Virus record (IMG/VR): IMGVR_UViG_3300025121_000014
Coordinates: 96,001 to 160,000 of that record
Length of the DNA: 64,000 nucleotides
Reading direction: 5' to 3' (one strand)
DNA from: a virus
Taxonomy: Duplodnaviria > Caudoviricetes
The notes under the pieces were generated by a model, which ran no database searches, was not told the origin of the DNA, and saw only the letters and a program-made list of their open reading frames with translations. The number at the start of each line of letters is the position of its first letter. Within the stretch, counting starts at the first letter, position 1. This document shows positions 1-64,000 of this stretch, piece after piece. Made by a program: the position numbers and the translations under genes.

Positions 1-2697
1 TTGAGATGTAATTCTTTACCATCAACATATAAACAAATTATACCTAATAATTTACAAAAGTATGTAACTTTTGCATTATCAAGTAAAAATATTAGTATAG
101 AAGATGAAACAGGTAGTGTATTAAATTGGAATAGTTTAGTAGGTGATAAATATTTTGAACAAATAACATCATCAAATAGACCAGTTTTAGTACCGAATGA
201 AGGTGTTACTTTTGGAGGAACAAATGATTATTTAGACGGCGGAAGTGGTTCAACTTATGATATAGGAACTGGTACATTTCATTTTGAATGTTGGGCTAAA
301 TATAATACTGTTTCCACAGAAGGAACATTATTAAATATTAGTAACGGTGTTCACCCTTTAAGAGAATTTAATTTTGCTTTTAGAACTTATGGAATGAGAG
401 TAGTTCAATCAAATAGTGTAGGAACATCAACGAATTTCATAGAATTATATATGTCATTAAGTGCAAGTACTTGGTATCATATTATATTAAGTAGAGATGA
501 AGACGACAATCAATTTATTATAATTGATGGTATTTTAAGAAAAAAAGTACTAAATAATACATTTGTATTAGAAGGAACATATTTATGGTTAGGTTGGTTT
601 AAAAGATTACAATCAGCAGATAGGAATTTAGATGGTAATATGGATAATATACAATTATTAAGTGTTAACAAATATAATGTTAGTAATAAAAATGAAGGTG
701 ATAGAATATTTACACAATTACCTCAAAGACAAAGTGCTAAATCTATTAAATATGATCCATTTGTATTTAGTGTTAGTGTTACTGCTGGAAATATTTTCAC
801 AATACCTATGGTTAATGGTTATGAATATGATTATAGTGTTGATTGGGGAGATGGAAATAAATCTTATGTTAAATCTTATAATGATTCAAATGCCGTTCAT
901 ACATATACTTCAACTTCTTCTTTTGATATAAAAATAAATGGTACTTGTGAATATTTTTGTGTAAATAATATTTCAGCAATAGATACAAAAATAATAGAAA
1001 TTAAATCATGGGGCGATTTAGGATTTAAATTAATTAATTTTAACGGATGTTCTAATTTAACTACGCTACCATCAGGATCAACTGAACAAGGTAGATTAAC
1101 AGAAGTTGTTAGTTTTTACAGATTATTTTATTTTTGTACAAAATTAGAATCTATACCAAGTGGTATATTTGATGGGAATGTTAATGTTACTAATTTTTCA
1201 TATTCTTTTTATTATTGTACAAAATTAACAACAATACCAAGTAATTTATTTAAAGATAATATAAATGTTACAACATTTGAATATACATTTTATAATTGTA
1301 CAGCATTAACATTAATACCTAATGAATTATTTAATAATAATATCAGAATTACTAATTATAATAGAACATTTTATCAGTGTACAAACTTAGTAACATTGCC
1401 ATCCGAATTATTTAATACAAATGTGGTTACTTCATTTGATTATACATTTTATAGTTGTACAAAATTAGAAACAATTAATGGAAATATTTTCAATAGTTCT
1501 TTAGGTAGTAGTTTTTATCAAACATTTTATAATTGTCAATTATTATCATCAATACCAAGTGATTTATTTGGAATAAATACTAATGCAACTCAATTTTATA
1601 AAACATTTGAAAGATGTTATGCTTTAGCTACATTACCTAGTAGATTATTTAGTGATTGTACTAATATCAATAATTTTAGACAAACGTTTTATTATTGTAC
1701 ATCATTAACAACAATTTCAGATGATATATTTAGTGGGTGTACTAATGTAACTACATTTAATGCTACATTTCAAGATTGTACATCATTAATAACAATACCT
1801 ACTGATTTATTTAGTAGTAATACAAATGTTATAGCATTCGAGTATACATTTCAAAATTGTTCGTCATTAACAGAATTACCAATTGGATTATTTAGTAATA
1901 ATATTAATGTTGAACGTTTTGATAGTACATTTTATAATTGTACAGATTTAGCAACAATACATAGTGATTTATTTAGTGGATGTACTAATGTGACTGAAAT
2001 TATTTATGTATTTGATAGTTGTTCATCATTAACAACAATTCCAACTGATTTGTTTAGATATAATACATTAGTTTCAACTTTTAATAGTATATTTGAATAT
2101 TGTACATCATTAACAACAATTCCAACTGATTTGTTTAGATATAATATAAATGTTTCAGTTTATGGGTTTTATTATACATTTTATAATTGTACATCATTAA
2201 CAACAATTTCAACTGATTTGTTTAGATATAATATAAATGTTTCATATGATGGATTTTATTCAACATTTTATAATTGTACATCATTAACAACAATTCCAAC
2301 TGATTTGTTTAGATATAATACATTAGTATCAAATTGGGGATTTTATCGAACATTTTATAATTGTACATCATTAGAAACAATACCAACTGATTTATTTAGA
2401 TATAATACATCAGCATCGGATAGGTCGTTTTATCAAACGTTTTATAATTGTATAAAATTACAATTAAATAGAAATATATTTTATGCTGATGGTGATCAAA
2501 CAACAAGATTTTCTGGTTTAACAATTAGTTTTTATCAATGTTTTTATAGAACAACATTTACTGGAACACAGGGTGAAGCACCAGATTTATGGAATTGTAC
2601 TATTGGGACACCTACTAAAACACAATGTTTTGGAGGAGCGGGTAATTCATTAACTAGTTTAAGTAATTATGGTGATATTCCTATTGATTGGATTTAA
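1..2697 (+). CDS. Virion adhesin-like protein, probably 5'-partial: LamG/ConA-like domain, PKD-like domain, BspA-type leucine-rich repeats
   Basis: FHFECWAK/TWYHII/NLDGNMDNI LamG-like motifs; YDYSVDWGDG; ~18 CxxLxxIPxxLFxxNxxVTxFxxTF repeats; ORF begins at window edge. Confidence 0.75.
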   Translation: MRCNSLPSTYKQIIPNNLQKYVTFALSSKNISIEDETGSVLNWNSLVGDKYFEQITSSNRPVLVPNEGVTFGGTNDYLDGGSGSTYDIGTGTFHFECWAKYNTVSTEGTLLNISNGVHPLREFNFAFRTYGMRVVQSNSVGTSTNFIELYMSLSASTWYHIILSRDEDDNQFIIIDGILRKKVLNNTFVLEGTYLWLGWFKRLQSADRNLDGNMDNIQLLSVNKYNVSNKNEGDRIFTQLPQRQSAKSIKYDPFVFSVSVTAGNIFTIPMVNGYEYDYSVDWGDGNKSYVKSYNDSNAVHTYTSTSSFDIKINGTCEYFCVNNISAIDTKIIEIKSWGDLGFKLINFNGCSNLTTLPSGSTEQGRLTEVVSFYRLFYFCTKLESIPSGIFDGNVNVTNFSYSFYYCTKLTTIPSNLFKDNINVTTFEYTFYNCTALTLIPNELFNNNIRITNYNRTFYQCTNLVTLPSELFNTNVVTSFDYTFYSCTKLETINGNIFNSSLGSSFYQTFYNCQLLSSIPSDLFGINTNATQFYKTFERCYALATLPSRLFSDCTNINNFRQTFYYCTSLTTISDDIFSGCTNVTTFNATFQDCTSLITIPTDLFSSNTNVIAFEYTFQNCSSLTELPIGLFSNNINVERFDSTFYNCTDLATIHSDLFSGCTNVTEIIYVFDSCSSLTTIPTDLFRYNTLVSTFNSIFEYCTSLTTIPTDLFRYNINVSVYGFYYTFYNCTSLTTISTDLFRYNINVSYDGFYSTFYNCTSLTTIPTDLFRYNTLVSNWGFYRTFYNCTSLETIPTDLFRYNTSASDRSFYQTFYNCIKLQLNRNIFYADGDQTTRFSGLTISFYQCFYRTTFTGTQGEAPDLWNCTIGTPTKTQCFGGAGNSLTSLSNYGDIPIDWI
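2020..2451 (+). repeat. Near-identical tandem LRR-coding repeats (one 81-nt unit, then four 87-nt units)
   Basis: Unit TGTACATCATTAACAACAATTCCAACTGATTTGTTTAGATATAATA (minor variants) starts at 2020, 2101, 2188, 2275 and 2362. Confidence 0.9.
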
Positions 2698-2781
2698 TTT
2701 CTAATTTAACATATTTTAGAATAAATACTTATATCTATGAAACAAAAAATTACTAATCAGTAATAGTTCAACTTTGGTTAA

Positions 2782-2791
2782 TTAATATATA
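2782..2791 (+). promoter_or_regulatory. Recurrent TTAATATATA / TTTATATATA motif, putative phage late promoter
   Basis: Found 5-35 nt before starts at 2782, 8804, 11873, 12378, 17233, 25187, 26180, 32630, 34489, 42172, 50270, 53762, 58072; minus-strand copies at 8771, 35198, 39075, 47828. Confidence 0.6.
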
Positions 2792-2815
2792 ATATAAAAA
2801 TAATTATACCTACCA

Positions 2816-5800
2816 ATGACATATATTAAAGAAACCTATTATAACGTAGAAATTGAAAATTTATTTTATACTGTTAAAACTTTAACACCCGTAGATGATT
2901 CAACATTATCAATAACAAGTAGTTATATGATATTATCAGCAGAAACTGCAATAACATTAAATTCAACTACAAGTATATCTGATGGTTTATTTGAAGGACA
3001 AACAGTTACATTAAGAGGTAATAGTGATACTAATACAATAACAATAAATACTGGATCAAATACAAGATTAAACGGTAATATTACATTAGGAAATAATCAT
3101 ACAATATCATTACTTTATAATGGTATTATATGGGTAGAAACCGCTAGAAATAATTCAACAATCGGAGAATCTGGTAGTTCTGGTCATTTGGTTTTAGATG
3201 GAAGTGCAAATATATATTCAGATGGAACAGGTACAGCATCAAGTTTAAGCGGTGGTGCAAATAATATTTTTTTAGGAAATGATTCAGGTAATGCTGTAAC
3301 TATTGGTAGTAGAAATATATTTTTAGGATATCAATCAGGATATAAAAATACAGATAGTACTGATGATATAGGAATAGGTTATAGATCTGCTGGTTATTAT
3401 GCTACATATTCATCAACTAGTGAAAATGTATCTATTGGTAATTATGCAGGTAGTACATTAGGTGATGGTGTTTCAAATACATTTATAGGTGCTTGGGCAG
3501 GTTTCAATAGAAGTGTAGGTAATTATAATACATTTGTTGGTTATGGTGCGGGTAGTGGTGGTACTAGTGGAGATTATAATGTATTTATAGGATATTTATC
3601 TGGAAATTTAGAAACAATAGGTTCTAATAAACTTTTTATATCTAACTCAGATACATCTACTCCTTTAATTTATGGAGAATTTGATAATTCAATATTACAA
3701 TTTAATGGAACAGTTAAAGCTGAAAATATGGAACCTATTATAGATGATACATATACTCTAAGTACTAGTGTAACTATAACCGGAACAACTAATATAGAAA
3801 CTACTGATATAATAGATTGGGATTTAGATTGTACTGGACAAGGAAATCCAACTATAAGTGCGGGTCAATCATTTTTAACTTCTACTGGATTATCATTATC
3901 AGGTGTAAGTGTATATTTATCAACGGGTATAACTTGGGTAAGTGATGATAATATTCCAATTAGTGCTAAATTATATACTGTAGTAGATGGTGATCCTGTA
4001 ACATTACTTGCAACAAGTACAAATAGTGTGAGTAGTGATGATTTAAATATATCACCAACACAAACTACATTTTACTTTTCATCATATACATTATCAGGTG
4101 CAACTAATTATATTATTGATATTGAAGGTAATTTTACTGCACAATTAGGTGGATTTAAAGTATGGGGTAGTTCTACTAATACTTATGCTAATGGTTATGC
4201 TATTTCAACAGAGGGGGGTGGATATGTTACAAAAAATGATAATGATTTAGCATTTGATATTTTATTTTCAACAATAGAAACAATAGAAACAAGATGGAAA
4301 AGTTTAGAATTATCTAAACATATAAAAATAGGGACATCTGATGGTACTGCTACTGATGGTATGATTCGATATACTGGAACTGATTTTGAAGGATATGATA
4401 GTAGTACTTGGAAAAGTTTAACAGCAGGTATTACAGTTAGTAATCCATCAAATAATAGAATTCTAACATCTGATGGTACTTCTAATGGTATTAATGCAGA
4501 ATCTAATTTAACCTTTAATGGTTCAGTATTAAGTATAACAGGTAATACTATATTTGATGGAACTGTGGATAGATCTATTAAATTAGAAGATATATCAGGA
4601 AGTGCAAATAATTTATACATTTATGGTTCTAGTGGTTCTACTAATGGGGGATCTATTTTTTTAAGAGCTGGTGATGGTGTGTCAAGTTATGGTGGTAGTA
4701 TTTTTATACAAGCTGGTGATACAACTGCAACAACAAGTGGTGGTCACGTTTATATAGATGCTGGTAATACTAATAGTTCTGATTTATTAGGTGGTGTAGT
4801 AATAGGTAATAATAGTTTAGGTGATATAACAATTAAAATTCCATTATATATTCAAAATACTACTTATGCTAGAAATATTAATTCATCTACACATAATTAT
4901 TATGATTTAGGTAGTGGTTCTGGTATTATAACAACAACTTTATCATCTTCTTACGAAACTATGGATGATGGTGGTTGGGCAACATTAGCACAAATTTTTA
5001 CAGTTAAAAAAGCATTCAATTTAACAAGTGCAACTTTATTACTTAATAGAAATGTTGGATTATGGAATGGTGATTTAGTAGCTAAAATATACTCTGTTAC
5101 AGGTGGAACAAATGGAGAACCATTATCATTATTAGCAACAAGTACGAATACTGTTTCTATAGATAGTATAGAGTATGAACCAGATTCTGTAAATTTTACA
5201 TTTGCAAGTTATAATTTAAATAGTAGTACATATTATGCATTAGTATTAGATACACAATCATCTACGGCATTTTCTATAAATTGGTCAGGTGCAATTGGTG
5301 TTTATAATGATGGTATAGGTTTAAAATATGATGGTTCGTGGACTACATCTACAACAGATTTTAGTTTAAAATTAAATGAAACTGATACGTATTATTGGAA
5401 AGATTTATTTGTTCAAGGTGATGTAGATTTTGGAGGAAATGTTATAAGTTCTATAAATATGACAACAACTACTGGTGCATTAAAAGTATCTAATTTAACA
5501 AATACACAAGAAGAAGATTTAAGTGCAGCAAACGGTATGATTATTTATAATACTACAACTAATAAATTTAGAGGTCGTGTAAATGGTGTATGGTCAGATT
5601 TTACAACTTCTGGTGATACAGCACCAATTTCTTCTTCATATTGGGCATATACACCAGATTTATCATCTATTTATTTTTCTAATAATGTGGCTATTGGTAA
5701 AAATACAAACCCTACAACAAAATTAGATATAGTTGGTGATGTTCAATTAGATTATGTATCAGGTGGAGGTAGTCAAAGAACTATATCTATAAGTCAAAAT

Positions 5801-6709
5801 AGTGTAGCTGGTCAAAATGGAACTAATTTAAAATTATTATCTGGTAATGGTGTTGTTAATGGTGGTGCATTGTATATTGGATCAGGTAATTCTATTAGTG
5901 GAATCGGTGGTCATGTTTATATATATGGTGGTAGTACTACATCTGGAACGGAAGGTGATGTATATATAGGATATACTGGTTCAGTAGCAAATGGTAAAAC
6001 TTATGTACAAAATCCAATAATATTTTCATCAACAATTAATAGTGATATAACATTATCTGGTTCAACAAATAGTATTATAAGTGTAGTTACTGCGGGAAGT
6101 GGTGAAAATGGTAATGTTGGTTATAAATTAACTATACGATCAGGTGAAGGTTTTAATGATGGTGCAGATTTAAATTTATATGGTGGTTATGGTTATGCAA
6201 ATGGTGGCGATGTATATATTAGTGGGGGTAAATATAATTCTACAACTACTCTTTATGAAGGTAATGTTATTATAGGACAATACGGTTCTAGTGGTGCAAT
6301 TGTAGGCGAAACTAATATTAAAAATAATTTAATAGTTGATGGTACTTCTCAATTTTATGATGATGTTATTTTTTCTAAAAATGTTAGAGTATATGGTCAA
6401 TCATGGACTGAAATATATACATTAACATCATCAGCAAATATACAAACCGATTGTGATAATAGTAACGTATTTAAATTGAGTTTAGCTCATAACGCAACTT
6501 TAAAAAATCCATTAAATCTTAAAGCAGGTGCAACGTATTTATGGATTATTACTAATACAGGTAATTATGATTTAACTTATGAAGGATATTTTAAATTCCC
6601 AAACGGATATAACACAGATTTAACATTTAATACTGTATGTATATTGACAGGTATATGTGAATCATCAACAGGACCGATATATAGTAATTTAACACAAAAT
6701 TTAATATAA
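2816..6709 (+). CDS. Long tail-fibre-like protein with Gly-rich NxFxGxxAG repeats and modular domains
   Basis: Ser/Thr/Gly-rich; NIFLGYQSG-type repeats; two LLATSTN modules; fibre-type C-terminus. Confidence 0.65.
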   Translation: MTYIKETYYNVEIENLFYTVKTLTPVDDSTLSITSSYMILSAETAITLNSTTSISDGLFEGQTVTLRGNSDTNTITINTGSNTRLNGNITLGNNHTISLLYNGIIWVETARNNSTIGESGSSGHLVLDGSANIYSDGTGTASSLSGGANNIFLGNDSGNAVTIGSRNIFLGYQSGYKNTDSTDDIGIGYRSAGYYATYSSTSENVSIGNYAGSTLGDGVSNTFIGAWAGFNRSVGNYNTFVGYGAGSGGTSGDYNVFIGYLSGNLETIGSNKLFISNSDTSTPLIYGEFDNSILQFNGTVKAENMEPIIDDTYTLSTSVTITGTTNIETTDIIDWDLDCTGQGNPTISAGQSFLTSTGLSLSGVSVYLSTGITWVSDDNIPISAKLYTVVDGDPVTLLATSTNSVSSDDLNISPTQTTFYFSSYTLSGATNYIIDIEGNFTAQLGGFKVWGSSTNTYANGYAISTEGGGYVTKNDNDLAFDILFSTIETIETRWKSLELSKHIKIGTSDGTATDGMIRYTGTDFEGYDSSTWKSLTAGITVSNPSNNRILTSDGTSNGINAESNLTFNGSVLSITGNTIFDGTVDRSIKLEDISGSANNLYIYGSSGSTNGGSIFLRAGDGVSSYGGSIFIQAGDTTATTSGGHVYIDAGNTNSSDLLGGVVIGNNSLGDITIKIPLYIQNTTYARNINSSTHNYYDLGSGSGIITTTLSSSYETMDDGGWATLAQIFTVKKAFNLTSATLLLNRNVGLWNGDLVAKIYSVTGGTNGEPLSLLATSTNTVSIDSIEYEPDSVNFTFASYNLNSSTYYALVLDTQSSTAFSINWSGAIGVYNDGIGLKYDGSWTTSTTDFSLKLNETDTYYWKDLFVQGDVDFGGNVISSINMTTTTGALKVSNLTNTQEEDLSAANGMIIYNTTTNKFRGRVNGVWSDFTTSGDTAPISSSYWAYTPDLSSIYFSNNVAIGKNTNPTTKLDIVGDVQLDYVSGGGSQRTISISQNSVAGQNGTNLKLLSGNGVVNGGALYIGSGNSISGIGGHVYIYGGSTTSGTEGDVYIGYTGSVANGKTYVQNPIIFSSTINSDITLSGSTNSIISVVTAGSGENGNVGYKLTIRSGEGFNDGADLNLYGGYGYANGGDVYISGGKYNSTTTLYEGNVIIGQYGSSGAIVGETNIKNNLIVDGTSQFYDDVIFSKNVRVYGQSWTEIYTLTSSANIQTDCDNSNVFKLSLAHNATLKNPLNLKAGATYLWIITNTGNYDLTYEGYFKFPNGYNTDLTFNTVCILTGICESSTGPIYSNLTQNLI

Positions 6710-6712
6710 AAA

Positions 6713-8050
6713 ATGATAAGTATACCAACAACACTTTTTATAGGTAATAATAAAGAATTAACAACTTCTTTTAGTTTTTATACATCATCTAAATCTATAA
6801 TTTATCCTACAATAACGACTAGTGATAATAGTGCTGATTATGCTTCTTGGGAAGTAGGTAATTATGATTATTATACTGGTAGTAGTCCATCTATTGATTT
6901 ATCATCATTTACTGATAGTTGGGTTTATATAAAAGTTTATACATACGATCCAACAAAAATTACTCACTTATACATAAGTAGTTGTAAATTAATACATACT
7001 TTATACATAAATTATTTGAATGGTTTATTATATTTAAATGCATCATCAAATCCAACATTATATAGTATAACTATGCCTACTAATAATTTAGAAATAACAA
7101 CTGGTATGTATATTTCTGATTGTACAACATTACAAACGTTAGATTTTACTGGATTTTCAAATTTAGCTGGTATAATATTTATACGTGGTTGTTCTTCATT
7201 AACAACTGTAAAATTAACAACATCTAATCAACTTATAACATCGTTTAATGCCGAAAATTGTAATTTAACAGATACATTATATTTATCATTTCTTACAGGT
7301 CTATCTGGTGATATAATATTAGATTTTAATTATAATTTAGATTTTTTAATATTACCTGCTAGTTCACAAGAAGTAACTTATTTTAGTGCTGATAATTGTT
7401 ATAATTTAAAACTGCTTAGTGCTGGTTCAATGACTAATATGAAAACATATTTTTCTGTAAACAATGCTAATTCTTTATATTATTTTTCTCCGCCAGTTAC
7501 AAGTAATAGATTTAGTACTTTTAGACTTAGTGGTACAGTTTTATCTGGAATAATAGATTTAAGTAATATGGGTACTTTCGAAGGTGATATTATTATGAAT
7601 AGTAATATTAATGTTACTAATGTTACATTTCCAACAATTTCAAATAACGGAACATTAGGTAAATTTTATTTACATTATTGTAATTTAGGTTCTACATTTG
7701 AAATACCTTTTGAGTGTGGTTATAATACTGATATTAAATTAGATGATAATTCAAATTTACAACATGTAGATTTACCAGTAACATCAGAATTTTGGAAATT
7801 TAGTATAAGTAATTGTGATTTAGAATTAATAGAATGGAATGTTAAATTTACATCTACTGATAATAATTATTGTAAAGTAGTAATTCAAGGAAATGGTATG
7901 GACGGTGCTTTAATTGGATTAAATTATAAATATTTATATGATACTGGTTGGTGGTATGGTGAATTATGGGTTGATTCTACTTTAAATTCAGATGCAATAT
8001 ATTATAAAGGAAAGTTAAAATATAGAGGTTGGACTATATACACTATTTAG
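6713..8050 (+). CDS. LRR-like virion/receptor-binding protein
   Basis: Degenerate LxxLxxxxCxxL repeats; directly follows the fibre gene. Confidence 0.5.
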   Translation: MISIPTTLFIGNNKELTTSFSFYTSSKSIIYPTITTSDNSADYASWEVGNYDYYTGSSPSIDLSSFTDSWVYIKVYTYDPTKITHLYISSCKLIHTLYINYLNGLLYLNASSNPTLYSITMPTNNLEITTGMYISDCTTLQTLDFTGFSNLAGIIFIRGCSSLTTVKLTTSNQLITSFNAENCNLTDTLYLSFLTGLSGDIILDFNYNLDFLILPASSQEVTYFSADNCYNLKLLSAGSMTNMKTYFSVNNANSLYYFSPPVTSNRFSTFRLSGTVLSGIIDLSNMGTFEGDIIMNSNINVTNVTFPTISNNGTLGKFYLHYCNLGSTFEIPFECGYNTDIKLDDNSNLQHVDLPVTSEFWKFSISNCDLELIEWNVKFTSTDNNYCKVVIQGNGMDGALIGLNYKYLYDTGWWYGELWVDSTLNSDAIYYKGKLKYRGWTIYTI

Positions 8051-8394
8051 TAGAAAGACATATCACCACTCCAAGAACTTTGAGTTGGTATTGAATCCCC
8101 AACATATGGTCTAATTGTCGGATTTACTGTCGGATCTAATCCTGTATCATCACTAACACCCGTATAACCACCTACTATATCTTGTAAAGTTATTGCATGA
8201 TTAGGCGCATTAAATAAATGAGAACCTTCAATATTATGTGAAACTATAAAATTATTTATAGATAATTTCTTAACTATTTTTACAGGTACTATATCACCTG
8301 TTATATCATATCTTATAAATACTTTATCTCCAACTGAATAACTTTTTGTATTTTGATATTTTTCTGTTATATATTCTATAAATTTTGTTATCAT
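8047..8394 (-). CDS. Hypothetical protein
   Basis: 115-aa ORF, co-oriented with 8398-8712. Confidence 0.6.
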   Translation of the reverse strand: MITKFIEYITEKYQNTKSYSVGDKVFIRYDITGDIVPVKIVKKLSINNFIVSHNIEGSHLFNAPNHAITLQDIVGGYTGVSDDTGLDPTVNPTIRPYVGDSIPTQSSWSGDMSFY

Positions 8395-8397
8395 AAT

Positions 8398-8712
8398 TTA
8401 TTTTGTTTTTATTAATATGTCTGATTTATCTGCAATATCATATATCGATTCATAAACTGGTAATAATTCTTTCTGTTCTTTTTTTTCTTTCATTTTATTT
8501 AATAATGGAATTAAATCATTTAAAATATTATTACCTAATTTAGCAATATTATTTTTATTTTGTACTAACCGATTATAATATTCAATATTAAATTGTTCTA
8601 AGGTTGTTTCCTTATTAACATATTTATTCCAAATATCTGATACATTAATAGTTAATTTCCAATCATCAGAACCGTAAAAGTCTTCCATTTCATTAAAATG
8701 ATAAATTTTCAT
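8398..8712 (-). CDS. Hypothetical protein (MKIYHFNE leader)
   Basis: ORF preceded by a minus-strand TTAATATATA at 8771-8780. Confidence 0.6.
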   Translation of the reverse strand: MKIYHFNEMEDFYGSDDWKLTINVSDIWNKYVNKETTLEQFNIEYYNRLVQNKNNIAKLGNNILNDLIPLLNKMKEKKEQKELLPVYESIYDIADKSDILIKTK

Positions 8713-8834
8713 TTATTTATTTTTTATTTTTTTGTATTTATTATAAATTATTATGTTGTTTGTCATACTCTATATATTAAATCTTAATTATTAAAATTAT
8801 AATTTAATATATAATAAAAAGTAAATTAAATTAT

Positions 8835-10670
8835 ATGGCAATTGGAACTAAATTATATCCCGTAATCGTTTTAAAAGAATTAGAAAATGATTCAAGTATT
8901 TCTGTAATTAGTGGATTTACCTATATTTATACTAAAACCAATAATAATTTATATTTTAAAAATACTGGTATTACAGAAGCTAGATTCTATACAAGTAATG
9001 AATCTATTATACCAAATATAAATAGTACAAATGATATAGGTACAACTAATTATTCATTTCGAGATTTATATTTAAACGGCAGTATCAAAATACCTAACGG
9101 TCAAACTATATTCAATGTTAATACAACTTATAATAATACATCCGTAGGTCATCTTGCTGGTGGTACAAATACAGGCACTAATAATGTAACTGTTGGTTAT
9201 TCATCTGGTTATAATTTATTAAATAGCGCTAATAATACTTTAATTGGTACTGATGCAGGATATAATCTTACTACTGGTGATGGTAATATATTTTTAGGTT
9301 ATCAAGCTGGTTATCAAGAAACAGGAAATGATAAATTATACATATCTAATTGGAGTGGAAACACAGGACAAACTTTAATTTATGGTGATTTTAGTACTAA
9401 TGAATTAACTATAAATGCAGATGTTGAAATTAGTAACACTATTGATATTGGTGGTGATTTAATAAAGTTTAGTGGATTTGATTTTATAAGATCTGCTAAT
9501 ATATCTACTACAGTTATAGGTATTGAAGCTGCAACTGGATTAACAAGTAGTGGATATAATAATGTAATTATAGGTTATCGTGCAATGCAATCAATAGAAA
9601 GTTGGGATAATTGTACAGCAATAGGTGTTGAGGCAGGAAGATATCAGAGATATCATCATCAAATATTTATTGGTTATCAAGCAGGGTTAGGTGTAGAAGG
9701 AGTTACAACTGCTGATGGTAGTATGGCAATAGGAAATTATGCACTTAAAGTAATAGAAACAGGTTCGAATAATTTAGCCATAGGTCACAGTACTATGTTT
9801 AAATTTACAGACGGGTCTAGTAATACAGCAGTAGGATACAATGCGATATTTAATAATTTAACTGGAAGTTATAATACAGGTTTAGGCCAAGGTGCATTAT
9901 ATCAAAGTTTAGGTAGTAGTAATGTGGCTATTGGTTATTATGCTGGTCAAAATGCACAAAGCGGTGGTGTTTATATAGGTCATAAAGCAGGATTTTATGA
10001 AACAGGATCAAATAAATTATTTATTGCAAATGATAATCATACAAGTGAAGCTATTAGTAGAATAACATCATTAGTTTATGGTGAATTTGATACACCTTTA
10101 TTAAGATTTAATTCAACTGTTGAAATTAGCGGAAATACAATACCTATTTATAACAATTCAACTGATTTAGGTTCTTCGTCATACGGTTGGAGAAATTTAT
10201 ATTTATCTAATGATAGTGGAATATATGTTGGTAGTATTGAAGGAATACGAGTAGGAAGTGGTGAAACCTGGTTAAATCATGAAATTCATATAGAAAACGA
10301 TACTTGGATAACTGGAAGAAATAATTCAGGAACAACAGAAGTAAATATAATAAAAATAAATACAAATGATGAAATAGAATTAGGTGCTACATTTAATGTA
10401 GGAAGTTTAGAAGCAGCCGAAGATAGTGGTGCAGTAACTTTATTTGATATGCCTGTTTCAAGCACACCAACATTAGGTGATGAAATGTCTGCTACTATAA
10501 AAATTGATGGAAATAATATTTTAAAAATTTATGCTGAAGCAGATGGTACTGGTGGTGTTGATACTTATAGAGTAAAATTATTAAATAAAGCAAAATTAGT
10601 TTTACAAGATAGTACAGGAATTGAACACACTTATGAAGCTGATTCTGATGGATCGTTAATAATAAGTTAA
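8835..10670 (+). CDS. Tail-fibre-like protein with Gly-rich beta-roll repeats
   Basis: Many NxAIGxxA / NIFLGYQAG repeats; YDLGSSSYxWRNLY-type module. Confidence 0.65.
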   Translation: MAIGTKLYPVIVLKELENDSSISVISGFTYIYTKTNNNLYFKNTGITEARFYTSNESIIPNINSTNDIGTTNYSFRDLYLNGSIKIPNGQTIFNVNTTYNNTSVGHLAGGTNTGTNNVTVGYSSGYNLLNSANNTLIGTDAGYNLTTGDGNIFLGYQAGYQETGNDKLYISNWSGNTGQTLIYGDFSTNELTINADVEISNTIDIGGDLIKFSGFDFIRSANISTTVIGIEAATGLTSSGYNNVIIGYRAMQSIESWDNCTAIGVEAGRYQRYHHQIFIGYQAGLGVEGVTTADGSMAIGNYALKVIETGSNNLAIGHSTMFKFTDGSSNTAVGYNAIFNNLTGSYNTGLGQGALYQSLGSSNVAIGYYAGQNAQSGGVYIGHKAGFYETGSNKLFIANDNHTSEAISRITSLVYGEFDTPLLRFNSTVEISGNTIPIYNNSTDLGSSSYGWRNLYLSNDSGIYVGSIEGIRVGSGETWLNHEIHIENDTWITGRNNSGTTEVNIIKINTNDEIELGATFNVGSLEAAEDSGAVTLFDMPVSSTPTLGDEMSATIKIDGNNILKIYAEADGTGGVDTYRVKLLNKAKLVLQDSTGIEHTYEADSDGSLIIS

Positions 10671-10675
10671 AAATT

Positions 10676-11857
10676 ATGGCAAATACAACAAAAGGTTTAA
10701 TTTTAGATGTTGAATTATCACAATATAATTATAATTTTCAAACATCTGGTTTTACAGATAATAGTGGATATGGAAATACTGGTGTTAAATTAGCTACTTT
10801 TACAACAGATAAATATAATAGAACTAATAGAGCTATAAATATTATATCAGGTAGTATTACTTTTACAGATAATACAATTTTAGATATTGGTTATTGGCCA
10901 CTTAAATCTAAATATGAAACAAAAGGAGATAATATAATAATCAATGGAACATTTGATACTGATAGTGATTGGGATTTAGGAACAGGTTGGTCAATTAGTG
11001 ATGGAAAAGCAGTTGCAACAAACGCAACTGAAAATCTAACTCAACTTAATAGTATTGTAATTGGTAAAAGATATTCTGTATCATTCAATATATCTGATAG
11101 AACAAGTGGAGTATGTACTGTTAATTTAGGTACTGGAACATCTTTAGGAACAACATCAGAAGATGGTCATTATTCTTATGATGGTATATGTACTGGTTCA
11201 ACAGATTTTTATTTTAATGCAGATACAGATGTTAATTTAAAAATTGATAATGTTATTATTAAAGAAATTTTAACATTAGATAAAACACCATATGAAAATA
11301 ATGGTTCATCAATAAATACATTTGTTGATACTGGTTATACATATTTTAACGGTAGTAGTTATATAGACTTAGGAACTGATTTAAATACAAGTTATTTATC
11401 TTTAAGTTGTTGGGTTAAATTTGATACATTAGGAAATAATGAATATATCATTATTAAATGTGATGATTTAGGTGAAATATATGATAAGTTTTCTTATAGA
11501 TTAATGAAAACGGCGGGTAATTATATTTCTTTTAATATATCTGATGATGGTTTATGGACTAGTCAAGAACAAATATTATCTACTAATCCTGTATTAAATG
11601 ATACTTGGTATAATATAGTATCTACATATGATGGTAATTATATTAGATTGTATATTGATAGTGCAGTAGCAAAAACACCAACATCTTATGTATCTACTAT
11701 ATATGAAGGAACAGGCAAAGTAACAATAGGCGCAAGATATCGATTAAGTCAAACTATGTATGCATTTAATTTTAGTGGTAATTTGAGTGATGTAAGAATT
11801 TATAATCGTGCTTTATCTACAACAGAAATAACAGAAATATATAATAAGGGGAGATGA
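10676..11857 (+). CDS. LamG/ConA-like domain virion protein
   Basis: LSLSCWVKF, WYNIVSTYDG, FSGNLSDVRIYNRALS. Confidence 0.75.
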   Translation: MANTTKGLILDVELSQYNYNFQTSGFTDNSGYGNTGVKLATFTTDKYNRTNRAINIISGSITFTDNTILDIGYWPLKSKYETKGDNIIINGTFDTDSDWDLGTGWSISDGKAVATNATENLTQLNSIVIGKRYSVSFNISDRTSGVCTVNLGTGTSLGTTSEDGHYSYDGICTGSTDFYFNADTDVNLKIDNVIIKEILTLDKTPYENNGSSINTFVDTGYTYFNGSSYIDLGTDLNTSYLSLSCWVKFDTLGNNEYIIIKCDDLGEIYDKFSYRLMKTAGNYISFNISDDGLWTSQEQILSTNPVLNDTWYNIVSTYDGNYIRLYIDSAVAKTPTSYVSTIYEGTGKVTIGARYRLSQTMYAFNFSGNLSDVRIYNRALSTTEITEIYNKGR

Positions 11858-11903
11858 AATCATTCTTAGTTTTTAATATATAAAATATAAAATAAAAATA
11901 TCT

Positions 11904-12350
11904 ATGAGTAATAAATTAAGGGTATCGCAATCTGGTTCAGGTAATCCTACAACTATAACACCTCATTTTAAAGGTGAGATTTATATAAATGAAGATAGTG
12001 GTAGTTTATGGAGAGCATATGGAACAAGTATAGGAAATTTTTATGAATTAAACGATAGTGGAAATGGAATTGTATATAATATAATTACATTAACAGGAAA
12101 TACGACATTAGATGAAAATTATTACTGGATATTATCTAATTCAGAAACAGCAGACCATGAATTAACATTACCAGCTAGTCCAAATGAAGGACAGCAATAT
12201 TTAATCAAAAAAGTATCAAGTGATACATATAAAACAACAGTAATTGGAAATGGTAACTTAATAGATGGTGAAAGTGAAAATTATATATATTATAAATATG
12301 ATGCCAAAGGTTATGTATATAGTACTGAATTTGGTTGGAATGTATTCTAA
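11904..12350 (+). CDS. Small tail-fibre-associated protein
   Basis: LTLPASPNEGQQYLIKK..IGNGNLIDG module typical of fibre C-termini. Confidence 0.5.
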   Translation: MSNKLRVSQSGSGNPTTITPHFKGEIYINEDSGSLWRAYGTSIGNFYELNDSGNGIVYNIITLTGNTTLDENYYWILSNSETADHELTLPASPNEGQQYLIKKVSSDTYKTTVIGNGNLIDGESENYIYYKYDAKGYVYSTEFGWNVF

Positions 12351-12392
12351 AAAAATAAATAAATTTACATTATATATTTAATATATAGAAGT

Positions 12393-13298
12393 ATGAAAAC
12401 CATTAAACTACCATATAAAAGTGATTATGATTTAACAGACTTAATGAGACAATATACGATATTAATTAAATCTTGTTATAATAAATCAATTAAGGGTTTT
12501 ACTGATAAAGAAATAAGATTATATTTAAAAACATTAAATAATGTTGGTGATTTAGATTCAAAATTTGTAGAAAATGCGATAATTGATAAAAAAACATTCC
12601 AAAAAGAAAATAAGATAATTTTCAGAAAATCAAATTTCATTAAACGAAGTAAAAATAAAATAGATAAAAAAGAATTTAAAGAAAATAAATATTTACCGAT
12701 AATTAATTATGGTGAGAAATCTTGTAAAGGTAACAGAAAATTTCAGATAGATTTAGATAAAAATAAGATCATATTTAAATTAAACAGAAAAACACACATA
12801 AATATCTATTTACCAAAATTAAAAATTAATTATTTAAAAGAATTAAATAAAGTTCAAAACTTAATGGAAGAATGTAAAATATCTGTATCATTTAAATTAG
12901 ATACTAAAAATATTTATATATCATATGAAGAAATAGTTAAAGATAATTTAATTAAAAGATGTAAAATAAATAGCATAAAAGTTTATTTAATTCATCCAGC
13001 ATATACTACTTTTATCGGCAATTTACAATATGATTATTTTGACCCGATTAATGCATCAATTGAAGTTGCTAGAAGAGGATATCAATATAGTAAAATGTAT
13101 TTAAAAAATAAGTTTTATCCTAAATTTAGTTTAAAGAATCAATGGAATCAATGGAAGAAAGAAGTTGGTTTGTTCACTGAAGATTGGAAAGAACTTTATA
13201 AACAAATAAAAACTTTAGATTTGAGTTATAGAGTTCCACTTAATGAAGTGGTTTTTAGGAAAATATGCATAAATCATATTATATTTAATTTAATATGA
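12393..13298 (+). pseudogene. Internally deleted TnpB-like protein
   Basis: Basic N-terminus and C-terminal HPAYTTFIGNL..DPINASIEVARRG, but no RuvC-I (D) or RuvC-II (E) segment between YISYEE and IVKDNLIKRC. Confidence 0.55.
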
Positions 13299-13361
13299 TT
13301 TATATATGTTTAATAATTCATATGAAAGAAATTAAATGTTAAAAAAAATAAATAATATATC

Positions 13362-14135
13362 ATGGCCTATGAAAGAAATATATCATTACCAAATGTAGAA
13401 TATAAAAGTCCTAGTGATTTTAATGTAAGTTTTACGGGTACTACAAGTGGTGATACTACAGGTTCAATAATATTGTTGACTGGTGTTCCAATAACTATTC
13501 AAAATTCTGGTCAAATTGCATATATATTAGCAATTAGTGGAACTACATCTAGAATTTATATTAATGGATTATATGGTGTTACTTTTTCATATGATAATTC
13601 TACTGATATTATTACTATATATGGTGCAGGAACACCGTTTCAATCCGGAGATGAATATGTTGTTGGTTTAAATGGACCAAAGCCAGGATTAGATTTAGGA
13701 TTAGATTTAAATAAATCACAAGAACAATCACCTGCAAGTACTTGGTATACAGATGGAGAACAAGTTACTGTAACTAGCGGATTTACAAGTGGTTGGACAG
13801 ATTTATGTAGTGAAATAGATATGAGAGAATTTACACAATTAAATTTATATTTAACACTTGATATAAATGATTCTCAAAATGCTAGAATAAAAGCATTAGG
13901 TAAATATGAATTTGGCGGCGTTGATGAATTTGATTTAGTACAGAAAACAGAAACAGATAGTGTAACATATATTAAACCATCTTACATAGAATTTAGTAAT
14001 GATAATGATCAATTAGTAACATTATCGTTTAATACTAATGGTGTGCCTTATATACAATTACAAATTATGGCAGAAATACCAGGAAGTACCGTTGGCGGAA
14101 TTACAGATTGTTATATAAATAAAATATGGAAATAA
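13362..14135 (+). CDS. Virion protein, paralog of 17269-18045
   Basis: Shared C-terminal ~130 aa (WYTDGEQVTVTSGFTS...GGITDCYINKIWK). Confidence 0.65.
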   Translation: MAYERNISLPNVEYKSPSDFNVSFTGTTSGDTTGSIILLTGVPITIQNSGQIAYILAISGTTSRIYINGLYGVTFSYDNSTDIITIYGAGTPFQSGDEYVVGLNGPKPGLDLGLDLNKSQEQSPASTWYTDGEQVTVTSGFTSGWTDLCSEIDMREFTQLNLYLTLDINDSQNARIKALGKYEFGGVDEFDLVQKTETDSVTYIKPSYIEFSNDNDQLVTLSFNTNGVPYIQLQIMAEIPGSTVGGITDCYINKIWK

Positions 14136-15368
14136 ATGAGTGTAAGACAATCACAATCAAGTGTAGATAGTAGAATTATATTTAAAGAAACTTTTAATTC
14201 TGAAGAAAGTGTTCGTAGAAATGGCGGTGTACCTACTGATATGACGGTTGAGAATGGGAAAGGAGTATTTAATGGAACAAGTAGTAAAATACTATATCCA
14301 GATTTTAATCATTTACATTTAGGTAATTTTTCTATAAGAATTAAATTTAATTATATTGATGATGGTAATTTTCATTACATTTTTACAAATGGTGCAACAG
14401 GTGGTAATAATGGATGGGGTGTGGGTGTTATATCTAGTCAATTAAGAGCAGAAATAAAACCATATACAACAAGATATACCTTAGTTTCTAACCCAGGGCT
14501 ATCACTTAACGATGAAAATAGAGAAATTATATTTACTTGTAATAGAAATGGTAATATTTATATGTATGTAGATTCTGTTCAACAAAATAGTGTTCAAAAT
14601 GTATCGTATCAATCAACTATTTCTTTAAAAACATCTTGGTTGCCAAGTGTAGGTTCAATTTTTACATCAAGTTATTATACAGGTAAAATTAATTTAATAG
14701 AAGTTTATAATGATGTATTAACCGCAGAAGAAGTAGCACTCTTATACACCAATAATCTATATGTCAAACCAAAATTTCAAAACGAAATCTTATCAATAAA
14801 TCCATTAAAAGGTGTATTAGAAGATAAATATGGTAATAGTATAACGAATACTGCTGTTACTTTAGTGAAGGATAAAGAGTATGTGATGAAATTTAATGGT
14901 GGTACGAGTAGATTAAATTTAGGAACATTTAATGATTTAACTGGTAATATAAGCATAATAACCTGGGTGAAGGCTTGGACTTTTGGTGATTCAACTAATG
15001 GATATATTTTAACGAATGAAAAATTAATTTTTCGAATTGGCGGAGCATCTATATTTTATTTGTATTCAAATGGTTCGAATTTTGCTTTTTCTAGTGTAGT
15101 AAATCTGTTAAATAATTGGGTTTGTATTATAATTACAAGGGATTCAATAGGTACAGTAAATTTTTATATAAATGATATTTTATCAAATGCTAGCATCAGT
15201 AGTGGTATTCCTGCTATCAGTAGTAGTAATATTATAATAGGAAATAGAAATGCAATTGATAGAAGCTGGAATGGTTTAATTGGTGAAATACAGGTAATAG
15301 AAAGATTACTCGCCGCAGAGGAAATATCACAATATTATAATGCAACTAAAAATTATTATATAGGATAA
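14136..15368 (+). CDS. Tandem LamG-domain protein, paralog of 19747-21012
   Basis: Two LamG-like units; INPLKGV and YYxATKNxYIG shared with the paralog. Confidence 0.7.
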   Translation: MSVRQSQSSVDSRIIFKETFNSEESVRRNGGVPTDMTVENGKGVFNGTSSKILYPDFNHLHLGNFSIRIKFNYIDDGNFHYIFTNGATGGNNGWGVGVISSQLRAEIKPYTTRYTLVSNPGLSLNDENREIIFTCNRNGNIYMYVDSVQQNSVQNVSYQSTISLKTSWLPSVGSIFTSSYYTGKINLIEVYNDVLTAEEVALLYTNNLYVKPKFQNEILSINPLKGVLEDKYGNSITNTAVTLVKDKEYVMKFNGGTSRLNLGTFNDLTGNISIITWVKAWTFGDSTNGYILTNEKLIFRIGGASIFYLYSNGSNFAFSSVVNLLNNWVCIIITRDSIGTVNFYINDILSNASISSGIPAISSSNIIIGNRNAIDRSWNGLIGEIQVIERLLAAEEISQYYNATKNYYIG

Positions 15369-15373
15369 AAGTT

Positions 15374-17224
15374 ATGGCAAAGATATTTGATATAGATTTT
15401 AGAAAAGGAACGTTGATTGATAGTGTCAGTGGTATAGCTGGTACTAATACGAATGGTGTGTTTAAGCAGACTGAAAAGGGGTTATCGTGGTTGGGTGTAA
15501 AACTTAATGCATATTTAACATTAAATAATACTGTTAATTTAGGGACAATATTTTCCTTTGAGTGTGTGGTAAAAATTACACACAACTCTTATAGTTGGCA
15601 GGCATTAGCAGGACAAAGTAATGGTTCTTATCCATGTACATTAAAACCAAATGATAATGCAATATATATAAATGACGGTACAAATTATGATTTTGAAATA
15701 AGGGCAGATTTATTTGATGGTACTTATCATCATTTGATTATAGTAAAAAATAATACATCGGCATTTATCTATGTTGATAATATTGTAGGTTCAGAGTTAT
15801 CATTTGCAACATCTATTCCAATAAATATTACATCGTTATTTGAAAGACAGAGCACACTAAGATTTAGAGAATATTGCAATTTGGTTAGAATTTATAATCA
15901 TGTTCTAACATCACAAGAACGTTCAAAACTATACCAACAATTCCTTAAATCAGCTCCTATTTATACACCAAATGAAAATGTTAAAGGTAAAGTTAAAGCA
16001 AGTAATCTAAGTAATGAAAATGGTCTAGTAGCAGCTTACAATATGCAACCAACAGTAGGTGGAATATTACCTGATATTAGTGGGAATGGAAGACATGCAA
16101 CATTATATGGTGGATTGACCAATAAAGAAGGGTTAATATTTGATGACTCAAAAAAGGAGTATGCATTATTAAATAATACAACAGGTAATTATAGTAAATA
16201 TACTATATTAATAAGAGTTAAAATGAATGATTATTCTACTACACAAAATTTTCTTGCTGGTTCATCTACTGATAGTTCATCTTACTATATATCTCAGTCA
16301 GGAGGAAGAATAGCTTGGTTTAATGGTGTTGCTTGGATGAATGGTAATATATATTTTTATGATCAATGGGTAACAATAGCATTAATTTTTGATTATAATA
16401 ACGGAAATAGAATTTGGAAATCGTATATAAATGGAGAAGAAGATTTTATTAATGAAGGTGTTGGTAATTTAAATAGTGGAAATTTTAAAACTCTTTTTTC
16501 ATTAACTTCAACTACTAGAAATAGTGATGCTATTTATAAAGATTTAAGAATTTATTCAAGAGAATTATCAGTATCTGAAATTCAAATATATCACAATTCA
16601 TTTGCTTCTCAAGTATATCTATATGAAGACTTTTCAAATGCTCCAGCAGATGGTACTAACATACTTCCTGTTAATTGGATTGCTGGTACTGGTGTATTTA
16701 AGATTGGTGAAATAACAACTGATAGTGATTTGCATAATGTTGGACAGAAGTACTTGGAATGTGTTACTGCTGGTACATTGGCGATACCGAGTAAGCAGGC
16801 GTATGGTACTTGTGAGTTTAATTTATATAAAGGTGATACTGCAAATAGTTTATCTATTTACTTTATAAGTGATAAAATTAATTTTGTTAATGGATATCAA
16901 TTTGTATTTGATTCTAGCGAAAGAATTTGGTTACTAGAAAAAATTGATGGTGGTGCTTATAGTAAAATGTATACTAATGCATCATATGCTTCTAATACCA
17001 CTTGGTATAAAATTAAAATAACTAGATCATTATCAGGAGAATTCACCTATTATATTAAAGGTGGTAATTTTGGTAATGAATATATTTTAGTTGATGTAAC
17101 AGGAGGATTTGGTACTAACCCAATAACCGACAATACCTATACAACATCAAACTTCTATGTACTAGATTTAGATGCAGGAGATAGAATTACCAATATTAAA
17201 ATGACAGATGGAATAATAGTTTAA
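15374..17224 (+). CDS. Multi-LamG protein, paralog of 21014-23281
   Basis: MAKIFD..RKGTLIDSVS N-terminus and LDAGDRITNIKMT C-terminus shared. Confidence 0.7.
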   Translation: MAKIFDIDFRKGTLIDSVSGIAGTNTNGVFKQTEKGLSWLGVKLNAYLTLNNTVNLGTIFSFECVVKITHNSYSWQALAGQSNGSYPCTLKPNDNAIYINDGTNYDFEIRADLFDGTYHHLIIVKNNTSAFIYVDNIVGSELSFATSIPINITSLFERQSTLRFREYCNLVRIYNHVLTSQERSKLYQQFLKSAPIYTPNENVKGKVKASNLSNENGLVAAYNMQPTVGGILPDISGNGRHATLYGGLTNKEGLIFDDSKKEYALLNNTTGNYSKYTILIRVKMNDYSTTQNFLAGSSTDSSSYYISQSGGRIAWFNGVAWMNGNIYFYDQWVTIALIFDYNNGNRIWKSYINGEEDFINEGVGNLNSGNFKTLFSLTSTTRNSDAIYKDLRIYSRELSVSEIQIYHNSFASQVYLYEDFSNAPADGTNILPVNWIAGTGVFKIGEITTDSDLHNVGQKYLECVTAGTLAIPSKQAYGTCEFNLYKGDTANSLSIYFISDKINFVNGYQFVFDSSERIWLLEKIDGGAYSKMYTNASYASNTTWYKIKITRSLSGEFTYYIKGGNFGNEYILVDVTGGFGTNPITDNTYTTSNFYVLDLDAGDRITNIKMTDGIIV

Positions 17225-17268
17225 ATAAAAATTTTATATATAATAAACAAAAAGAATAATAAATTAAT

Positions 17269-18045
17269 ATGGGTACTTATATAACTAATAACAATACACC
17301 ATCAGGAAATTATACAATATATTCTACTGATGCAGGTGATTTTACAACTACAATTTCAGGTACAACACTTATAGTATTAAGTACTAATAATTTAGGTGGT
17401 AAATCAATAGATATTTCACAATTTGCAAATGCTAATTTACAAATATATGATTATTCAGAATCAAAATTTATTGATATAATTTTAGATAAACCAATTTGGA
17501 GTGGTTCTACTTTAGATATTTCAAATTGTACTAATTATTTTATATTAAATTCAACATACGATTCTGTTAATTTATCAATACCAGGACCACCAAGAGCAAT
17601 AGATACTGATTTAGATGCTAATTTGATGTCCGAAATATCACCAGCTAGAGTTTGGTATACTGATGGAGAACAAGTTACAGTAACTAGTGGATTTACAAGT
17701 AATTGGGTTGATTTATGTAGTGAAATAGATATGAGAGGTTATACACATTTGAATATATTTGCAACATTAGATATAAATGATTCACAAGGTGCAAGAATAA
17801 GGGCATTAGGTAAATATGAATTTGGCGGTACTAGTGAATTTAATTTTTCAATTGAATCAATTAATCCTAGTAATGTTAAAATAGAACCAGAATATATAGA
17901 ATTTAATACTGATTTAGATCAATTACAAATTATTAAATTTCAAACTGATGGAGTACCTTATGTACAATTACAAATTATGGCAGAAGTAAGTGGTTCAACA
18001 GTTGGAGGAATTACTGATTGTTATATAAATAAAATATGGAAGTAA
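17269..18045 (+). CDS. Virion protein, paralog of 13362-14135
   Basis: Shared C-terminal domain with high DNA similarity. Confidence 0.65.
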   Translation: MGTYITNNNTPSGNYTIYSTDAGDFTTTISGTTLIVLSTNNLGGKSIDISQFANANLQIYDYSESKFIDIILDKPIWSGSTLDISNCTNYFILNSTYDSVNLSIPGPPRAIDTDLDANLMSEISPARVWYTDGEQVTVTSGFTSNWVDLCSEIDMRGYTHLNIFATLDINDSQGARIRALGKYEFGGTSEFNFSIESINPSNVKIEPEYIEFNTDLDQLQIIKFQTDGVPYVQLQIMAEVSGSTVGGITDCYINKIWK

Positions 18046-19741
18046 TGGCAGGAAAAAGTAAATATATTAGACCAGATTGGGAACACGTTGATGGTAATTT
18101 AATACCAAATATAAATAATACTTATGATATTGGATCAGGTGATACAGCATTTAAAAATTTGTATTTATCTGGTTTTATTGATTTATCGGGTATATCTGCA
18201 CCAAGTTCAAATATTGGTGTAATATATACTGGTATAGATGGTCATTTATATTATTCTTCTGGAACAACAGGATTTATGCAAATAGATGCAATCACTTTAG
18301 AAAACGGTAATGGTATTACAGCTAATGGATTATCTGTTGATTTAGGTGGAACATTAACTAGCACTACATCAATATTAGGTAATAGTGGTGCATATTCATT
18401 ATATTTAGGAACAGCAGCAAATCATTTATATGATTTAGCTATATATACAGATAATGGTATATTATTTAGAGACAATACTGGTGGTGGTATATATCTTGAT
18501 TCATATGGTGCAGGTGGTATATACATAAAAGAATATGATGGTGGTGGAATTTTAATATTAGATGATGCTGGTGGTGGGGTGTCTATAGAAGCTACAAATA
18601 ATGGAGGATTATTGTTACAAGGAGATAATTCTTATATTTACATAGATAGTACTGCTATAGAAATAACAGATACAGATAATAGCAAAGGATTAATATATTC
18701 TGCTGATTATTCTACTAATTATACAGATAGATCGTTAGTTGATAAAGCATATGTAGATACTGCTATTTCTAATTCTGGTGGTACATTATTACTTACACCA
18801 ACATATAATTATCATACATCTACATCTTTAATAAATGTATCTGGTTCTAATAATATTGCTATAGGTGATTCTGTAGGAAATACATTAACAAGTGGTAATG
18901 AAAATATATTTTTAGGTTATCAATTTGGTTATGAATTAACAACTGGTACAGGAAATATTTTTTTAGGAAAATGGTCTGGTTCAGGCACAACAAATACAAA
19001 TTTGAATATATTTATTGGTGAATCTGCTGGTAGATATAGTAACGGAGGTGATAATATCGCTATTGGTGCAGGTGCTATGTATAATTGACCACCAGAAGTC
19101 ATAGGGACAGGTACGAATAATATCGCTTTAGGTGAATCTGCCGGAAGAAGTATTATGAATGGTCAATATAACGTATTTATAGGTGATTCAGCAGGTGGTT
19201 CATGGCAAAACTATATAACAGGGAGTTATAATACAGCAGTAGGTGTACTTACATTAAATAATTTATCTGGTGGTACAGATAATGTAGCAATTGGATCAAA
19301 TACAGGTATAGCTCTTACTGATGGAAATAATAATACTTTTGTAGGGGCTGGATCTGGAAAAGATATTATAACTGGTAGTGGAAATACATTTTTTGGTTAT
19401 AAAGCAGGATATAAAGAAACTGGTTCAAACAAATTATTTATAACTAATAATAGTACTAATAATGAGGTTAGTGATAGATCTAGTGCTTTAATATATGGAG
19501 AATATGATAATTCATTATTAAGAATAAATGGTGATTTAGAAATTAATTTACATCAATTAATAATTAAACATCCAAGTTTTTATCAATCACAATTTATAGG
19601 TTATACATACTCATCTTTACCTGCATCTTTAACAGAATATCCTAATTCTAGTGATTGGGGATTTCATGAAGATGATAATTTAGCAAAAGTACATTTAGTA
19701 TTTAATTATTGGGTACACTTAAATCAATAGAATTAACATAA
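18036..19741 (+). pseudogene. Tail-fibre-like gene broken by an in-frame TGA (19086-19088), with a probable terminal frameshift (~19710)
   Basis: ORFs 18036-19088 and 19155-19730 share a frame; the 22 intervening codons read PPEVIGTGTNNIALGESAGRSI and continue the repeat. Confidence 0.75.
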
Positions 19742-19746
19742 TTTAA

Positions 19747-21012
19747 ATGAGCAAAGAAGCAATAAACAGTGTCGATAAAAGGGTTATTAAACGACTTACA
19801 TTTAATTCATATGAAGACTTAATTAAACAAGGTTGTATTGTTACTGATATAACTTTTAAAAATGGTCGTGGTATATTTGCTAATAATGGTTCTAGCAGAG
19901 TTGTTATTCCAAAAGAAATTATGGGTATAAGACAATTAAATGCTATGACTGTTAGAATTAAAGTAAGAAATCTTATAATTAATACATATAGATATTTATT
20001 TTGTATGGAAAATACTGAATGGTGTCGTCTTGATGGTAATAAAGAATTAGATTTACATTATAATACAAATTTAATTTATGTTGATGATGAAAGTGGTGGT
20101 ACTACACCAAATCCAAAAACAGATATGGATGTTGTTTTTTCATTAGATAATTTTTATTTTTCAGATATTCATATTGGGGCATATATTACTGGTGATGCAA
20201 ATACGATTGATGGTGAAATAGAATTAGTAGAAATTTACGATGGTGAATTAACAGCTAATGAAATAAAATTATTATATGAAAATAAATTATATCGTAAACC
20301 AATTTTTGAAAATACAGTTCTTCATATAAATCCGTTAAAAGGTGTAATAGATGATATTTATGGAAATACAATCACAAATTATAATGTACCATTAAAAAAA
20401 TTAGCTGGTAGAAATACAGTAATGAAATTTAATGATACTACTCAAGCAAGAATAGATTGTGGTAATGCATCTAAATTAACTTTTTCTAATGATGATGGTG
20501 ATTTACCATTTAGTTTTTTAGTATGGATTAGATTAGATAAGATTGAAAATAATACAGGAAGAGATGAAAAAGTATTTGCTAAATATACATTTACACCAAG
20601 TAATAAACTTGAATATTGGTTAGATATTCAAGATGGTTATAGATTTTGGTTTATTATAAGAGATAATGTTACAACAGGATATCATTATATAGAACACAAT
20701 TTTCTATCAACTAGAAAAAATAAAGAATGGTTTGTGGTGGGTGGTTCGTATGATGGAAGTGCCACAGTAGCAGGAATGAAGTTATATATTAATGGATCTT
20801 ATGTTGCAACATCATCTACTTCATTAGGAACATATGTTCAAATGCACCAAACCGATCAATCTGTTATATTAGGTCATTTAGATGGAGTTGATGCAACAGG
20901 AAGATATGAATTAGATGGGCAAATTGGTGAATTTCAATTAATTCAACAGGAATTAACAGCCGAAGATATGATAAATTATTATTATGCAACTAAAAATGAT
21001 TATATAGGATAA
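19747..21012 (+). CDS. Tandem LamG-domain protein
   Basis: FSFLVWIRL, WFVVGGSYDG, GQIGEFQLI. Confidence 0.7.
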   Translation: MSKEAINSVDKRVIKRLTFNSYEDLIKQGCIVTDITFKNGRGIFANNGSSRVVIPKEIMGIRQLNAMTVRIKVRNLIINTYRYLFCMENTEWCRLDGNKELDLHYNTNLIYVDDESGGTTPNPKTDMDVVFSLDNFYFSDIHIGAYITGDANTIDGEIELVEIYDGELTANEIKLLYENKLYRKPIFENTVLHINPLKGVIDDIYGNTITNYNVPLKKLAGRNTVMKFNDTTQARIDCGNASKLTFSNDDGDLPFSFLVWIRLDKIENNTGRDEKVFAKYTFTPSNKLEYWLDIQDGYRFWFIIRDNVTTGYHYIEHNFLSTRKNKEWFVVGGSYDGSATVAGMKLYINGSYVATSSTSLGTYVQMHQTDQSVILGHLDGVDATGRYELDGQIGEFQLIQQELTAEDMINYYYATKNDYIG

Positions 21013-21013
21013 G

Positions 21014-23281
21014 ATGGCAAAGATATTTGATTGGGACACAAGGAAAGGAACATTGATTGATAGTGTGAGTAAAACAGCTATGGTTGCTACAAATGGTACT
21101 AGATTCAAACATACAGATAAAGGATTATCTTTTAAATTTGATAATACTGTTAGAAATTATATAACCATGCCACAAACATTTATATTATCAAAAAATGCAT
21201 CTTCAATTGTAATGTGGGTTAAAATACCAATACAAACTTCTTATATTGGTTTAGTTAATAATAATGAAGGTAGTTATAACTGGATATATTATGCAGAAGG
21301 AGAATTAAAAATTGAAGCTAATCAAAATGGTGATTGGTGGGCAGATAATATCAATATTTCATCTAAATTAAATCAATGGATAAGTATCGTTATTATAGCC
21401 AATAATGGAACAGTTCAAACGTATGTTGATAACATATTAAGAAATACAACAACTCCAAATACTGACATAATTTTAAAGTATATTGGTGCATTAGTTTGGT
21501 GGGATACTTTTAATAATAGTGTAGAAAATATCAGAACTATTTTTTATAATCACGCATTATCTGATAAAGAAAGAAATAAATTATATCAAGAATTCCTTTC
21601 TTCACGACCAATATCACCATCTAAACGTAATCTTATAACTAATAAACCAAAAGATTTAAGTTATGAATATGGATTAATTGCTGCATATAATATGAATTCA
21701 ATTGGTAATATATTACCTTATATTAGTGGGAATGGGAATAATATAACAATTTCAACAGGATGTAATTCTGTTAAAAATGGTATTATTAAATCAAATACTG
21801 ATGTTATGGAATCTAATATATATTATTCTGGTAATAATTTACCTTTTACATTTCATTTTGTACTTGAAAATTTTTCAAATGAAGGAAATACAATAAATAA
21901 ATTAGTAGGAAATAATCCAATAGGTTTAAATGGATCTTTTTACTTACTATCTACTACTAATAATATGTATTATAGAGCTGGATCTACTGAAACAATATTA
22001 TTAGGAAGTTGTGATATCTCAAATGGGAAAAGATGTGTTATAACATTTTCTTCTAATGGTACATATATAAAATATTACCTAAACGGAAATTTAATAAATA
22101 CTATAACACCAACTATAATAGAATATATGGTATATTTATCTGATAGTACTTATGGATTTGGTAAGGTTACATATAATGAAATGAAATTCTATAATAGAGA
22201 ATTATCAGAAATAGATATTATAATTTATTCGAATAAATGGGCAAAACAAATATATCAAACAGAAGATTTTTCAAATATTCCTTTATCATCTATATTACCC
22301 AAAACTTGGTCTTATGGAACTGGAGAATATATAATTTCAGAATACTCTAAACGAAAAGGTAATTTATCTTCAAATGAAATAATTTATGTTAACCCAACAT
22401 ATAATTGGGATTCTGTATCACAACAAACAGATATATCACAATATTTTATAGCAGTTAATACAACTAATAGAGCTGTATTATATTCTTTATTTAACGATAA
22501 ATTAGTAGCTGGTAAGACATATAGAGTAACAGCAGATTTAAATATCATAATTAATCAAAATGTATTACCATTTTGTAGATCAAATGATACAGCATTATCA
22601 AAATACAATATATCAGGGTATTATCAAAGATGGATAAATTATACGGGGTTGACACAATTAGATTATACTTTTGTTCATGAAACTGGATATCATTACATTG
22701 GGTTTAGAGTTGAAGCAGGTGCTCCGAATTGTACATTCGAATGTTCAAATTTTAAAGTAGAAGAAGTAAGACCATTCCTTGATTTTAAAGATGGTACAAA
22801 ATATTTAGAATGTTCAGTAGCAGGGACTATTGCATTACCAAGTAAACATGCATATGGAACTTGGGAATGGGATTGGTACAGAGCAAATAGTGATAACGCT
22901 GTTCATATTCATTATATGGCAACAGAAACAGTAGGATATAGTGAAACTACTACAAATCAAGGATATTCTGTTGGGTTTGGACAAAATCGTTTTTTTTGGT
23001 ATGAAATTGAAAATGGATCACCGTTAAATATGGTAAGATCAAGCGTTATATTCACAACTAATAAATGGTATAAATTTAAAATGATAAGAACAAATATAGG
23101 AAAACACTATTTCTATATACTAAATGAAAACGATAATCAATTTGAATTGATAAATTCAGATGATTTAGGTACTAATCCATATACAGAAAATACCACTAAA
23201 ACAACTAATTTTTTTGTTGTTAATTTAGATGCTGGAGATAGAATAACAAATATTAAAATGACAAATGGAATTGTAATTTAA
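21014..23281 (+). CDS. Multi-LamG protein
   Basis: Paralog of 15374-17224 with an extra internal module. Confidence 0.7.
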   Translation: MAKIFDWDTRKGTLIDSVSKTAMVATNGTRFKHTDKGLSFKFDNTVRNYITMPQTFILSKNASSIVMWVKIPIQTSYIGLVNNNEGSYNWIYYAEGELKIEANQNGDWWADNINISSKLNQWISIVIIANNGTVQTYVDNILRNTTTPNTDIILKYIGALVWWDTFNNSVENIRTIFYNHALSDKERNKLYQEFLSSRPISPSKRNLITNKPKDLSYEYGLIAAYNMNSIGNILPYISGNGNNITISTGCNSVKNGIIKSNTDVMESNIYYSGNNLPFTFHFVLENFSNEGNTINKLVGNNPIGLNGSFYLLSTTNNMYYRAGSTETILLGSCDISNGKRCVITFSSNGTYIKYYLNGNLINTITPTIIEYMVYLSDSTYGFGKVTYNEMKFYNRELSEIDIIIYSNKWAKQIYQTEDFSNIPLSSILPKTWSYGTGEYIISEYSKRKGNLSSNEIIYVNPTYNWDSVSQQTDISQYFIAVNTTNRAVLYSLFNDKLVAGKTYRVTADLNIIINQNVLPFCRSNDTALSKYNISGYYQRWINYTGLTQLDYTFVHETGYHYIGFRVEAGAPNCTFECSNFKVEEVRPFLDFKDGTKYLECSVAGTIALPSKHAYGTWEWDWYRANSDNAVHIHYMATETVGYSETTTNQGYSVGFGQNRFFWYEIENGSPLNMVRSSVIFTTNKWYKFKMIRTNIGKHYFYILNENDNQFELINSDDLGTNPYTENTTKTTNFFVVNLDAGDRITNIKMTNGIVI

Positions 23282-23784
23282 CTAAAAATATTAAAAAATC
23301 TAGACCATTTTAATTTTTTTCTTAATCTTTCTAAATTTCCTATATATTCTTCTGGTGTTAAAACAGTTTGCGTTATATCATTCTTATTTTCATAATTCTT
23401 ATTGTTTATATTATGTATTAATTTATAACCAATGGAATTTTTCAAATTTTGTTTAAAATTCTCATTTTCAAATAAACAATCATAAGCCATAGTAATTAAT
23501 TGTTGATATTCTTCTGAATCTCTTTTTATTGATTTAGTAAGCCAATGTAATGTTTGTGTTTCTTTCCAATTATTAAATTTCTGACCGTGTTTCCAAACAT
23601 CAATTCCATGTAATTTCCAAATTTTTTGTTGTTCAATCATACTTGGTGTTTTTAATGATTGTAAAAATCCTTCCATTGATGCAAATTTAATTCCATCTAT
23701 TTTAAAATCATAAGGGTATAAATTAGATAATAATTTTTCTAATCCTTCACCATTATAATGTATATTTAATATTTTTTTTGCCAT
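23278..23784 (-). CDS. NADAR-family / T4 gp30.3-like protein
   Basis: LSNLYPYDFKIDGIKFASMEGFLQSLK motif. Confidence 0.65.
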   Translation of the reverse strand: MAKKILNIHYNGEGLEKLLSNLYPYDFKIDGIKFASMEGFLQSLKTPSMIEQQKIWKLHGIDVWKHGQKFNNWKETQTLHWLTKSIKRDSEEYQQLITMAYDCLFENENFKQNLKNSIGYKLIHNINNKNYENKNDITQTVLTPEEYIGNLERLRKKLKWSRFFNIFS

Positions 23785-23877
23785 ATTATTGTTTATTTAA
23801 TTTATTTATACTATCTTTATGAATAAGTTTAAACAAAAGTTATTTTTTTTAATAAAAATAAAAAACAATATAAATAT

Positions 23878-24129
23878 ATGCCAGAAAAAACATTTTATTT
23901 AGAAGAATTCTTAGATAAATTATCTAAAATGGTAGATTCTTCTGAAACAGAAGAACAATTACAAGTATGTGTTAATTATATTAACCAATATAAACTACAA
24001 TTAAATAATACTATAAAAAACGATATATTCAGAAATATGACTAATCGTTATTTAGATATTATATCAGCCGATATTTTAACAAAAACATTAACACCTAAAA
24101 GAAAAAACAAAAGAAACTTAAAAAAATAA
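23878..24129 (+). CDS. Hypothetical protein
   Basis: 83-aa ORF, A-rich leader. Confidence 0.55.
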   Translation: MPEKTFYLEEFLDKLSKMVDSSETEEQLQVCVNYINQYKLQLNNTIKNDIFRNMTNRYLDIISADILTKTLTPKRKNKRNLKK

Positions 24130-24136
24130 TAAACAT

Positions 24137-24177
24137 AAATTCTTTTAAGTTTTTTTGAGTTTTCTTTGACGATTAAT
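24137..24177 (-). mobile_element. Degenerate IS200/IS605-type left-end remnant
   Basis: Minus strand TTTAT|ATTAATCG-TCAAAGAAAAC, with the same 8-nt spacing as the intact left ends. Confidence 0.5.
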
Positions 24178-24230
24178 ATAAAAATTAAATTATTTTTAAT
24201 TAATATATAATTAAAAATAATTTAATTAAG

Positions 24231-24422
24231 TTGAATGATTTATTAATTGATTACATAAAATATTTGAAAACTGATAATACTGATAATATTAATATAATAA
24301 TTGATAATATTGAAAATGATAAATTTTTTTATTATATTAAATATAGAGTTAATTCAAAAGACAGATCGGCGATAATAAGTATTAAATATTTTAATACTTG
24401 GTTAAAACATAATAACTTATGA
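24231..24422 (+). CDS. Hypothetical protein
   Basis: 63-aa ORF after a TTAATATATA motif. Confidence 0.4.
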   Translation: MNDLLIDYIKYLKTDNTDNINIIIDNIENDKFFYYIKYRVNSKDRSAIISIKYFNTWLKHNNL

Positions 24423-24449
24423 TAATAATTATTTAGAAAATTAAAAATA

Positions 24450-24725
24450 ATGGAAATATTTGTTTTTAAAGATACGGTATCAGATAAATACTTTTGTGTA
24501 AATACTTATGATATAACGTTTTATAGTGTAGAAGAAATGGAAACAAAAGGATTTAAACCAAGAATGAAATATTCATTAGATGAAGCAAAACATTTTGTAA
24601 AATGGATTTTAGACTGTATGTTAAGTGATGATATTTTACCTATACGTCCAAATTTCTATTATGGAATTGATAAAGAAAATTATAATATTGTTTACGTTAA
24701 ATTAGGAGAAATTAAAAATGACTGA
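24450..24725 (+). CDS. Hypothetical protein
   Basis: 91-aa ORF overlapping the next gene. Confidence 0.55.
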   Translation: MEIFVFKDTVSDKYFCVNTYDITFYSVEEMETKGFKPRMKYSLDEAKHFVKWILDCMLSDDILPIRPNFYYGIDKENYNIVYVKLGEIKND

Positions 24726-25113
24726 AATTAAATTAAAAGAAACAGAACTTAAAGTTAATTTATTTGCACAAGATAGATTAACTAGTGAAGAACTACTTGA
24801 TTGGTTTAAAAACTATGATAATAAACCTATTGCATTAAGAACAATTATGATGTATTTTGCGCAAGCAAGACCTACTAAAAATGAAATTGAAATGGGTATA
24901 ATTGCATCAGGACAAAAGGATACATTTACGGCGGCTGTATTACTAAGAAAATATAGTATTATTGAATTGGTTGGTAAATTAACTAATCTTCCTGATAAAG
25001 AATTGATAAAAACATTTATTTTTATAACTGCTATATTTAAAATAGCTGATACAAGACGAAGAGAAACTAAATGTAAAGATGGTTGTACACATTTTTGGCA
25101 CAATATTAAATAA
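24718..25113 (+). CDS. Hypothetical protein (C-terminal CxxxCxHxWH)
   Basis: 131-aa ORF ending KCKDGCTHFWHN. Confidence 0.6.
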   Translation: MTEIKLKETELKVNLFAQDRLTSEELLDWFKNYDNKPIALRTIMMYFAQARPTKNEIEMGIIASGQKDTFTAAVLLRKYSIIELVGKLTNLPDKELIKTFIFITAIFKIADTRRRETKCKDGCTHFWHNIK

Positions 25114-25216
25114 ACTACACATTAGATAAAGATAATATCTTAACCCAGAAAGATGATGATGGATTTGGAAAATTGGATTTTTCATATTAATATATAATAA
25201 AAACTAATATATTAAT

Positions 25217-26050
25217 ATGAAAAAATTAAAACATATAAAATTATTCGAAGAATTTGATGACTTTGAATATGTAGATGATGATGAAAATATACCAGGAAAT
25301 ACTATTGATTTGGAACAAATTAATCAAAGAGATGAACATTTTGATAGAATAAGAAAAAGTAAAGAAAGTAAACACGAAATAGCAAAACATAATCTTGAAA
25401 AATATGGAACTGTAACTTTATATGGACATCCATATATTTTTACAAGTTGTGATGTTAAGCCAGGTAAAAGAAAAGAAAAAATGTGGTATAATATAGATAT
25501 TAGTGTCGTTGGTTTATCTGAATATGAATCAGGATATAGTGGTACAGCTAGTGTAGGTATTTTAGTTAAAGTTGATCCTAATGGAAATATATTAAATATA
25601 GATACTGAATTAAATGAAAATGATTTAAATACATTAAAAGATTTTATTTCTAATGAAGCACCAGAAATAACATTAAATGAAAATTCATTTTTAGATTTAT
25701 TTGAAAGTAAAAATGCAAAACTTAAAGAAATTATGATGTACAAAGCTTATTTAAAACAAGGCAATGGTTGTGATTATACAATTGCTTGTGGTGAAACAGT
25801 TGTTAATTTAAAAGCAACTAATATGGATGATGCTAAAAAAGAAATGGAACAATTGCTTGATGAAGAATATCACGGTGATATGTCATTAGAAAGTTGTGAA
25901 ATTTTTGAAGTTAATGAAGCTGTTAGTATGGATCTTAAAGCTTTTTATTCTGATAGAACAGCAAAAATAAAAGATAAAAGAGAAGCTGATACAAAAGCTG
26001 AACGTCTAAGACAATACGAAATATTTAAAAAAGAATTTGAAAATAAATAA
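25217..26050 (+). CDS. Hypothetical protein with KHIKLFEEF leader; apparent two-gene fusion
   Basis: Internal LNENSFLDLFESKNAKLKEI is repeated at the N-terminus of the next gene. Confidence 0.65.
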   Translation: MKKLKHIKLFEEFDDFEYVDDDENIPGNTIDLEQINQRDEHFDRIRKSKESKHEIAKHNLEKYGTVTLYGHPYIFTSCDVKPGKRKEKMWYNIDISVVGLSEYESGYSGTASVGILVKVDPNGNILNIDTELNENDLNTLKDFISNEAPEITLNENSFLDLFESKNAKLKEIMMYKAYLKQGNGCDYTIACGETVVNLKATNMDDAKKEMEQLLDEEYHGDMSLESCEIFEVNEAVSMDLKAFYSDRTAKIKDKREADTKAERLRQYEIFKKEFENK

Positions 26051-26317
26051 AATATTAAGTAATGGTTAAACCATTACATTTTTTACCACCAAAGATTTTC
26101 TTTTTGGTGGTTTTTTTATATAATCTATAAAATTATAATATTGTTTATGTTAAATTAGAATAAAATTTAATTTCAAATATTTATATATAATGTAAAAAAA
26201 TATAAATAAAGATATGAAAAAACATATTGATACATTTAAAGATTTTAACGTAAAAAAATTAAATGAAAATTCATTTTTAGATTTATTTAAAAGTAAAAAT
26301 GCAAAACTTAAAGAAAT
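25672..26317 (+). repeat. 60-nt direct repeat (25672-25731 and 26258-26317), one mismatch
   Basis: ATTAAATGAAAATTCATTTTTAGATTTATTT(G/A)AAAGTAAAAATGCAAAACTTAAAGAAAT. Confidence 0.9.
26058..26117 (+). terminator. Small hairpin plus Rho-independent terminator (copy 1)
   Basis: GTAATGG-TTAAA-CCATTAC, then ACCACCAAAG..TTTGGTGGT and a T-run. Confidence 0.8.
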
Positions 26318-26672
26318 AGAAAAAAAATATATAGGAAAAATTGTATCATTTAAATTAAAAACAACCAATTCAAGTGGTATAGAAATACCGTCAAATGTTA
26401 TTAGACTAAAAGGTATAGATGGTTTTTTAAAAGATTCTCCACCAATTACAAAAGATGGAACACTTAGTAGAAAAATCAAAAGTTTTTCTTATACACCATC
26501 AAAAAAAATAGAAATTGTTTTTGAATCATTAACTGGTGAACATATTATATTAAATAGTGGATATGGTTCGATTGTATATTTAGATGGTACAGGTGAATAT
26601 GCATATATGTTTCAAGTAATAGAACCAGGAGATTTAAAACCAATAATAGAAGATATTCAAACAATTAAGTAG
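26214..26672 (+). CDS. Hypothetical protein with MKKHIDTFKDF leader
   Basis: 152-aa ORF. Confidence 0.6.
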   Translation: MKKHIDTFKDFNVKKLNENSFLDLFKSKNAKLKEIEKKYIGKIVSFKLKTTNSSGIEIPSNVIRLKGIDGFLKDSPPITKDGTLSRKIKSFSYTPSKKIEIVFESLTGEHIILNSGYGSIVYLDGTGEYAYMFQVIEPGDLKPIIEDIQTIK

Positions 26673-26736
26673 TAATGGTTTAACCATTACATTTTTTTTA
26701 CCACCAAAGAGTTTCTTTTTGGTGGTTTTTTGTTTT
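26671..26736 (+). terminator. Small hairpin plus Rho-independent terminator (copy 2)
   Basis: Near-identical to 26058-26117. Confidence 0.8.
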
Positions 26737-26788
26737 TATAAAATATTATTCGTATCTTTGTATCCAATTTAAAAAAGAAATAGAAATA

Positions 26789-28171
26789 ATGTTAGAATTA
26801 GTAGGAAAATATACAACAGCAAAAATAATGATTGATGAAGTGGAACCAGAAGCTTTATCAATGATACAATCAGTTATAGATAGTCCAGCAAGTGAAGGAT
26901 TACCAGTTGCTATAATGGTCGATTGCCATGTTGGAAAAGGTTCTACAGTTGGTTTCACAATGCCATTAGGTAATATGATTAATCCAAATTGGGTAGGTGT
27001 TGATTTATCATGTGGTATCATAGGTGGGTTTTTTAAATCCATTAAATCGTTTGATTTAGATAAAATAAATAAGAAAATAAGAGAAGAAATCCCATTAGGG
27101 TTTAATATTAATGAAAATTGTATAATAAAAAATTATCCATTAGACGAAGTTCAAATAATGGTAAATAATTTTACAAAATCTTATAATAATAAATTTGATA
27201 CAAATTTTAAAACACCGATAATTAATGATAAATGGTTATTAAATTTAATAAATAAAATTGGGATTGATAATAATAGATTTTATAATAGTTTATCGAGTCT
27301 CGGCGGAGGAAATCATTATATAGAATTGGGAATCAATGAATTAGGTGATTATTTATTAACTGTTCATACAGGTAGTAGAAATTTAGGACAAAAAGTTTGT
27401 ATGTATCATGTTAATCAAGCAAAAACACAAGTAAATATTTCACAAGACGAATATGCTAAAAAATTAGATAATATAATTTTAAATACGTTTGATAAAAAAC
27501 AAATACCTGTTAAAATTCAAGAATTAAAAAAAGAAATGAAAATAGGTATAAATACAGAATACTTACAAGGTGAATATATGTTTAATTATTTAATTGATGC
27601 TTTATTTTGTAATCATTATGCTACATTAAATAGAACTTTAATTCTTAATAAAATTAAAGTTATTTTAGGTGTTAAAAAATTTGATAATGTTGTTAATACA
27701 ATTCATAATTATTTAGATTTTAGCACTGATGATTTTATGATTAGAAAAGGTGCAGTTTCAGGTAAAAAAGATGAACTTGCTATTATTGGACTTTCGATGA
27801 AAGATGGGAATTTATTAGTAAAAGCAAAAGGGAATAAGGACTGGAATCAAAGTTTAAATCATGGTTGCGGGAGAACCATGAGTAGAAGTAAAGCTAAAAC
27901 TATGTTTTCATTAGAACAAATGCAAAAATCTATGAAAGGAATTGTTTGTGACTTGAATAACCATGTGGTTGATGAATCGGTTTTTTGTTATAAAAATGCA
28001 GATTTGATAAAAAGTTTAATGATTGAAAATGCAGATATTATTTATACATTTAAACCATTATTAAACGTAAAGGATATTGGAAAATCAATTTCTTGGAAGG
28101 AAAAGAAAAAAGAAAAAAAGAAAAGAGATTTGGAACGAAAGAACCAAAGAAAAATGAAAAGATGGCATTAG
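26789..28171 (+). CDS. rtcB: RtcB-family RNA ligase
   Basis: DCHVGKG, GVDLSCG, SLGGGNHYIE, VHTGSR, HNY, RKGA, SLNHGCGR motifs. Confidence 0.92.
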   Translation: MLELVGKYTTAKIMIDEVEPEALSMIQSVIDSPASEGLPVAIMVDCHVGKGSTVGFTMPLGNMINPNWVGVDLSCGIIGGFFKSIKSFDLDKINKKIREEIPLGFNINENCIIKNYPLDEVQIMVNNFTKSYNNKFDTNFKTPIINDKWLLNLINKIGIDNNRFYNSLSSLGGGNHYIELGINELGDYLLTVHTGSRNLGQKVCMYHVNQAKTQVNISQDEYAKKLDNIILNTFDKKQIPVKIQELKKEMKIGINTEYLQGEYMFNYLIDALFCNHYATLNRTLILNKIKVILGVKKFDNVVNTIHNYLDFSTDDFMIRKGAVSGKKDELAIIGLSMKDGNLLVKAKGNKDWNQSLNHGCGRTMSRSKAKTMFSLEQMQKSMKGIVCDLNNHVVDESVFCYKNADLIKSLMIENADIIYTFKPLLNVKDIGKSISWKEKKKEKKKRDLERKNQRKMKRWH

Positions 28172-28216
28172 TCCTCTTTTTTCTTTACTTTTCTTTTACC
28201 TTTTTTAATATTTCTA

Positions 28217-28348
28217 ATTGTTACAGTAACTATAGATAAAAATATATCAGAGTTATTAGACGAATATATGAAACAAAATGGGTATGATTATGGTGAAAAA
28301 TCCAGATTAATAGAAAAGTTTATTAAAAATCAATTAGATAAAAAATAA
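28217..28348 (+). CDS. Unannotated ribbon-helix-helix-like small ORF (no canonical start codon)
   Basis: IVTVTIDKNISELLDEYMKQNGYDYGEKSRLIEKFIKNQLDKK*, in the rtcB frame beyond its TAG. Confidence 0.45.
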   Translation: MVTVTIDKNISELLDEYMKQNGYDYGEKSRLIEKFIKNQLDKK

Positions 28349-28351
28349 ATA

Positions 28352-28383
28352 TTTGGTAGTTTAGGAAATTATTACTACCTTTG
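28352..28383 (+). promoter_or_regulatory. Bacteroidota-type housekeeping promoter
   Basis: TTTG (28352-55), 20 nt, TACCTTTG (28376-83). Further -7 boxes at 26753, 29283, 32995 (TTTG at 32971), 40386 and 44731. Confidence 0.75.
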
Positions 28384-28406
28384 TGCTAAATTAATAGTAT
28401 ATTAAT

Positions 28407-29264
28407 ATGGCAACATTAGAAACAATTAATTATCAAGAACAAGCAGAACAAATTTTAAAAGCTAATGTTGATCCAAATTGGAATCCAAATTTTGGTTGTA
28501 TGTTTATTGGTATTACAGGTAAACATCACGTTTATTACACCCTATGGAAATATTCTCCAAACAATCGTTTAAACCCATTATATTATTTAGGTAATCTATC
28601 TACAGATATCATAGAAGCAGCTAAAAAAGCTAAAAAAATTGCTGGAATTCAACCAATATCTTTTGAAAATACTGATAATCTTAAAGGTATGCAAGGTTCA
28701 GCCGAAGATGTAATCACATTTGGTAAATATAGAGGAAAAACTATTGGTGAAATATATATAGTTGATCCACAATATATTATATGGTTATCTACAAATATGA
28801 ATCCAAAAAATAAGAAGCAAGTTCAACAACAAGAAATGGCTAAAGAACTTACTACTGACTATTTTCGTTCAATGGCAGATACAAATCGTGAAACAGATAC
28901 TAAAAATTATGTTGGTCAAGTAAACGATAAAGTAGAAATAACACTTAAAATAACAAGTGCTAATACATGTACAGATTATTTTGGCGAAACTTCTTTTAAA
29001 ATTAGAGGAGAAAATGAAGAAGGTCGTTTTCAATTTTATCCTAGTGTTAAAGCACTTGCTAAATTATTGGGAATAGATGTCAAGTTTGATTATATTAAGA
29101 GTGAATATCGCACAATTAAAGTAGTTAGTGTTAAAACCATAACCGAATTAAATGTTGCCTTAGAAACACTTAAAGACACTACAATAACAATCACAGCTAA
29201 AATAAAAGAACATAAAGAAATAGTTGGAAAAAAATTTACAATATTAAATTATGTTAAATTTTAA
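28407..29264 (+). CDS. Protein with DUF3820/exonuclease X C-terminal-like FGKY domain
   Basis: ITFGKYRGKTIGEIYIVDPQYIIWL. Confidence 0.6.
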   Translation: MATLETINYQEQAEQILKANVDPNWNPNFGCMFIGITGKHHVYYTLWKYSPNNRLNPLYYLGNLSTDIIEAAKKAKKIAGIQPISFENTDNLKGMQGSAEDVITFGKYRGKTIGEIYIVDPQYIIWLSTNMNPKNKKQVQQQEMAKELTTDYFRSMADTNRETDTKNYVGQVNDKVEITLKITSANTCTDYFGETSFKIRGENEEGRFQFYPSVKALAKLLGIDVKFDYIKSEYRTIKVVSVKTITELNVALETLKDTTITITAKIKEHKEIVGKKFTILNYVKF

Positions 29265-29309
29265 TATATCAATTATATTTTTTATCTTTGTATTATAAAT
29301 TTAATTTTT

Positions 29310-29567
29310 ATGGAAAAAACTAACATAGAATTAGAAAATATTAATAAGATTTCAGAAGAATTTATTGATGGAATAGTTAACAAAAAACGTGGTATTATTA
29401 AAGTAACAACTGAATCTTATTATGAACTATACGAAACTGATGAAGAAGAATTAGAAGAATTAGCTGCTGAATGGTTTACTAAATATGGTTCATCATCTCA
29501 TGCTTACAGAGATGGTTCTAAAGTTCCATTCACTAATTTAGTAAAAGTCGAAATAATTAAAAGATAA
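29310..29567 (+). CDS. Hypothetical protein
   Basis: 85-aa ORF after TATCTTTG. Confidence 0.6.
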   Translation: MEKTNIELENINKISEEFIDGIVNKKRGIIKVTTESYYELYETDEEELEELAAEWFTKYGSSSHAYRDGSKVPFTNLVKVEIIKR

Positions 29568-29588
29568 AATAAAATTTAATATAAATTA

Positions 29589-29972
29589 TTGATTTATAAA
29601 ATGACTAAAGAAAGATTTGCCGAAATATATTGTAAAAGATTTTGTATAGTAAGTGATTATGTATCATCTACTTATATAGTAGATAGTCTTAATCATATAA
29701 TTATTTTTAAGGGTGTTGATGAAAATGATGAAGTAATAATAGAAACTACTAATACTACGATTAATGATATTATTACAGAATTTTATAAAATACCAAGTGT
29801 TCGTATTTATGGTATTATATCAGCACGTATCTGGGATTGTGAGAAAAGAAAAGTAATTAAAAATATTACTGATTTACCAGATGCTGATATTAAATCACTT
29901 AAAAGAAATCAAAAAAAATTAGAATATAATAGTCAAATATCAGAATTATTACAAAAAGTTAGATATTTATAG
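29589..29972 (+). CDS. Hypothetical protein (ends in TAG, abutting the next ATG in frame)
   Basis: ORF; likely ATG start at 29601. Confidence 0.55.
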   Translation: MIYKMTKERFAEIYCKRFCIVSDYVSSTYIVDSLNHIIIFKGVDENDEVIIETTNTTINDIITEFYKIPSVRIYGIISARIWDCEKRKVIKNITDLPDADIKSLKRNQKKLEYNSQISELLQKVRYL

Positions 29973-30218
29973 ATGAAAGAATATATAATAAATTCTCAGG
30001 AAGATTTTAAGATATTTTTGGATGAAAACTTTCCTCCAAATTTTTTAAGAAATACTATTATAAATGATTATGGATTAACAATAAATTTAGATAAAGAAGA
30101 AACAGATAAAATAGAATTAAAATTAAGGGAACTCTTACATTTTTTTCTTACTAAATTTAATATTGATACAAAATTAACAACAATTAATTGTGTTTATTAT
30201 TTATATAACTTAATTTAA
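29973..30218 (+). CDS. Hypothetical protein
   Basis: 81-aa ORF. Confidence 0.5.
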   Translation: MKEYIINSQEDFKIFLDENFPPNFLRNTIINDYGLTINLDKEETDKIELKLRELLHFFLTKFNIDTKLTTINCVYYLYNLI

Positions 30219-30223
30219 AAATT

Positions 30224-30880
30224 ATGAAAAATTTATTAACTATTTTATTAATATTGTTTGTTTTTTCAAGTTGTGAAAAATATGGTTATCTTGATAAACC
30301 AGAAAACGAAAATGCAAATAGTGATCAGCATATTGTAAAATTTGTATTTTATACTACACATTATCAGCGAGATAATTTAGATAGTACTAATAACGTTTAT
30401 TTAGATTCAGCAAATTGGGAAATTTTTATTTATAATGTTGAATTTGATCGTATTACAAAAACACATGAATATATTGTCAAAGATACTACATTATTACAAT
30501 TAAAAGATAGTGTTTGGAGACCTAATTATTATTCACCAACACCACATGCAGACAGTTTAAATTCTCTTATAGATTCAGTAAAAATGATAGATAATAAAAT
30601 AATTATAAATGATAGATTTCATATATTTGAACTGTCCGAAGGTAAATATAAAGTGTATATAGATAGAGGAAGAACATCAGATGATTATAAAGAATGTAAA
30701 ACTAATATAGAAATCATAAATAGTCCTAAAAACAAAAAACCAGAATATGTTCTTAGATATTTACCAGATTTATATTGTTGGTCGCAATTATCAAATGATC
30801 CTTCTCTTGAACCTATACTTATAGATACAGTAAAAATATATGATGTAGATCAAATTATACCAATCCTTGTAAATATTTAA
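30224..30880 (+). CDS. Putative lipoprotein
   Basis: MKNLLTILLILFVFSSC lipobox signal. Confidence 0.7.
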   Translation: MKNLLTILLILFVFSSCEKYGYLDKPENENANSDQHIVKFVFYTTHYQRDNLDSTNNVYLDSANWEIFIYNVEFDRITKTHEYIVKDTTLLQLKDSVWRPNYYSPTPHADSLNSLIDSVKMIDNKIIINDRFHIFELSEGKYKVYIDRGRTSDDYKECKTNIEIINSPKNKKPEYVLRYLPDLYCWSQLSNDPSLEPILIDTVKIYDVDQIIPILVNI

Positions 30881-30885
30881 AAAAT

Positions 30886-31098
30886 ATGATGATAAAATGT
30901 AAAGAAAATTGGAGAAATGGTTATATGATAACTGTTATAAATAGATATAATCTTTGTTATCAAAAGAAATTTTTACCTGAAAAAATGAAAGATATTTATA
31001 CTGAAAAATTCGGTGATATTATTATTTATAGTGATGAATATGATGATTGGTATTGTGACATTTTGAATCAAAAATATCATAATTATAAATTCAAATAA
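30886..31098 (+). CDS. Hypothetical protein
   Basis: 70-aa ORF. Confidence 0.45.
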   Translation: MMIKCKENWRNGYMITVINRYNLCYQKKFLPEKMKDIYTEKFGDIIIYSDEYDDWYCDILNQKYHNYKFK

Positions 31099-31220
31099 CA
31101 TAATTTTTAACAAATATTCCTAAACAAATCCATTCACGATATTATATTTTATTAAAAAAAATAAACATTTTTTAATATATAGGATATATAATATCATTAT
31201 AAAAACATTCCTAATATTTA

Positions 31221-31847
31221 ATGAAAATTATTTTAAAGCATTTAATGGATTTTCCTATATTACAAAACGCATTTGTTTATATTATTAATAATAACAAAGG
31301 TGATAATAATCCTTATCATAATAATGGTCATTTAATGACCGTTTTTTATTTTGCTATGGAAATGGCAGATTATTATAAATTAGATGATTATCATAAAATA
31401 CATTTAGGATTAGTTGCATTATTTCACGATTTTAATCATAATGGTAAAATTGGTAATGATGATGTAAATTTAAAAGAAGCATATATAGGTTTCTTAGATT
31501 TTTATTCTTATTGTAACGAAAAACTTAATTTGTATATTGATACTGATTTATTTAAAAATATATTAAATCATACAGAGTTCCCTTCTAGACCTAATCCTAC
31601 GACCATAGAAGATAAGATAATCATGGATAGTGATATGTTATCAAATTATACTTCAGGTTGGTTTAAAGACAACTTAGTAGGCATATCGAAGGAATTTGGA
31701 GTAAGTCTTAAGGATCATTTACCAAATCAAATTAAATTTATAGAAAACTTATCATTTTACACAGAATATGCACAACAATTACATTTAGAAAAAAAAGATA
31801 AAATATTAGATAAATTACGTCAATTAGAACGTATTTTTAAGAATTAA
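31221..31847 (+). CDS. HD-domain phosphohydrolase
   Basis: NPYHNNGH, FHDFNH, IMDSD. Confidence 0.75.
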   Translation: MKIILKHLMDFPILQNAFVYIINNNKGDNNPYHNNGHLMTVFYFAMEMADYYKLDDYHKIHLGLVALFHDFNHNGKIGNDDVNLKEAYIGFLDFYSYCNEKLNLYIDTDLFKNILNHTEFPSRPNPTTIEDKIIMDSDMLSNYTSGWFKDNLVGISKEFGVSLKDHLPNQIKFIENLSFYTEYAQQLHLEKKDKILDKLRQLERIFKN

Positions 31848-31856
31848 AAAACATAC

Positions 31857-32627
31857 ATGGAGAGAAAATATAGGACACCTAGTCCTTCACCATCAATTGC
31901 TATAATTGGTGATAATTTTATAAGTGATTATATTTATACATCGTTTAAAAGATATTCAAAACTTAAACCTATACCTTATAATACCATCAATGATATAAAT
32001 TTAAAAGTAGATTATATTATTGATTCATCATTTAATAAAAAAATACAAGACGATATTATATCTTATTCTAAAGATAATAATATTAAAAAAATTATTTTAT
32101 TAAATCATTGGAAAAGAGATATTGAAAAAATAGATGGATTAATTCTAATTCAGGCAATAGTTCCAGATGTATATGGTAATGAACATATGAGTTTTTATCG
32201 ACCAGGTTTTGGTAATTGTGATGATTCTGAAATAAATTATTGTACATTAATATGTGAGGGAATAAGAAGAATTCACGAATCAAAAATAGGATTTATTCCT
32301 ATTACACATATATCATATGGACATGATAAATTAAAATTTATTTTTATTGAAAATTTATATAACCCATTAGAATATATTTTAAAAGAAATTAATATAACAT
32401 CAGAATACGAAATATATGATGATGAAAAAAATTCTAATTATGTTCTAAATGTTATAAGAGATATTATAGAATATAGAGGAACAATTTCGTTTGATAATAC
32501 TCATTCTATTTACAATAAACCAATAAAAAGATTAGATTTTTATCAAGATAATAAATCACTTTATTATTATATTCGAAAAATTTATAATAATTTAATTCGT
32601 AATAACGAAAGATTCATTAGTAATTAA
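31857..32627 (+). CDS. Divergent NAD-dependent epimerase-like protein (GDP-fucose synthase-like), probably non-catalytic
   Basis: IVPDVYG..ICEGIRRIHESK..SYG..KFIFIENL resembles the extended-SDR C-domain; no GxxGxxG. Confidence 0.4.
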   Translation: MERKYRTPSPSPSIAIIGDNFISDYIYTSFKRYSKLKPIPYNTINDINLKVDYIIDSSFNKKIQDDIISYSKDNNIKKIILLNHWKRDIEKIDGLILIQAIVPDVYGNEHMSFYRPGFGNCDDSEINYCTLICEGIRRIHESKIGFIPITHISYGHDKLKFIFIENLYNPLEYILKEINITSEYEIYDDEKNSNYVLNVIRDIIEYRGTISFDNTHSIYNKPIKRLDFYQDNKSLYYYIRKIYNNLIRNNERFISN

Positions 32628-32659
32628 TTTTTATATATAATTAAAAAACCAAATAAATT

Positions 32660-32968
32660 ATGAGACATTTAAAAACACCACATGAGTTTAATGATTTATC
32701 AGAAAGTTTTAATGTATCTGATGATAATGAAAGTAAAATTTTATATAAAGTTGAAATAAATGGTGATATATATCAATTGTTAGAAGTAAAAGAAACAGAA
32801 TTTACTGATGGTGAATTAATTATGGTAGTATATAAAAATGATGAAGAAATTGATATTGATGAAGAATTAGATAATCTTTTAAAACAATTCAGAACATTAA
32901 AATTAACAGATGAAAATATGTGTAAATATATACTTTTCTATAATAGATTTAATGAATTATGTTATTAA
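32660..32968 (+). CDS. Hypothetical acidic protein (MRHLKTPHEF leader)
   Basis: ORF after TTTATATATA at 32630. Confidence 0.55.
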   Translation: MRHLKTPHEFNDLSESFNVSDDNESKILYKVEINGDIYQLLEVKETEFTDGELIMVVYKNDEEIDIDEELDNLLKQFRTLKLTDENMCKYILFYNRFNELCY

Positions 32969-33058
32969 AATTTGTATATTAGAAATAAAAGTAGTATCTT
33001 TGACATATATTTATAAAGCAAAACGATTATAAGATGATTCATACTATATAACATTTAA

Positions 33059-33457
33059 ATGAATAAAAACAAAAAACTTATAAATTGGCAAGAACTTAGC
33101 AACGCTTTATTACATATTGTTAGTGAATATTTTATTTGTCACATTTCAGAAGATGATGGGTTTGGTTATGTTCTTGTTATGGAAAAAAGTGGGAAAGCGT
33201 TTGCAAGAACATACTGGTTTGTTGACCATACTGATACTATTTATTTTGACTGGTTAAGTGTTGATGAAAAATATCGAGGAAAAGGTATTGCTACAGAACT
33301 ACTGAACTATCATATAAAAATAGCAAAAATGTTTGGAGTTGAAACAATGCTTTGGGTAAAAAAAGATACTTGGATACACGAATGGTATAAACGTAAAGGA
33401 TATAAAGATTATAAAGATTACGATAAAGAAAACATTTGGATGCAAATGCTATCTTAA
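33059..33457 (+). CDS. GNAT-family acetyltransferase
   Basis: LSVDEKYRGKGIATELL motif A; WYKRKGY. Confidence 0.85.
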   Translation: MNKNKKLINWQELSNALLHIVSEYFICHISEDDGFGYVLVMEKSGKAFARTYWFVDHTDTIYFDWLSVDEKYRGKGIATELLNYHIKIAKMFGVETMLWVKKDTWIHEWYKRKGYKDYKDYDKENIWMQMLS

Positions 33458-33493
33458 TAATTATATATGCACATAATCAAAAATTAAAATAAA

Positions 33494-33769
33494 ATGAAAA
33501 AATTTAAAATTATAACATTAGTAACTATTGTAATATTAATAGTTGGGCTTTCTTCTTGTAATGAAAAACAAGAAAAATTAAAATATCCAACAACACCTAC
33601 TAAGTGGGTAGTTGATCGTATTCGACAAAATACAAATGAGATAAGTTTTTATCATGTTTGTTCAATTGAAAAAGAAGATATTAATTTTAGAACAAACTCT
33701 ACTTGGTTTGTGGATAGTGTTGGTAAATTTACTGTCGGTGATACAGTATCTTTCTATACTTGTCATTAA
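33494..33769 (+). CDS. Putative lipoprotein
   Basis: Hydrophobic signal ending GLSSC. Confidence 0.65.
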   Translation: MKKFKIITLVTIVILIVGLSSCNEKQEKLKYPTTPTKWVVDRIRQNTNEISFYHVCSIEKEDINFRTNSTWFVDSVGKFTVGDTVSFYTCH

Positions 33770-34068
33770 CATTTATTAAAATTAAAAAATATAATTATAT
33801 GGAAAATAAAGAATTAAAAACTATTATTTATAGTAGAATTGATTTAAAAGAAAATGAAAATAAAAGAATTGAAGATATTCATATTAAAGATTTTAGAATA
33901 ATTAGTGATATTTTTTCAGAAGATTTATATATTTTTGTTGATGATGATTTTACAACAAAGATATTAAAAAGTAGATTTACTGATAGTGAAATAATTAAAA
34001 ACTATGATTTTAAAATAATTAAAAAATATGATTTTAAAAAAAGATTTTTTAATTTTTTTCGGTTTTAA
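33760..34068 (+). CDS. Hypothetical protein
   Basis: ORF; true start probably the internal MENKEL. Confidence 0.5.
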   Translation: MSLTFIKIKKYNYMENKELKTIIYSRIDLKENENKRIEDIHIKDFRIISDIFSEDLYIFVDDDFTTKILKSRFTDSEIIKNYDFKIIKKYDFKKRFFNFFRF

Positions 34069-34131
34069 TTTTTAAATATAAAGGTTTGTATAATACCTGT
34101 AAAGAAATTTGAAATACTTAATTGTTGATAT

Positions 34132-34458
34132 ATGAAAATGTTAAATATAATTACAAACACATTTAACTCTTTAACGACTTTCATATATAGTATGTTAGAT
34201 TGGATTGTTTATTTATTTTGGGAAATAGGGTGGATGACTATTCAATTACTAAAAGGCAACATAAACGGTACAATAGAAATGTTATATTGGATAAGGATAC
34301 ATTTGACATATGATGGGAAATATATAAGTAAAACAAAATTATCATTAACACAAATAATTAAAAATATTTGCATTGAGATAGTGGGACTTATAGTGACATT
34401 AGGAATTTTATTTTTAACTATTATGTTCATTTTATTGATTATGACTATGAACTACTAA
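34132..34458 (+). CDS. Hypothetical membrane protein
   Basis: Hydrophobic C-terminal segment; last codons (ATGAACTAC) match an IS right-end tail. Confidence 0.5.
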   Translation: MKMLNIITNTFNSLTTFIYSMLDWIVYLFWEIGWMTIQLLKGNINGTIEMLYWIRIHLTYDGKYISKTKLSLTQIIKNICIEIVGLIVTLGILFLTIMFILLIMTMNY

Positions 34459-34517
34459 AATTAAAATTTAATATTTAATTATAAATATTTTATATATAAA
34501 ATAAAATATTTATTAAT

Positions 34518-34943
34518 ATGGAACACGACAAAAAACTAAAAAATTTCATTAAAACTAATATTAAAGATTTTTTGAATGAACAAGTTGTGATGAAAAAACC
34601 TATCATAATTAAATCAAAAAAGAATGATTTGATGTATATTAAAATTAGCTTTGATGAAAAAGGTAGAGTTGATAAAATTGAGAATAAATGGGATGTTAAA
34701 ATACCCGAATATTATGGTTTTGATATTAATGAAATTGAAATAAATAATTGGATTAGAAGAAAAGAACCAGATTTATACATTGAAAAAGAAATAAACGAAA
34801 ATACATATAAAATAGCGTTTGATGATGAAATTAAATATGAACTTAAACGTTATTTACAGAATACAATATGGAATAAAGTTGGTGGAATTGACGAAAGAGC
34901 TGATAAACTAATGGAATTACATAATGAACTACACATCAAATAA
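34518..34943 (+). CDS. Hypothetical protein with its 3' end interrupted by mini-IS A
   Basis: C-terminal residues ELHIK* are read from the element's right end. Confidence 0.6.
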   Translation: MEHDKKLKNFIKTNIKDFLNEQVVMKKPIIIKSKKNDLMYIKISFDEKGRVDKIENKWDVKIPEYYGFDINEIEINNWIRRKEPDLYIEKEINENTYKIAFDDEIKYELKRYLQNTIWNKVGGIDERADKLMELHNELHIK

Positions 34944-35185
34944 ATATTAATGTGTTTCAACGTTTCATAGACTTGACTATTGTCAACGCCTCACCGTCTT
35001 TTTGTTTATACTACGAAATCAGTCCCTGACCCACAGTTTAAAAATATTTTTAAACATTTTTAATGACACTTAACTTGGTTTTCGTTAAATGTTTGACTAT
35101 CAAGTATTTACATACTTGAACCTCAATGATTTTACTTGATCTAGGTTTGTAGATCAAAACCATTAAATCATTTCAAAGAACTTTT
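34905..35185 (-). ncRNA. Putative omega-like RNA from mini-IS A plus flanking guide (boundaries approximate)
   Basis: Three 8-bp hairpins, then a TnpB-3'-like scaffold (GGTCAGGGACTGA..AAACAAAAA..GAGGCGTTG..AGTCTATGAA) and the right end; promoter motif at 35198-35207. Confidence 0.55.
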
Positions 35186-35276
35186 ATTTAATTATTATAT
35201 ATATTAAATAATGAAAGCCAAAAAAGTCAAATTCATCACATAACTAAAGGTTTATGTGTTTTCTTTGATGGCTCAT
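34924..35276 (-). mobile_element. Mini-IS A: ORF-less IS200/IS605-type element (353 bp)
   Basis: TTTAT precedes the left-end hairpin ATGAGCCATCAAAGAAAACACATAAACCTTTAGTTATGTGATGAATTTGAC; right end GAAACACATT..GATGTGTAGTTCAT. Confidence 0.85.
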
Positions 35277-35295
35277 ATAAAAAAAAGTTTTTAAA

Positions 35296-35976
35296 ATGTG
35301 GAGTTATTACGGAAGAAAAAGTAAAGTAGTTAAATATTACCCTAATCCAATACACGACAAAATAATAGAACCTTTTGCAGGAACCGCCGTTTATTCGTTA
35401 TATGAAAATAATTGGGAAAAAGAAGTATTGTTAGTTGATAAATATAATGTTATTGTTGAATTATGGCATTATTTACAACAAGCAACAGCAAAAGATATAT
35501 TATCATTACCTGATATGGAATATCATGATAATGTTGATCAACATACACAATTATCAAAAGAAGAAAAATGGTTAATAGGTTTTAATATAAACGGTGGTTC
35601 ATCTCAACCAAAAAAAACTACTATGAAATATAATGTTTGGAATAATATTAAACCTGTTATTGCAGAAAATCTTTATAAAATTAAACATTGGAAAATTATA
35701 GAAGGTGATTATAGAGATATTAAAAATGAAAAAGCAACCTGGTTTATAGATCCACCTTATCAAACTGGTGGAATTTATTATAGACACAATAATTCTAAAA
35801 TTAATTTTCCAGAATTATCAGATTGGTGTAAAAGTAGAAATGGTCAAATTATTGTTTGTGAAAATACTAAAGCTGATTGGATGGATTTTAAAGCATTAAA
35901 AAAAATGAGAGGTTCTTTACATACAACAACTGAAGCAATTTGGTATCGCGAAAATAATGAAATACTTATTAACTAA
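35296..35976 (+). CDS. DNA adenine methyltransferase (Dam/D12-like)
   Basis: YYGRKSK, EPFAGTA (motif I), IDPPY (motif IV). Confidence 0.88.
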   Translation: MWSYYGRKSKVVKYYPNPIHDKIIEPFAGTAVYSLYENNWEKEVLLVDKYNVIVELWHYLQQATAKDILSLPDMEYHDNVDQHTQLSKEEKWLIGFNINGGSSQPKKTTMKYNVWNNIKPVIAENLYKIKHWKIIEGDYRDIKNEKATWFIDPPYQTGGIYYRHNNSKINFPELSDWCKSRNGQIIVCENTKADWMDFKALKKMRGSLHTTTEAIWYRENNEILIN

Positions 35977-36000
35977 AACACGTTATTGTAAAGAAAATAT

Positions 36001-36033
36001 AAAACCAAATATTTCTATTAAATATTTGGTTTT
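36001..36033 (+). terminator. Hairpin terminator
   Basis: AAAACCAAATATTT-CTATT-AAATATTTGGTTTT. Confidence 0.65.
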
Positions 36034-36096
36034 GTTGTTTATTATGCTTATATTAGATTTAAAATATAATAATTTGAAACATTAAACAAAATTAAT

Positions 36097-36456
36097 ATGG
36101 AAAAATTTATAATTATAACAGCAGATACAAACGATGGTGATTATATTACTGAAAGATACAAAATTACTGATGAACAAATTGCAAAAATAATTCCAGTTGT
36201 AGAAGCAATAAAAAAAATTAAATTTGAACCTTATATCGTAACAAAACCTGGATATTGGTCACATAAACAAAACAGTAATTACCCTACTGGTGAAATGCAT
36301 AGAAGTGATTTAGGTGAAAAATCTGCAAAAGATTTATACGGGCATCTTGAAGGATTTGAATTATTTAATAGTTTTTGTCCTTTGGGAGAATATGGTATTC
36401 ATACTATAGTATCAGTTGAAATTATTCAAGTTGCAGAAACAATTAATTTATTATAA
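36097..36456 (+). CDS. Hypothetical protein
   Basis: 119-aa ORF. Confidence 0.6.
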   Translation: MEKFIIITADTNDGDYITERYKITDEQIAKIIPVVEAIKKIKFEPYIVTKPGYWSHKQNSNYPTGEMHRSDLGEKSAKDLYGHLEGFELFNSFCPLGEYGIHTIVSVEIIQVAETINLL

Positions 36457-36874
36457 AATGAAAAATTTAAAAGAAATATTAAGAGAAAAAACAATTAAAT
36501 ATTACAATAGTAAATCTTGTAATAGAAATATGGAAAATTTTCATATGGGTGATTTATTTTATATATTATTTAATGATGTAAATAATTGGCCAGACGTATC
36601 ATATTGTTGTGGTTGTGAAGATTGTAATTGTGATGATAGTGAAAAGATAAAAGAAGAATTAGATATGGAAAATAATGAAATATTAGAAATAAATGATAAT
36701 TTCATAACTATTGCTTGTGGTGGTGATTGGCAAAATCCTTTAACTTTAACAATTAAAGCTATTGATGATAAATTAACAGTAGTCAATATCAAAAATGGTT
36801 ATGATGATGGAAAATATTGGAATAAATCGGAACTTTTTTTAAAAGATATTGGATTAGATATAACAACAATTTAA
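36416..36874 (+). CDS. Hypothetical Cys-rich protein
   Basis: CCGCEDCNC, IACGGDWQNP; likely ATG start at 36458. Confidence 0.55.
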   Translation: MKLFKLQKQLIYYKMKNLKEILREKTIKYYNSKSCNRNMENFHMGDLFYILFNDVNNWPDVSYCCGCEDCNCDDSEKIKEELDMENNEILEINDNFITIACGGDWQNPLTLTIKAIDDKLTVVNIKNGYDDGKYWNKSELFLKDIGLDITTI

Positions 36875-36891
36875 AATTAAAAATTAAAAAA

Positions 36892-37170
36892 ATGAAAAAA
36901 AATTTAACATTAAAAAAACTCTTGAAACTAGGTTTTAAAGAGAATGTAGTTACAAAAGAAGAATCTGGAGATAATGAATATAGATATTATTCATTAGAAT
37001 TAAATGATGAAAACGATGATTGTCTTATTAGTGATTCAGATGATGAAATAAAAGATGGTTTATACACAGTTAATCTATTTAATTCGGAAATGGGTTATTG
37101 TTACAATACAAAACAAATAAAAAAGTTATATAAAGCATTAAAAGGTGTAAAATTAAAAAAAAATAAATAG
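36892..37170 (+). CDS. Hypothetical protein
   Basis: 92-aa ORF. Confidence 0.55.
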   Translation: MKKNLTLKKLLKLGFKENVVTKEESGDNEYRYYSLELNDENDDCLISDSDDEIKDGLYTVNLFNSEMGYCYNTKQIKKLYKALKGVKLKKNK

Positions 37171-37176
37171 TTAATT

Positions 37177-37416
37177 GTGATGCAATTTTATATAATAAAA
37201 ACAGAAACTATACAAGTTGGGTATGAAAATGCATCTAATATTAGTTTTATTGCTTGGGATGATAATAAAAAACCAATAAAAGTAAATGCTGCAACTGCAT
37301 ATAGATACTACACAGAAGAAGGTGTAAAACAAGCAATAAAAAATGGGAATATAAATAATGAAAATTGGATACCTCATTTATTAGTTATGGATACCTACGA
37401 TGTAAAATTTAATTAA
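37177..37416 (+). CDS. Hypothetical protein
   Basis: 79-aa ORF. Confidence 0.5.
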   Translation: MMQFYIIKTETIQVGYENASNISFIAWDDNKKPIKVNAATAYRYYTEEGVKQAIKNGNINNENWIPHLLVMDTYDVKFN

Positions 37417-37457
37417 ACCTAAAAAAATTATTTATAATATGAAACACATTAAAAAAT

Positions 37458-37742
37458 ATGATTTGGTTATTTAGAGTTGACAATGTATTTTGGGACAACA
37501 AACCAAAAGTTAATGAACATTATTTATTTGATAGTAATGATACGGAGTTTGATATAACTCAATATGACATTTCTTTATATTTTAGCACGTCTGATTATTA
37601 TTTGTTGGAAGAATCTAATGATACGGAAATATATAGTTTACTATTTGTAGGATTAAATCATAATCCAAAGAGATTATCTGTATCAGATGGTTCTGAAATT
37701 CATAATATCATTAGATACTTTTATATGGAAAAATCAAAATAA
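37458..37742 (+). CDS. Hypothetical protein
   Basis: 94-aa ORF. Confidence 0.5.
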   Translation: MIWLFRVDNVFWDNKPKVNEHYLFDSNDTEFDITQYDISLYFSTSDYYLLEESNDTEIYSLLFVGLNHNPKRLSVSDGSEIHNIIRYFYMEKSK

Positions 37743-37895
37743 AAATAAACTTGAATATAACGTCTGGAAATATCGTTTTAATACAATATGTTTGTTATTT
37801 TTAAAAATTATGTTTAAATTTGTATATTAAAAATTAATTAACAGCACGGATTATTAATACAAAAGTTTAAAATATGAATAGTTAAATTTACAAAG

Positions 37896-38207
37896 ATGAT
37901 TAATAAAATAATTGAAGATAGTATTAAAATTGGTATTCCAGTAAAATGTGAATATGTTCCAAATATCGGTTTTGTATATGAAATTGATGATTTTTATAAG
38001 AGTGGAACAATATCAATTAAAGAAGAAAATGGAAAATTAATTGCAACAGCAAGATATAATGAAAAAACTGAAATAGAAGAACCGATAGATATTGTGAATT
38101 TGAATTACCGATGGTGGGTATATTCTAAAGATATGTATGAAGATTGGAAGTACCCATCTGAAATTTGGAAAAAGTTATTTGATATATACAAACTTAATTA
38201 TGCATAA
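37896..38207 (+). CDS. Hypothetical protein
   Basis: 103-aa ORF. Confidence 0.55.
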   Translation: MINKIIEDSIKIGIPVKCEYVPNIGFVYEIDDFYKSGTISIKEENGKLIATARYNEKTEIEEPIDIVNLNYRWWVYSKDMYEDWKYPSEIWKKLFDIYKLNYA

Positions 38208-38439
38208 TATAATATATTTACAAATTAAAAAAATTTATAGTGGTTTGAAAGACTCTGTTCTTAACGATGTTGCGAAAAGGAAAGAAGATTTTAATGATAG
38301 TTGGATGGGATATATTGAATATGAACAACAATCTTTTATTGAAGATTGTGTTGATAATTTTGAAGATAGTGAATTTACAGAAGATGAAGTTAGGAAGGTC
38401 GCTAATCAAGTTATAAAAGATTTACCTCTTGATATTTAA
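38137..38439 (+). CDS. Hypothetical acidic protein
   Basis: ORF; true start probably at the internal MHN (~38200). Confidence 0.5.
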   Translation: MKIGSTHLKFGKSYLIYTNLIMHNIIYLQIKKIYSGLKDSVLNDVAKRKEDFNDSWMGYIEYEQQSFIEDCVDNFEDSEFTEDEVRKVANQVIKDLPLDI

Positions 38440-38484
38440 AATGTTGTCTAATGGTTGGGTATTATTTAATTAAAAGAAATAAAG

Positions 38485-38772
38485 ATGAATAACTTACAAA
38501 ATAATGAAAAAAGTGATGCACCACCAATAGGGTATGACACACTGTTAGTCGCTATTAAAAATAGACGGTTAAAAGAATGGTTCTATTATTTTAAAAACGG
38601 ACACGAATTTCTTTTAAATGAAGAGGTGGATATTATTTGCAATACCAGATATGAAGAAAAATATAAATGGATGAATGATGGACAAATACAAAAACTTATA
38701 CGTGTTAGGGTAAAAGAAATGTACAAAAAGAAATTCCCTAATGCAAAACGATGGTCATTAGCTTGTTTTTAA
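38485..38772 (+). CDS. Hypothetical protein
   Basis: 95-aa ORF. Confidence 0.5.
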   Translation: MNNLQNNEKSDAPPIGYDTLLVAIKNRRLKEWFYYFKNGHEFLLNEEVDIICNTRYEEKYKWMNDGQIQKLIRVRVKEMYKKKFPNAKRWSLACF

Positions 38773-38794
38773 TTGTAGTTAACAATTACCGATG

Positions 38795-39062
38795 AATTAA
38801 AACAAAGTTAGATAATGAACTACCATTAATTTAAAAATTTAATGGTTTCTTTGTATATTTATTTACAAAAACTCCGTAGAGGCTCGTCCATTGAAGCAAA
38901 AGTAGATGTTTTTTAAAAACATATTTAAACTACAAAAAACTTGTTCGTCAAACAAGTTATCTGGTTGAAACTGAACCAGTTCAGTAATATGACGAAAACT
39001 ACTTTATTGATTTTACATCACTTAAGATTTAAAGTGATAACCAAATATATCAAAGAACTTTT
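38795..39062 (-). ncRNA. Putative structured omega-like RNA from mini-IS B (boundaries approximate)
   Basis: Hairpins ATCACTT/AAGTGAT, ACTGAA/TTCAGT, AACTTGTT/AACAAGTT, TTTGTA/TACAAA; promoter motif at 39075-39084. Confidence 0.5.
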
Positions 39063-39155
39063 ATTTAATTATTATATATATTAAATAATTAAAGACTGTT
39101 TTTGTCAAATTCATCCTTTAAACTAAAGATTTAACGGTTTTCTTTGACTGGTCAT
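38815..39155 (-). mobile_element. Mini-IS B: ORF-less IS200/IS605-type element (341 bp)
   Basis: TTTAT|ATGACCAGTCAAAGAAAACCGTTAAATCTTTAGTTTAAAGGATGAATTTGAC left end; right end GAAACCATTAA..TTAATGGTAGTTCAT. Confidence 0.85.
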
Positions 39156-39177
39156 ATAAAAAAAAATAAAAATAAAA

Positions 39178-39765
39178 ATGAAAACTAAAGATTTTATAAA
39201 AATGTTACAAAAAACTGATCCAAGTGGAGAAGCATATATTAGAATTGGTGGTGCAATTATAGGTGCAGAATTAAAACCGGGGTATTGGGATGGTCCTTAC
39301 GAATATATGGATGAAAATGGTATTTTTGTTAGTAGTATAAAAGGACAAAAAGTAGATATTCATACAGAAAATATGGAAGATATAGTTTATGAATTAGATG
39401 GAGATATGGATAAAGTAAAAGAAAAGATACGATTTGAATATGATGGGTATGTAAATAATGGAAAAGATAGAATAGAAAATATATGGAAAAATCTTGAAAA
39501 AGTAGCTGAAAATGCAAGAGAATTTCATAAAAAATCGTTAATAAATTTTACTAAAAAAATAAAAGAACGTTATAAAAAAGGTGAATTTATAATTGAAAAA
39601 ATAAATAATGAACATCCATTACATATGACTAATTTTTATTGGAAAAATAAATTAAGTAAAAAAGGAGGAATATGTGGTGGAGAACATGATGTAATATTTA
39701 AAACAGATTTATTTGAAAAAATAAAATATGAAGAAGGTTATAATAAATTAATAATTAAAAAATAA
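39178..39765 (+). CDS. Hypothetical protein
   Basis: 195-aa ORF (PGYWDGPYEY). Confidence 0.6.
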   Translation: MKTKDFIKMLQKTDPSGEAYIRIGGAIIGAELKPGYWDGPYEYMDENGIFVSSIKGQKVDIHTENMEDIVYELDGDMDKVKEKIRFEYDGYVNNGKDRIENIWKNLEKVAENAREFHKKSLINFTKKIKERYKKGEFIIEKINNEHPLHMTNFYWKNKLSKKGGICGGEHDVIFKTDLFEKIKYEEGYNKLIIKK

Positions 39766-39881
39766 AAAAAGGAGGGAATCATGACATAGATTAAACAACC
39801 ACCATAACATAATTATTAAAAATGTTCTACATAGAATGAAAAATTAAAAATTAGTATAAATAAAATAAATAAAAAATAATT

Positions 39882-40331
39882 ATGAAAACAATGGAAATAA
39901 TAAAAACAGAAAAAATAGAATCTAATAATGTAAATGAATTAGTTAAAGCATTCAACAATTTTGTTGAAGAATTAAAAGAAACGATGGAAAGTAAAACATA
40001 TCAAGGAGAACCAATATATCGTTTTACAACAGAACCAAAAGAAATAAATATTTCTAATTTAAAAGAATTGGGTATTAGAGATATTAAAAGATTTAAAAGA
40101 TATTTAAATAAAGCAATTTTATATAAATCAGAAAAATCAATAAATCGTTTATTTAACTTAGTATATAAAAGATTTTTAAAATTAGAAAATATACCAAGAT
40201 TTGTTTGTGATAAGCATGAAATAATACAAAAATTAAGAAAAGAATGGAAGATTCAACAAAAAATTGCTAATCAAATGTTAAAACAATACAAATTAGAAAA
40301 AGGTAATTTTTATAAAACAATAAAAGTATAA
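39882..40331 (+). CDS. Hypothetical basic protein
   Basis: 149-aa ORF. Confidence 0.55.
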   Translation: MKTMEIIKTEKIESNNVNELVKAFNNFVEELKETMESKTYQGEPIYRFTTEPKEINISNLKELGIRDIKRFKRYLNKAILYKSEKSINRLFNLVYKRFLKLENIPRFVCDKHEIIQKLRKEWKIQQKIANQMLKQYKLEKGNFYKTIKV

Positions 40332-40333
40332 TA

Positions 40334-40375
40334 TTTAAAATGCAAGGATATTTAAAAATATCCTTGCATTTTAAA
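40334..40375. repeat. Perfect 20-bp inverted repeat, possibly a terminator, overlapping the tRNA promoter
   Basis: TTTAAAATGCAAGGATATTT-AA-AAATATCCTTGCATTTTAAA. Confidence 0.85.
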
Positions 40376-40405
40376 AAATTTTATTTATCTTTGTAAATGA
40401 AAAAT

Positions 40406-40480
40406 GGCCTCATAGTTCTAATTGTGCAGAATAGCGGGTTCTAACCCCGAAGGTTGTAGGTTCGAATCCTACTGAGGTCA
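40406..40480 (+). tRNA. tRNA with anticodon CUA (putative amber suppressor); CCA not encoded
   Basis: Acceptor GGCCTCA/TGAGGTC, D stem GTTC/GAAT, anticodon arm GCGGG-TTCTAAC-CCCGA, variable AGGTT, T arm GTAGG-TTCGAAT-CCTAC. Confidence 0.8.
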
Positions 40481-40568
40481 CAAATTATAATTTAAATCGA
40501 CTAATAAAATACAAAAATTTGAATATCATCATCCGTATCGTTATATTAATTTTTAAATATTTAAATAA

Positions 40569-41459
40569 ATGACAGCATCAAAATTATTATTTGATTTTAC
40601 AAATAAATTTCAAAATAAATATCGATTTAATCCGGTTTTTAATACTTTTGTAGATTTTATGTATAGATTAGACGATTATAATTATTTAAAATTGAATTTT
40701 CCTAACGTATATAAAAATTTCTTTAAAAATAATAAAAATTGTGAAATTAAAAACGGAGATAATGGTTATTTATTATTTGATAATGAAAAACAAAAAATTA
40801 AATTAGGTAAATTTTTATCAAGTTTACGACAAGATTCAACTAAACGCAAACTTGATAAAAGTGAAATATATTCAATAGAAAATATAGTAAATTCGTATAA
40901 ATCTTGGGCAAATATAAATAATAAATTTAAATTTGTAGAATTAAAAGGTCGTGAAATTGTTACCAAAGGATATAATACACGATATTATTATATAAAAATG
41001 GGAACATTGCTTAGATCTTGTATGAATAATAAAAAATTATTTATAGGTTTATATAAACGAAATAAGAAAAAAATATCTTTATTGACATTGCAAGATAATA
41101 ACGGCAAAATTCACACAAGAGCATTAGTATGGAAATTAGATAGACCATTTAATACAATATTAATGGATCGTGTTTATTATATAAGTGATTATATGATAGA
41201 TATGTTTCAAGAATATGCTAAAGAAAACGGTTGGTTATATAGATCAAATTATAATACAGGAATTACTAATAAAGAATATACTAATTATAATAATAAAGAG
41301 TTATTACAAGTACAATTAAATACTTGGGGAAATATTTTTCATCCATATATGGATACTATGATTTATAGAACTGGTTTAGATGGCATTTTTACAAATAAGA
41401 AAATATTTAATACTAAATGGAAAATGACACGCACAGATGGTTTAATGACACGAATATGA
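40569..41459 (+). CDS. Phage hypothetical protein (SCM / RALVW / MDRVY / PYMDT motifs)
   Basis: Motif string familiar from phage hypotheticals; function unknown. Confidence 0.55.
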   Translation: MTASKLLFDFTNKFQNKYRFNPVFNTFVDFMYRLDDYNYLKLNFPNVYKNFFKNNKNCEIKNGDNGYLLFDNEKQKIKLGKFLSSLRQDSTKRKLDKSEIYSIENIVNSYKSWANINNKFKFVELKGREIVTKGYNTRYYYIKMGTLLRSCMNNKKLFIGLYKRNKKKISLLTLQDNNGKIHTRALVWKLDRPFNTILMDRVYYISDYMIDMFQEYAKENGWLYRSNYNTGITNKEYTNYNNKELLQVQLNTWGNIFHPYMDTMIYRTGLDGIFTNKKIFNTKWKMTRTDGLMTRI

Positions 41460-41530
41460 AAGGTACATTAAATGAACATTAAGAACTTAAACAATTTTTT
41501 TCTATTTCAACTTTTCATAAACTATACCTT

Positions 41531-42121
41531 TTAATTCATTTGTAACTGAGCTGATTTAATAGATTGTGTATATTCATTTTCAATATATTCTATTATATCT
41601 TTTATAATAATATCTAAATTTTTTCTATTTGTATTTAAAGTTTCCATTTTTCTAAAAATATCATTTATTACTTCACCTTTATTAAAATCTTTTATATATT
41701 TAGATAATTTATTAGTATTAAAATATATTCTACTTAATATAAGTATATCGTCATCATATTGTGTATTTATTACATTTCTTATTTTAGAATATATAATTGA
41801 TTTTCTATAAGTATCTGATATATCATCATTAATAATAATATCTTTAATTTGAATCATCACTATAAATTTAGATTTTTTTAGTGCAATATCTATAACATCC
41901 ATACTACTTTGTAAATCAAGAACATTTTTAAACCTATTAATTTCTTCAATTTTTGTCAATAATTTGGTATTTTGTTCATCAAATTGTTTTATTAATTCAC
42001 TATGTTGTTTTTTACGACTTCTATGATTTACTACAAATGGTACTATATAAACAATTGAAGCTATAAAGAATGCAATTAATGTATAAATGTTTGTAACATA
42101 TTTTACTATTTCACCGTCCAT
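41531..42121 (-). CDS. N-terminally membrane-anchored protein
   Basis: Single hydrophobic N-terminal helix followed by a coiled segment. Confidence 0.55.
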   Translation of the reverse strand: MDGEIVKYVTNIYTLIAFFIASIVYIVPFVVNHRSRKKQHSELIKQFDEQNTKLLTKIEEINRFKNVLDLQSSMDVIDIALKKSKFIVMIQIKDIIINDDISDTYRKSIIYSKIRNVINTQYDDDILILSRIYFNTNKLSKYIKDFNKGEVINDIFRKMETLNTNRKNLDIIIKDIIEYIENEYTQSIKSAQLQMN

Positions 42122-42206
42122 AAAAATAAGATACTTTTATATCTATATATTCTTATTCTTAATCTTATTTTTTAATATATAATATAAGAAAAAATTATTT
42201 TTTTAA

Positions 42207-44657
42207 ATGTATTATTTATTAGATAAAAGTTATGATGAAACATTAACCATTAATTTTATAGGATCAGAACAATTCACATATTCTGGAAATACTTTAATTT
42301 TGGTAACACCTTGTATAAGTGGAGTTACAGATATAACATCATATTCTGATACTATATCTGGTGAAACATCTAATGTATATTTAGAAAAATATTTCAGATA
42401 TAAAAATTGCATTAATCAAGTATGGTCTGATGTTATGCCTATGTCAGCAATAACAAGTCTAGAATTTTGTTCTGATAAACCACTATTATTAGAATTAAGA
42501 TATTATAGAGTAGATAATACTGGAATTAATTCAGGAGTAACTATAACTTTATCAAATGTTTCCATTAGTGGAACTTATGATTTAACAATGTCTGATAGTG
42601 AAATTATTTTAGTAACAGGAGATCCTGCACAAATTTTAGAAGTAGGAGATATTTTAAAAATATTTTCAATAACCGATTTTACTGTTATATCTACTGATCC
42701 AACAAATGAATCTTTTACTATTAAATATAGATATTCACAAAATGATAAATTAACTTGGACAGAATGGGAACCTTTAACAAAACCTAACATTACAACTGTT
42801 CGTTGGGATAAATTACGTTTTGTTGATTTACAATATTTATTTATTTTAAATCCTGGATATACAACACCAGTTAAAATTTATGAAGTTCTTTTATACGGTG
42901 ATTTTCAAAACGTTACATTAAATTCTACTAAATTAAACATGTTTGGTTTAAAAGAAAATTGTATTAATATCGCATTTCCGCCTGCTAATATAACAGATAT
43001 TACAAGTGGAATAAATGAAAATGAAACATTAAGTGCTAAAACGCCAGATTCAAATACATTAAGTTTAATTACAGAATCATCTGAATATCAATTAAGAATG
43101 AATTTTTTAACACAAGGTTTGAATTGTTATTCTGATCCAGAAGGAATATCACAAATTGATTTACTTAAAGCTGAAAATGAATCTAATAAAGCTAATTTTT
43201 GGAATCCTTATGATTTTAATAAAATAATTGATTTTCATAATATGTTATCTACACAAATATCAGAAATGTTAGGCATGGTTGTTGATTATCATTTAGCTGA
43301 TGTAGATGGAAATGGTATTGATAAAATATTAAATGAAATACAATTGTTTAATATTGTTGCATATAAAACAATTAAAGTTGTAGTTCCAGAAAATCAATTT
43401 CCAGATAATCAAATAGTAATAAATCAATTTAATTTAGATTTATTTGACACATTTAAAGTACATATAGTTAAAGAAGATTTTAAAAAAGCATTCGGTATTA
43501 ATAAAAGACCTGGACAAGAAGATATATTATATTTTTGTCAAACTAATAGAATGTATATTGTTAAACATGCGCAAATTCATAAAGATGTTATGAATGCAGG
43601 TGTTTATTATAATGTTATTCTTGAAAAATACGAACAAAGATCAAATGTTCTTAATAGAATTGAAGAATCAAGAAATAAAATTGAAGAACTTACACGTAAT
43701 ACTACAATAGATGAATTATTTGGAATAGAACAAGAAGATGATTTCAAACAAATAGCTAATAAAGAACAAATGAAACCTCATTCATTCGATTTTAATAGAT
43801 TAATTATAAACTCAAATACTGTAATAATTAAAGAAGCTGTTTATAATGGTGATATTAAAATTATTGAAAGTGTTTATGATTTAGCTAATGTACCTGGAAC
43901 AACAAAAGCAATAGAATATACAAAACTTGATAATGTATTATTAGAATCGGATAATAGATCATTTATTGTATGGTTTAATATTCCTAGTAATTTTGATGAA
44001 AATAACGCTATAACTAAAAGAGTTATTGCTAATTATGATATAGACGATAGTAAATATTATTTTATAAATAATAGAACTGAAGATGGTTTAGGATATGATA
44101 TTTGGTATCAACAAGATAAAATATGGTTGATGATTAATGATACAATTCATAGTATGAACGCTGATGTTATGAAAGATGTTTGGTTTGCAGTATTAATTAA
44201 TATTGACCAAAGACAACGTACAGTTGAAATGTCATTATTAAGAAGAAATTCTACAGTATATGTAACTCTATTCCATCCAACTACTTATGAAAAAATGGTA
44301 TTAGATTTAGAAACAGATATATCTGATATAGAATATGAAATGGAAGTAAATGGATTTAGAGCTGTTCATAACGAAGAAATTGTTTCAACACAATCTAATC
44401 CTTCTTTTAAAGAAATGAATACGTATTTCGCATCAGGAACAACACCATTAACATTTGAACACAATATGAATTTATCTGTTAATGGTTCTAAAATGTATTT
44501 AACCAATATTAGAATATTAAATGATTTAGTCAGATCTGACATAAAACAAGTAGTTCTTAACGAATTAATTATAAAAAATGCACAACATTTAATATTAGCA
44601 GATAATGCAATTAAAAAATTACAAACTACAAATTATCCTAATAAACAATGGAGATGA
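42207..44657 (+). CDS. Large putative virion structural protein
   Basis: 816 aa; preceded by TTAATATATA (42172); LamG-like C-terminal WFAVLINID. Confidence 0.5.
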   Translation: MYYLLDKSYDETLTINFIGSEQFTYSGNTLILVTPCISGVTDITSYSDTISGETSNVYLEKYFRYKNCINQVWSDVMPMSAITSLEFCSDKPLLLELRYYRVDNTGINSGVTITLSNVSISGTYDLTMSDSEIILVTGDPAQILEVGDILKIFSITDFTVISTDPTNESFTIKYRYSQNDKLTWTEWEPLTKPNITTVRWDKLRFVDLQYLFILNPGYTTPVKIYEVLLYGDFQNVTLNSTKLNMFGLKENCINIAFPPANITDITSGINENETLSAKTPDSNTLSLITESSEYQLRMNFLTQGLNCYSDPEGISQIDLLKAENESNKANFWNPYDFNKIIDFHNMLSTQISEMLGMVVDYHLADVDGNGIDKILNEIQLFNIVAYKTIKVVVPENQFPDNQIVINQFNLDLFDTFKVHIVKEDFKKAFGINKRPGQEDILYFCQTNRMYIVKHAQIHKDVMNAGVYYNVILEKYEQRSNVLNRIEESRNKIEELTRNTTIDELFGIEQEDDFKQIANKEQMKPHSFDFNRLIINSNTVIIKEAVYNGDIKIIESVYDLANVPGTTKAIEYTKLDNVLLESDNRSFIVWFNIPSNFDENNAITKRVIANYDIDDSKYYFINNRTEDGLGYDIWYQQDKIWLMINDTIHSMNADVMKDVWFAVLINIDQRQRTVEMSLLRRNSTVYVTLFHPTTYEKMVLDLETDISDIEYEMEVNGFRAVHNEEIVSTQSNPSFKEMNTYFASGTTPLTFEHNMNLSVNGSKMYLTNIRILNDLVRSDIKQVVLNELIIKNAQHLILADNAIKKLQTTNYPNKQWR

Positions 44658-44685
44658 AACATTTAAACAATTTATAAAATAAAAA

Positions 44686-45165
44686 ATGATAAATAATGAA
44701 TTAAAATTTTCTATTTTAATTTATTTTACTTATCTTTGTGTTATGTATACAAAAGTAATATTTGAATTTTATATAAAAGATACACCTAATAATAAAATAT
44801 TTACGTGTCGTAGATGGTTTAATGATTGTCGTAATCTTATTAATCTTAGAAGTACATTTAGTCGAGATATGAATTATAAAATGTATTATTATGAAATATT
44901 TGGATTTAATATATTAAAATTTACTTATCATAATAATATTGATGATGGTGATATCATAAATTCAACTAAAATAATAAACAAAAGAGATTATGACCTCCAT
45001 ATTACTAAAGAAGAAAAACCTAAACATATTCCTGAATATGTAGAAAAATATATTGATGATTGTAATATGCCTAAAAAAATAGATACTAATAGTATCGATG
45101 ATATTAAAGAAAAGAAAAATAAAATAAGAGAAAAATTATTCTCAAATAAAACAAAAACAATATGA
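44686..45165 (+). CDS. Hypothetical protein, paralog 1 of a triplet (likely start 44743)
   Basis: YTKVIFEFYIKD.P..K..C..W; TATCTTTG at 44731. Confidence 0.55.
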   Translation: MINNELKFSILIYFTYLCVMYTKVIFEFYIKDTPNNKIFTCRRWFNDCRNLINLRSTFSRDMNYKMYYYEIFGFNILKFTYHNNIDDGDIINSTKIINKRDYDLHITKEEKPKHIPEYVEKYIDDCNMPKKIDTNSIDDIKEKKNKIREKLFSNKTKTI

Positions 45166-45518
45166 AATACACAAAAGTAGAACTTGATTTTTATATAAAA
45201 GAATTTCCTATTGGACAAATTTTGAGATGTATAATATGGTATGATGATAGTTTATTAGAATATGAAATAAAAGAAAATTTAGATAATTATCAAAAAAATA
45301 ATCATAAAAAAATTTCTAAATATGTTATAGCAGGATTTAAAATAATAAATTGGTCATATCATAATGAAAAAGAAGAAAAATATATGTCTAATAGTGCATA
45401 TATTCAAAATAAAAAATATTACGATATTAAAAAAGACAATATAACAAATTTTATAAATGATAATTTATTAGATGATTTAAGTTTTAGAAAAATGAATATA
45501 AGAAATAGACTATCTTAA
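45162..45518 (+). CDS. Hypothetical protein, paralog 2
   Basis: YTKVELDFYIKEFPIGQILRCIIW. Confidence 0.55.
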   Translation: MKYTKVELDFYIKEFPIGQILRCIIWYDDSLLEYEIKENLDNYQKNNHKKISKYVIAGFKIINWSYHNEKEEKYMSNSAYIQNKKYYDIKKDNITNFINDNLLDDLSFRKMNIRNRLS

Positions 45519-45569
45519 TTTTGTAATTTAAAATATATTAATTATTTTTGTATGACAAATTAAAATTTT

Positions 45570-46538
45570 ATGACACAAACTAAAGCATTTATTGATATTT
45601 ATACAAAAGACTATCCAGTAGGAAAAGTTTTGAAATGTAATATGTGGTTAGAAGGAGAATATACTGATAATATGGTATGTGAATTATTATCTAATGGATT
45701 AAGTGATTATGTGAATGGTATAAAAAAATTCAGAAATAAATATATTGTAGCTGGTTTTAAAGTTAATTTTACTATGTATTTTAAAAATAAAGATGAAAAT
45801 AATAGTTTTAATGAAATTATAATAATGGACGAAAGAGATTATAAACAGAACAATACTATATTATTAAATAATAATCGATTAAATAATAATCGATTAAATA
45901 ACATATCAATTACTAAAGTTGATGGTCGTGTTATAGTTGAAGGATCTGAAAATTCACAAAAAGTAGAACTTACATCCGATTTAAAAATAGCTACTGATGG
46001 TGGTTCGACCATAAATATTAATGATAAAACAACTGAAAAAAAGAAATTTGTAAAAGCTAATTTAAAAAATCTTAGACTATATTTATACAATAATGAAGAA
46101 TTAACCGAATTAAAACATAAATTAGAAATTGAATTTTTTAAAAGAAAATATAAATTAAGTGATGATGAATTTACATATTATTTAGAAAATAGAAATATTA
46201 TAAAACCCGAAAATATTAAAAAATCATTTAAAAGAAATGGTGGAGATGCATTTAAAATTAAAAAAAATAGAATTAGAAAAAAATTATTCCCACTTGATAA
46301 AAATGATAAAATAATTGATACTACTATAAAAAATGATAGTGAAAATATTGTTGAAAAAAAAAGTCCAATAATCCCTGAATTATCTCCTGATGCGATTAAA
46401 ATTGCATCTGAAATTAAACCAAAATCAAGAATTAAAATTATTAAACCTAAAACAACAAAATATAAAAAAATGAATGGAAAAACAACACCAGTATCAAAAA
46501 CAACAATTAATGAACTACCAACTACACTAAAGATGTAG
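45570..46538 (+). CDS. Hypothetical protein, paralog 3; 3' end altered by the IS insertion
   Basis: TKAFIDIYTKDYPVGKVLKCNMW; the empty site restores ..KTTINKTIKIENPLKN*. Confidence 0.6.
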   Translation: MTQTKAFIDIYTKDYPVGKVLKCNMWLEGEYTDNMVCELLSNGLSDYVNGIKKFRNKYIVAGFKVNFTMYFKNKDENNSFNEIIIMDERDYKQNNTILLNNNRLNNNRLNNISITKVDGRVIVEGSENSQKVELTSDLKIATDGGSTININDKTTEKKKFVKANLKNLRLYLYNNEELTELKHKLEIEFFKRKYKLSDDEFTYYLENRNIIKPENIKKSFKRNGGDAFKIKKNRIRKKLFPLDKNDKIIDTTIKNDSENIVEKKSPIIPELSPDAIKIASEIKPKSRIKIIKPKTTKYKKMNGKTTPVSKTTINELPTTLKM

Positions 46539-47969
46539 TGGTTTCTGAATCGAACTGATTCATCTCTTTAAGCACTTCATTGCCGTTGCCTAATTTCTTA
46601 GGTCTTATTTTTGCTCCATGCTCGTAATCAGACGTTCCATCTGATATATTTTTTCTATATCCTTCATTGAGGATATTGATTGCTGCATTTACATCTCTGT
46701 CTTGTTTTTCACCACACTTACAATCCCAAGTTCGGTCTTTTAATGTTAAACCATTATTGATCCACCCGCACTTACTACAAGTCTTACTTGAAGGAAAAAA
46801 TCTATCTATGTGTATGACTTGTTTATCATTCCATTCAGCCTTGTATTCAAGGATATTAATGAAAGTTGACCAAGCAACATCTAAAATTGATTTGTTTAAT
46901 CCTGATTTAGCAGACTGACCATTTGGAAGATATTTACCATTTTCATCTTGTTTTGATTTACACCTATGAGACATACCTTTAACATTTAAGTCTTCAAGGT
47001 AAATCACATCAAATTGTTTTATTAAATCTAAAGCGGTTTTATGTATTAAATCCATTCTTGAATTACTTATCTTTTCATGTATCCTTGCAACTTTAATTCT
47101 TTGCTTTTCATAACGAATTGATTGTTTTACTTTTCTTGATAGAGATTGTTGATTTAATTTTAATTGATGTTGATAGTGTTTTAAAAATCTATGGTTCTTG
47201 ATTTTCGTTCCATTAGATAACACTAAAAAATCTTTTAATCCTAAATCTATTCCTACTGATAATCCACTTTTATTCATTGATATGTATTCCATTTCAGTTA
47301 AAATAGAAACAAAATACTTACCAGTAGGTGTTTTTGATATAACACAGTGTTTTATAACACCATTTATTTTACGTTCCATAATCATTTCAATACCATCTTT
47401 TCTAAACTTTGGTATGTAAAGTTTATTTTTCTTTACAGATACAAATTGTGGTATGGTAAATGAATTTTTTGATTTTCTTGACTTAAATTTTGGAAATTTT
47501 GTCCTCTTTTTAAAAAATCCATCATATGCAGTATCTAAACAATTTAAAGAAAATTGAAGTGTCTGACTATTAATTTCTTTCAACCATTTTTTATCTTCAA
47601 GTTTTTTAATTTGAGTTAATTCTTTTGATTGGTCATAATAATTTAAAGTTTTCTTATTGTTTAAATATTCATTTTTTCTTTGATTTAAAAAATAATTATA
47701 CACAAACCTCACTGAACCAAAATGTTTATTCAATAACACTTGTTGTTGTTCTGTTGGTTCTAATCTAAACTTATATGTATATCTAATTATTTTCATTTTT
47801 TATGTCAAAGTTTTTTCTTAACATAAGTATATATTAAAAGAAAAATGTCTGTTTTTCCATTTTTGAATTATTTATTAAAACTTTTAACTATTTTCAAAAT
47901 AATTAAAACCCGTTTTGGTCAAATTCATCCATTAAACTAAAGATTTAACGGTTTTCTTTGACGGTCAGT
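46510..47969 (-). mobile_element. IS200/IS605-family (tnpB-only, IS1341-like) element T1
   Basis: TTTAT (plus-strand ATAAA 47970-74), left-end hairpin 47918-47969, right end GAAACCACTACATCTTTAGTGTAGTTGGTAGTTCAT. Confidence 0.88.
46522..47796 (-). CDS. tnpB: RNA-guided endonuclease TnpB, apparently intact
   Basis: YTYKFRLEPT HTH, GIDLG, YLEDL, CSKC..CKC zinc finger, DRDVNAAINI. Confidence 0.93.
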   Translation of the reverse strand: MKIIRYTYKFRLEPTEQQQVLLNKHFGSVRFVYNYFLNQRKNEYLNNKKTLNYYDQSKELTQIKKLEDKKWLKEINSQTLQFSLNCLDTAYDGFFKKRTKFPKFKSRKSKNSFTIPQFVSVKKNKLYIPKFRKDGIEMIMERKINGVIKHCVISKTPTGKYFVSILTEMEYISMNKSGLSVGIDLGLKDFLVLSNGTKIKNHRFLKHYQHQLKLNQQSLSRKVKQSIRYEKQRIKVARIHEKISNSRMDLIHKTALDLIKQFDVIYLEDLNVKGMSHRCKSKQDENGKYLPNGQSAKSGLNKSILDVAWSTFINILEYKAEWNDKQVIHIDRFFPSSKTCSKCGWINNGLTLKDRTWDCKCGEKQDRDVNAAINILNEGYRKNISDGTSDYEHGAKIRPKKLGNGNEVLKEMNQFDSETTTSLV

Positions 47970-47987
47970 ATAAAACAATAAAAATCG

Positions 47988-48016
47988 AAAACCCCCTTAA
48001 AAATTAAGGGGGTTTT
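47988..48016. terminator. Bidirectional hairpin terminator
   Basis: AAAACCCCCTTAA-AAA-TTAAGGGGGTTTT between convergent genes. Confidence 0.8.
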
Positions 48017-48021
48017 TTGTT

Positions 48022-48507
48022 TTACAATGTTAAACATTTTTTGATATCTTTAGATTTAAAATAAATAAATATTTTTTCTCGTTGTTTAACATTAGTCGTT
48101 TCAATATTATTTAATTTTTTCTCTATGTTTTTAATATAAATAATTAAATCATCTATACCTTGTCTATAATTAAATGGTGCTTTATAATATTCTGGAAATT
48201 TATTCATATAAGTTGTTACATCTTTTAGAATAGTATTTTTATTTATATAAAGTTCATCTTTTATTACATTACTTTTTATTTGTAATGAATCTAATACATT
48301 TTCATTAAATCTATGAATTAAATTATCAGTCTCTATAACTTTCAATAAACCAATTGCAAATGCATCTTCTTCTGACAAAGATATAGGCTTATTATCTTCT
48401 ACTATTTTTTTAATTTCTTCTTCATCATTATTATATAAACAGAATTTTTTGTATTTATCCCATAAACATCTTTGTATAATATCATTTGGTGTTATGATTA
48501 TTTGCAT
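48022..48507 (-). CDS. Hypothetical protein
   Basis: 161-aa ORF. Confidence 0.6.
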   Translation of the reverse strand: MQIIITPNDIIQRCLWDKYKKFCLYNNDEEEIKKIVEDNKPISLSEEDAFAIGLLKVIETDNLIHRFNENVLDSLQIKSNVIKDELYINKNTILKDVTTYMNKFPEYYKAPFNYRQGIDDLIIYIKNIEKKLNNIETTNVKQREKIFIYFKSKDIKKCLTL

Positions 48508-48830
48508 ATTTTTTCATTATTTTTTGCTAAATTTTCCTGTATCATTTCATATTTTTCGCATAATTTATTAAAATTGAATTCATCTGTTGAAGATAATTCA
48601 AACCATTCCCCCCAGGTGTGTTTATGTGAAAACATGTTATGTAAAGTTTTTTCAATTTTTCTACTATGTTTTGATGAATATGTATCTGCTATTTTTATTT
48701 CATACGGACATCCGGTTTGTAATTCTTTAATTCTTTTTTGAACCGAAACACCAGTATATCCAATTTTATATAGCGTTTTATCATCATTAACAATTTTTAA
48801 AAGATAAATAGTAGGACCAATTTTGACCAA
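48498..48830 (-). CDS. GIY-YIG / T5orf172-like protein
   Basis: IYLL..YKIGYT..VQKRIKELQTGCP..IEKTLH..GEWF. Confidence 0.8.
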   Translation of the reverse strand: MVKIGPTIYLLKIVNDDKTLYKIGYTGVSVQKRIKELQTGCPYEIKIADTYSSKHSRKIEKTLHNMFSHKHTWGEWFELSSTDEFNFNKLCEKYEMIQENLAKNNEKICK

Positions 48831-48878
48831 AATATATAAATTTTTATTTTTATATATTTAAAAAATTGATCCTAAATC

Positions 48879-49199
48879 TTATTTTTCTTCTTTTTCTTCT
48901 TTTTCTTCTTTAATTTCTTCTACATCAGTATAATTTTCTAGCATAGACTCTATATCTGGATCAACATCAACATCTTCGTTAATTTCGATATTCAAATCAT
49001 CATAATCAATATCAACATCAATATCAGAATTCGTAATTATTTCACCAATATCTTGCCTTTTTAAATCTTGATTTGCTCTCATTTTTTCATTGAAATCGTT
49101 TATTAATTTTTCTCGTGTTAAACGATTTGCTATTTTAACGTTCTGTTTATAAGCATTTACTTTTTGCTTATGATTTTTTCTATTTTTTGATTTTGGCAT
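48879..49199 (-). CDS. Hypothetical protein (basic N-terminus, acidic C-terminus)
   Basis: MPKSKNRKNHK.. Confidence 0.6.
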   Translation of the reverse strand: MPKSKNRKNHKQKVNAYKQNVKIANRLTREKLINDFNEKMRANQDLKRQDIGEIITNSDIDVDIDYDDLNIEINEDVDVDPDIESMLENYTDVEEIKEEKEEKEEK

Positions 49200-49203
49200 A
49201 ATT

Positions 49204-49848
49204 TTAAATATTTTTTTTTATTTTTTTTATTTTTTTTAATCTTTCAAATAAAATATTAGGATTTTCATATAGTTCAAAAACTTCTTTAAGTTGATTTTCA
49301 TCTTTAATATCATATGTATGTTGCCACACAAGACCTTCTAAATGTATATCTGTTTTATCCCTTTCAGTTTGAACTACATCAATATAAAATGATTTAGGTG
49401 TAAATGGAAAATTCCTAATATATTGACGACTTGATAATGTTTTTCCATTTTTTAACTTAATACCACCACCTTGGCTATTAGAACATATACCATTATTATC
49501 TTTAAATATAATAGCATTTATATAATAAGCTTTACCATCTTTACCTTCTTTAAATACAGCACTATTTCTATTATTTTGATATACATGTGTTTTATGTACT
49601 GTATAATTAATATCCCATTCATCATCTTCGCCTGTTAATGGTGACAATGTATTTTGTAAACATAATGTTTTTACTGCTTGGGATATTATAGAAGCCGTAT
49701 AAGGAGTTGAACCACCACTTTGTCCACTATTACCAAACTTATCTATTAATGCTAAAATTTCGTCTTTAAACGGTAAAATAATTGAATCTTGTTCTGTATT
49801 TTCAATAATTTCGAATTCCCTTATTGCTTTATTTTTTGTATAGTTCAT
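49204..49848 (-). CDS. Phage hypothetical protein
   Basis: FGNSGQSGGS, LSPLTGEDDEW motifs. Confidence 0.6.
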   Translation of the reverse strand: MNYTKNKAIREFEIIENTEQDSIILPFKDEILALIDKFGNSGQSGGSTPYTASIISQAVKTLCLQNTLSPLTGEDDEWDINYTVHKTHVYQNNRNSAVFKEGKDGKAYYINAIIFKDNNGICSNSQGGGIKLKNGKTLSSRQYIRNFPFTPKSFYIDVVQTERDKTDIHLEGLVWQHTYDIKDENQLKEVFELYENPNILFERLKKIKKIKKNI

Positions 49849-49886
49849 ATTTTTTTTAAAAACCTTTTTTATTTATATAAAAAATA

Positions 49887-50183
49887 CTATTTTTTGTTTA
49901 AAAATTCTTTTAATATCTTATCAGTATCAGGCAAACTATTATGAATAAAATGAATCAATTCATTTATTTTATCATATTTATAGATATCATCTATATTTAA
50001 TTTTTCTAATAATCGTTCTTCTGGAACAATTTTTATATGTCCTTCTTCATTAAACCAATATGCTATTTCATATGTAGTTTCATCTGCAACCATATTTAAC
50101 AAAATTCCCACACCATTTCCAATTTGCCCTAGATAATCAATTACAGATATACTTAACAATGTTGAATCTATGAATTCTTTCAT
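49887..50183 (-). CDS. Hypothetical protein
   Basis: 98-aa ORF. Confidence 0.55.
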   Translation of the reverse strand: MKEFIDSTLLSISVIDYLGQIGNGVGILLNMVADETTYEIAYWFNEEGHIKIVPEERLLEKLNIDDIYKYDKINELIHFIHNSLPDTDKILKEFLNKK

Positions 50184-50299
50184 TTTTATTTGATTCTTTT
50201 TATTTAATATATATTGAAAATATGATTTTGTCTAATCAAAGAAGAATTGATTTTAAAAGATAAATATATTTTATATATAATAAAAAGATATAGTTATTC

Positions 50300-50671
50300 A
50301 TGCCTAATGCAGATATAAGAGATTACAATATTAGATATGTAGGACATCCTAAATATAACAGTAAAAGAGTTATAGAAGATCGTACTATTGAATTTGTTGT
50401 ACAAAAATTAGAAAATTTATTATTTACAAATAAAGGAGATGATTTAAGCGATCCAGAATTTGGCGCTAATATCGAATATTATTTATGGTCTACAAAAGTG
50501 CCAGTTGAAAAAATTAAAAAAGAAATTGAAAATCAAATAAATAAATATATATCAGAGCTAAATATAATGGGATATTCATTAAATCTCGAATTATATAAAG
50601 GTACTATTAGGGATATACTTTATATTAATATTAATATTAAAGATACTATTGTAAATTTTGTAATAAAATAA
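50300..50671 (+). CDS. gp25/GPW-like baseplate wedge protein
   Basis: LENLLFTNKGD..DPEFGANIEYYLW. Confidence 0.7.
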   Translation: MPNADIRDYNIRYVGHPKYNSKRVIEDRTIEFVVQKLENLLFTNKGDDLSDPEFGANIEYYLWSTKVPVEKIKKEIENQINKYISELNIMGYSLNLELYKGTIRDILYININIKDTIVNFVIK

Positions 50672-50682
50672 TAAAATAAACA

Positions 50683-51207
50683 ATGAAGTTAACAGATAAG
50701 CAAATAAAGGAAACATATATAAATGTATTAACTAGTACAAAAGTTAATGATATAATTAAGAAAAATAGCCAGGGACTTAAACTTGCGCTAAATGAACATA
50801 TATGGTTTGAAAAACAATTTGGTGTGAGAAAAGCAAATCTTAATTTTGCTATGACAACAGGTGAAATAGATGAATATGCCAAATGTAAAATGGATGTTCA
50901 TTACTTTGCAAATAAATATTGCCACATTAAAAGAGAAGACGGTACAATTGGACCAATGCAACTAAGAGATTACCAGAGAGATATTATAGATTTATATGTT
51001 AATAATAGATATTCTATATTAATGACTAGTAGACAATTAGGTAAGTGCAACTCCTTGGTAACCAGATTGTTAGTAAAATTTGACAATGGTGATGAATATG
51101 AAATTACTATGGGAGAATTATATTATACTTACATTCAACAAGAAAGAAAACTAACAATCATAGAAAAAATTAAACTTTTTCTATATAAAGCACTATCTAA
51201 ACTATAA
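50683..51207 (+). CDS. terL: Terminase large subunit N-fragment plus 53-aa N-intein (Cys1 at 51046)
   Basis: LRDYQ adenine motif, SRQLGK then CNSLVTRLLVKFDNG..ITMGELY. Confidence 0.85.
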   Translation: MKLTDKQIKETYINVLTSTKVNDIIKKNSQGLKLALNEHIWFEKQFGVRKANLNFAMTTGEIDEYAKCKMDVHYFANKYCHIKREDGTIGPMQLRDYQRDIIDLYVNNRYSILMTSRQLGKCNSLVTRLLVKFDNGDEYEITMGELYYTYIQQERKLTIIEKIKLFLYKALSKL

Positions 51208-52827
51208 TATTTGATTATAAATATATTTTAAATTACCAGAATTATATATTCTATAAATTTTTCTTTCTAACATAATTTGATGTTCAGTTTTGTTAACATC
51301 ATAACCTTCTTTAATTAATTTATCTTTTCTGAAATTAAATCTATGGTGTCTAATTTGGTCAATAATATAATAATAATTAGGTGATGTTTTATGTATAAAA
51401 TCAAATCCTAAAACTTCATATAATTTTCCATTAGAATGACTTCTATCTGCATATGTAGTTATATTATCAAATTTATAATTTCTAATAAAATACTTAAATA
51501 ATTTACTAGCACATCCTATTACATTTGTATTAAGTTTATTACAAAACCTTAACATTTCATATTGTCCTTCGGTTTTTGAAGATGAATTCATAGATTTTCT
51601 TAATTTTCCAAAAGTCATTAATGAAATTAATTCATTTTCATAAAATAAACCTAATTTAATTTTACTTCCTACAAAACCTTGAATATGATTTTCATCTAGA
51701 AATTTTCTAACTAATTTATTATCAATTATTTCTTTAACTTCTGTTTTTCTAGCGTATATTTTGTTTGGTGTTCTACCTAACTTATTCAATATCATTGATT
51801 TAACTATATCTTGTTTATATACCCAATCATCTTCATATATATGAATTAATTGAATATTTTTTTTATCACATAATTCAGTTTTATCTAAATGATAATTATT
51901 CGGTCTATATAATTCATTATGCCAATAAACACCATTAAATTCAAATGCTAATTTTAAATCAGGGATATAAATATCTAATTCTTTTCCATCTAATATTTTT
52001 CTATCATTTGTTATTATTAAATTATTATAATTTTCTTTTATAAAATCTAATAATTTATTTTCTTTGTCAGAACCAGGATCATTAATAGGATTACATATTG
52101 TACATAATGTAGTATTAGTTTCTAATCTATTATAAAAAATTGTTTTAGGTATTTTACTTATATGATTATTACATTGATATATATAAGTATAATCTTCATA
52201 ATCAATATCAATAATATTGTTATTTTTATATTTTTGGATTAATTTATTTTTTTTATTAATTGTTTTTTTTTCTTGGGTAGATTTTAATTTTGATATATTA
52301 TCAACACCATATAATTTTAAATTAGTTTCTCTATATTTTTCTAAATTATTATAATTTTCATCACCATATTTTTCTTTTTTAGTAACTAACGATTGTTTAT
52401 GATTATTATAATTTTCATCACCATGTTTTTCTTTTTTAGTTTTTTTAATTTTTTCAATATGTTTTGTTGTTTTTGATGGGTGAGTCGTACCATATTTATC
52501 TAAACATGTTTTTATATATTTTTTACTATTTGTATAATTTTCATCACCATATCGTTCTTTTTTAGTTTTTTTCATTTTAATATATTTACATTTATTACAA
52601 TAATATAAGCCATCATCATATGTATTATTAATATATGTTCTATACTCCATATTTTTAATATCTCCACATATATCACATTTAACATCAATTTTAATTGGAC
52701 TGCCTTTAATTAAATCTTTTATATTTATATTTATAGTATCTCCTTTTTTGGCATCATAATTTTTATTTTTATAAAATGTAATATTTCTAGTACTTATATT
52801 CATTTTTACTTGTTCAGTTATAATCAT
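51202..52827 (-). CDS. Hef/Vsr-like free-standing homing endonuclease with KYG repeats and a GNAT-like C-domain
   Basis: ELDIYIPDLKLAFEFNGVYWH, IHIYEDDW, YADRSHSNG; start moved from 52896 (inside the IS end) to MIITEQ. Confidence 0.75.
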   Translation of the reverse strand: MIITEQVKMNISTRNITFYKNKNYDAKKGDTININIKDLIKGSPIKIDVKCDICGDIKNMEYRTYINNTYDDGLYYCNKCKYIKMKKTKKERYGDENYTNSKKYIKTCLDKYGTTHPSKTTKHIEKIKKTKKEKHGDENYNNHKQSLVTKKEKYGDENYNNLEKYRETNLKLYGVDNISKLKSTQEKKTINKKNKLIQKYKNNNIIDIDYEDYTYIYQCNNHISKIPKTIFYNRLETNTTLCTICNPINDPGSDKENKLLDFIKENYNNLIITNDRKILDGKELDIYIPDLKLAFEFNGVYWHNELYRPNNYHLDKTELCDKKNIQLIHIYEDDWVYKQDIVKSMILNKLGRTPNKIYARKTEVKEIIDNKLVRKFLDENHIQGFVGSKIKLGLFYENELISLMTFGKLRKSMNSSSKTEGQYEMLRFCNKLNTNVIGCASKLFKYFIRNYKFDNITTYADRSHSNGKLYEVLGFDFIHKTSPNYYYIIDQIRHHRFNFRKDKLIKEGYDVNKTEHQIMLERKIYRIYNSGNLKYIYNQIL

Positions 52828-52884
52828 ATTATTAGTTTTTATTTTATATATAAAAAGGTCAAAGTGTAAAATATCATTATTTAT

Positions 52885-53736
52885 ATGACCCGTCAAAGAA
52901 AATCGTTAAATCTTTAGTTTAAAGGATGAATTTGACATACCAAAATTAAAATTTACTGATATAGATTTACACAGAGAATTTAAAGGTGATATAAAAACTA
53001 TAACTATTTCAAAAACAACAACAAATAAATATTATATAAGTATTTTAGTCGATAACAAAAAAGAATTGCCTGAAAAACAACCAATTAAATTAGAAACAAC
53101 CGTTGGTGTCGATTTGGGAATTAAAGATTTTGTTATCACTTCAGATGGAAAGAAATTCAAGAACCAAGATTTCTTTAAATCTGCTTTAAAGAAACTAAGA
53201 GTTGAACAGCGTTCCCTTAGTAGAAAACAAAAAGGATCAAACCATTATTTAAATCAAAAATTAAAGGTTTCATTATTTCACGAACACATTAAAAACCAAA
53301 GAGAAGATTACTTACATAAAATAACTAAATACCTTGTAGATAATTATGATACAATTTGTATAGAAAATCTTGGTGTTTCTAATATGATGAAAAACAATAA
53401 GTTAAGTCGTGCTATAAGTGATATGGGTTGGTTTAAATTTAAATCATTTCTTGAATATAAATGTGAATGGTATGGAAAGAATTTAAGTGTGATTGGTAGA
53501 TTTGATCCTTCATCAAAAACATGTTCTGTTTGTGGAAAAATAAATAAAGAATTAACATTAAAAGACAGAAACTGGAAATGTAATTACTGTGGAACAGAAC
53601 ATGATAGAGATATAAATGCTGCAATTAATATAAGAAATTTTGGGTTGAGGAACCAACCTAGCGTTACACAAAGTGAATGGTTGCATTGTGCTTGTAGCGT
53701 AGAAACACACAAATCTTCAGTTTGTGCGTAGTTCAT
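52885..53736 (+). mobile_element. IS200/IS605-type element T2 with 5'-deleted tnpB (852 bp)
   Basis: TTTAT 52880-84, left-end hairpin, right end GAAACACACAAATCTTCAGTTTGTGCGTAGTTCAT. Confidence 0.88.
52937..53731 (+). pseudogene. tnpB: N-terminally truncated TnpB
   Basis: Frame IPKLKF..KYYISILV..GVDLG..IENL..CSVC..CNYC..DRDINAAINI begins right after the left end, with no HTH. Confidence 0.85.
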
Positions 53737-53776
53737 ATATTTTTAATTTGAATTAGTTTATTTAATATATAATGTT

Positions 53777-56026
53777 ATGATTAAATTATTTATAAAACAG
53801 ATAATATATTTAATAATAGAATTATTAGAAAAAATGGAATATAAAAATAATTCATTTGATGAAAATAATCCATTAAAAAAAATTATTAATACTATTCCTA
53901 TTGATAATGTTTCTATTGAAACCGATTATGGGTTTGTTCCTATAACTGAAATGAATTTAACTGCGCCATTATCATTATATAGATTAGAATTAGATAATGG
54001 AGATTGGTTAGAATGTGCAGATGATCATATAGTATTCACAGAAGGACATCAACAAAAATTTGTTAAAAATTTAACAACAGATGATAAAGTATTATGTAGA
54101 GAAAATTATATTGAAGGTATAAAAGTTAAATCAGTTAAAAATCTTAAAAGAAAAGTTAGTTTAATGGATATTACAGTAGATACTAATGAAAAAAGTTATT
54201 TTGCTAATAATATCTTAAATCATAATACAGTTTCAGCCGCAATTGTAATATTGCATTTTTGTTTATTTAAAGAAAATAAAGGTGTTATGGTTGTAGCAAA
54301 TAAAGGAAAAACAACAATAGAAATTATAGAAAAAATAAAAAGTATTTATAAATTATTACCATTCTTTTTAAAAGCGGGTATTATTAATTGGAATCAATCA
54401 AGTATTACTTTTGACAATGGTTGCCAAATTAAAACGGAAAAAAGAACTAAGGAACCTGCAATCGGTTTTACAATAGATCTCCTTTATCTTGATGAATTTG
54501 CTCATATACCTGAGAATTATATTGTACCGTATTATACTGCGGTTGTACCAGTTGTATCTAGTATTGAAAATTCAAAAATTATTATCACATCTACGCCAAA
54601 AGGATTAAACTTATTTCATAAATTATTAATAGAATCTGAATTACCAGAAGATGATCCTAATTGGAATGGTTATCGTTCTTTAAGAGTATACTGGTGGCAG
54701 GTAAAACATAGTAGAGATACAAAAATATTCTTTAACGAAAAGAAATTAAGAAAATATAAATTAAATAAAACTGAATTAAAACAATTCTTAATTGAAAATA
54801 AATATAACATTTATGAAAAAAACGAAAATAATTTAAATGGTATATTTATAAATTATGAACCAAATGAAGAAAGTACTCAGATTGATTATATAAGAAACTT
54901 AAGATATAACGAATTACCTTTATCTGAATTAGGTATGATTACTAATTGGGAGGAACAACAAACTAAATTGATTGGCGGAGAAGATGGTTTTAAACAAGAA
55001 TATGATCTTCATTTCTTAACAGGTAATAAAATGTTATTTGATAGTGTTCTTCTAGAAAAAATGATGGAAGACAAATTACCATTTGAATATTATAGTATTC
55101 CTATATTTAATGAAAAATTAAAAATACCTTATAATAATTTAACATTTGTTAAAGGACAACCAGAATTATTTGATATGAAAAAAGTAAAAGATTATCATAT
55201 TTTTATATCAATTGATTTAGGTGAAGGATTAGGTCAAGATTATAGTGTTATTAATATATTTAGAGTAATGCCAAAAACATCAGAAGAATTAAATTATTTT
55301 AAAAAACGAATTGATGGATTGTATGATTATTTTAAACTTGAGCAAATCGGTATGTTTAAATCAAATATTTATTCAGTTAAAGAAGTATCATTAATATTAT
55401 ATATGATTACTTTCGAATTATTTAATGATAATAAAGTAAGAATAGCACTTGAAAGAAATGTATATGGTGATGAACTTATTGCTCATATGCCACATGTTTT
55501 TGACGATAACAATAATTATTCTAGTCACGTATTTTTAAGATATAAACATAATTTAGAACAAAAAACATCTAGAATGGGAATAAAAGTTAATAGGAATAAA
55601 TTATCATTAATAAAAGATTATCAAATACAAACGAAAAAGGGAAATATTGTTATTCGTCATTTAAATACTATTACCGAATTAAGTACATTTACTAAAAAAG
55701 AAACTCCTAGTGGTGGAATTACATATCAAGGAGAAAGTGGTCACGATGACCAGGCAATGACGGTTATTGTTTTAGCAACAATATTTAATCATGTAGGATG
55801 GAAAAATTGTATTGAAGAATTTATGAAAGAAAATAAAGATAATAGAAATCTAATACATAATGATTTTAACAAAATTGTTGATGAATATCAAGCAGATATT
55901 GGTGATATTAAAACGTTTCAAATTTCATATAAAAAGATTTATAATAAAAATTACAATCCTAAAAATCAAAAACAAGTTGGATATGGTGGTAAAATAGCAC
56001 CTCCCATTTTTCCAACAAGAAGATAA
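53777..56026 (+). CDS. terL: 150-aa C-intein plus terminase large subunit C-fragment (Thr+1 at 54227)
   Basis: ECADDH block B, YFANNILNHN|TVSAA; LYLDEFAHI, ITSTPKG, SIDLGEG, GHDD. Confidence 0.88.
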   Translation: MIKLFIKQIIYLIIELLEKMEYKNNSFDENNPLKKIINTIPIDNVSIETDYGFVPITEMNLTAPLSLYRLELDNGDWLECADDHIVFTEGHQQKFVKNLTTDDKVLCRENYIEGIKVKSVKNLKRKVSLMDITVDTNEKSYFANNILNHNTVSAAIVILHFCLFKENKGVMVVANKGKTTIEIIEKIKSIYKLLPFFLKAGIINWNQSSITFDNGCQIKTEKRTKEPAIGFTIDLLYLDEFAHIPENYIVPYYTAVVPVVSSIENSKIIITSTPKGLNLFHKLLIESELPEDDPNWNGYRSLRVYWWQVKHSRDTKIFFNEKKLRKYKLNKTELKQFLIENKYNIYEKNENNLNGIFINYEPNEESTQIDYIRNLRYNELPLSELGMITNWEEQQTKLIGGEDGFKQEYDLHFLTGNKMLFDSVLLEKMMEDKLPFEYYSIPIFNEKLKIPYNNLTFVKGQPELFDMKKVKDYHIFISIDLGEGLGQDYSVINIFRVMPKTSEELNYFKKRIDGLYDYFKLEQIGMFKSNIYSVKEVSLILYMITFELFNDNKVRIALERNVYGDELIAHMPHVFDDNNNYSSHVFLRYKHNLEQKTSRMGIKVNRNKLSLIKDYQIQTKKGNIVIRHLNTITELSTFTKKETPSGGITYQGESGHDDQAMTVIVLATIFNHVGWKNCIEEFMKENKDNRNLIHNDFNKIVDEYQADIGDIKTFQISYKKIYNKNYNPKNQKQVGYGGKIAPPIFPTRR

Positions 56027-56104
56027 TGTAGTTCATTAAACAAAAAATATCTATTTTTTCATTTTTGAAAAACTTATAATTATTTTCGAAATATAAGGTA
56101 TAAT

Positions 56105-56156
56105 TGAAATAAATCCACCTAAATTAAAGATTTACTGGTTTTCTTTCAAAAAATTT
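56105..56156 (-). mobile_element. Degenerate IS left-end remnant
   Basis: TTTAT|AAATTTTT-TGAAAGAAAACCAGTAAATCTTTAATTTAGGTGG; adjacent 56045-56070 resembles the T1 leader. Confidence 0.5.
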
Positions 56157-56175
56157 ATAAATAAATTTAAAAAAA

Positions 56176-56958
56176 ATGGGAGAAATTAAATATAAAATTA
56201 CAAGTGATAATTTAACAAAAATAATAGATACAGTCAGAGATTTAAGCGTAATAGATAAAAAAGGTGTTATACGATTTAATAAAAAATATGTACTTATTTA
56301 TTCCTTAATAGGAGAAGGTGATGTTATAAATGTGTTTAAAAGTTTTGTATTTAAAACAGAAGAACTTTTTACAAATATAGATGAATTTGATGAAACAATA
56401 AATTTTGTCGTAAAGGATATGAAGAATCTTTATAGAACACTTAAAATAATGGCAGATTTAGGTGATAATGTAGACGGAAAAATATTTTTTGATGAAATAG
56501 GTAAACTATTTTTTTCAGATCGTTTATATTTTAAATCTACTAATAAATTAAAATTGAATTTTTATGGTAATGATCCTACTAAAACAAATACAAGAATAAC
56601 ATTAGATCAAATTAAAAAAATTGCTAATGTAGATAATTCGTCTTTTAATTTTAATTTAAAAAGTGAAGATTTTGTCAATATTAAAAAATTAGCATTACCA
56701 GATGATGAAATGGATATTTTTTATATGAATACATTTGAAAAAGATGGTGATTATTTTGTATCTATTGGGGAAACTAATTGGAACTTAACATTAGATCAAA
56801 TAGATCTAAAAGAAGAAAGAACACTAGCATTTCCAAAAAAGTATTTTAAAACTATTAATATAGATAAAGAAAATGTAAAAGTATATGTATTTGATACGTT
56901 TTTATTAGTATCTTCTGATAATTCTAATTTAATCATATCAATAGAAATAACTGTTTAA
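56176..56958 (+). CDS. Possible DNA polymerase sliding clamp (gp45-like)
   Basis: Size and two-part beta-rich pattern, in a replication/packaging context; no diagnostic motif. Confidence 0.35.
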   Translation: MGEIKYKITSDNLTKIIDTVRDLSVIDKKGVIRFNKKYVLIYSLIGEGDVINVFKSFVFKTEELFTNIDEFDETINFVVKDMKNLYRTLKIMADLGDNVDGKIFFDEIGKLFFSDRLYFKSTNKLKLNFYGNDPTKTNTRITLDQIKKIANVDNSSFNFNLKSEDFVNIKKLALPDDEMDIFYMNTFEKDGDYFVSIGETNWNLTLDQIDLKEERTLAFPKKYFKTINIDKENVKVYVFDTFLLVSSDNSNLIISIEITV

Positions 56959-57104
56959 CCATTAATATGAATATTCAAAAAAGTGGATATTAGTAGACGA
57001 ATATAATAACAATATAGAATTTAATAGTTTGTGTATAGTTCATCTAACAATGATTTTATATTAAAAGAACGATTTAAAAAAATTAAAAAAATACAAAATA
57101 AAAT

Positions 57105-58062
57105 ATGAATAGAAAACTAAATGTATTTTCCGCATTTGATGGAATAGGAACTGGATACCAAGTCTTAAAAGAATTAGGTTATGATTGCAATTATTATGCA
57201 TCAGAAATAGAACCAAATTCTATTGCCATTGCTATGAAAAATCATCCTGATATAATACAATTAGGCGATATAGAAGAAATTACAAAAGAAAGTTTTAATC
57301 ATGATATAGATTTAGTTATTGGTGGAAGTCCTTGCCAAGATTTATCAACTCTAATGCGAGAAGGCGAAGGTTTAAAAGGTAGTAAATCAAGATTATTTTT
57401 TAAATATTATGAATTATTACAAAAATTAAAACCTAAATATTTCCTATTAGAAAATGTTAAAATGAAAAAGGAATATGAAGAACAAATTACAAATTTATTA
57501 GGTATTCAACCATTGAATATAAATTCTAATTTGGTTTCGGCACAAAATAGAAATAGATTATATTGGACCAATATTCCAGTTGCATCTATTCCGGAAGATA
57601 AAGGAATTTTATTAAAAGATATTATAGAAGATGGTTATGTGAATAGATATAAATCAAATTGTATAACTGAAAGCACATGTAGAGCTTGTAATACTCCATC
57701 TGGTTTTCGAAGATATATTGCAAAAAAATATGGCACAATTTGTATTTAAAGATAAAGACGAATATCAAAAAATAGTCGGTATAACTGATGAAGATAGGAT
57801 TAAATATTCTAAATGGATATGGAAACAAAAAGCATCTGATTTAGTAGATGGTATTGATACACCACGAATTAGGAAAATGACTCCTAATGAAGTAGAAGCA
57901 TTACAAACTATGCCCAAAGATTATACTTATATAGAAAAATTATATTTAAATTCAAAAGGAATATATAATCAAAATAGTGGTGATTATATTAGAATATCAG
58001 TATTAGGAAATGGATGGACTAAAGATGTAATTAAACACCTTATGAAAAATATGAAATTTTAA
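57105..58062 (+). pseudogene. dcm: C5-cytosine DNA methyltransferase split by a +1 frameshift at an A7 run (57722-57728)
   Basis: FDGIG, GGSPCQ, LLENV, QNRNRLYW in 57105-57749; RKMTPNEVEALQ..LGNGW in 57718-58062. Confidence 0.85.
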
Positions 58063-58101
58063 ATATTATTTTTAATATATATTATTAAAAAAATATTTAA
58101 A

Positions 58102-58578
58102 ATGAAACATATTAAAAAATTTGAAAATTTTAACAATAATATAAAAGAAGAACTCGATATTTCAACTTATACACGAGCGGCTGAAAAATTAAGAGGAAAA
58201 GGACACAATAGTAGAGCCGATGTATTAGATGCACACGCTAAAGAAAATATACAACCAGCAGAAGTAACCATTGATAATCAAATAGAACTAGTATTTCCAG
58301 AAAATATTAAATTATATAGTATTGAAAAAGATTGGTTAGGAATTTGGATTACTATTAAAGAAGAAGATATAGATGACGAAATAGGTATTAATATAGATTT
58401 TATTAAAAAAGGAGACGATTGGGAAATTGAGGTATCTGGTTTGATATTACGAGATAGAAAAAATGCTCGAAGTATTCATAGATTAATAACACAATGGGCA
58501 AAAATACAAAATAATGAAATTTTAAAAGATAATATACACAAATTGACAGTAAATGATTTATATGAATCTTTAATTTAG
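58102..58578 (+). CDS. Hypothetical protein with MKHIKKFENF leader
   Basis: ORF after TTAATATATA (58072). Confidence 0.6.
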   Translation: MKHIKKFENFNNNIKEELDISTYTRAAEKLRGKGHNSRADVLDAHAKENIQPAEVTIDNQIELVFPENIKLYSIEKDWLGIWITIKEEDIDDEIGINIDFIKKGDDWEIEVSGLILRDRKNARSIHRLITQWAKIQNNEILKDNIHKLTVNDLYESLI

Positions 58579-58600
58579 TGGTTTTTTAAAAATATTAAAA

Positions 58601-59215
58601 TTACTTAATGAATTTTACTTCTGATTTTGGTTCCCATGTTTTAACATAAACGTTTCTTTCTTCATCAATTAGATGAGATAAATCTTCATTTTCGAAACTT
58701 TCGCCCCAACCATCTGAACACTGATTATCTAAATATTTTCTAATTAATTCTATTTGTTCATCTGTTATTTTATCATAAGTTTCAATTTCAACAATAAATT
58801 GACTATTTTTATCATCAACATCTATCATTTTAATATTAGATATTAAAGAATTATTCCATTTTTCTATAGAATTAAAATTATTACTAGTAGCTTCATAAAT
58901 TTTTAAAATATCATCTTGATTAATTTCGTCTAATTTTACATTTACCTTAAATGATTCTGATATTTCATTCCACAAATCTTCAATTACACTATCAAAAACC
59001 TCAATACTATTTAAAGCGATATAATCATCATCTTCGTCTTCTAATTCGTGTTCCGTTTCCATTTTATATTCATACTCATCTATAACATATTGTAAATCTA
59101 TACTATATTTTTTCTGTAATTTTTTTAAATCTTTTATACTTTCTAATGATACATTTGATTCGTCTATACAAAATGTTATGTAAGCTGGTATTGCAAATTT
59201 ATATTTATAACTCAT
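58601..59215 (-). CDS. Hypothetical acidic protein (QCSDGWGESFE)
   Basis: 204-aa ORF. Confidence 0.6.
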   Translation of the reverse strand: MSYKYKFAIPAYITFCIDESNVSLESIKDLKKLQKKYSIDLQYVIDEYEYKMETEHELEDEDDDYIALNSIEVFDSVIEDLWNEISESFKVNVKLDEINQDDILKIYEATSNNFNSIEKWNNSLISNIKMIDVDDKNSQFIVEIETYDKITDEQIELIRKYLDNQCSDGWGESFENEDLSHLIDEERNVYVKTWEPKSEVKFIK

Positions 59216-59238
59216 AATTTATATTTTTTGAATATATA

Positions 59239-59652
59239 TTATACTTTATTTCCTAAAAGTTTAATATTTTTTTGAATATTATTTATTTTTTTTATTCTTT
59301 TTATATTTAATGGAGTTAACGATTCAACTAACCATAGATAAAATTTAACAAAATCGTTATTTTTAATAGTTAATTGAATTTCAGGTGAATTATGTTTAAT
59401 ATTCATATATCTTTTATTAGCATCAATATAAACACTATCTACATCAATAAATTCATCGCTTATTGAGTATATACTATTTGTTAATAATTTTAACATATGT
59501 AATCTTCCAAAACTACTATTAGCAATTATTTTATTATTTAAAAATAATATAACTTGTTGGAATATACCCTCGTCATCAAATCTACTACTTTCAAAACCGA
59601 TTACTAATTCGAATTTATATTCATCATAAATCCAATAATATTTTTCTACCAT
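59239..59652 (-). CDS. Hypothetical protein
   Basis: 137-aa ORF. Confidence 0.5.
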   Translation of the reverse strand: MVEKYYWIYDEYKFELVIGFESSRFDDEGIFQQVILFLNNKIIANSSFGRLHMLKLLTNSIYSISDEFIDVDSVYIDANKRYMNIKHNSPEIQLTIKNNDFVKFYLWLVESLTPLNIKRIKKINNIQKNIKLLGNKV

Positions 59653-59659
59653 TATATTT

Positions 59660-61276
59660 TTATTTTAAATTCTTTAAATATTTAAATTTTAAATTACCAG
59701 AATTATAAATTCTATAAATTTTTCTTTCTAACATAATTTGATGTTCTGATTTATTAGCATCATAACCTTCTTTAATTAAAACATCTTTTCTAAATCCAAA
59801 CCTGTGATATCTAATACCATCAACGACATAATAATAATTTGGTTTAGATGTATGTGAATATATGAATCCTAAATATTCATATAATTTTCCAGTTGAATGG
59901 CTTCTATCTGCATACGTAGTTATTTCTTTAAATTCATAATTTCTTATAAAATATTTAAATAATTTTGAAGCACCACCTATTACATTAGTATTTAATTTAT
60001 TACAAAATCTTAACATTTCGAACTGCTTTTCTTTTGAAACTGAATTCATCATTTTTCTTAATCCACCAAAAGTCATTAAACTAACTAATTCATCTTTATA
60101 AAATAATCCTATTTTAATAGATGATCCCATAAATCCTTGAATATGATTTTCAGCCAAAAAGTTTCTGACTAATTTATTATCTGTTATTTCTTTTACTTCT
60201 GTTTTTCTTGCATATATTTTATTTGATGTTTTACCTAACTTATTTAAAATCATTGATTTAACTATATCTTGTTTATAAATCCAATCATCTTCATAAATGT
60301 GTATTAATTGAATTTTTTTTTCATCACATAAATCAGATTTTATTTTATGATAATCGTTTGATTTATATAATTCATTATGCCAATAAACTCCATTAAATTC
60401 AAATGCTAATTTTAAATCAGGTAAATAAATATCTAATTCATAAGGATTTATTATATTCCTATCATTTGTAATAATTTCTTCTTTATAGTTTTCTTTTATA
60501 AAATCTGATATTTTTATTTCAGAATCAGATTTAAAATTGAAACCTATTGAATTACACTTAGTACATAACGTAGAATTTAAAATTAATCGATTTTTTAATA
60601 ATCCTTTATTTATTTTAAAAATTTGGTTACAATTATTACATTTAATAAAATAATCCGGATTATTATAATTTATAACTATAATATTATATTTATCTTTATA
60701 GTATTTGATGGAATTTTTATTTTTAATATTTTGTATTTTTTTATATAATTCTTGTTGTATTTCTTTAGATTTTAATCTATATTCAACTCCATATTTTTCT
60801 AAATTTGTTATTTTAATTTTATCCCATACTTCTTCTGTTTCTAAACCATATTTCTTTCCGTATTTACTTAAATTAGTATTTTGAAGTTTTTTAATTATTG
60901 TATTTGAATGCATAGGGTGATCAACACCATATTTTTTTAATAATGTATTTTTAGATTTTTCTTTTATTTTATCTAATTGAAAAATATTTTCAACATTATA
61001 TTTATCATTTAATCTTCTAATACATTTATCATTAGAACATTTTTTAGAGCAACAATATTCTTCTGTTAAATTATTAGTATTTTTGATATATTGGAAATAT
61101 TTTAATTTTTTTTCTAATCCACATATATCACATTTTACTTTAATTTCAACATGACTATTTTTTGATAAATCTGTTGGTTTTACCAATGAATATTTTAATA
61201 AAACATCATACCCTAATTGTTCATAATGTTTTTTTAATTTTCTATTATTAATTTTTACTTCTTTTGTAATAATCAT
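59660..61276 (-). CDS. Second Hef/Vsr-like homing endonuclease
   Basis: ELDIYLPDLKLAFEFNGVYWH; C-terminal half highly similar to 51202-52827. Confidence 0.75.
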   Translation of the reverse strand: MIITKEVKINNRKLKKHYEQLGYDVLLKYSLVKPTDLSKNSHVEIKVKCDICGLEKKLKYFQYIKNTNNLTEEYCCSKKCSNDKCIRRLNDKYNVENIFQLDKIKEKSKNTLLKKYGVDHPMHSNTIIKKLQNTNLSKYGKKYGLETEEVWDKIKITNLEKYGVEYRLKSKEIQQELYKKIQNIKNKNSIKYYKDKYNIIVINYNNPDYFIKCNNCNQIFKINKGLLKNRLILNSTLCTKCNSIGFNFKSDSEIKISDFIKENYKEEIITNDRNIINPYELDIYLPDLKLAFEFNGVYWHNELYKSNDYHKIKSDLCDEKKIQLIHIYEDDWIYKQDIVKSMILNKLGKTSNKIYARKTEVKEITDNKLVRNFLAENHIQGFMGSSIKIGLFYKDELVSLMTFGGLRKMMNSVSKEKQFEMLRFCNKLNTNVIGGASKLFKYFIRNYEFKEITTYADRSHSTGKLYEYLGFIYSHTSKPNYYYVVDGIRYHRFGFRKDVLIKEGYDANKSEHQIMLERKIYRIYNSGNLKFKYLKNLK

Positions 61277-61280
61277 AATA

Positions 61281-62213
61281 TTATATTTTTATTTTAAATT
61301 CTGTTAATGGAAATTCTTGTGGTTTATAAATTTTTTCTCTTCTTGATATATATTGATTATATATAATATTTTTATAAGATGGATGATATTGATCAACTAT
61401 ATCAAACACAACTAACTTTTCTTTATCTGCATGTAATCTTAATCCACGACCAATTGATTGTCTAATTATTTGATCTGATTTAAAACTGTCAGCAAAAACA
61501 ACATTCATTAAATTTTTAACATTTATACCTGTTGAAAATGTTCCAAATGACGCAATTAATATTTTTGGTTTATTATCCGATATCTCCATTATTTTTTTAA
61601 TTTTTTCTCTTTTATCTTTATTAGTACCACCGTCAATATAATAAAAGAATTTATCTGTAATATTATCTCTAAGATATTCATATAATTCTGTACCATATAT
61701 TATATTATGAAATAATATTAATGAATTGCTTGTAAACTTATCTACTAATTTTTTGAAGAACATTTTCCTTCTTAATGATTTTTGAGCAAATTCTTTTTCT
61801 AATAAATATGCTTCTTTTCCTTGACCTCTTTTTTTAATAGCATACATTTTTTGTGAGAAATCTTCTTCATCATGATTTAATATCATAGCATTAATTTTTA
61901 CCTTAGATACTAGACCTTTATCCATTAATTCTTTAGCTTTAACAGTCATTAATTTAGGTCCCATTAAAGATTGAATAGTAAGAATTTCGGCTGAACTATT
62001 CGGTGGATATGTTCCAGATAACCCCAATCTATAAATAGCATTACCAAATGTTTTAGATAGTATTGTATCTAAACTTTTTGCTTTTGCTACGTGGCAATTA
62101 CTAACACATATTCCATTAGCAAAATAATTATTATTTATATCATTTCCTTCTTTTATTCTTATATTATAAACGTCACCAGTATAATCTATTTTTTTAATTG
62201 ATTTAATTTTCAT
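61281..62213 (-). CDS. uvsW: 39-aa C-intein plus UvsW-like SF2 helicase C-fragment
   Basis: MKIKSIKKI..VYNI..NYFANGICVSN|CH; LGLSGT, QSIGRGLR. Confidence 0.85.
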   Translation of the reverse strand: MKIKSIKKIDYTGDVYNIRIKEGNDINNNYFANGICVSNCHVAKAKSLDTILSKTFGNAIYRLGLSGTYPPNSSAEILTIQSLMGPKLMTVKAKELMDKGLVSKVKINAMILNHDEEDFSQKMYAIKKRGQGKEAYLLEKEFAQKSLRRKMFFKKLVDKFTSNSLILFHNIIYGTELYEYLRDNITDKFFYYIDGGTNKDKREKIKKIMEISDNKPKILIASFGTFSTGINVKNLMNVVFADSFKSDQIIRQSIGRGLRLHADKEKLVVFDIVDQYHPSYKNIIYNQYISRREKIYKPQEFPLTEFKIKI

Positions 62214-62237
62214 TATAATTTTTTATCATTTTTATTT

Positions 62238-63293
62238 TTACATATTAAAATCTATAATATCATCATTTTCTAATAAATTGTCTACTCTTTTCCATATACC
62301 ATTTTTTAATAAAACTTTATGATTTCCTGTAATATAGATAAATTCACCATTTTCTAATTCTAATTCATACATATTTTCAAATTTAGATAAGTTTTTGTAA
62401 ACATAATCAACCTGTTTTATTTCTTTTTCTTTTGTTAATTCATTAAATGTCCATACTTCATCTCCTATATTAATATTTTTTATCATTTCTTTATTACCAG
62501 ATCCCATTTCTATTAAAGTATTAGGGTGTAAACATTCATCTGTGACAACAATATCAAATTTTTTGAAATAATTGATATCATATTTATCCGATGATAAACT
62601 TTGATAAGTTCCAATATAAATATTAGGTTCTTCACCATCTCTTACTTTTCTTGGCTTATCAGAAAATACTTCTTCTATTTTCAAATTAAATGGATTTGTT
62701 TGTTCTTTATTAAATCCTAAATTATAATCTAATATTTCATCGTAAAATTGAGTTACTAAACTCATTCTAGGTACAATTAATAGAACTTTAATATCAGGAT
62801 TGATAAACTTCATTATGTAAAATATAAACGTTGAAAATATAAGAGATTTTCCACCAGCAGTTGCTACTTCAATTAAACCAAATTTATATTTCAACATTTG
62901 AAATACAGCATCTATTTGATGTTCATAAGGCATAAATAATCCTAATGGATTATCTTTAGTTGGAGGAACTCTATAATTTTTAAAAAATTCTTCAACAAAT
63001 TCTTTAACATCTTCTAATTTGATATTTAAATCAAATGGAAATGATGTCTTATCGACATCAAATTTATAATCATGATTCCGACAACATTTATATACTTCTT
63101 TCCAAAGACCGTATCTTATAATACCATTATGAAAATGATCAATAGAACCATCCCAAACTCCTAATTTATGTCGTTTTTTAAAATGATATCCTTCTACTTT
63201 TCTAGTAAGATGTAATTTTAATTGATGATATTCTTCATGAGTAGATTCTTTAATTATTATCTTATTTTTGTCGTCTGTTATTACTAATTTCAT
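62238..63293 (-). CDS. uvsW: UvsW-like SF2 helicase N-fragment plus 98-aa N-intein (Cys1 at 62534)
   Basis: YEHQ, ATAGGKS Walker A, VVTDE|CLHPNT..ITGNHKV. Confidence 0.85.
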   Translation of the reverse strand: MKLVITDDKNKIIIKESTHEEYHQLKLHLTRKVEGYHFKKRHKLGVWDGSIDHFHNGIIRYGLWKEVYKCCRNHDYKFDVDKTSFPFDLNIKLEDVKEFVEEFFKNYRVPPTKDNPLGLFMPYEHQIDAVFQMLKYKFGLIEVATAGGKSLIFSTFIFYIMKFINPDIKVLLIVPRMSLVTQFYDEILDYNLGFNKEQTNPFNLKIEEVFSDKPRKVRDGEEPNIYIGTYQSLSSDKYDINYFKKFDIVVTDECLHPNTLIEMGSGNKEMIKNINIGDEVWTFNELTKEKEIKQVDYVYKNLSKFENMYELELENGEFIYITGNHKVLLKNGIWKRVDNLLENDDIIDFNM

Positions 63294-63294
63294 A

Positions 63295-63771
63295 TTAATT
63301 CGTTCCTAAAATATCCATTAATTGAATTCTGTTTTTAACAGCATAATTCATTGTAATAAAATTACTTGATGTATCTCTTAAAAATTTTATATGATTATCT
63401 AATAAATCTATTCTATATTGAAATTTTGCTATATCTGCTTCAATTAATCCGTTTTTATCTGATCCACTAGTTACCTTTATCTGGTATTTTGTTGAGTAGA
63501 ATTCAAATCTTTTCTTTTTTGCTTGTTTAATAGATGGCATATTTTTATACAAAATCAAAGAATATTTTCTAACCTGTTCAAGAACAATCTGTTGATAACT
63601 AATTATATCGGCTTGTACTTCTACAAGTTTTTTTACATCACCTTTAAGTGTAAATGAAATAGTTTTAACTAAATTATTCCAATAATTAACTTCCTTTTCT
63701 AAATCTATTTCAATTTTTTGAGTTTCGTTATCATATAATTTTGCTTTATCTAGTTCTTGTTCATCTGCCAT
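63295..63771 (-). CDS. UvsY-like recombination mediator
   Basis: Helical ~160-aa protein directly upstream of the UvsW-like gene, as in T4-like synteny. Confidence 0.45.
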   Translation of the reverse strand: MADEQELDKAKLYDNETQKIEIDLEKEVNYWNNLVKTISFTLKGDVKKLVEVQADIISYQQIVLEQVRKYSLILYKNMPSIKQAKKKRFEFYSTKYQIKVTSGSDKNGLIEADIAKFQYRIDLLDNHIKFLRDTSSNFITMNYAVKNRIQLMDILGTN

Positions 63772-64000
63772 ATTATTAAATCTTTTTTCTTTATATATTA
63801 ATAAGATATATTTGTTTATCTAAAAATAATTTTTAATATATTTTTACAAGTTTCATATGAATATTCAAAAAAAACATTGAAAGCTTTAGGTTTAAATTAT
63901 TGAGTTATCTTTCCAAAAATTATATATTTCAAATATTTATATATAATATAAAAATAAAGAATTGTTAAAATGGTACAAAAATTTTCTAATATTCAAAAAA

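Follow-up and report, generated by a model that had tools for sequence, protein, structure and literature searches.

The DNA examined is a 64-kb stretch of a large groundwater phage with 23% GC (hereafter, the window), the genes of which include virion proteins, RtcB and a T4-type terminase. A protein-free element of the IS200/IS605 type, 353 nt long and referred to as element A, was confirmed at 34924-35276. It lies on the minus strand, with a plus-strand gene on either side of it (34518-34943 and 35296-35976). The first-pass annotation had reported here a TTTAT motif, a left-end hairpin, a palindromic block with a phage promoter motif, a TnpB-type scaffold and a right end finishing in TTCAT, and all of these are present on the minus strand where it had placed them.

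The TTTAT target site, which is also the predicted TAM, occupies 35277-35281 and abuts the 5' end of element A. The boundaries are exact to the base, given that identity to a copy in another contig (L001) begins right after TTTAT and ends at TTCAT. The left end (35226-35276) is composed of TCAAAGAAAAC, a subterminal hairpin at 35258-35237 (stem CACATAA/TTATGTG, loop ACCTTTAG) and then GATGAATTTGAC. When aligned with the left ends of the related elements B, C and D described below and of other mini elements, the hairpin stem covaries and a loop of the form (T/C)CTTTAG is kept. Further inside, at 35173-35211, is an AT-rich, promoter-like block of 39 nt, which contains TTAATATATA (35198-35207), ends in the conserved GTTCTTTGA and is identical in element B, yielding two matches in the window against zero expected. 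The conserved 5' leader module (35117-35181) consists of GTTCTTTGA, helix P1 (AAUGGUU/AAUCAUU), a variable hairpin P2 and a GUAA bulge, and its model, R2, scores 65.5 bits here.

Several hairpins had also been claimed, and they are found in the sequence of element A: an 8-bp hairpin at 35157-35136; a second one, also of 8 bp and with a GTAA loop (35119-35100), which is specific to the lineage of element A and in which a C-to-T change in the L001 copy retains a G-U pair; a hairpin at 35092-35066, whose conserved loop CGAAAACCAAG recurs with different stems in mini elements of several scaffold types; and a perfect 20-nt palindrome at 35055-35036. The last 116 nt of the element (34924-35039) match a type 2 TnpB omegaRNA scaffold, including the right-end hairpin and GTAGTTCAT, with 118.5 bits under model R1. 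The adjoining flank, TATGTAATTCCATTAG (34908-34923), is in the guide position, an assignment made by position only, and is antisense to the 3' end of ORF 34518-34943. The putative RNA of element A folds with z = -4.36. As for the claim that the element has no ORF, its sole reading frame (35050-35163, 37 aa) shows no conservation among relatives.

At gathering score, Rfam returned a single tRNA for the whole window, and E-value scans (E up to 10 over 34700-35500, and also 46200-48100) returned nothing credible, which argues against a group I intron or an IStron-like ribozyme. Searches of GenBank phages by blastn, both with element A and with the surrounding 20 kb, gave no match.

Four elements in the window, A, B, C and D, have their ends in common. 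The motif GATGAATTTGAC occurs exactly four times in the window, once per element, GTAGTTCAT occurs six times against 0.54 expected, and the right-end hairpins of the four differ in sequence with their pairing kept. Mini element B (38815-39155, minus strand) has the ends, promoter block and 5' module of element A (R2, 68.6 bits), followed by a type 4 scaffold similar to the 3' end of a tnpB that is frameshifted in another contig (L154). Element C (46510-47969, minus strand) is an intact tnpB-only element with a type 1 scaffold. Its protein, TnpB C (46522-47796), has the Pfam domains OrfB_IS605, TNB and HTH, matches ISDra2 TnpB (8BF8) over its full length (E 2e-64) and contains the D/E/D RuvC motifs, so that by sequence it looks catalytically intact. 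Element D (52885-53736, plus strand) is a left end fused to a 5'-truncated tnpB with a type 3 scaffold; about 122 N-terminal residues are missing, and the remainder is 42% identical to TnpB C over residues 123-395. A tblastn search of the window with a genuine Y1 TnpA query gave no match, and PF01797 (TnpA) is present in one of five related contigs.

Other features of the window were observed alongside these elements. A solo GTAGTTCAT lies right after the stop of the terminase ORF (56028-56036, plus strand), with no recognisable hairpin or left end, and is either a chance occurrence or a right-end scar. In the intergenic gap next to that of element A, about 55 nt (34447-34505, minus strand) comprise TTTAT, one 8-bp AT hairpin and then TAGTTCAT, a possible micro-element. 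An intein-splicing match is found in the large terminase subunit (53777-56026), and a Mom-like/DUF7487 gene (51202-52896) is encoded on the opposite strand to it, with element D between the two (50683-56026). An ORF at 49204-49848 (minus strand) matches Pfam Tad3, a type I Thoeris inhibitor, with E 4e-23, and is likely an anti-defence gene. Finally, a tRNA with anticodon CUA (an amber suppressor, called tRNA-Pyl by ARAGORN) at 40406-40481 on the plus strand may be a sign that TAG is recoded or suppressed in some of the phage genes.

Mobility, relatives and mosaic junctions

Element A is mobile: a copy 96% identical to it, with unrelated flanks, is present in the IMG/VR contig L001, and other copies are also found in differing contexts (L133 and L201). 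It belongs to the non-autonomous IS200/IS605 elements (PATEs or MITEs), with subterminal imperfect palindromes at both ends, no terminal inverted repeats and no protein-coding gene. The left-end and right-end hairpins keep their loop type in common, and their stems covary. TTTAT stands 5' of all 16 complete mini elements, with no target duplication and with flanks that are otherwise unrelated, and it also stands 5' of the tnpB elements.

Pattern scans of viral contigs yielded over 20 unique relatives, 263-441 nt long, each after TTTAT and none with a gene. Each begins with a left end and an AT-rich promoter-like stretch, continues through GTTCTTTGA, the 5' stem-loop module and between one and three hairpins, and closes with a scaffold and a right end. 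At least four types of scaffold can be distinguished, of which type 1 is that of TnpB C, type 2 that of element A, type 3 that of element D and type 4 that of element B.

In near-identical phages from other groundwater samples, element A is present in three arrangements. The order in the window is a 141-aa gene, element A and a methyltransferase gene; in L133 a different gene precedes element A and the methyltransferase gene; and in L201 the 141-aa gene and element A are followed by a HAD-family gene. The flank in the guide position differs in L133, with element A the same. Given the breakpoints coincide with the ends of the element, recombination occurred at or within element A, which thus marks a junction of module exchange. 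A query with the methyltransferase for close phage relatives found only relatives at 66% identity or less.

These junctions would also fit a role of element A as DNA, namely as a recombination hotspot that shuffles phage modules, since the window, L133 and L201 share the element and differ on one side exactly at its ends. A related proposal is that the element serves the plus-strand gene downstream of it as a portable promoter or operator. In its favour, the ends of A and B both lie 13-20 nt ahead of a plus-strand start codon, and the block of the two is a palindrome. However, the palindrome is limited to the lineage of A and B, other copies having a one-directional motif, and the promoter motif in its exact form is confined to the strand of the element itself. 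Mosaic junctions, for their part, would arise just as readily from homology, or from a mobile element being a place of cutting and repair. Hence, a role as DNA in either form is considered highly improbable.

The first-pass annotation had suggested that related phages be searched for the empty site, and this search came out negative, as no insertion-free allele was found by any of three routes. A metagenome scan with the flank pattern gave a single chance match in an unrelated gene; exact-protein look-ups of three flanking genes gave only occupied sites or contigs broken at the element; and a search for TTTAT plus guide in all the DNA retrieved gave occupied junctions and one match in L032, which was ruled out as an empty site, being a look-alike in a paralogous gene. 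Given that CheckV completeness is only 3-23% for contigs of 18-135 kb (among G001-G014), the TnpB-rich groundwater phages are implied to have very large genomes.

The omegaRNA scaffold and its probable TnpB partner

Model R1 is a covariance model built from 15 aligned type 2 scaffolds, taken from protein-free elements only. In this alignment 95% of the cells are paired, against 81% in shuffles and 30-38% when the partners are slid; none of 500 shuffles reaches the observed value, and 17 pairs present a compensatory change. Pairing is therefore kept where no coding constraint exists, and the type 2 scaffold has an RNA structure under selection, as would be required of a stand-alone omegaRNA. 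The covariation of the hairpins could in principle reflect a DNA structure of the top strand. Conserved G-U pairs, which are seen both in the scaffold and in the 5' module, would be A-C mismatches on the opposite strand, and hence the structure is that of the strand onto which the promoter reads. A covariance model of homologs had been proposed as a check on the hairpins, and they do covary (17 compensatory pairs in the scaffold, and seven of the nine P2 pairs in the leader).

When applied to the 3' ends of intact phage tnpB genes, R1 matched end to end with 112.7 bits at L149 and 111.2 bits at L206, which bears out the earlier description of a scaffold of the TnpB 3' type. Three tnpB loci of a Paracaedibacteraceae genome (L042-L044) scored 47-57 bits. 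Judging from these matches, the last 116 nt of element A are a genuine TnpB omegaRNA scaffold, and the natural partner of the element would by the same evidence be a type 2 TnpB, none of which is encoded in the 64-kb window. The effectors that the window does offer are TnpB C, which is of another subtype, and the truncated protein of element D. Beyond the window, a full-length TnpB is encoded in all five of the phage contigs with mini elements that were tested, and in one contig (G007) a type 2 mini element and a type 2 tnpB occur together. Most of these contigs are put at no more than 3-50% of completeness, so that a gene missing from them says little.

The earlier proposal was that element A supplies, in trans, the RNA that programs the TnpB encoded in the window itself (46522-47796). 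The premise stands, in that the scaffold is truly of the omegaRNA kind, and the two elements are alike in their TAM, left end, type of right-end hairpin and terminal GAAAC-hairpin-GTAGTTCAT beside the guide. TnpB C, moreover, looks catalytically intact from its motifs, and the two elements are 11 kb apart in one genome. The pairing itself fares less well: the scaffold subtypes differ, and R1 scores only 20.4 bits at TnpB C (E 0.05), largely from the right end held in common, against 112.7 bits at the cognate locus L149, whose TnpB is 49% identical to TnpB C. Type 1 scaffolds also have one extra hairpin and no Pa stem, unlike that of element A, and the occurrence elsewhere of mini elements with type 1 scaffolds suggests that matched pairs are the rule. 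The difference in score and the low protein identity make this pairing doubtful, and we regard it as rather unlikely.

The same data bear on the reading of element A as an ordinary PATE or MITE, that is, a decaying deletion derivative with no RNA function, whose motifs are leftovers hitch-hiking on transposition. Deletion intermediates do exist, among them element D and the shortened copies L036 and L039; the 64-kb window has no cognate TnpB, and the sequencing runs with the locus are of DNA only. Yet compensatory changes keep Pa, S1, S2 and S3, helices that are not terminal and are dispensable for TnpA, the same non-coding and highly conserved 5' module is found on several scaffold types, and the promoter motif is kept at a fixed place. 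Simple decay is thus very unlikely.

Three further observations concern scaffolds. A long-range stem, TTTCGTAG/CTATGAAA, was considered in the folding of the scaffold and dropped for a stem enclosing S1, because a T-to-C change in L001 strengthens the latter and breaks the rival pairing. Contig G002 contains a frameshifted tnpB element (L154), with the same ends and a 3' region matching the scaffold of element B, in addition to a B-like mini element (L008) and the intact type 2 tnpB L149. On a 290-kb viral contig that also has a Y1 TnpA, a type 2-like scaffold (L028:2900-3100) follows AAGTTCTTTAA in GC-richer surroundings, with neither right-end hairpin nor left end, and may be an immobilised or domesticated guide RNA.

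The 5' leader module and the promoter motif

The 40 unique copies of the 5' module present one structure: P1 (UAUGGUU/AAUCAUG, with a conserved G-U), a 4-nt GUAA bulge and a P2 hairpin of 7-10 bp. A first version of the module helix, UGAU/AUCA, was replaced by the contiguous UAUGGUU/AAUCAUG, which covaries. In total, 93% of the cells are paired, against 74% in shuffles, and compensatory changes affect, besides the P2 pairs given above, two outer P1 pairs. The invariance of GTTCTTTGA, GGTT and GTAAAATCA is partly a matter of ascertainment, as these were part of some of the search patterns; the helices are unaffected by this, as are the first five copies, which were found by end motifs only.

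In the window, R2 matches elements A and B only. The module precedes at least four scaffold types, and also omegaRNA-like scaffolds of other IS200/605 subfamilies with different ends. It has no match in Rfam, and R2 found no module in 17 tnpB loci, a result that upholds the earlier suggestion of a 5' structured domain not derived from coding sequence.

In one contig (L180:4600-4760, minus strand) all that comes after the module is a pair of short hairpins and a T-run, an omegaRNA scaffold being absent, and from its sequence the module may occur by itself as a small RNA. More broadly, the RNA of element A could be mainly independent of TnpB, either with the module serving as a small regulatory or anti-defence RNA or with the transcript serving as an antisense regulator of ORF 34518-34943. 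The module is the most conserved part of the element and is unlinked to tnpB loci, the arrangement in L180 is of the kind expected, and the transcript would oppose the 3' end of the upstream gene. Against this, an omegaRNA-type scaffold and a right end come after the module in nearly all copies, and the target of an antisense transcript differs between copies, all of which makes a role of this sort quite unlikely.

With regard to expression, the phage promoter motif that the first-pass annotation had recognised in element A is present and in the right orientation. The window has 17 occurrences of the motif TTAATATATA, where 6.7 would be expected, and most of them precede an ORF start by 15-45 nt and are oriented with the gene, tnpB included; in A and B the motif points toward the module and scaffold. 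Among 48 unique upstream regions, retrieved with search patterns that did not require it, TTAATATATA or a close variant lies within 60 nt in 27. Other copies have different promoter-like sequences, such as TTGACA-17-TATACA in L159. Scans with the sigma-70 consensus remained at chance level and are uninformative in DNA of 23% GC. The block of element A would thus act as a promoter, to judge by its motif, and transcription would follow; the sequencing runs holding the locus are groundwater DNA runs only.

Proposed function and comparison with known systems

Element A is probably a functional stand-alone omegaRNA gene, carried by a protein-free IS200/605 element and used in trans by a type 2 TnpB for retention or homing. 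It would be a non-autonomous, PATE-like element, moved as single-stranded DNA by a Y1 TnpA made elsewhere, which would act through both ends and insert it after TTTAT. From the internal phage-type promoter, a structured RNA of about 270 nt would be transcribed, presenting in order the 5' leader stem-loop, two or three hairpins, the TnpB omegaRNA scaffold and a guide of about 16 nt from the flank. A type 2 TnpB from another element in the same phage, from a co-infecting phage or from the host would load this RNA and cut insertion-free alleles flanked by TTTAT, and repair from the occupied copy would keep or spread the element. Occupied sites would be spared, the right end being TTCAT and not TTTAT.

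A bolder proposal concerns the leader, comprising GTTCTTTGA, P1, the GUAA bulge, P2 and often then the hairpin with the CGAAAACCAAG loop. Tentatively, and with less confidence than would be needed to prefer it, this may be a new functional RNA domain that defines autonomous guide-RNA genes, which would be RNA-only hyperparasites of TnpB elements in very large phages. Such genes would have exchanged the leader between at least four scaffold lineages as a means to their own expression, stability or loading where no tnpB mRNA is available, and would in addition promote homing and the exchange of modules when phages co-infect.

Should the RNA be produced and put to use, element A would be a transposon shrunk to two ends, a promoter and a guide RNA, with both transposase and nuclease borrowed, and a natural example of RNA-guided homing between phages. 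The common leader, if its proposed role is true, points to a so far unknown step of omegaRNA biogenesis or stability that operates without tnpB mRNA, and is relevant to how separate guide-RNA genes (tracrRNA, crRNA) evolved from transposon RNAs. In practice, the expression of compact TnpB guides may also benefit.

The concept of such an element is already known, given the published stand-alone omegaRNAs and omegaRNA-bearing PATEs. Stand-alone omegaRNAs with neither effector nor transposase, which are mobilised and function in trans with compatible effectors, were described by Altae-Tran et al. 2021, as summarised in PMC10691335. According to Meers et al. 2023 (bioRxiv 10.1101/2023.03.14.532601), omegaRNAs dependent on TnpB in trans are frequently encoded by PATEs, an IStron PATE is on record (10.1101/2023.11.20.567912), and transposon homing against co-infecting phages forms a category in a 2026 review (PMC13565253). 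We found no description in the literature of phage-borne elements with a dedicated promoter and a conserved structured leader common to several scaffold lineages. What is new in the family of element A is therefore its own promoter together with a conserved 5' RNA stem-loop, carried by phages.

In comparison with the stand-alone omegaRNAs as summarised in PMC10691335, element A is likewise an omegaRNA locus with neither effector nor transposase, and in both cases genomes also have effector-encoding elements. It differs in residing in a large phage, in being linked to TnpB, as distinct from the original examples, and in having a phage-type promoter and a 5' leader found across scaffold types; the function of element A, moreover, is predicted. 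As with PATEs, it is protein-free, has subterminal hairpins at both ends and would be mobilised in trans, but it has in addition the promoter motif and the leader, a structured stretch of about 65 nt that is absent from the 17 tnpB loci.

The ISDra2 TnpB-omegaRNA complex (PDB 8BF8, 8EXA and 8H1J) resembles the present case in that its omegaRNA comes from the 3' end of tnpB and the right end, its guide from the flank, and its TAM is the transposon target. Unlike element A, which has no tnpB and whose scaffold lineage belongs to a TnpB 49% identical to TnpB C, the omegaRNA of ISDra2 is cut from the tnpB mRNA. Finally, the free-standing homing endonuclease genes of T-even phages (PMC13565253) are similar in the proposed cut of the element-free allele in a co-infecting phage, the subsequent repair and co-conversion, and the mosaic junctions at the element. 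In element A, however, recognition would be by an RNA guide and a TAM, and the nuclease is predicted to be encoded elsewhere.

Follow-up and report, generated by a model that had tools for sequence, protein, structure and literature searches.

The locus at 38815-39155 raises a simple question: is a 341-bp IS200/IS605-type element with no ORF of its own the debris of a larger transposon, or does it belong to a selected family of small elements built around a structured RNA? The element, mini-IS B, lies on the minus strand of a 64,000-nt stretch of phage DNA (the window) that is low in GC (~24%) and carries a terminase. The longest ORF within it encodes 47 aa and runs on the opposite strand, leaving no protein gene between the ends. 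Public runs containing the mini-IS B stretch number 15, all of them DNA from groundwater metagenomes. The preliminary description of this locus had favoured a selected family of non-coding RNA elements over random deletion products, and we analyzed the ends, the interior and the relatives of mini-IS B with this proposal in mind.

Read along the minus strand, mini-IS B follows a TTTAT motif and opens with an 8-nt start, a foot (TCAAAGAAAA), a hairpin, GATGAATTTGAC and an AT-rich block, which leads into the front module, the 5′ part of the predicted RNA (Table 1). Hairpins H2 to H4, the motif TTTGCTTCAATGGACGAGCC, two more hairpins, GAAAC, the right-end hairpin and GTAGTTCAT follow in that order, and the hairpin scaffold occupies ~200-230 nt between the promoter-like block and the right end. 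Subterminal hairpins are present at both ends, without terminal inverted repeats, and in mini-IS B, as in its ORF-less sister, mini-IS A, the stem of the left hairpin is similar to that of the right. On this anatomy, three other identities for mini-IS B were rejected: an IStron, an inverted-repeat MITE and a gene for a small protein.

Table 1. Features of mini-IS B and its sister elements in the window.
Feature	Position	Strand	Basis
Target/transposon-adjacent motif TTTAT	39156..39160	-	Directly 5′ of left end at 39155
Left end: 8-nt start, foot TCAAAGAAAA, subterminal hairpin 39115-39137, GATGAATTTGAC	39104..39155	-	Identity to T1/T2
Promoter-like block AAAAACAG..TTTAATATATA	39050..39103	-	40 nt (39050-89) identical in mini-IS A
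Mini-specific front module: UGGUU, hairpin H1 (39017-38), GUAAAAUCAAUAAAGU	39001..39043	-	Common to all mini types
Hairpin H2: CTGGTT / loop CAGUUUC / AACCAG	38961..38979	-	Covariation in L006, L038, L056
Hairpin H3: AACTTGTT/AACAAGTT	38938..38958	-	Six pairs invariant in 5 homologues
Hairpin H4: GTAG..ATGTTT/AAACAT..CTAC	38902..38933	-	Covariation
Scaffold 3′ part: motif TTTGCTTCAATGGACGAGCC, H6 (38872-81), H7 (38849-71)	38849..38900	-	L037 tnpB 3′ end homology
Right end: GAAAC, subterminal hairpin 38823-45, terminal GTAGTTCAT	38815..38849	-	Pattern in 35/35 right ends
Putative 16-nt guide flank TATCTAACTTTGTTTT	38799..38814	-	Assigned from position alone
mini-IS A, ORF-less sister, different 3′ scaffold, 353 bp	34924..35276	-	Alignment with mini-IS B
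T1, tnpB-only element, TnpB 424 aa	46510..47969	-	Pfam HTH_OrfB, OrfB_IS605, Cas12f TNB
T2, tnpB element with 5′ internal deletion (left end joined to mid-tnpB)	52885..53736	+	tblastn

By its ends and target motif, mini-IS B is a member of the same family as the tnpB elements T1 and T2, which have both of its ends. The left end had been described as nearly identical to those of T1 and T2, and indeed it shows 92% identity to T1 over 72 nt and 96% identity to T2 over 53 nt; its 28-nt core occurs three times in the window (in mini-IS B, T1 and T2; 0.00 expected), while GTAGTTCAT occurs six times (0.54 expected). The motif TTTAT(A) abuts 25 of 25 left ends from the window copies and metagenome loci, and the arrangement GAAAC, hairpin, GTAGTTCAT is found in all 35 right ends collected. 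The flanks beyond these right ends are all different and do not repeat the motif, pointing to insertion without target duplication. The target motif of ISDra2 is TTGAT, as opposed to TTTAT here. Among relatives, the end-hairpin loop TCTTTAG is kept at both ends and the stems covary. The terminus of mini-IS B (GGTAGTTCAT at 38815-38824) and the adjoining flank also read as previously described, the flank being a putative guide by virtue of its position.

Comparison with mini-IS A bears out the rest of the described architecture. The two elements, of 341 and 353 bp as reported, have a common left end and the same promoter/leader block, followed by a hairpin of different sequence and GTAAAATCA, in keeping with the proposed shared layout of the first hairpin; beyond this point they diverge. 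The TnpB of T1 appears to be intact and matches ISDra2 TnpB structures (E 2e-64) in an alignment that brings the RuvC and zinc-finger motifs into register. A tblastn search with T1 residues 123-395 identified T2 (42% identity), an internal deletion product that lacks the front module of the minis. The tnpB genes of the window belong to the T1 and T2 clades only, i.e. to other clades than the one that matches the scaffold of mini-IS B (see below).

Further traces of the family are scattered through the window. A left-end and promoter remnant of the L022 type lies at 56037-56156 (minus strand), with TTTAT at 56157-56161, 20 nt before a start codon at 56176. Next to it, GTAGTTCAT occurs at 56028-56036 (plus strand), the right-end terminal motif in the opposite orientation, directly after the terminase stop codon. 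At 24143-24187, a match of ~45 nt to the left-end foot (TTTAT, 8 nt, then TCAAAGAAAAC) has neither hairpin nor right end and is probably the stub of another insertion.

Searches with degenerate patterns for the two ends yielded 19 metagenome loci (left end) and 26 viral loci (right end). The elements recovered fall into two size classes, one of ~1.3-1.46 kb with a TnpB of 369-425 aa, the other ORF-less and 341-436 nt long. In the full-length class, tnpB extends to the right-end hairpin, which encodes a conserved C-terminus, ETTTSLV. ORF-less elements of equal layout recur in many phage contigs and have scaffolds of four types (A-D). The last 137 nt of type D (L008, L013) are 76-81% identical to T1-clade elements, and a TnpB coding relic is still detectable over the last ~220 nt (tblastn E 1.5e-9). 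This indicates that the minis are the 3′ ends of tnpB, where omega-RNAs are encoded. Type C (L005) matches the L032 clade and type A is similar to the L015 right end; a coding relic was detected in types C and D only, with no such signal in type B, the type of mini-IS B.

Type B is itself present at multiple sites. Full copies were found in L006 (74% identity), L038 (70%) and L056 (74%), and partial copies in L016 (3′ two-thirds), L002 (5′ third) and L047-49 (3′ stub). These copies carry six different right-end flanks; since the flank differs in every homologue, they must occupy different insertion sites. Exact interior patterns of mini-IS B had no match in viral contigs, and a degenerate interior motif search returned L038 and L047-49. 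In the phage GenBank collection the sole match was partial (43 nt). Among bacterial and archaeal genomes the left-end pattern had no matches and the right-end pattern matched two tiny MAG contigs only, identifying no host or autonomous partner. Rfam, group I intron and IS605-orfB motifs included, returned no family at gathering score within mini-IS B (best match E 0.23, far below threshold); the sole Rfam match passing in the window is a tRNA gene at 40406-40480 (55.6 bits).

Where does the type B interior come from? Its 3′ part derives from the 3′ end of a tnpB gene. The motif TTTGCTTCAATGGACGAGCC recurs in the L037 tnpB, within its 3′ coding end; L037 is a full-length element in which ATTGCTTCTATGAACGAGCCTCT is followed by two hairpins, GAAAC and the right end. 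A type B covariance model also picks out L037 (70 bits, E 5e-16); here the last ~105 nt align with confidence, the sequence upstream of them with uncertainty. On the strength of this match, at least the 3′ third of the type B cargo can be assigned to the scaffold of a different TnpB lineage. The different structured cargo noted in the preliminary description is therefore real in that it diverges from that of mini-IS A, but it is not an unrelated RNA; judging from these alignments, it is most likely the predicted omega-RNA scaffold of a second TnpB lineage. With respect to 3′ position, a hallmark by which omega-RNAs are judged, the scaffold of mini-IS B ends at the right-end boundary and has homology to a tnpB 3′ end. 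L037 and the type B mini L056 reside in one 118-kb phage record (G001). It should be noted that the sole L037-type tnpB seen is frameshifted: at L037:1497-2822 (minus strand) it is split into frames of 276 and 142 aa that overlap near an A-run, which may reflect a pseudogene, an assembly error or a slippage site.

The structure of this scaffold is conserved. The covariance model was built on four type B copies and eight sequences were aligned to it. In this alignment, which is fitted to the model and has 5-8 rows, 93.3% of cells are paired, compared to 37-44% with slid partners, the sequences being few. Among the homologues, 22 of the 54 base pairs have changed on both sides, again for a small set of sequences in a model-fitted alignment, and none of 500 shuffles reached the observed values. 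Most compensatory changes fall in H1, H2, H7 and both end hairpins. The helices are thus maintained through compensatory changes in copies that lie at other sites.

The individual helices differ in the kind of evidence they provide. Two mutually exclusive pairings had been pointed out in the cargo, ACTGAA/TTCAGT (38970-85) and CTGGTT/AACCAG. Both can be drawn and they overlap, but only the second is conserved: H2 exists as four different stems (in a comparison that takes in L006, L038 and L056) around a conserved loop, CAGUUUY, which favours CTGGTT/AACCAG over its rival, and the latter is not kept in L006. The AACTTGTT/AACAAGTT stem is present as described (H3); having invariant pairs, it counts as conserved, without covariation evidence. 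H4 has double changes in 3 of its 10 pairs, with 95-97% of cells paired. In addition, AUGGAC (AUGRAC across homologues) can pair over a long range with the terminal GUUCAU, an interaction that is invariant and 100% paired. The fold of mini-IS B is more stable than that of shuffled sequences, to an equal degree on the minus strand (z -3.25) and on the other (z -3.68), and G-U and A-C cells number 10 and 7, respectively, in the type B alignment, counts that do not decide the strand.

The front module sets the minis apart from their full-length relatives. In all four mini types it consists of UGGUU, a hairpin of 6-9 bp and then GGUAAAAUCA(A/U)(U/A)AAAG, with at least 7 different H1 stem sequences across the types; UGGUU can pair with AAUCA. 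The module is absent from all 10 full-length elements examined. The AT-rich block that precedes it has a counterpart in full-length elements, where the motif AAAAACAGAC..TTTAATATATAC also lies upstream of tnpB, and on this ground we read the block as the putative promoter of mini-IS B. A sigma-70 promoter and terminator scan gave no minus-strand promoter and no terminator, with match counts not above those of shuffles, and enrichment of the promoter motifs TTAATATATAWA and TATATATAAT in the window was not above chance.

Several observations bear on mobility. L010 (8640 nt), otherwise unrelated to the window, opens with a copy of the T2 3′ end (98% identity) and closes with one of mini-IS A (98.5% identity). 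Both ends of this contig thus lie within copies of the IS family (a T2-type 3′ end and a mini-IS A left end), which suggests that these elements are multicopy assembly breakpoints in the L010 sample. L018 likewise has no relation to the window beyond its terminal left end, which is 96-100% identical to the left end of mini-IS B and adjoins a different gene, and public assembly unitigs break precisely at 38815. An empty-site allele (joint 38814/39156) was not found in public contigs; the sole sequence skipping the element, one side of which measures 22 nt, cannot be relied upon. Relatives of the downstream gene (40-46% protein identity) have spacers of 2-15 nt, different upstream genes and no such insert, a synteny that hints weakly at an insertion at the mini-IS B site.

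No Y1_Tnp match was found among 40 window ORFs of 95-230 aa, nor was a Y1 TnpA found in two records of related phages, both of which encode TnpB and one of which is 92% complete. Pfam matches among the small ORFs of the window (40 searched) include Tad3 (Thoeris inhibitor, E 4e-23), T5orf172/MUG113 nuclease-like domains, a C-5 DNA methylase and T4 gp30.3. The window also holds two paralogous genes (51202-52896 and 59660-61276, minus strand; 81-84% identity over ~650 nt) with DUF7487 matches, the former with a weak Mom-family match as well, and tandem coding repeats of 81 and 87 nt at 1073-2494, in its first large ORF.

We consider it probable that mini-IS B is a non-autonomous, protein-free, PATE-like derivative of the IS200/IS605-type TnpB elements spread through this huge groundwater phage and its relatives, with a predicted stand-alone omega-RNA, used in trans, as its payload. 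In the scheme that we propose, transcription would proceed from the internal block towards the right end, i.e. on the minus strand, and yield a stand-alone omega-RNA whose last 16 or so nt would be flanking sequence. TnpB made elsewhere, from the same or a co-infecting genome, would bind this RNA, and the complex would cut the same locus (TTTAT, then the flank) wherever the element is missing. Repair by recombination with an occupied copy would then restore or spread mini-IS B, while moves to new TTTAT sites would require a Y1 TnpA acting in trans.

Three other readings of the locus deserve to be weighed against this one. Mini-IS B could be an inert decay product, in which an internal deletion of a tnpB element left the ends in place and the interior has been drifting without function. 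Decay is frequent in the family, as illustrated by the internal deletion in T2, the left-end-only remnants at about 56037-56156 and 24143-24187, the truncated minis in L003 and L012 and the 3′ stubs in L047-49, and the window contains no cognate TnpB. We nevertheless find this explanation unlikely, because copies that are just 70-74% identical and lie at different sites keep eight helices via double changes, because one front module, absent from the full-length parents, is kept across four scaffold types, and because mini sizes cluster at 341-436 nt. Variable deletion endpoints and a lack of covariation were specifically looked for, and the opposite was found. The earlier preference for a selected family over random deletion products is thus upheld, by the recurrence of four ORF-less types, by the double changes at 22 of 54 pairs and by the fact that T2 has no front module.

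Alternatively, the conserved hairpins could work in single-stranded DNA, as structures that TnpA requires to excise and insert the element, and not as RNA. The strand symmetry of the structure signal fits this idea, as do the likeness of the left and right hairpin stems within both A and B and the role of end hairpins as DNA signals in the IS200/IS605 family, established for IS608 and ISDra2. However, full-length elements with the same ends have coding sequence in place of H1-H4, meaning that H1-H4 are not needed for movement, and TnpA is not detectable in the window or in the two related phage records; we judge this reading very improbable. We would likewise give hardly any chance to a regulatory insert co-opted by the phage, whether it worked through RNA antisense to the upstream gene or by placing terminator-like hairpins, together with a signal that faces outward, just ahead of the downstream gene. 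The left ends of mini-IS A, mini-IS B and the 56156 remnant do lie 10-22 nt before plus-strand start codons, T-rich runs after both end hairpins on the plus strand (38823-38860 and 39115-39150) give these a terminator-like look, and a TTGACT-18-AAAAAT match faces the downstream gene. Against this, the same type of element occurs in many unrelated contexts, the promoter and terminator matches are weak and none is above shuffles, and distant relatives of the downstream gene do with a 2-15-nt spacer and no insert.

Returning to the omega-RNA interpretation, a wider reading can be entertained tentatively, although we think it has the odds against it: the minis might be mobile guide-RNA genes that stand alone and make up a lineage restricted to phages. 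Recombination would have placed one dedicated expression/5′ stem module in front of the scaffolds of several TnpB clades, and the guides of a phage would outnumber its nucleases and act in trans, cutting and converting co-infecting relatives or excluding them. If true, such a lineage would be a natural intermediate between one-gene-one-guide transposons and systems in which, as in CRISPR, guide and nuclease are separate. Should the RNA be produced and put to use, a single phage nuclease gene could serve several separately mobile guide genes, which would bear on the persistence of TnpB elements without a transposase and on the guide/nuclease split towards CRISPR-Cas12. In addition, the front module and the several compact scaffolds offer natural variants for testing the RNA requirements of TnpB. 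If, on the other hand, the RNA is unused, mini-IS B would be a case of well-preserved transposon decay in huge phages.

Elements of this general kind are already known. In Geobacillus stearothermophilus, ORF-less PATE-like IS605 elements "often encode" omega-RNAs that need TnpB in trans (Meers et al. 2023, PMC10055086), and PATEs are also known from Haloquadratum (PMC3119063). Like the PATE-like elements, mini-IS B has no protein gene and has ends in common with tnpB elements. It differs from PATEs in residing in huge-phage genomes and in its front module (UGGUU-hairpin-GGUAAAAUCA), absent from full-length elements, together with a promoter-like block. Moreover, the phage minis have one module joined to at least four scaffold types that match different tnpB clades, and no TnpA was found in the window or the two related phage records. 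We found no description of the phage setting, of the mini-specific front module, or of its combination with scaffolds of several TnpB clades.

The other systems to which mini-IS B can be compared each share a part of its organization. IStrons (a group I intron plus IS605/IS607; PMC10690162) similarly have a structured RNA between IS605-type ends, with an omega-RNA at the 3′ end. Mini-IS B, by comparison, has no group I intron signal in Rfam, and as it is intergenic and antisense to genes, splicing is not relevant. The ISDra2 TnpB with its omega/reRNA (PDB 8H1J, 8EXA) is the protein matched by T1 (E 2e-64), and the layout is ISDra2-like, with the predicted guide RNA lying 3′ in the element, a putative guide in the flank beyond the right end and a pentanucleotide motif adjoining the left end. 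In T1 the tnpB stop codon is 2 nt before the right-end terminus, placing the whole scaffold within the coding sequence, whereas mini-IS B, unlike ISDra2, is a scaffold without a gene. Lastly, TnpA-independent homing between plasmids or co-infecting phages is discussed in a 2026 review (PMC13565253), and the free-standing homing endonuclease genes of T-even phages, or 'transposon non-restorative homing' (PMC13565253), resemble the outcome proposed here, in that a co-infecting genome without the insert is cut and the insert is copied by repair. Unlike in T-even homing, recognition in our proposal would depend on an RNA guide that is supplied by an element of its own without protein genes, the nuclease gene lying elsewhere.

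Follow-up and report, generated by a model that had tools for sequence, protein, structure and literature searches.

What can a tRNA that reads the amber codon do in a phage which apparently keeps the standard genetic code? The question is raised by a single locus, at positions 40406–40480 (+) of a 64-kb stretch of viral DNA (64,000 nucleotides, hereafter the window), where a tRNA gene with the anticodon CUA had been noticed. The carrier is a huge (at least 233 kb) T4-like phage of groundwater. A contig of 232,944 bp is on record for its RtcB, and proteins encoded in the window recur in Rifle-type groundwater metagenomes. The GC content of the window is about 24%. Virion and fibre-like proteins are encoded in its first part (1–23281), RtcB itself (460 aa, Pfam RtcB, 3.5e-49) at 26789–28171 (+), and a T4-type terminase with intein parts is also present in the window. 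Along public contigs the survey was extended from ~18.8 kb before the window to ~18.9 kb beyond it, so that ~102 kb were covered.

Some features of this DNA are mentioned here in their own right. A full TnpB with HTH_OrfB_IS605, OrfB_IS605 and TNB domains is encoded at 46522–47796 (−) and a second copy, truncated at the N-terminus, at 53066–53731 (+); both genes end in TAG. The UvsW-type helicase at 61281–63293 (−) consists of two adjacent ORFs, the first ending with a Hint/intein-splicing part and TAA and the second containing Helicase_C; the gene is thus either interrupted by an intein or split. A Tad3-family match, a protein of 564 aa whose C-terminal domain belongs to the Mom family, and two DUF7487 proteins, which occupy 49204–49848 (−), 51202–52896 (−) and 59660–61276 (−), are candidates for anti-defence or DNA-modification functions. 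About 10–19 kb past the window end (positions 1–9059 of locus L223) there is a run of sugar-nucleotide genes for a DegT aminotransferase, several epimerases/dehydratases, a dTDP-sugar isomerase, an RmlD-like reductase and a UDP-GlcNAc 2-epimerase, followed by two small PspC-domain genes. Such a glycan-precursor module is large for a phage. Finally, 352 nt at ~34944–35295 are free of ORFs and coincide with the end of a 156-kb contig in one assembly, which suggests a repeat or mobile element; the fragmentary gene of a D12 methyltransferase (35296–35976) comes directly after this stretch.

That the locus is a genuine tRNA gene with CUA in its only canonical register was confirmed by ARAGORN and by the Rfam family RF00005. 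The only tRNA called by ARAGORN in the whole 64-kb window was located at 40406–40481 (+), anticodon cta, and the RF00005 covariance model aligned with 40406–40480 end to end (model positions 1–71 of 71) with 55.6 bits, which is nearly twice the gathering score of 29. According to the Rfam alignment all four stems are intact. The acceptor stem has seven pairs, including G2.U71, the D arm is composed of a 4-pair stem and a 10-nt loop, the anticodon stem is made of four Watson-Crick pairs and a G27.A43 mismatch, while the T arm is perfect and closes the T loop GGTTCGAATCC. The anticodon loop of 7 nt, UUCUAAC, puts CUA at positions 34–36, and with its variable loop of 5 nt and discriminator A73 the tRNA belongs to class I. 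The full cloverleaf, the sizes of the anticodon and variable loops and the register of the anticodon, all claimed in the original prediction, were confirmed. The Arg(UCU) register, which had been named there as the alternative able to refute it, was favoured by neither ARAGORN nor Rfam.

The same alignment revealed deviations that had escaped the earlier description. Apart from the mismatch G27.A43, they concern the D loop, where U replaces A at position 14 and G at position 18; among the other positions engaged in conserved tertiary interactions, U8, G19, U33 and the T loop are present. With A14 and G18 missing, folding or charging of the tRNA could be impaired. The minimum-free-energy fold is nevertheless the cloverleaf, with a modest fold z-score of −1.95. 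CCA is not encoded, and the next bases are CAA. As to the sequence itself, 251 bases spanning the gene do not differ between four assemblies, each from another groundwater sample, and no other letters were met at this place in the contigs of four public runs; the anticodon CUA is therefore not an assembly artefact. In the ~102 kb surveyed (the window and flanking loci) it is the only tRNA registered by ARAGORN.

The label “Pyl”, which ARAGORN assigned to the locus, is merely its default name for CUA. tRNA-Pyl has a compact architecture with a 3-nt variable loop, a small D loop and a 6-pair anticodon stem. The tRNA described here shares with it only the anticodon, and tRNA-Pyl was rejected because the cloverleaf is an ordinary one, in which the variable loop has 5 nt, the D loop 10 nt and the T loop is standard. 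No pyl genes were noticed among the proteins scanned.

Inspection of the surroundings suggests that the gene may be expressed on its own. A terminator-like hairpin of 19 pairs with a T-rich tail, found by a scan for terminator-like sites, lies at 40334–40375 (+), where it closes the upstream gene (39882–40331) and sets the tRNA apart from upstream transcription; two terminator-like sites were counted around the tRNA versus 0.2 expected. It is followed by the box TATCTTTG at 40386–40393 (+), which by motif match is a candidate promoter of the TAnnTTTG type (Bacteroidota-like −7 element) and is separated from the tRNA 5′ end by 12 nt. The original prediction had credited the tRNA with a promoter of its own. 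In favour of this claim are the box itself and similar boxes, TA(T/C)CTTTG, situated 27–64 nt before four start codons (26789, 28407, 29310 and 33059), whereas the exact 8-mer was found in the window 10 times against 5.55 expected, which is not a significant enrichment. The promoter is thus plausible, as is the status of the tRNA gene as an independent unit, for which the upstream hairpin and the candidate box argue.

Downstream, at 40569–41459 (+), there is a gene for a 296-aa protein assigned to no Pfam family. Since no terminator-like site separates the two genes, their co-transcription is possible. The protein is a member of a large family that is common in big low-GC phages (1,824 representatives at E≤0.001) and has invariant motifs including S-C-M and M-D-R-x-Y. 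In IMG/VR loci genes of this family are often located a few kb from tRNA clusters, and 19 of 75 tRNAs there are Gln-UUG. In the ten small genes around the tRNA no Pfam families were detected, PTH2 included, and no gene with TAG at codon 3 is situated near it.

Throughout the window Shine-Dalgarno-like 4-mers precede only 4 of 73 genes, and leaders are A-rich. Boxes of the TAnnTTTG type at −7 together with translation independent of Shine-Dalgarno sequences are typical of Bacteroidota. The phage may propagate in a host of this phylum, with which both the type of the promoter box and the A-rich leaders would be in line. The TAG-recoded crAss-like and Lak phages known so far also have their hosts in this phylum (bioRxiv 10.1101/2021.08.26.457843).

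Three patterns derived from the tRNA did not find it in IMG/VR, and the pattern of its D arm was registered in JGI metagenomes only in the phage's own sample. Neither megablast of 10 kb against GenBank phages nor a search of IMG/VR with the 816-aa neighbour and the terminase retrieved relatives. A syntenic relative was found in other public runs (Logan), with genes for 193 aa and 146 aa, an array of the 296-aa gene in four paralogous copies, an oppositely oriented gene for 194 aa and a gene for 817 aa. Logan contigs with such synteny come from ERR10503160, ERR10503163, ERR10503189, ERR10503195 and SRR31444214, and gaps of 115–180 nt flank their genes for 146 aa and 220 aa. In 79 IMG/VR loci with the 296-aa family there were no suppressors among 75 tRNAs and no signal of TAG recoding.

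Matches to tRNAs of GenBank phages were mixed (tRNA-Asp, Trp, Arg, Gln and Lys). With 73% identity, the body of the tRNA resembles a tRNA-Lys(UUU) that is widespread among Patescibacteria and with which it shares the acceptor stem except pair 2-71, the mismatch G27.A43, the T arm and A73. Its identity to tRNA-Arg(GCG) of Patescibacteria is 72%, and to tRNA-Gln(UUG) of large low-GC phages 69%, with the D loop (TAATTG..GCA), the CGGG/CCCG anticodon stem and A73 in common. A copy of that tRNA-Lys(UUU) was also seen on a 1172-nt contig of another organism, which in two groundwater runs matched 40449–40482. Its variable loop, T arm and 3′ acceptor strand coincide with those of our tRNA with 2 mismatches, and more than 120 genomes, most of them from Patescibacteria, have the same anticodon arm. 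In E. coli, tRNAs with CUA are typically charged by LysRS or GlnRS, which are in a mutual trade-off and are keyed on U35 (PMC1483225), and the precedent for the amino acid at TAG of phages is Gln (bioRxiv 10.1101/2021.08.26.457843). Since both synthetases key on U35, Lys or Gln is most likely the amino acid that would be inserted.

If such a tRNA is active, the use of TAG in the genome should be considered. The phage was called apparently standard-code in the original prediction, with no in-frame TAG in long genes and several genes ending in TAG. Both statements on TAG are correct for the window, where 74 ORFs terminate with TAA (55), TAG (12) and TGA (7), so that TAG accounts for 16% of stops, is commoner than TGA and is not depleted; one tandem TAG-TAG was found at 8048–8053. 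A greedy ORF map covered 0.923 of the bases when code 11 was applied and 0.921 when TAG was counted as a sense codon. That the code is standard is true of the window but not strictly of the genome, as an in-frame TAG is present just outside the window in a near-identical strain. Roughly every sixth gene still has TAG as its real stop, so this is not a code-15 phage: reading TAG as sense brings no gain in coding coverage of the window, and 12 of 74 ORFs terminate with it.

Every place in the window where translation might continue across TAG was explained otherwise or left unclaimed. In the pair 29589–29972 and 29973–30218, as in 36892–37170 and the frame that follows it, the second frame has its own ATG right after TAG; a TAG-bridged frame at 36416–36874 is made superfluous by a plain ATG at 36458, and nothing requires the TAG-bridged 5′ extensions at 20984 and 24625. 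Behind the TAG of RtcB 58 in-frame codons remain open without a start (to 28348), potentially for a hydrophobic segment followed by a charged tail of helical appearance. A similar tail was met in one relative only, whose RtcB likewise has 460 aa and is separated from the next gene by just 136 nt. Because its RtcB is equal in length and its spacer is too short, the extension is not claimed and is probably due to chance. Efficient suppression would lengthen 12 genes of the window, fuse 29589 with 29973 and 36892 with 37180, and add 59 residues to RtcB. Since TAG stops are still in use and such tails and fusions would otherwise arise, suppression, if it takes place, should be partial, weak or time-limited.

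The in-frame TAG that breaks the standard code was found ahead of the window at a distance of ~2.7 kb, which places it ~43 kb from the tRNA, in a region read from a 156,681-bp ENA contig (L018) of a strain ~99% identical to the window. A frame of 318 codons (L018 8997–9953) within the fibre/virion module consists there of ATG, 12 codons, TAG at codon 14 and 304 open codons. No ATG, GTG or TTG occurs in frame after this TAG, and the stretch of 1 kb has neither a called gene nor a code-11 ORF of 55 aa or more. It is placed between genes for proteins of 2036 aa and 1460 aa, and its ATG stands 15 nt after the upstream stop, behind an A-rich leader usual for this genome. An identical sequence is present in a second sample. 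At E≤1e-5 the product finds 48 homologues, which are composed of “YIY...FNGT” blade repeats and at most 41% identical to it; its N-terminal 25 residues align with none of them. AlphaFold models it as a beta-propeller (pLDDT 85, pTM 0.86) in which residues 1–11 are disordered and the first strand starts from residue 15, directly past the amber codon; a fold search with this model gave only generic beta-propellers (BamB, WD40). No match to the protein was obtained in JGI metagenomes. With the codon usage of this phage a random nonsense mutation would produce TAG only 17–19% of the time. The base 3′ of the TAG is T, which in E. coli favours termination over suppression.

In its sequence the beta-propeller gene is thus intact except for one codon, and this is the codon read by the sole known tRNA of the phage. 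Its full-length product should be formed only if UAG at codon 14 is read through. In the ~102 kb surveyed it is the one gene that needs TAG read-through. In the same module a DUF285/Laminin_G_3 fibre-like giant gene differs between the strains by an indel of repeat units (1–2697 of the window versus L018 10001–14383), being 1460 aa in one and at least 1504 aa in the other with flanks ~99% identical. This region may be a variable host-range region.

Based on these data we suppose, with moderate confidence, that the phage has a working amber suppressor and is in a state of minimal or incipient TAG recoding. In the ~102 kb a suppressor tRNA coexists with a code-11-compatible genome containing few in-frame stops, which is the combination by which incipient or pre-emergent recoding is recognised. 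The tRNA would be transcribed alone, behind the terminator, from a promoter of the host TAnnTTTG type. It would then be trimmed and supplied with CCA enzymatically, as none is encoded, and charged by a host synthetase, most likely with Lys or Gln. The charged tRNA would read UAG in competition with release factor 1, and the amount of the beta-propeller protein would depend on the level of the charged suppressor. Charging, suppression and use of the promoter are what we infer here, as is the nature of the amber codon, which may be an adaptive gate or a tolerated mutation. The original prediction had listed regulated amber read-through and a pre-recoding state as separate options. Both gained support from the gene that is interrupted by TAG at codon 14 and lacks a second start, and both turned out to describe one finding. 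Against the supposition of a working suppressor with incipient recoding speaks the single client in ~102 kb, located ~43 kb away, which could be a dispensable gene with a recent nonsense mutation. The undepleted TAG stops, the D loop with U14 and U18, the absence of the tRNA from IMG/VR and from the 79 loci, and the T after the TAG of the client count against it too, as do homologues of the client that do not align at the N-terminus.

A bolder version, which we regard as tentative and rather doubtful, is that a deliberate switch of one codon, made up of the tRNA and of the amber at codon 14, licenses, times or doses one virion-associated beta-propeller. The client would in this case be co-transcribed with the giant fibre gene, and suppression would be weak enough to spare the TAG stops of the phage itself. 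If true, a suppressor tRNA would serve as a gene-specific regulator rather than as a code changer, a use so far undescribed.

The opposite possibility, unlikely in our view but to be taken seriously, is that the suppressor works while the amber of the client is an unrelated recent loss-of-function mutation. The role of the tRNA would then be general, either pre-emergent or consisting in read-through of host UAG codons with damage to host or defence proteins. A single interrupted gene in ~102 kb and the ordinary use of TAG as a stop are compatible with this explanation. Suppressors with no trace of reassignment are known, and read-through of host proteins has been suggested as an anti-defence measure (Yutin 2021, PMC7886860). 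It leaves to coincidence, however, that the interrupting codon is exactly the one read by the tRNA, given how seldom a random nonsense mutation yields TAG. The 304 codons past it show no damage, give a good fold and do not vary between two samples, and retention of a pseudogene inside a tightly packed fibre module would be unusual.

It is improbable that the locus is a decaying, non-functional pseudo-tRNA, or a former sense tRNA with a mutated anticodon and no decoding role. Such an origin would account for U14, U18, G27.A43 and the fold z-score of −1.95, and pattern searches in IMG/VR and JGI metagenomes found no relatives with the same tRNA. These features have to be set against the Rfam score, nearly double the threshold, and the preservation of four stems and of the T loop. 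The gene also has its own setting with a terminator-like hairpin and a candidate promoter, is the sole tRNA found in a very large genome and is accompanied by a matching amber gene.

Still less credit can be given to the assumption that the genome is substantially TAG-recoded in the remaining ~130 kb, and that the window represents its standard-code part, as in crAss-like phages in which only late or lysis genes are recoded. The genome measures at least 233 kb, of which the survey took in under one half, and recoding is regional in known recoded phages (PMC7886860; bioRxiv 10.1101/2021.08.26.457843). Nevertheless, 102 kb with a large virion/fibre module, a terminase and many small genes hold only one in-frame TAG, and TAG is a frequent true stop, including the tandem at 8048–8053.

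The remaining proposals are that the tRNA serves against anticodon nucleases of the host, as a decoy or a spare part acting together with the RtcB ligase of the phage, or that it is an Arg(UCU) reader in a shifted register. tRNA-Lys is a classic target of anticodon nucleases, and phage tRNAs evading these nucleases keep a sense anticodon and replace the cleaved host tRNA. Despite the RtcB gene 12 kb upstream, the 72–73% identity of the body to tRNA-Lys(UUU) and tRNA-Arg of Patescibacteria and the string TTCTAA in the loop, as in Arg(UCU) loops, both are very improbable: CUA reads no sense codon and can replace no sense-codon reader, nothing ties RtcB to this tRNA specifically, tRNA repair and maturation explain RtcB well enough, so that the decoy of the original prediction found no support, and ARAGORN and Rfam both put CUA rather than UCU at 34–36.

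What is known of stop-codon recoding in phages comes mostly from the crAss-like, Lak and related lineages of the gut, and from genomes in which it is already extensive. Here we deal with a T4-like huge phage of an aquifer, in which the single tRNA is a suppressor and, in ~102 kb, one late gene contains an amber codon. If a working suppressor is accepted, the phage would stand at the very start of recoding or at its stable minimum, and would do so in another group of phages and another habitat. A single tRNA and a single codon make up a testable pair, with which one may ask whether acquisition of a suppressor comes before recoding and whether single ambers can be used as regulators. In “standard-code” phages that have a CUA tRNA it is worth searching for uncalled genes hidden behind one TAG, as in the 1-kb hole of gene calling described here. 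The state as such is known from the literature; the earlier interpretation is partly supported and has become more precise through a concrete client gene.

Comparison with known systems helps to place this phage. An ordinary elongator tRNA body with a CUA anticodon is also characteristic of E. coli supE and supF and of psu1 of T4. They arose in the laboratory or sporadically, by anticodon mutation in a sense tRNA gene present in duplicate, whereas no sense-reading sister copy accompanies our tRNA in the DNA examined. Work of Ivanova (2014) is reportedly among the sources on TAG-recoded phages. Suppressor tRNAs with CUA are known from such code-15 phages, including crAss-like, Lak and others (PMC7886860; bioRxiv 10.1101/2021.08.26.457843; PMC9523058), and recoding has been linked to low GC and late genes (bioRxiv 10.1101/2021.08.26.457843). 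With them our phage shares a class I CUA tRNA, low GC, Bacteroidota-like expression signals and an in-frame TAG in a late gene of the virion module. Unlike them, it has one gene with in-frame TAG in ~102 kb, uses TAG for 16% of stops and shows no gain in coding density with TAG as sense; unlike the gut crAss-like and Lak phages, it is T4-like, huge and comes from groundwater. The tRNA of crAss cr56_1 annotated as “tRNA-Gln” is in fact a CUA tRNA, and the identity of our tRNA to the crAss suppressor is only ~75%.

Where a phage has a suppressor but few recoded genes or none, the state has been termed “pre-emergence” (PMC7886860) or “incipient code change” (bioRxiv 10.1101/2021.08.26.457843). 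OKSC01000115 and OFRY01000050 are examples of the former (Yutin 2021, PMC7886860), and among Agate phages one with the standard code has been described that acquired a TGA suppressor, “potentially preceding code change” (Borges 2021, bioRxiv 10.1101/2021.08.26.457843). Pre-emergent cases sit beside recoded sister genomes, while none was found here among the 79 IMG/VR loci. Even so, they provide the best match to the phage studied: the suppressor is present, the genome still fits the standard code, and stops inside genes are few at most.

Follow-up and report, generated by a model that had tools for sequence, protein, structure and literature searches.

Sequence evidence for a tnpB-only IS200/IS605 element with a predicted flank-derived guide in a huge phage

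Results

Organization of the T1 locus

The window analysed here, a stretch of 64,000 nucleotides from a virus of the Caudoviricetes (IMG/VR record IMGVR_UViG_3300025121_000014, positions 96,001 to 160,000), contains an insertion sequence (IS), named here T1, that carries a tnpB gene and interrupts the 3′ end of a phage open reading frame (ORF; Table 1). The tnpB ORF passes through the right-end hairpin of the element and stops 12 nt short of its boundary. The window is very AT-rich (20–30% GC) and encodes virion structural proteins together with a T4-type large terminase. Its source is a huge phage, as judged from the CheckV completeness estimates of related viral contigs (3–13% for contigs of 23–83 kb and 70% for one of 501 kb). 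Copies identical to this locus were found on metagenome contigs as long as 98 kb and on a 232,944-bp contig of the protein table; the locus is identical in contigs of six different sample accessions, so that T1 is fixed in the sampled population. The phages collection contains no near match to it. A tRNA-CUA gene hinted at TAG recoding, which is not supported: genetic code 11 yields a dense gene map, in which 12 of 71 ORFs end at TAG.

Table 1. Coordinates of T1, its component features and the related elements of the window
Feature	Position	Strand	Remarks
T1, IS605-family element, 1460 bp	46510–47969	minus	TTTAT abuts left end; GTAGTTCAT closes right end
TAM TTTAT	47970–47974	minus	Directly 5′ of T1 left end
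T1 left end	47918–47969	minus	ACTGACCG, TCAAAGAAAA, hairpin, then ATGAATTTGAC; alignment of ends
T1 left hairpin	47929–47951	minus	CCGTTAAA / TCTTTAG / TTTAATGG; stem covaries in A and relatives
T1 right end	46510–46545	minus	GAAAC, hairpin, GTAGTTCAT; end alignment, covariation
Predicted 16-nt guide TAATTGTTGTTTTTGA	46494–46509	minus	Flank 3′ of right end; TnpB omega-RNA position rule
tnpB, 424 aa	46522–47796	minus	HTH_OrfB_IS605, OrfB_IS605 (RuvC), Cas12f1-like TNB zinc ribbon
Promoter-like motif TTAATATATA	47828–47837	minus	31 nt upstream of tnpB ATG
Predicted omega-RNA scaffold	46510–46651	minus	Overlaps tnpB 3′ end; four stem-loops including right-end hairpin
Phage ORF broken by T1	45570–46538	plus	Last 10 codons supplied by the IS
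Displaced original 3′ end of host ORF	47970–48007	plus	..NKTIKIENPLKN*; runs into terminator hairpin
T2	52885–53736	plus	Other tnpB lineage; internal deletion, right end intact
B, ORF-less mini-element (PATE-like)	38815–39155	minus	Same ends and promoter block
A, ORF-less mini-element	34924–35276	minus	Ends alignment
Left-end pattern, T1	47952–47974	minus	Exact match
Left-end pattern, T2	52880–52902	plus	Exact match
Left-end pattern, B	39138–39160	minus	Exact match
Left-end pattern, A	35259–35281	minus	Exact match
Solo left-end stub	24159–24182 (pattern 24160–24182)	minus	TTTAT and first 19 nt of left end, without hairpin

Element ends, TAM and predicted guide

T1 displays subterminal imperfect hairpins at both ends, without terminal inverted repeats, and is inserted 3′ of a fixed 4–5-nt target without target-site duplication, its flanks containing no repeat; both features are characteristic of the IS200/IS605 family. 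The Y1 HUH transposase of the family, TnpA, is encoded neither by T1 nor by the window and is found instead in autonomous relatives. Copies devoid of tnpA, and hence non-autonomous, are normal in this family. The first-pass annotation had read the interval as an intact tnpB-only IS, in agreement with these family rules. At the left end an outer stem is possible (GTCAAA with TTTGAC), and the right end terminates in the transposon-encoded motif (TEM) TTCAT, its final 5 nt.

The pattern TTTAT-N8-TCAAAGAAAA occurs five times in exact form in the window, compared with about 0.007 occurrences expected by chance from composition. Four of these left ends (T1, T2, A and B) had been described beforehand and are all present, whereas the fifth, a solo stub, had been overlooked. 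Four of the five run into a hairpin, the loop of which reads (T)CTTTAG, followed by ATGAATTTGAC. The right ends of T1, T2, A and B all consist of GAAAC, a hairpin and GTAGTTCAT, corroborating the common right end noticed at first reading; the six remaining TAGTTCAT 8-mers of the window lack this context and equal the number expected by chance. Alignments of the ends also recover the shared loops previously pointed out, (T)CTTTAG and, at the T2 right end, TCTTCAG, as well as compensatory changes in the stems of A. Over 13 family members, seven pairs of the right-end hairpin are doubly compensated. The first element base is an A in every copy, so the sequence fixes the left boundary of T1 to about 1 nt.

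Among 16 left ends retrieved by pattern from the window and related phage contigs, TTTAT stands at the exact spacing in 14; the fifteenth has TTTAT with a spacer longer by 1 nt and the sixteenth reads TTTGT. By eye, the left ends of two bacterial copies (L128 and L129) and of megaphage copies (L130–L132) also follow TTTAT. TTCAT closes all true right ends of the pattern-scanned family members. The presence of TTTAT at 15 of the 16 scanned ends and in L128–L132, together with the precedent of ISGst2 (see below), supports the earlier proposal that TTTAT is the TAM. When 185,579 species genomes were scanned with the left-end pattern, 32 matches were obtained, 31 of which were dismissed as chance because they lack TTTAT or the loop; the one true match is L034, described below.

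The predicted guide is the 16-nt flank beyond the right end, as first suggested, and its placement agrees with the position rule for TnpB omega-RNAs (Karvelis 2021; Meers 2023). No combination of TAM and guide with fewer than two mismatches is present elsewhere in the window. A look-alike within T2 (53009–53029; two mismatches, guide positions 2–3) was discarded as a low-complexity coincidence.

Insertion site

In-silico removal of T1 restores the end of the host ORF, as had been claimed, giving a protein of 325 aa that ends in ...TINKTIKIENPLKN* and whose stop codon lies inside the loop of the terminator hairpin. Only one ortholog cluster of the host ORF was found, and viral_contigs and five related viral records contain no relative of it. 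In the syntenic contig L014, the host-ORF ortholog (52% identity) runs straight into a homologous terminator, and the same 161-aa gene follows without any intervening element. This locus, the only empty allele found, proves the insertion; since the ORF tails have diverged, it locates the T1 boundaries only roughly, and the comparison of empty alleles advocated in the first-pass annotation thus establishes the event and leaves the junction short of nucleotide precision. The protein collection contains no IS-free allele of the same phage.

TnpB and its predicted omega-RNA

T1 TnpB can be aligned over its entire length with ISDra2 TnpB (8H1J; E 2e-64), with the RuvC D, E and D residues in place, which substantiates the three acidic motifs recognized earlier. 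It thus combines the two signatures of a TnpB, a RuvC D-E-D triad and a zinc ribbon (TNB). The second zinc knuckle reads CKC in T1 and, one residue longer, CPKC or CPEC in its four closest relatives. The shorter knuckle also occurs in L051 and L080 and is probably tolerated, since L051 has both ends and tnpA. Comparison with four relatives at 72–85% identity gives dN/dS values of 0.13–0.28 for T1 tnpB (0.13 with the closest relative); judged by these ratios, T1 TnpB is under purifying selection. With a full-length ORF and an intact triad in addition, the description of T1 as intact is reasonable.

RNAalifold analysis of T1 and four lineage members predicts that the last ~140 nt form four stem-loops with nine compensatory pairs. 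One of the T1 stems is rebuilt by double changes (GAAUC/GAUUC versus GGAAC/GUUCC), and the encoded peptide differs. The modelled 3′ fold is omega-RNA-like and resembles what a scaffold overlapping its gene should look like. A search of Rfam gave no omega-RNA match at gathering threshold or at E≤1. A covariance model (R1) built for the scaffold of the T1 lineage scores 159 bits at T1 and 22–26 bits at T2, B and A, mostly from the right-end hairpin and the terminal motif; in view of these low scores, we make no claim that T1 TnpB uses the RNAs of the three other elements.

Sibling elements in the window

T2 TnpB shares 45% amino-acid identity with that of T1, and its internal deletion fuses the left end to mid-tnpB. 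The ORF-less mini-elements A and B measure ~350 bp each. Over its 3′ 140 nt, A matches the right end and omega-RNA region of an autonomous L048-type IS at 75% identity, and this segment adopts a similar predicted fold. For the interior of B, no relative was present among the loci compared. Removal of A lengthens the ORF upstream of it, which provides no independent check of its boundaries. For an additional candidate, 12393–13298, neither BLASTP (E 0.06) nor Pfam supports a reading as a dead TnpB.

TnpA and autonomous relatives

Consistent with the earlier remark that the window has no TnpA, a tblastn search of the window with two TnpA sequences, including that of the family itself, gave no hit. 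No TnpA was found in five related viral records either, and the 233-kb source contig carries none of the 120 closest TnpA clusters, suggesting that T1 may be unable to transpose at present. A search beyond the window for a Y1 TnpA associated with these ends, as recommended at first reading, was successful in other phage contigs and, over the same 120 clusters, negative for the source contig.

The full element is seen in L034, a contig of 2.9 kb that also encodes a T4 gp30.3-like protein, where it comprises the left end, a divergent Y1_Tnp gene (E 2e-31), TTTAATATATA and tnpB. The same autonomous form recurs in L048–L056 and in the 549–561 kb contigs L130 and L131. Relatives of L034 TnpA were detected on at least 142 viral contigs, and those closest to it, as well as L130 and L131, are associated with the same ends. 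Bacterial TnpA relatives (75% identity) are present in multiple copies in a 5.17-Mb chromosome with SusC-like genes; these and L128/L129 have TTTAT as TAM and TTCAC as TEM. As a modest new point, the IS lineage lives mainly in huge phages and has bacterial relatives with diverged ends.

Taking into account the lack of TnpA in the window and related records, the CKC knuckle in place of CPKC, and the degraded state of T2, A, B and the stub, T1 might be regarded as an immobile, decaying relic whose inactive TnpB is merely carried along by the phage. We consider this highly unlikely. The ORF is full length and retains its catalytic triad, dN/dS against the closest relative is low, the RNA stem is maintained by T1-specific compensatory changes, both ends are perfect, and CKC is shared with the tnpA-bearing L051. 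T1 is probably still a working jumping gene, as far as its sequence allows this to be judged.

A phage-type motif upstream of tnpB

The promoter-like motif TTAATATATA is present before tnpB at the position first reported. In the window it occurs 17 times, compared with 6.7 expected, and no shuffled sequence reached 17. Twelve of the 17 copies lie at most 40 nt upstream of co-oriented ORF starts (spacing 5–40 nt), and the genes behind the motif include structural genes and the C-terminal half of the terminase. Three copies are internal to T1, A and B. All close phage relatives have TTAATATATA or a near variant before tnpB: T(A/T)ATATATA occupies the equivalent site in the closest relatives of T1, and TTTAATATATA stands 6 nt before the ATG in the L034/L048/L130 lineage. 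In contrast, the bacterial relatives L128 and L129 have unrelated sequence where the motif would stand. Per 10 kb, the window and close phage loci contain 2.4–2.7 copies of the motif, compared with 0.23 for other viral tnpA loci and 0 for the bacterial loci. A generic scan for sigma-70 promoters and terminators was uninformative and was left out of the promoter evidence.

In a genome of 22–25% GC, TTAATATATA before tnpB could reflect the AT-rich background, or some signal other than a promoter, in which case no adaptation would have taken place. Such an explanation is unlikely: background does not account for a count that shuffling never reproduces, for the strict orientation and short spacing relative to ORF starts, for the same placement in IS copies of related phages with unrelated sequence in the bacterial ones, or for a density that is ten-fold higher in related phage loci than elsewhere among the viral loci. 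The excess of copies, their orientation and their phage-specific density indicate that the motif is a real signal, placed in a set orientation before genes of these phages, and that the IS lineage carries it. From this we infer that TTAATATATA acts as a promoter, possibly of late type. The earlier view that the IS has adapted to the transcription programme of the phage is therefore backed by sequence statistics as regards the adaptation itself, which would be lineage-wide, since the motif precedes tnpB across the phage-borne lineage and is absent from the bacterial relatives; the motif was not acquired in this particular phage.

Discussion

T1 is very probably a tnpB-only, non-autonomous member of the IS200/IS605 family, belonging to an AT-rich lineage of huge T4-like phages, and flank-guided homing is predicted for it from the mechanism of its family. 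It adds a member to a well-known type of element and is no new kind of system.

Among the closest known systems is ISGst2 of Geobacillus stearothermophilus, whose TnpB2 has an experimentally determined TAM, TTTAT, and TEM, TTCAC; in that system both TnpB2 cleavage and TnpA excision depend on the TAM and TEM motifs, one TnpA mobilizes elements in trans, and PATEs encode omega-RNAs (Meers 2023, 10.1101/2023.03.14.532601). The ISGst2-like clade is defined by a TTTAT TAM and a TEM that departs from this TAM at position 3, and T1 shows this arrangement (TTTAT/TTCAT); the bacterial relatives of T1 have the exact ISGst2 pair. The comparison of ISGst2 with T1 covers motifs and organization: both are IS605-type elements with subterminal hairpins, the same TAM and a nearly identical TEM, and both belong to groups in which a single TnpA could mobilize numerous PATEs and copies lacking tnpA in trans. 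The donor joint is the target of TnpB in ISGst2 and is predicted to be so in T1. However, T1 resides in a huge phage rather than a bacterial chromosome, is far more AT-rich and has a phage-type motif before tnpB, and its autonomous relatives differ from ISGst2 in that tnpA is divergent from tnpB.

ISDra2 TnpB (8H1J, 8EXA; Karvelis 2021) shares with T1 TnpB the domain order and the D-E-D residues, over an alignment of 400 residues, and the ISDra2 omega-RNA overlaps the 3′ end of the gene, as is predicted for T1. The two differ in their TAM (TTGAT versus TTTAT) and in two features of the T1 protein, the CKC knuckle and a 19-aa insertion after the RuvC-II glutamate, which is shared with L002. IS608 of Helicobacter pylori resembles T1 in the placement of the cleavage sites, which lie ~18 nt ahead (5′) of the left hairpin and ~9 nt beyond (3′) the right one, and in its lack of inverted repeats and target duplication, and differs in its target, TTAC, and in having its own tnpA. 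It is the structural model of Y1 TnpA transposition.

By analogy with these systems, tnpB would probably be transcribed from the TTAATATATA of T1 itself, a motif that also precedes many genes of this phage, and TnpB would process the tnpB transcript to an omega-RNA that bears the 16-nt flank as guide. The complex would then cut copies of the locus that lack the IS and expose TTTAT next to the guide match, either the donor joint that excision leaves behind or an unoccupied allele in a co-infecting phage, and recombination with an IS-bearing genome would copy T1 back in. The occupied site would be spared because the right end places TTCAT, not TTTAT, beside the guide match. In a highly recombinogenic T4-like phage, the outcome would be RNA-guided homing into co-infecting relatives. 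New sites would be reached through a Y1 TnpA acting in trans, from a co-infecting phage or the host; T2, A, B and the stub show that new insertions did happen. T4-like phages also have free-standing homing endonucleases (Seg, Mob), which would be expected to act on an element-free co-infecting allele in a similar way, by cutting and conversion, although they rely on protein recognition instead of a guide RNA and a TAM; the likeness is a functional analogy only.

Several features could also suggest that the phage has co-opted TnpB, as a weapon against competing phages or host DNA or as a TldR-type repressor: the phage-type promoter motif before tnpB, the fixation of T1 in all sampled contigs, and nearby counter-defence and selfish genes, among them Tad3 and T5orf172. 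Co-option nevertheless seems very improbable, because the intact triad is unlike that of TldR, the guide is plain local flank as in any mobile copy and has no close match with a TAM elsewhere in the window, and both transposon ends are preserved. Cutting the empty alleles of co-infecting phages is, moreover, already part of the selfish homing described above.

A more elaborate version of homing, which we regard as unlikely, is that the phage-borne lineage has become specialized for it, with TnpB and a scattered set of ORF-less omega-RNA genes that have their own promoter motif (A and B, and others in the genome) being expressed from a late-type phage promoter. If so, the many recombining genome copies present at that stage would allow several loci to be driven at once into co-infecting relatives, in a loose multi-guide arrangement reminiscent of a CRISPR array that would spread without TnpA.

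For the simpler, flank-guided reading, a lineage of huge phages with a phage-type motif absent from its bacterial relatives makes T1 a candidate for RNA-guided homing between phages as it occurs in nature. Our literature search found no paper on TnpB RNA-guided homing between phages, and a 2026 review draws the analogy of TnpB with homing conceptually only. A single phage window is enough to read the ends, the TAM and the guide of such a TnpB element reliably, and an IS lineage of uncultured huge phages is tied to the experimentally characterized group with a TTTAT TAM. The lineage may also serve as a source of compact, AT-adapted TnpB/omega-RNA pairs. More generally, tnpB is common in phages, for which published examples exist, and of 50,697 phage records searched by tblastn, 430 contain relatives.

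Bacterial relatives and the TnpB protein

Autonomous IS605 relatives of T1, the tnpB-only element under study, occur in multiple copies on a 5.17-Mb bacterial contig (L128 and L129; TnpA 75% identical), where they combine a TTTAT target-adjacent motif (TAM) with TTCAC as the transposon-encoded motif (TEM). The chromosome that carries them also encodes SusC-like TonB receptors, and the presence of multi-copy relatives in such a chromosome hints that the phage host could belong to the Bacteroidota. The TnpB of T1 (46522–47796, minus strand) shows a 19-residue insertion past the RuvC-II glutamate, at residues about 275–298, which among aligned relatives is common only to L002. The ORF 12393–13298 (plus strand) gave a BLASTP E value of 0.06 against this TnpB and no match in Pfam or PHROGs, which left its reading as a nuclease-dead TnpB unconfirmed.

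Left-end remnant and neighbouring genes

A fifth left-end signature is probably the remnant stub of a lost element (see table); an opposite-strand TTAATATATA at 24200–24209 adjoins it.

Features in the window
Feature	Position	Strand	Remarks
Fifth left-end signature	24159–24182	−	TTTAT and 19 nt of left end, then no hairpin
tRNA gene, anticodon CUA (amber suppressor)	40406–40481	+	Rfam 55.6 bits
T5orf172/MUG113-domain gene	48498–48830	−	close to T1
Tad3-like gene	49204–49848	−	close to T1
DUF7487 gene	51202–52896	−	paralogous pair, both with DUF7487 matches; 81–84% nucleotide identity over 600 nt
DUF7487 gene	59660–61276	−	other member of pair

The Tad3-like gene matches a Thoeris inhibitor family (E value of 4e-23), and both it and the T5orf172/MUG113-domain gene are also kept in L014, a syntenic IS-free relative. 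The first DUF7487 gene has an additional, weak Mom-family match; its start is abutted by T2, the internally deleted sibling element.

Genetic code

Despite the tRNA-CUA gene, code 11 fits the window well. TAG is the stop codon of 12 of the 71 window ORFs, including T1 tnpB, whose read-through would gain only 4 residues.

Follow-up and report, generated by a model that had tools for sequence, protein, structure and literature searches.

Two reading frames encode one terminase

How is a single terminase (TerL) chain obtained when its Walker A motif is divided between two genes? The question is raised by a locus in the window (the whole 64-kb stretch of DNA that was analyzed), whose source is a huge (Mahaphage-like) groundwater phage. 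A 174-aa open reading frame (ORF; positions 50683-51207) reads ..LMTSRQLGK, continues with CNSLV..MGELY.. and ends with ..YKALSKL. A 749-aa ORF (53777-56026) contains ..LECADDHIVF.. and ..SYFANNILNHN, followed by TVSAA (Table 1). All motifs of a T4-type TerL (Walker A, Walker B, and nuclease) were found, with Walker A shared between the two ORFs; Walker B (LLYLDE) and a GHDD nuclease motif were legible in the C-extein. Both halves matched the TerL families phrog_5989 and phrog_36964, and TerL matches of the C-half to phrog_2 and phrog_24361 reached residue 689. An earlier note, made from the nucleotide sequence, had described the terminase gene as fractured into two genes, and the family matches in both ORFs bear this out. 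Since Walker A is divided between the ORFs, a single TerL chain would exist only if splicing happens. The predicted product comprises 121 + 599 = 720 residues, and in it, as the note had also read, GK|T is restored and joined to Walker B and the nuclease motifs. The intein boundaries are fixed because the sequence SRQSGKTVSAA is uninterrupted in the intein-free relative LR756504.

Table 1. Features of the split terminase locus (positions within the window)
Feature	Position	Strand	Evidence or remark
TerL N-extein, residues 1-121, last residues Walker A ..SRQLGK	50683..51045	+	phrog_5989, 1.1e-19 (residues 21-122)
Intein N-piece, 53 aa (C122-L174)	51046..51204	+	Stop codon at 51205-51207
Putative free-standing homing endonuclease gene, antisense to TerL	51202..52896	-	phrog_3339, 1.9e-115
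Internally deleted tnpB (IS200/IS605-type) remnant	52880..53736	+	OrfB_IS605, Cas12f TNB, and phrog_506 matches
Intein C-piece, 150 aa	53777..54226	+	AF2 model, Foldseek, gp41-1 and CatC profiles
TerL C-extein, 599 aa, first residue T151 of Walker A	54227..56026	+	Terminase_6N, 1.5e-11 (residues 153-285)

The interruption resembles an atypically split intein

The AF2 model of the C-piece (pLDDT, 80.7) consisted of a head helix (residues 2-21; 53780-53839), a linker (residues 22-39), and a HINT core containing block B (A81-D-D-H84), block F (D131), and block G (H149-N150). When this model was compared with the PDB by Foldseek, the top 50 matches were all inteins or BIL domains, and 55 matches had E values of ≤0.001; they included Cat (6dsl_B; TM score of 0.74 by target) and VidaL (rmsd of 1.4 over 105 columns). 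A HINT fold was thus recovered in the model of the C-piece. Profile matches were obtained to gp41-1 (3e-7) and CatC (1.4e-4), with alignments starting at residues 20-23 of gp41-1 and residue 11 of CatC; CatC was aligned only from profile position 39 and therefore lacks the head helix and linker. The N-piece model showed two strands (128-132 and 138-142) and two helices (143-154 and 159-173). Block B (ADDH) is located in the C-half, so that the split falls between blocks A and B and leaves IntN short and IntC long, the atypical position already recognized in the earlier note.

Co-folding of the two pieces, which the note had suggested, yielded a score of 0.81, compared with 0.00 for the best control. 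In a benchmark, 51 of 78 solved complexes and 2 of 108 mismatched pairs attained this score; it may reflect memory of solved split inteins and hence shows likeness, not activity. The N-half interface included residues 119-134 and 158-174, the latter contacting C-half residues 3-21 with i, i+3/4 spacing. From sequence and models, we consider it very probable that two polypeptides are joined by trans-splicing of an atypically split class-1 intein to give the 720-aa TerL. In the proposed mechanism, two separately translated chains would associate, one consisting of 121 aa of TerL and the 53-aa IntN and the other of the 150-aa IntC and 599 aa of TerL. Cys122 would form a thioester, Thr151 would attack, and Asn150 would cyclize; the intein pieces would be released, and the Walker A loop of TerL would exist only after joining.

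Conserved helices on both sides of the split

Helical extensions on both halves had been noted as an unusual feature, and both were present in the AF2 models. The extra tail of the N-half (about residues 155-174; 51145-51204) contained the helix 159-173 (pLDDT, about 94), in which K164 and L167 were invariant; R155, L157, E161, and Y168 of the tail were kept in at least 90%. The head helix of the C-half had I10, I14, and E18 invariant. Conserved residues followed heptad spacing on both sides (L157, E161, K164, L167, and Y168 in the N-half; I10, I14, L17, E18, and E21 in the C-half), and both helices occurred in all seven paired loci.

The extensions are not peculiar to the split form. Among the 150 best representatives, the head helix was found in 52 split and 12 contiguous members and was missing from 73 split and 13 contiguous ones; all 12 helix-bearing contiguous relatives had both helices, joined by a short turn (helix-turn-helix), and each of the two that were checked was a single table-11 ORF. 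Since contiguous alleles also carry them, the helices did not originate as an adaptation to the split form, and they may be passive remnants. It is conceivable, if rather unlikely, that trans-splicing is real and the helices are mere remnants of the helix-turn-helix of a contiguous ancestor, with no role in association. The 12 contiguous relatives speak for this explanation, as do helix-less split relatives: both helices are absent from the split alleles L010 (TerL) and L011 (SbcC-like), and such layouts are known to work in AceL, GOS, and Cat (PMC11766414). However, mean column identity was as high in the two helices (0.70 and 0.69) as in the TerL extein (0.70), compared with 0.49 in the IntN strands, and the invariant residues are heptad spaced. 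Moreover, the co-fold placed exactly these faces in contact, and in the loci examined the helix-less L010 and L011 genes were adjacent, whereas helix-bearing halves lay 0.9 to >12 kb apart.

With these models, we lean toward a role of the helices as an association handle for the two halves. According to this proposal, a helix-turn-helix is inserted between blocks A and B in this lineage, and the split would leave one helix on each half; the two are predicted to lie against each other via the heptad-spaced hydrophobic seam, and the pair would most likely serve as a built-in handle that helps halves from distant genes meet. More tentatively, the pair could be viewed as a natural affinity zipper, i.e., a lineage-specific helix-turn-helix that was cut in the turn and lets the halves meet even when encoded >12 kb apart. 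Another possible role is to set the order of assembly in an atypically split intein, whose N-extein must be threaded. The conserved helix pair at the split site is a new element relative to known fractured genes; in the literature searched, whose coverage was incomplete, no natural counterpart of a pairing module at a split-intein site was found.

The residues required for splicing are largely maintained

Among 22 N-half homologues, G120, K121, and C122 were invariant, as was T151 among 32 C-halves; H84 and D131 were likewise invariant, and N150 was kept in at least 90%. Both class-1 nucleophiles are in place, with Cys at intein position 1 (C122) and Thr at +1 (T151). Other positions depart from the consensus. 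No member has the block B Thr, which is Ala throughout; many relatives, among them LR756501, have Leu in place of the penultimate His, and the C-piece of LR756500 ends in SSQ, with Ser at the penultimate site and the terminal Asn replaced by Gln. Such block B and block G variants are known among active inteins but lie off the consensus.

These replacements, in particular the loss of the block B Thr throughout and of the penultimate His in some relatives, together with the strong predicted binding, would also suit an arrangement without splicing, in which the intein pieces form a noncovalent dimerization module and TerL is a two-chain enzyme. We regard this as improbable, as Cys1, the block B His, the block F Asp, the terminal Asn, and Thr+1 are invariant or nearly so in more than 30 diverged members. 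A mere clamp would need none of the splicing residues, and about 200 residues inside the P-loop between Lys and Thr would most likely block nucleotide binding.

Selfish elements occupy the gap between the halves

The earlier note had placed an antisense endonuclease and an insertion sequence between the halves, and both were confirmed, the latter as a tnpB remnant. The endonuclease ORF (564 aa; likely start at ATG 52827, giving 541 aa) encodes a Vsr-like nuclease core flanked by DUF7487 repeats at the N terminus and a Mom-like domain at the C terminus; its relatives and a paralogue in the window align from residues 20-24 onward. In Pfam, the Mom match was just above the cutoff (27.4 versus 27.1 bits), and DUF7487 was weak. 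The motif LDIYIPDLKLAFEFNGVYWH aligned with the DUF559/MTES_1575 endonuclease of another locus, L008 (8e-5). As judged from its sequence, the gene product is a putative Vsr-like homing endonuclease.

Full-length TnpB has ~400 aa and is encoded between a left and a right end. The fragment in the gap (ORF 53066-53731; 221 aa) matched OrfB_IS605 (8.8e-27) and Cas12f TNB (2.4e-24) and retained the RuvC and Zn-ribbon parts. At its left end, the remnant shared 93% identity over 58 bp with the intact copy at 46522-47796, relative to which ~0.5 kb of the tnpB 5' part has been deleted; its right limit, TAGTTCAT, lies 40 nt upstream of the C-half ATG. A complete IS200/IS605 tnpB element was rejected on account of this loss and because only positions 177-369 of the 403 in the phrog_506 profile were covered. 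In relatives, the gap contained other endonucleases, namely, DUF559/MTES_1575 or GIY-YIG genes. The gap is a landing pad for selfish DNA, occupied here by the Vsr-like homing endonuclease, putative as it is, and the decayed tnpB element.

The two selfish elements could be taken to mean that mobile DNA has broken a decaying TerL gene and that another terminase elsewhere does the packaging. This is highly improbable: both halves are intact ORFs, purifying selection on them is clear across dozens of relatives, and no other TerL was found in the 64-kb window. In the two relatives whose whole records were searched, only two other TerL-like genes were seen: a 390-aa ORF, the sole further Terminase_6N match (E values up to 0.01) in LR756501, and a 270-aa ORF beside the split locus in LR756500. 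Both are short paralogues in which the Walker A Lys is replaced by Ile, and they are too short for a nuclease domain. A second intact TerL elsewhere in the genome of this phage is excluded only by analogy with these two records.

Misassembly had been named in the note as a possible refutation; in its favor, the sequence comes from a metagenome assembly, and tnpB and endonuclease copies are repeated near the locus. Nevertheless, Logan contigs from three groundwater runs (two studies) jointly tiled 51028-54400, with the overlapping contigs of separate runs covering each junction without differences. It is thus scarcely credible that the separation is an assembly artifact, or the interruption an intron removed at the RNA level, as independent assemblies show the same split, neither a group I or II intron nor any Rfam family was matched in 49500-57000, and intein motifs flank the break in frame.

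The split recurs in relatives with distant genes

The same split was present in at least 41 N-half and at least 44 C-half protein clusters (clustered at 90% identity), and split and contiguous forms of the intein lineage were interleaved on the tree. In the 735-kb phage LR756501, the halves are 12.4 kb apart; there and in a further locus, L009, they are separated by >10 kb and by unrelated genes. Because of this distance and of the presence of genes on both strands, it is very likely that the halves in LR756501 are transcribed separately. In the window, by contrast with the earlier note, the C-half could not be assigned a promoter motif of its own at 53762: a sigma-70 scan gave 74 sites versus 63 expected and thus no support for a promoter there, and the ATATATAAT motif at this position ends 3 nt before the C-half ATG, compared with 18-28 nt from the start for the ten other plus-strand copies that precede an ORF. 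A search for the stretch among RNA runs gave no match.

Relation to known split inteins and fractured genes

Fractured genes, including a phage terminase locus with a free-standing endonuclease, were described by Dassa, London, Stoddard, Schueler-Furman, and Pietrokovski in 2009 (PMC2677866); most of them are from phages, and a family of Vsr-like endonucleases occupies about half of the loci. The arrangement in the window is such a fractured gene, with an atypical split site. As in these genes, the locus in the window has two ORFs, each with one intein piece, and between them a free-standing gene for a putative homing endonuclease with a Vsr-like core. It differs in the split between blocks A and B, in the conserved helix on each piece, in the antisense orientation of the endonuclease, and in the tnpB remnant alongside; a text search of PMC2677866 gave no mention of extensions or coiled coils. 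Furthermore, the halves in LR756501 and L009, unlike the neighboring ORFs of that study, are dispersed, which extends the fractured-gene idea to genes >12 kb apart.

The layout had also been likened to AceL-TerL, GOS-TerL, and Cat. The likeness holds for the TerL host, the short IntN, the long IntC with block B, and the class-1 chemistry. It does not extend to the allele. Those inteins have pieces of 25/104, 37/115, and 30/104 aa, respectively, and carry Cys+1 (PMC11766414), whereas the pieces in the window have 53/150 aa with Thr+1 inside Walker A, so that the insertion site differs. Assignment to an AceL/GOS/Cat allele was therefore rejected, the match to Cat being no closer than that to gp41-1.

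As judged by insertion site, the true alleles are P-loop TerL inteins, e.g., that of Salmonella phage Maynard (Kuttervirus), a contiguous mini-intein of 159 aa annotated as Cys110-Asn268 at the same GK|T site. Its insertion point in Walker A (..RQSGK|C....SHN|T..) is the same and its blocks A, B, F, and G are similar, but it resides in one gene, compared with 203 aa in two genes here, and has a 26-residue linker without the conserved helix motifs at the split position. The helix pair is missing from Cat as well. L010 (T4-like TerL) and L011 (SbcC/gp46-like ATPase) share the intein family (6.7e-17 and 39-40% identity to the IntC in the window), the GK|T P-loop site, and the split position; they differ in an IntN of 38-40 aa, an IntC of about 121 aa without long helices, and halves only 0.2 kb (L010) or 8 nt (L011) apart with no endonuclease between.

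The essential single-copy packaging motor of a clade of huge phages, including LR756501, appears to exist only after trans-splicing. Contiguous, split-adjacent, and split forms with a helix pair within one intein lineage provide a natural series for the origin and stabilization of split inteins. The pairing helices, the Cys1/Thr+1 chemistry, and dozens of diverged orthologues can be tested as a source of parts that are new and possibly orthogonal. Engineered split inteins have been fused to coiled coils or dimerization domains, e.g., FKBP/FRB on Sce VMA (PMC11766414). As in such fusions, a pairing module at the split site would raise the effective affinity of weakly associating fragments; unlike them, the helix pair occurs naturally, is conserved, and belongs to the intein lineage. 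If the zipper proposal is true, the engineers' coiled-coil handles would have their first natural counterpart, found in genomes of up to 735 kb and available as a ready-made part.

The large terminase gene is fractured at its Walker A loop

The earlier note had proposed that the large terminase (TerL) of this phage is encoded in two parts, and both ORFs were recovered, here called the N-half and the C-half. TerL families matched both of them: phrog_5989 was hit by the N-half at 1.1e-19 and by the C-half at 1.7e-21, phrog_36964 (an intein-bearing TerL family of 890 positions) was matched at 19-131 and 397-558, respectively, and Pfam Terminase_6N matched the C-half at 1.5e-11 in the family search. 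Neither the two halves nor the endonuclease between them had a match in NCBIfam. Read from the sequence, joining K121 to T151 would restore GK/T and rebuild the Walker A loop within a protein of 720 residues. In LR756504, a related huge phage without the intein, SRQSGKTVSAA is uninterrupted, which fixes the intein boundaries to the residue. A second TerL was sought in the 64-kb window, and none was found.

Features of the split terminase locus and of related elements in the window
Feature	Position	Strand	Remarks
TerL N-half, 174 aa	50683-51207	+	terminase through ..LMTSRQLGK, then Cys-led 53-residue segment (IntN)
TerL C-half, 749 aa	53777-56026	+	first 150 residues (IntC) with ..LECADDHIVF.., ending ..SYFANNILNHN; then TVSAA and rest of T4-type large terminase
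Antisense homing endonuclease ORF, 564 aa	51202-52896	-	phrog_3339, 1.9e-115
Second homing endonuclease	59660-61276	-	paralogue of the gap endonuclease, 58% identical
Intact tnpB element, 424 aa	46522-47796	-	protein 45% identical to that of the tnpB remnant
UvsW-like helicase N-half	62238-63293	-	ends ..VVTDE, then 98-aa IntN starting CLHPNT
UvsW-like helicase C-half	61281-62213	-	24 nt after N-half; 39-aa IntC ending ..CVSN, then CH
Methyltransferase ORF 1	57105-57749	+	FxGxG, PCQ, ENV motifs
Methyltransferase ORF 2	57718-58062	+	GNG motif

The split segments form an atypically divided intein

For C-half residues 1-165, an AlphaFold model built on a 32-sequence alignment consisted of a helix (residues 2-21), a linker and a beta-rich domain (pLDDT 80.7). 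All 50 PDB matches listed by Foldseek were inteins or intein-like (BIL) domains, including Cat (6dsl_B), a consensus intein with the atypical split, and VidaL, in agreement with the HINT fold postulated before. In profile alignments, the C-half was aligned to gp41-1 from gp41-1 residue 20 (3e-7) and to CatC from CatC residue 11 (1.4e-4). The N-piece thus contributes no more than two strands and one helix, the first of each kind, and block B is part of the C-piece, so that, judged by these alignments, the intein is split in the atypical layout. C122, H84, D131 and T151 were invariant in homologue alignments, and N150 was nearly so. Off-consensus residues also occurred: the block B Thr was Ala throughout, the penultimate His was Leu in many relatives, and the intein of LR756500 ended in SSQ.

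The likeness to the split TerL inteins AceL-TerL, GOS-TerL and Cat suggested by the earlier note held for the atypical split layout, which is known from these inteins, but not for the allele: they have Cys+1, whereas the window intein has Thr+1 within Walker A and is therefore not an allele of theirs. CatC begins at profile position 39 and so lacks the helix at the start of the window's C-half.

A conserved helix pair flanks the split

The helical extensions noticed on both halves were reproduced in the AlphaFold models as a tail helix at the end of the N-half (residues 159-173, pLDDT about 94) and the head helix at the start of the C-half. Both were as conserved as the terminase, with mean column identities of 0.70 and 0.69 for the helices; the N-extein reached 0.70 and the IntN strands 0.49. 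The most conserved positions (L157, E161, K164, L167 and Y168 in the tail helix; I10, I14, L17, E18 and E21 in the head helix) recurred at intervals of three to four residues.

A search of 1.84 billion representatives with a profile of the 150-residue C-piece yielded 1,410 matching proteins (E up to 0.001), the best 150 of which were re-scored locally. Among these 150, split forms carried the head helix in 52 cases and lacked it in 73, and contiguous forms carried it in 12 and lacked it in 13. Within the same set, every split, head helix-bearing member of at least 300 aa matched the TerL C-extein, and at least 10 helix-less split members of that size had no TerL match. In contiguous forms with helices, the tail helix is connected to the head helix by a turn only a few residues long; the pair thus represents a helix-turn-helix inserted in this intein lineage, whose turn is the point at which the gene is cut. 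Two such contiguous forms were single table-11 ORFs with no endonuclease nearby. In a tree of 57 helix-bearing inteins (4 of 62 branches well supported), contiguous and split forms were interleaved, and the contiguous forms were no less scattered than under shuffling (10 changes versus a shuffled mean of 10.3). The supported branches force at least 2 state changes, which may have been fission or re-fusion.

Other alleles differ at the split. The contiguous TerL intein of Salmonella phage Maynard, at the same GK/T site, has a 26-residue linker where the window has helices. Neither helix is present in a split T4-like TerL allele (IntN 40, IntC about 121, genes 0.2 kb apart) or in an SbcC-like ATPase allele (IntN 38, genes 8 nt apart). 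In the latter (L011:4236-6444), a helix-less intein of the same family splits an SbcC/gp46-like ATPase at its P-loop (..GSGK/C.., ..SHN/T..), which indicates that the intein moved between P-loop proteins.

Predicted association of the halves and proposed splicing

N-half residues 95-174 and C-half residues 1-175 were co-folded in three runs with three controls. Each of the runs scored 0.81, and the best control scored 0.00. Of 78 solved complexes, 51 attained that mark, as did 2 of 108 mismatched pairs. Since split inteins have solved structures, the score may in part reproduce these, and it speaks for likeness rather than activity. Predicted contacts fell on the helix stretches (N-half 158-174 against C-half 3-21).

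The N-half would probably be transcribed together with the upstream gp25-like gene, because the stop of that gene lies 11 nt before the N-half start. The C-half would be made separately, very likely so in LR756501. The two chains would then meet, aided by the helix pair, IntN would complete the HINT fold, and Cys122, Thr151 and Asn150 would carry out splicing to a 720-aa TerL with an intact P-loop. The role of the helix pair as an association handle is the weakest link of this mechanism, and the chances are about equal that the helices are instead passive leftovers.

Splicing at the RNA level was rejected, as no Rfam family, group I and II introns included, matched 49500-57000 at E up to 1. 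A search of sequencing runs for the stretch revealed no RNA run containing it. Misassembly was rejected on the basis of Logan contigs from separate groundwater runs, which tiled the split locus with no differences in the spanning pieces (51028-51817, 51934-52933, 52908-53163, 53137-53656 and 53648-54400); two reported "joints" had only 20 to 21 letters on one side, in repeated endonuclease or tnpB sequence.

A promoter of its own, which had been claimed for the C-half, was neither demonstrated nor disproved. A sigma-70 scan (74 sites versus 63 expected) was uninformative at 23% GC. The element ATATATAAT, a candidate phage promoter with copies at, for example, 2785, 8807, 17236, 25190, 42175 and 50273, ends 18 to 28 nt ahead of ten plus-strand ORFs, of which several are large (611 to 1,297 aa), whereas at 53765 just 3 nt separate the element from the ATG of the C-half.

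The split is old and fixed, and the gap content turns over

The N-half was found in at least 41 cluster representatives (167 to 180 aa), and the C-half in at least 44 starting at the same Met. The closest named records were the huge uncultured phages LR756500-LR756504 and LR745206. In LR756501 (735 kb), the split is the same and 12.4 kb separate the halves; ∼18 other ORFs of at least 90 aa, several of them overlapping, occupy both strands of this interval. The gap of LR756500 contains a Vsr-like endonuclease; other contigs have a gene of the DUF559/MTES type (L006, L007 and L008), GIY-YIG type (L004) or phrog_3339 type (L009, with no N-half within 10 kb upstream). The same split with differing gap genes indicates that the split is old and fixed while the gap content changes.

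The sole other Terminase_6N match in LR756501 was a 390-aa ORF (L012:1057-2229) with Walker A SRQMGIT, and LR756500 encodes a 270-aa TerL-like ORF just downstream of the split locus (L002:333-1145) with SRQMGIS. Since both have Ile for the Walker A Lys, the fractured gene is the only competent TerL found in these two phages. The short length of the paralogues suggests that they lack a nuclease domain, and they may be ATPase-dead terminase relatives in huge phages. In P0070 (1101 aa), a relative of the C-half, the nuclease motif is interrupted by a second intein, which is contiguous and includes a LAGLIDADG domain (..GHDD followed by C..; end ..VVHN followed by C).

The arrangement of the window TerL is that of the fractured genes of Dassa et al. 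2009 (PMC2677866), among which terminase already occurs. What the Jug-phage paper reports for terL is group I introns, a mechanism other than intein splicing, and our literature search turned up no account of terminases with split inteins in huge phages. As far as searches reach, three features are new: a pair of conserved helices at the split, the occurrence of this pair in alleles of both kinds, split and contiguous, and a dispersed split TerL fixed across a clade of huge phages.

Elements between the halves and other features of the window

The halves are 2,569 bp apart, and the two elements noted between them, an antisense endonuclease and an insertion sequence, were both identified. The likely start of the endonuclease is the ATG at 52827, since alignments with relatives and with the window paralogue begin only at residue 20 to 24. 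Its motif LDIYIPDLKLAFEFNGVYWH aligned at 8e-5 to the DUF559/MTES_1575 endonuclease occupying the same gap in a relative, and its type is that of the Vsr-like endonucleases of the fractured genes of Dassa et al. Its C-terminal domain was barely above the Pfam Mom cutoff (27.4 versus 27.1 bits); a Pfam search with the core alone gave no match. The two endonuclease paralogues share an architecture of DUF7487-type repeats, a Vsr-like core and a Mom-like C-terminal domain, the last an unusual partner for a homing endonuclease. The insertion sequence is a tnpB remnant that has lost ∼0.5 kb. What is left comprises the left end, with 93% identity to the intact copy across 58 bp, and the half of the protein that bears RuvC and the Zn-ribbon.

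A second split intein, canonical and without helical extensions, interrupts a UvsW-like helicase (61281-63293, minus strand), and the endonuclease paralogue lies directly downstream of it. A cytosine-5 DNA methyltransferase (57105-58062, plus strand) is encoded by two overlapping ORFs in different frames, which may reflect a frameshift or a disrupted gene.
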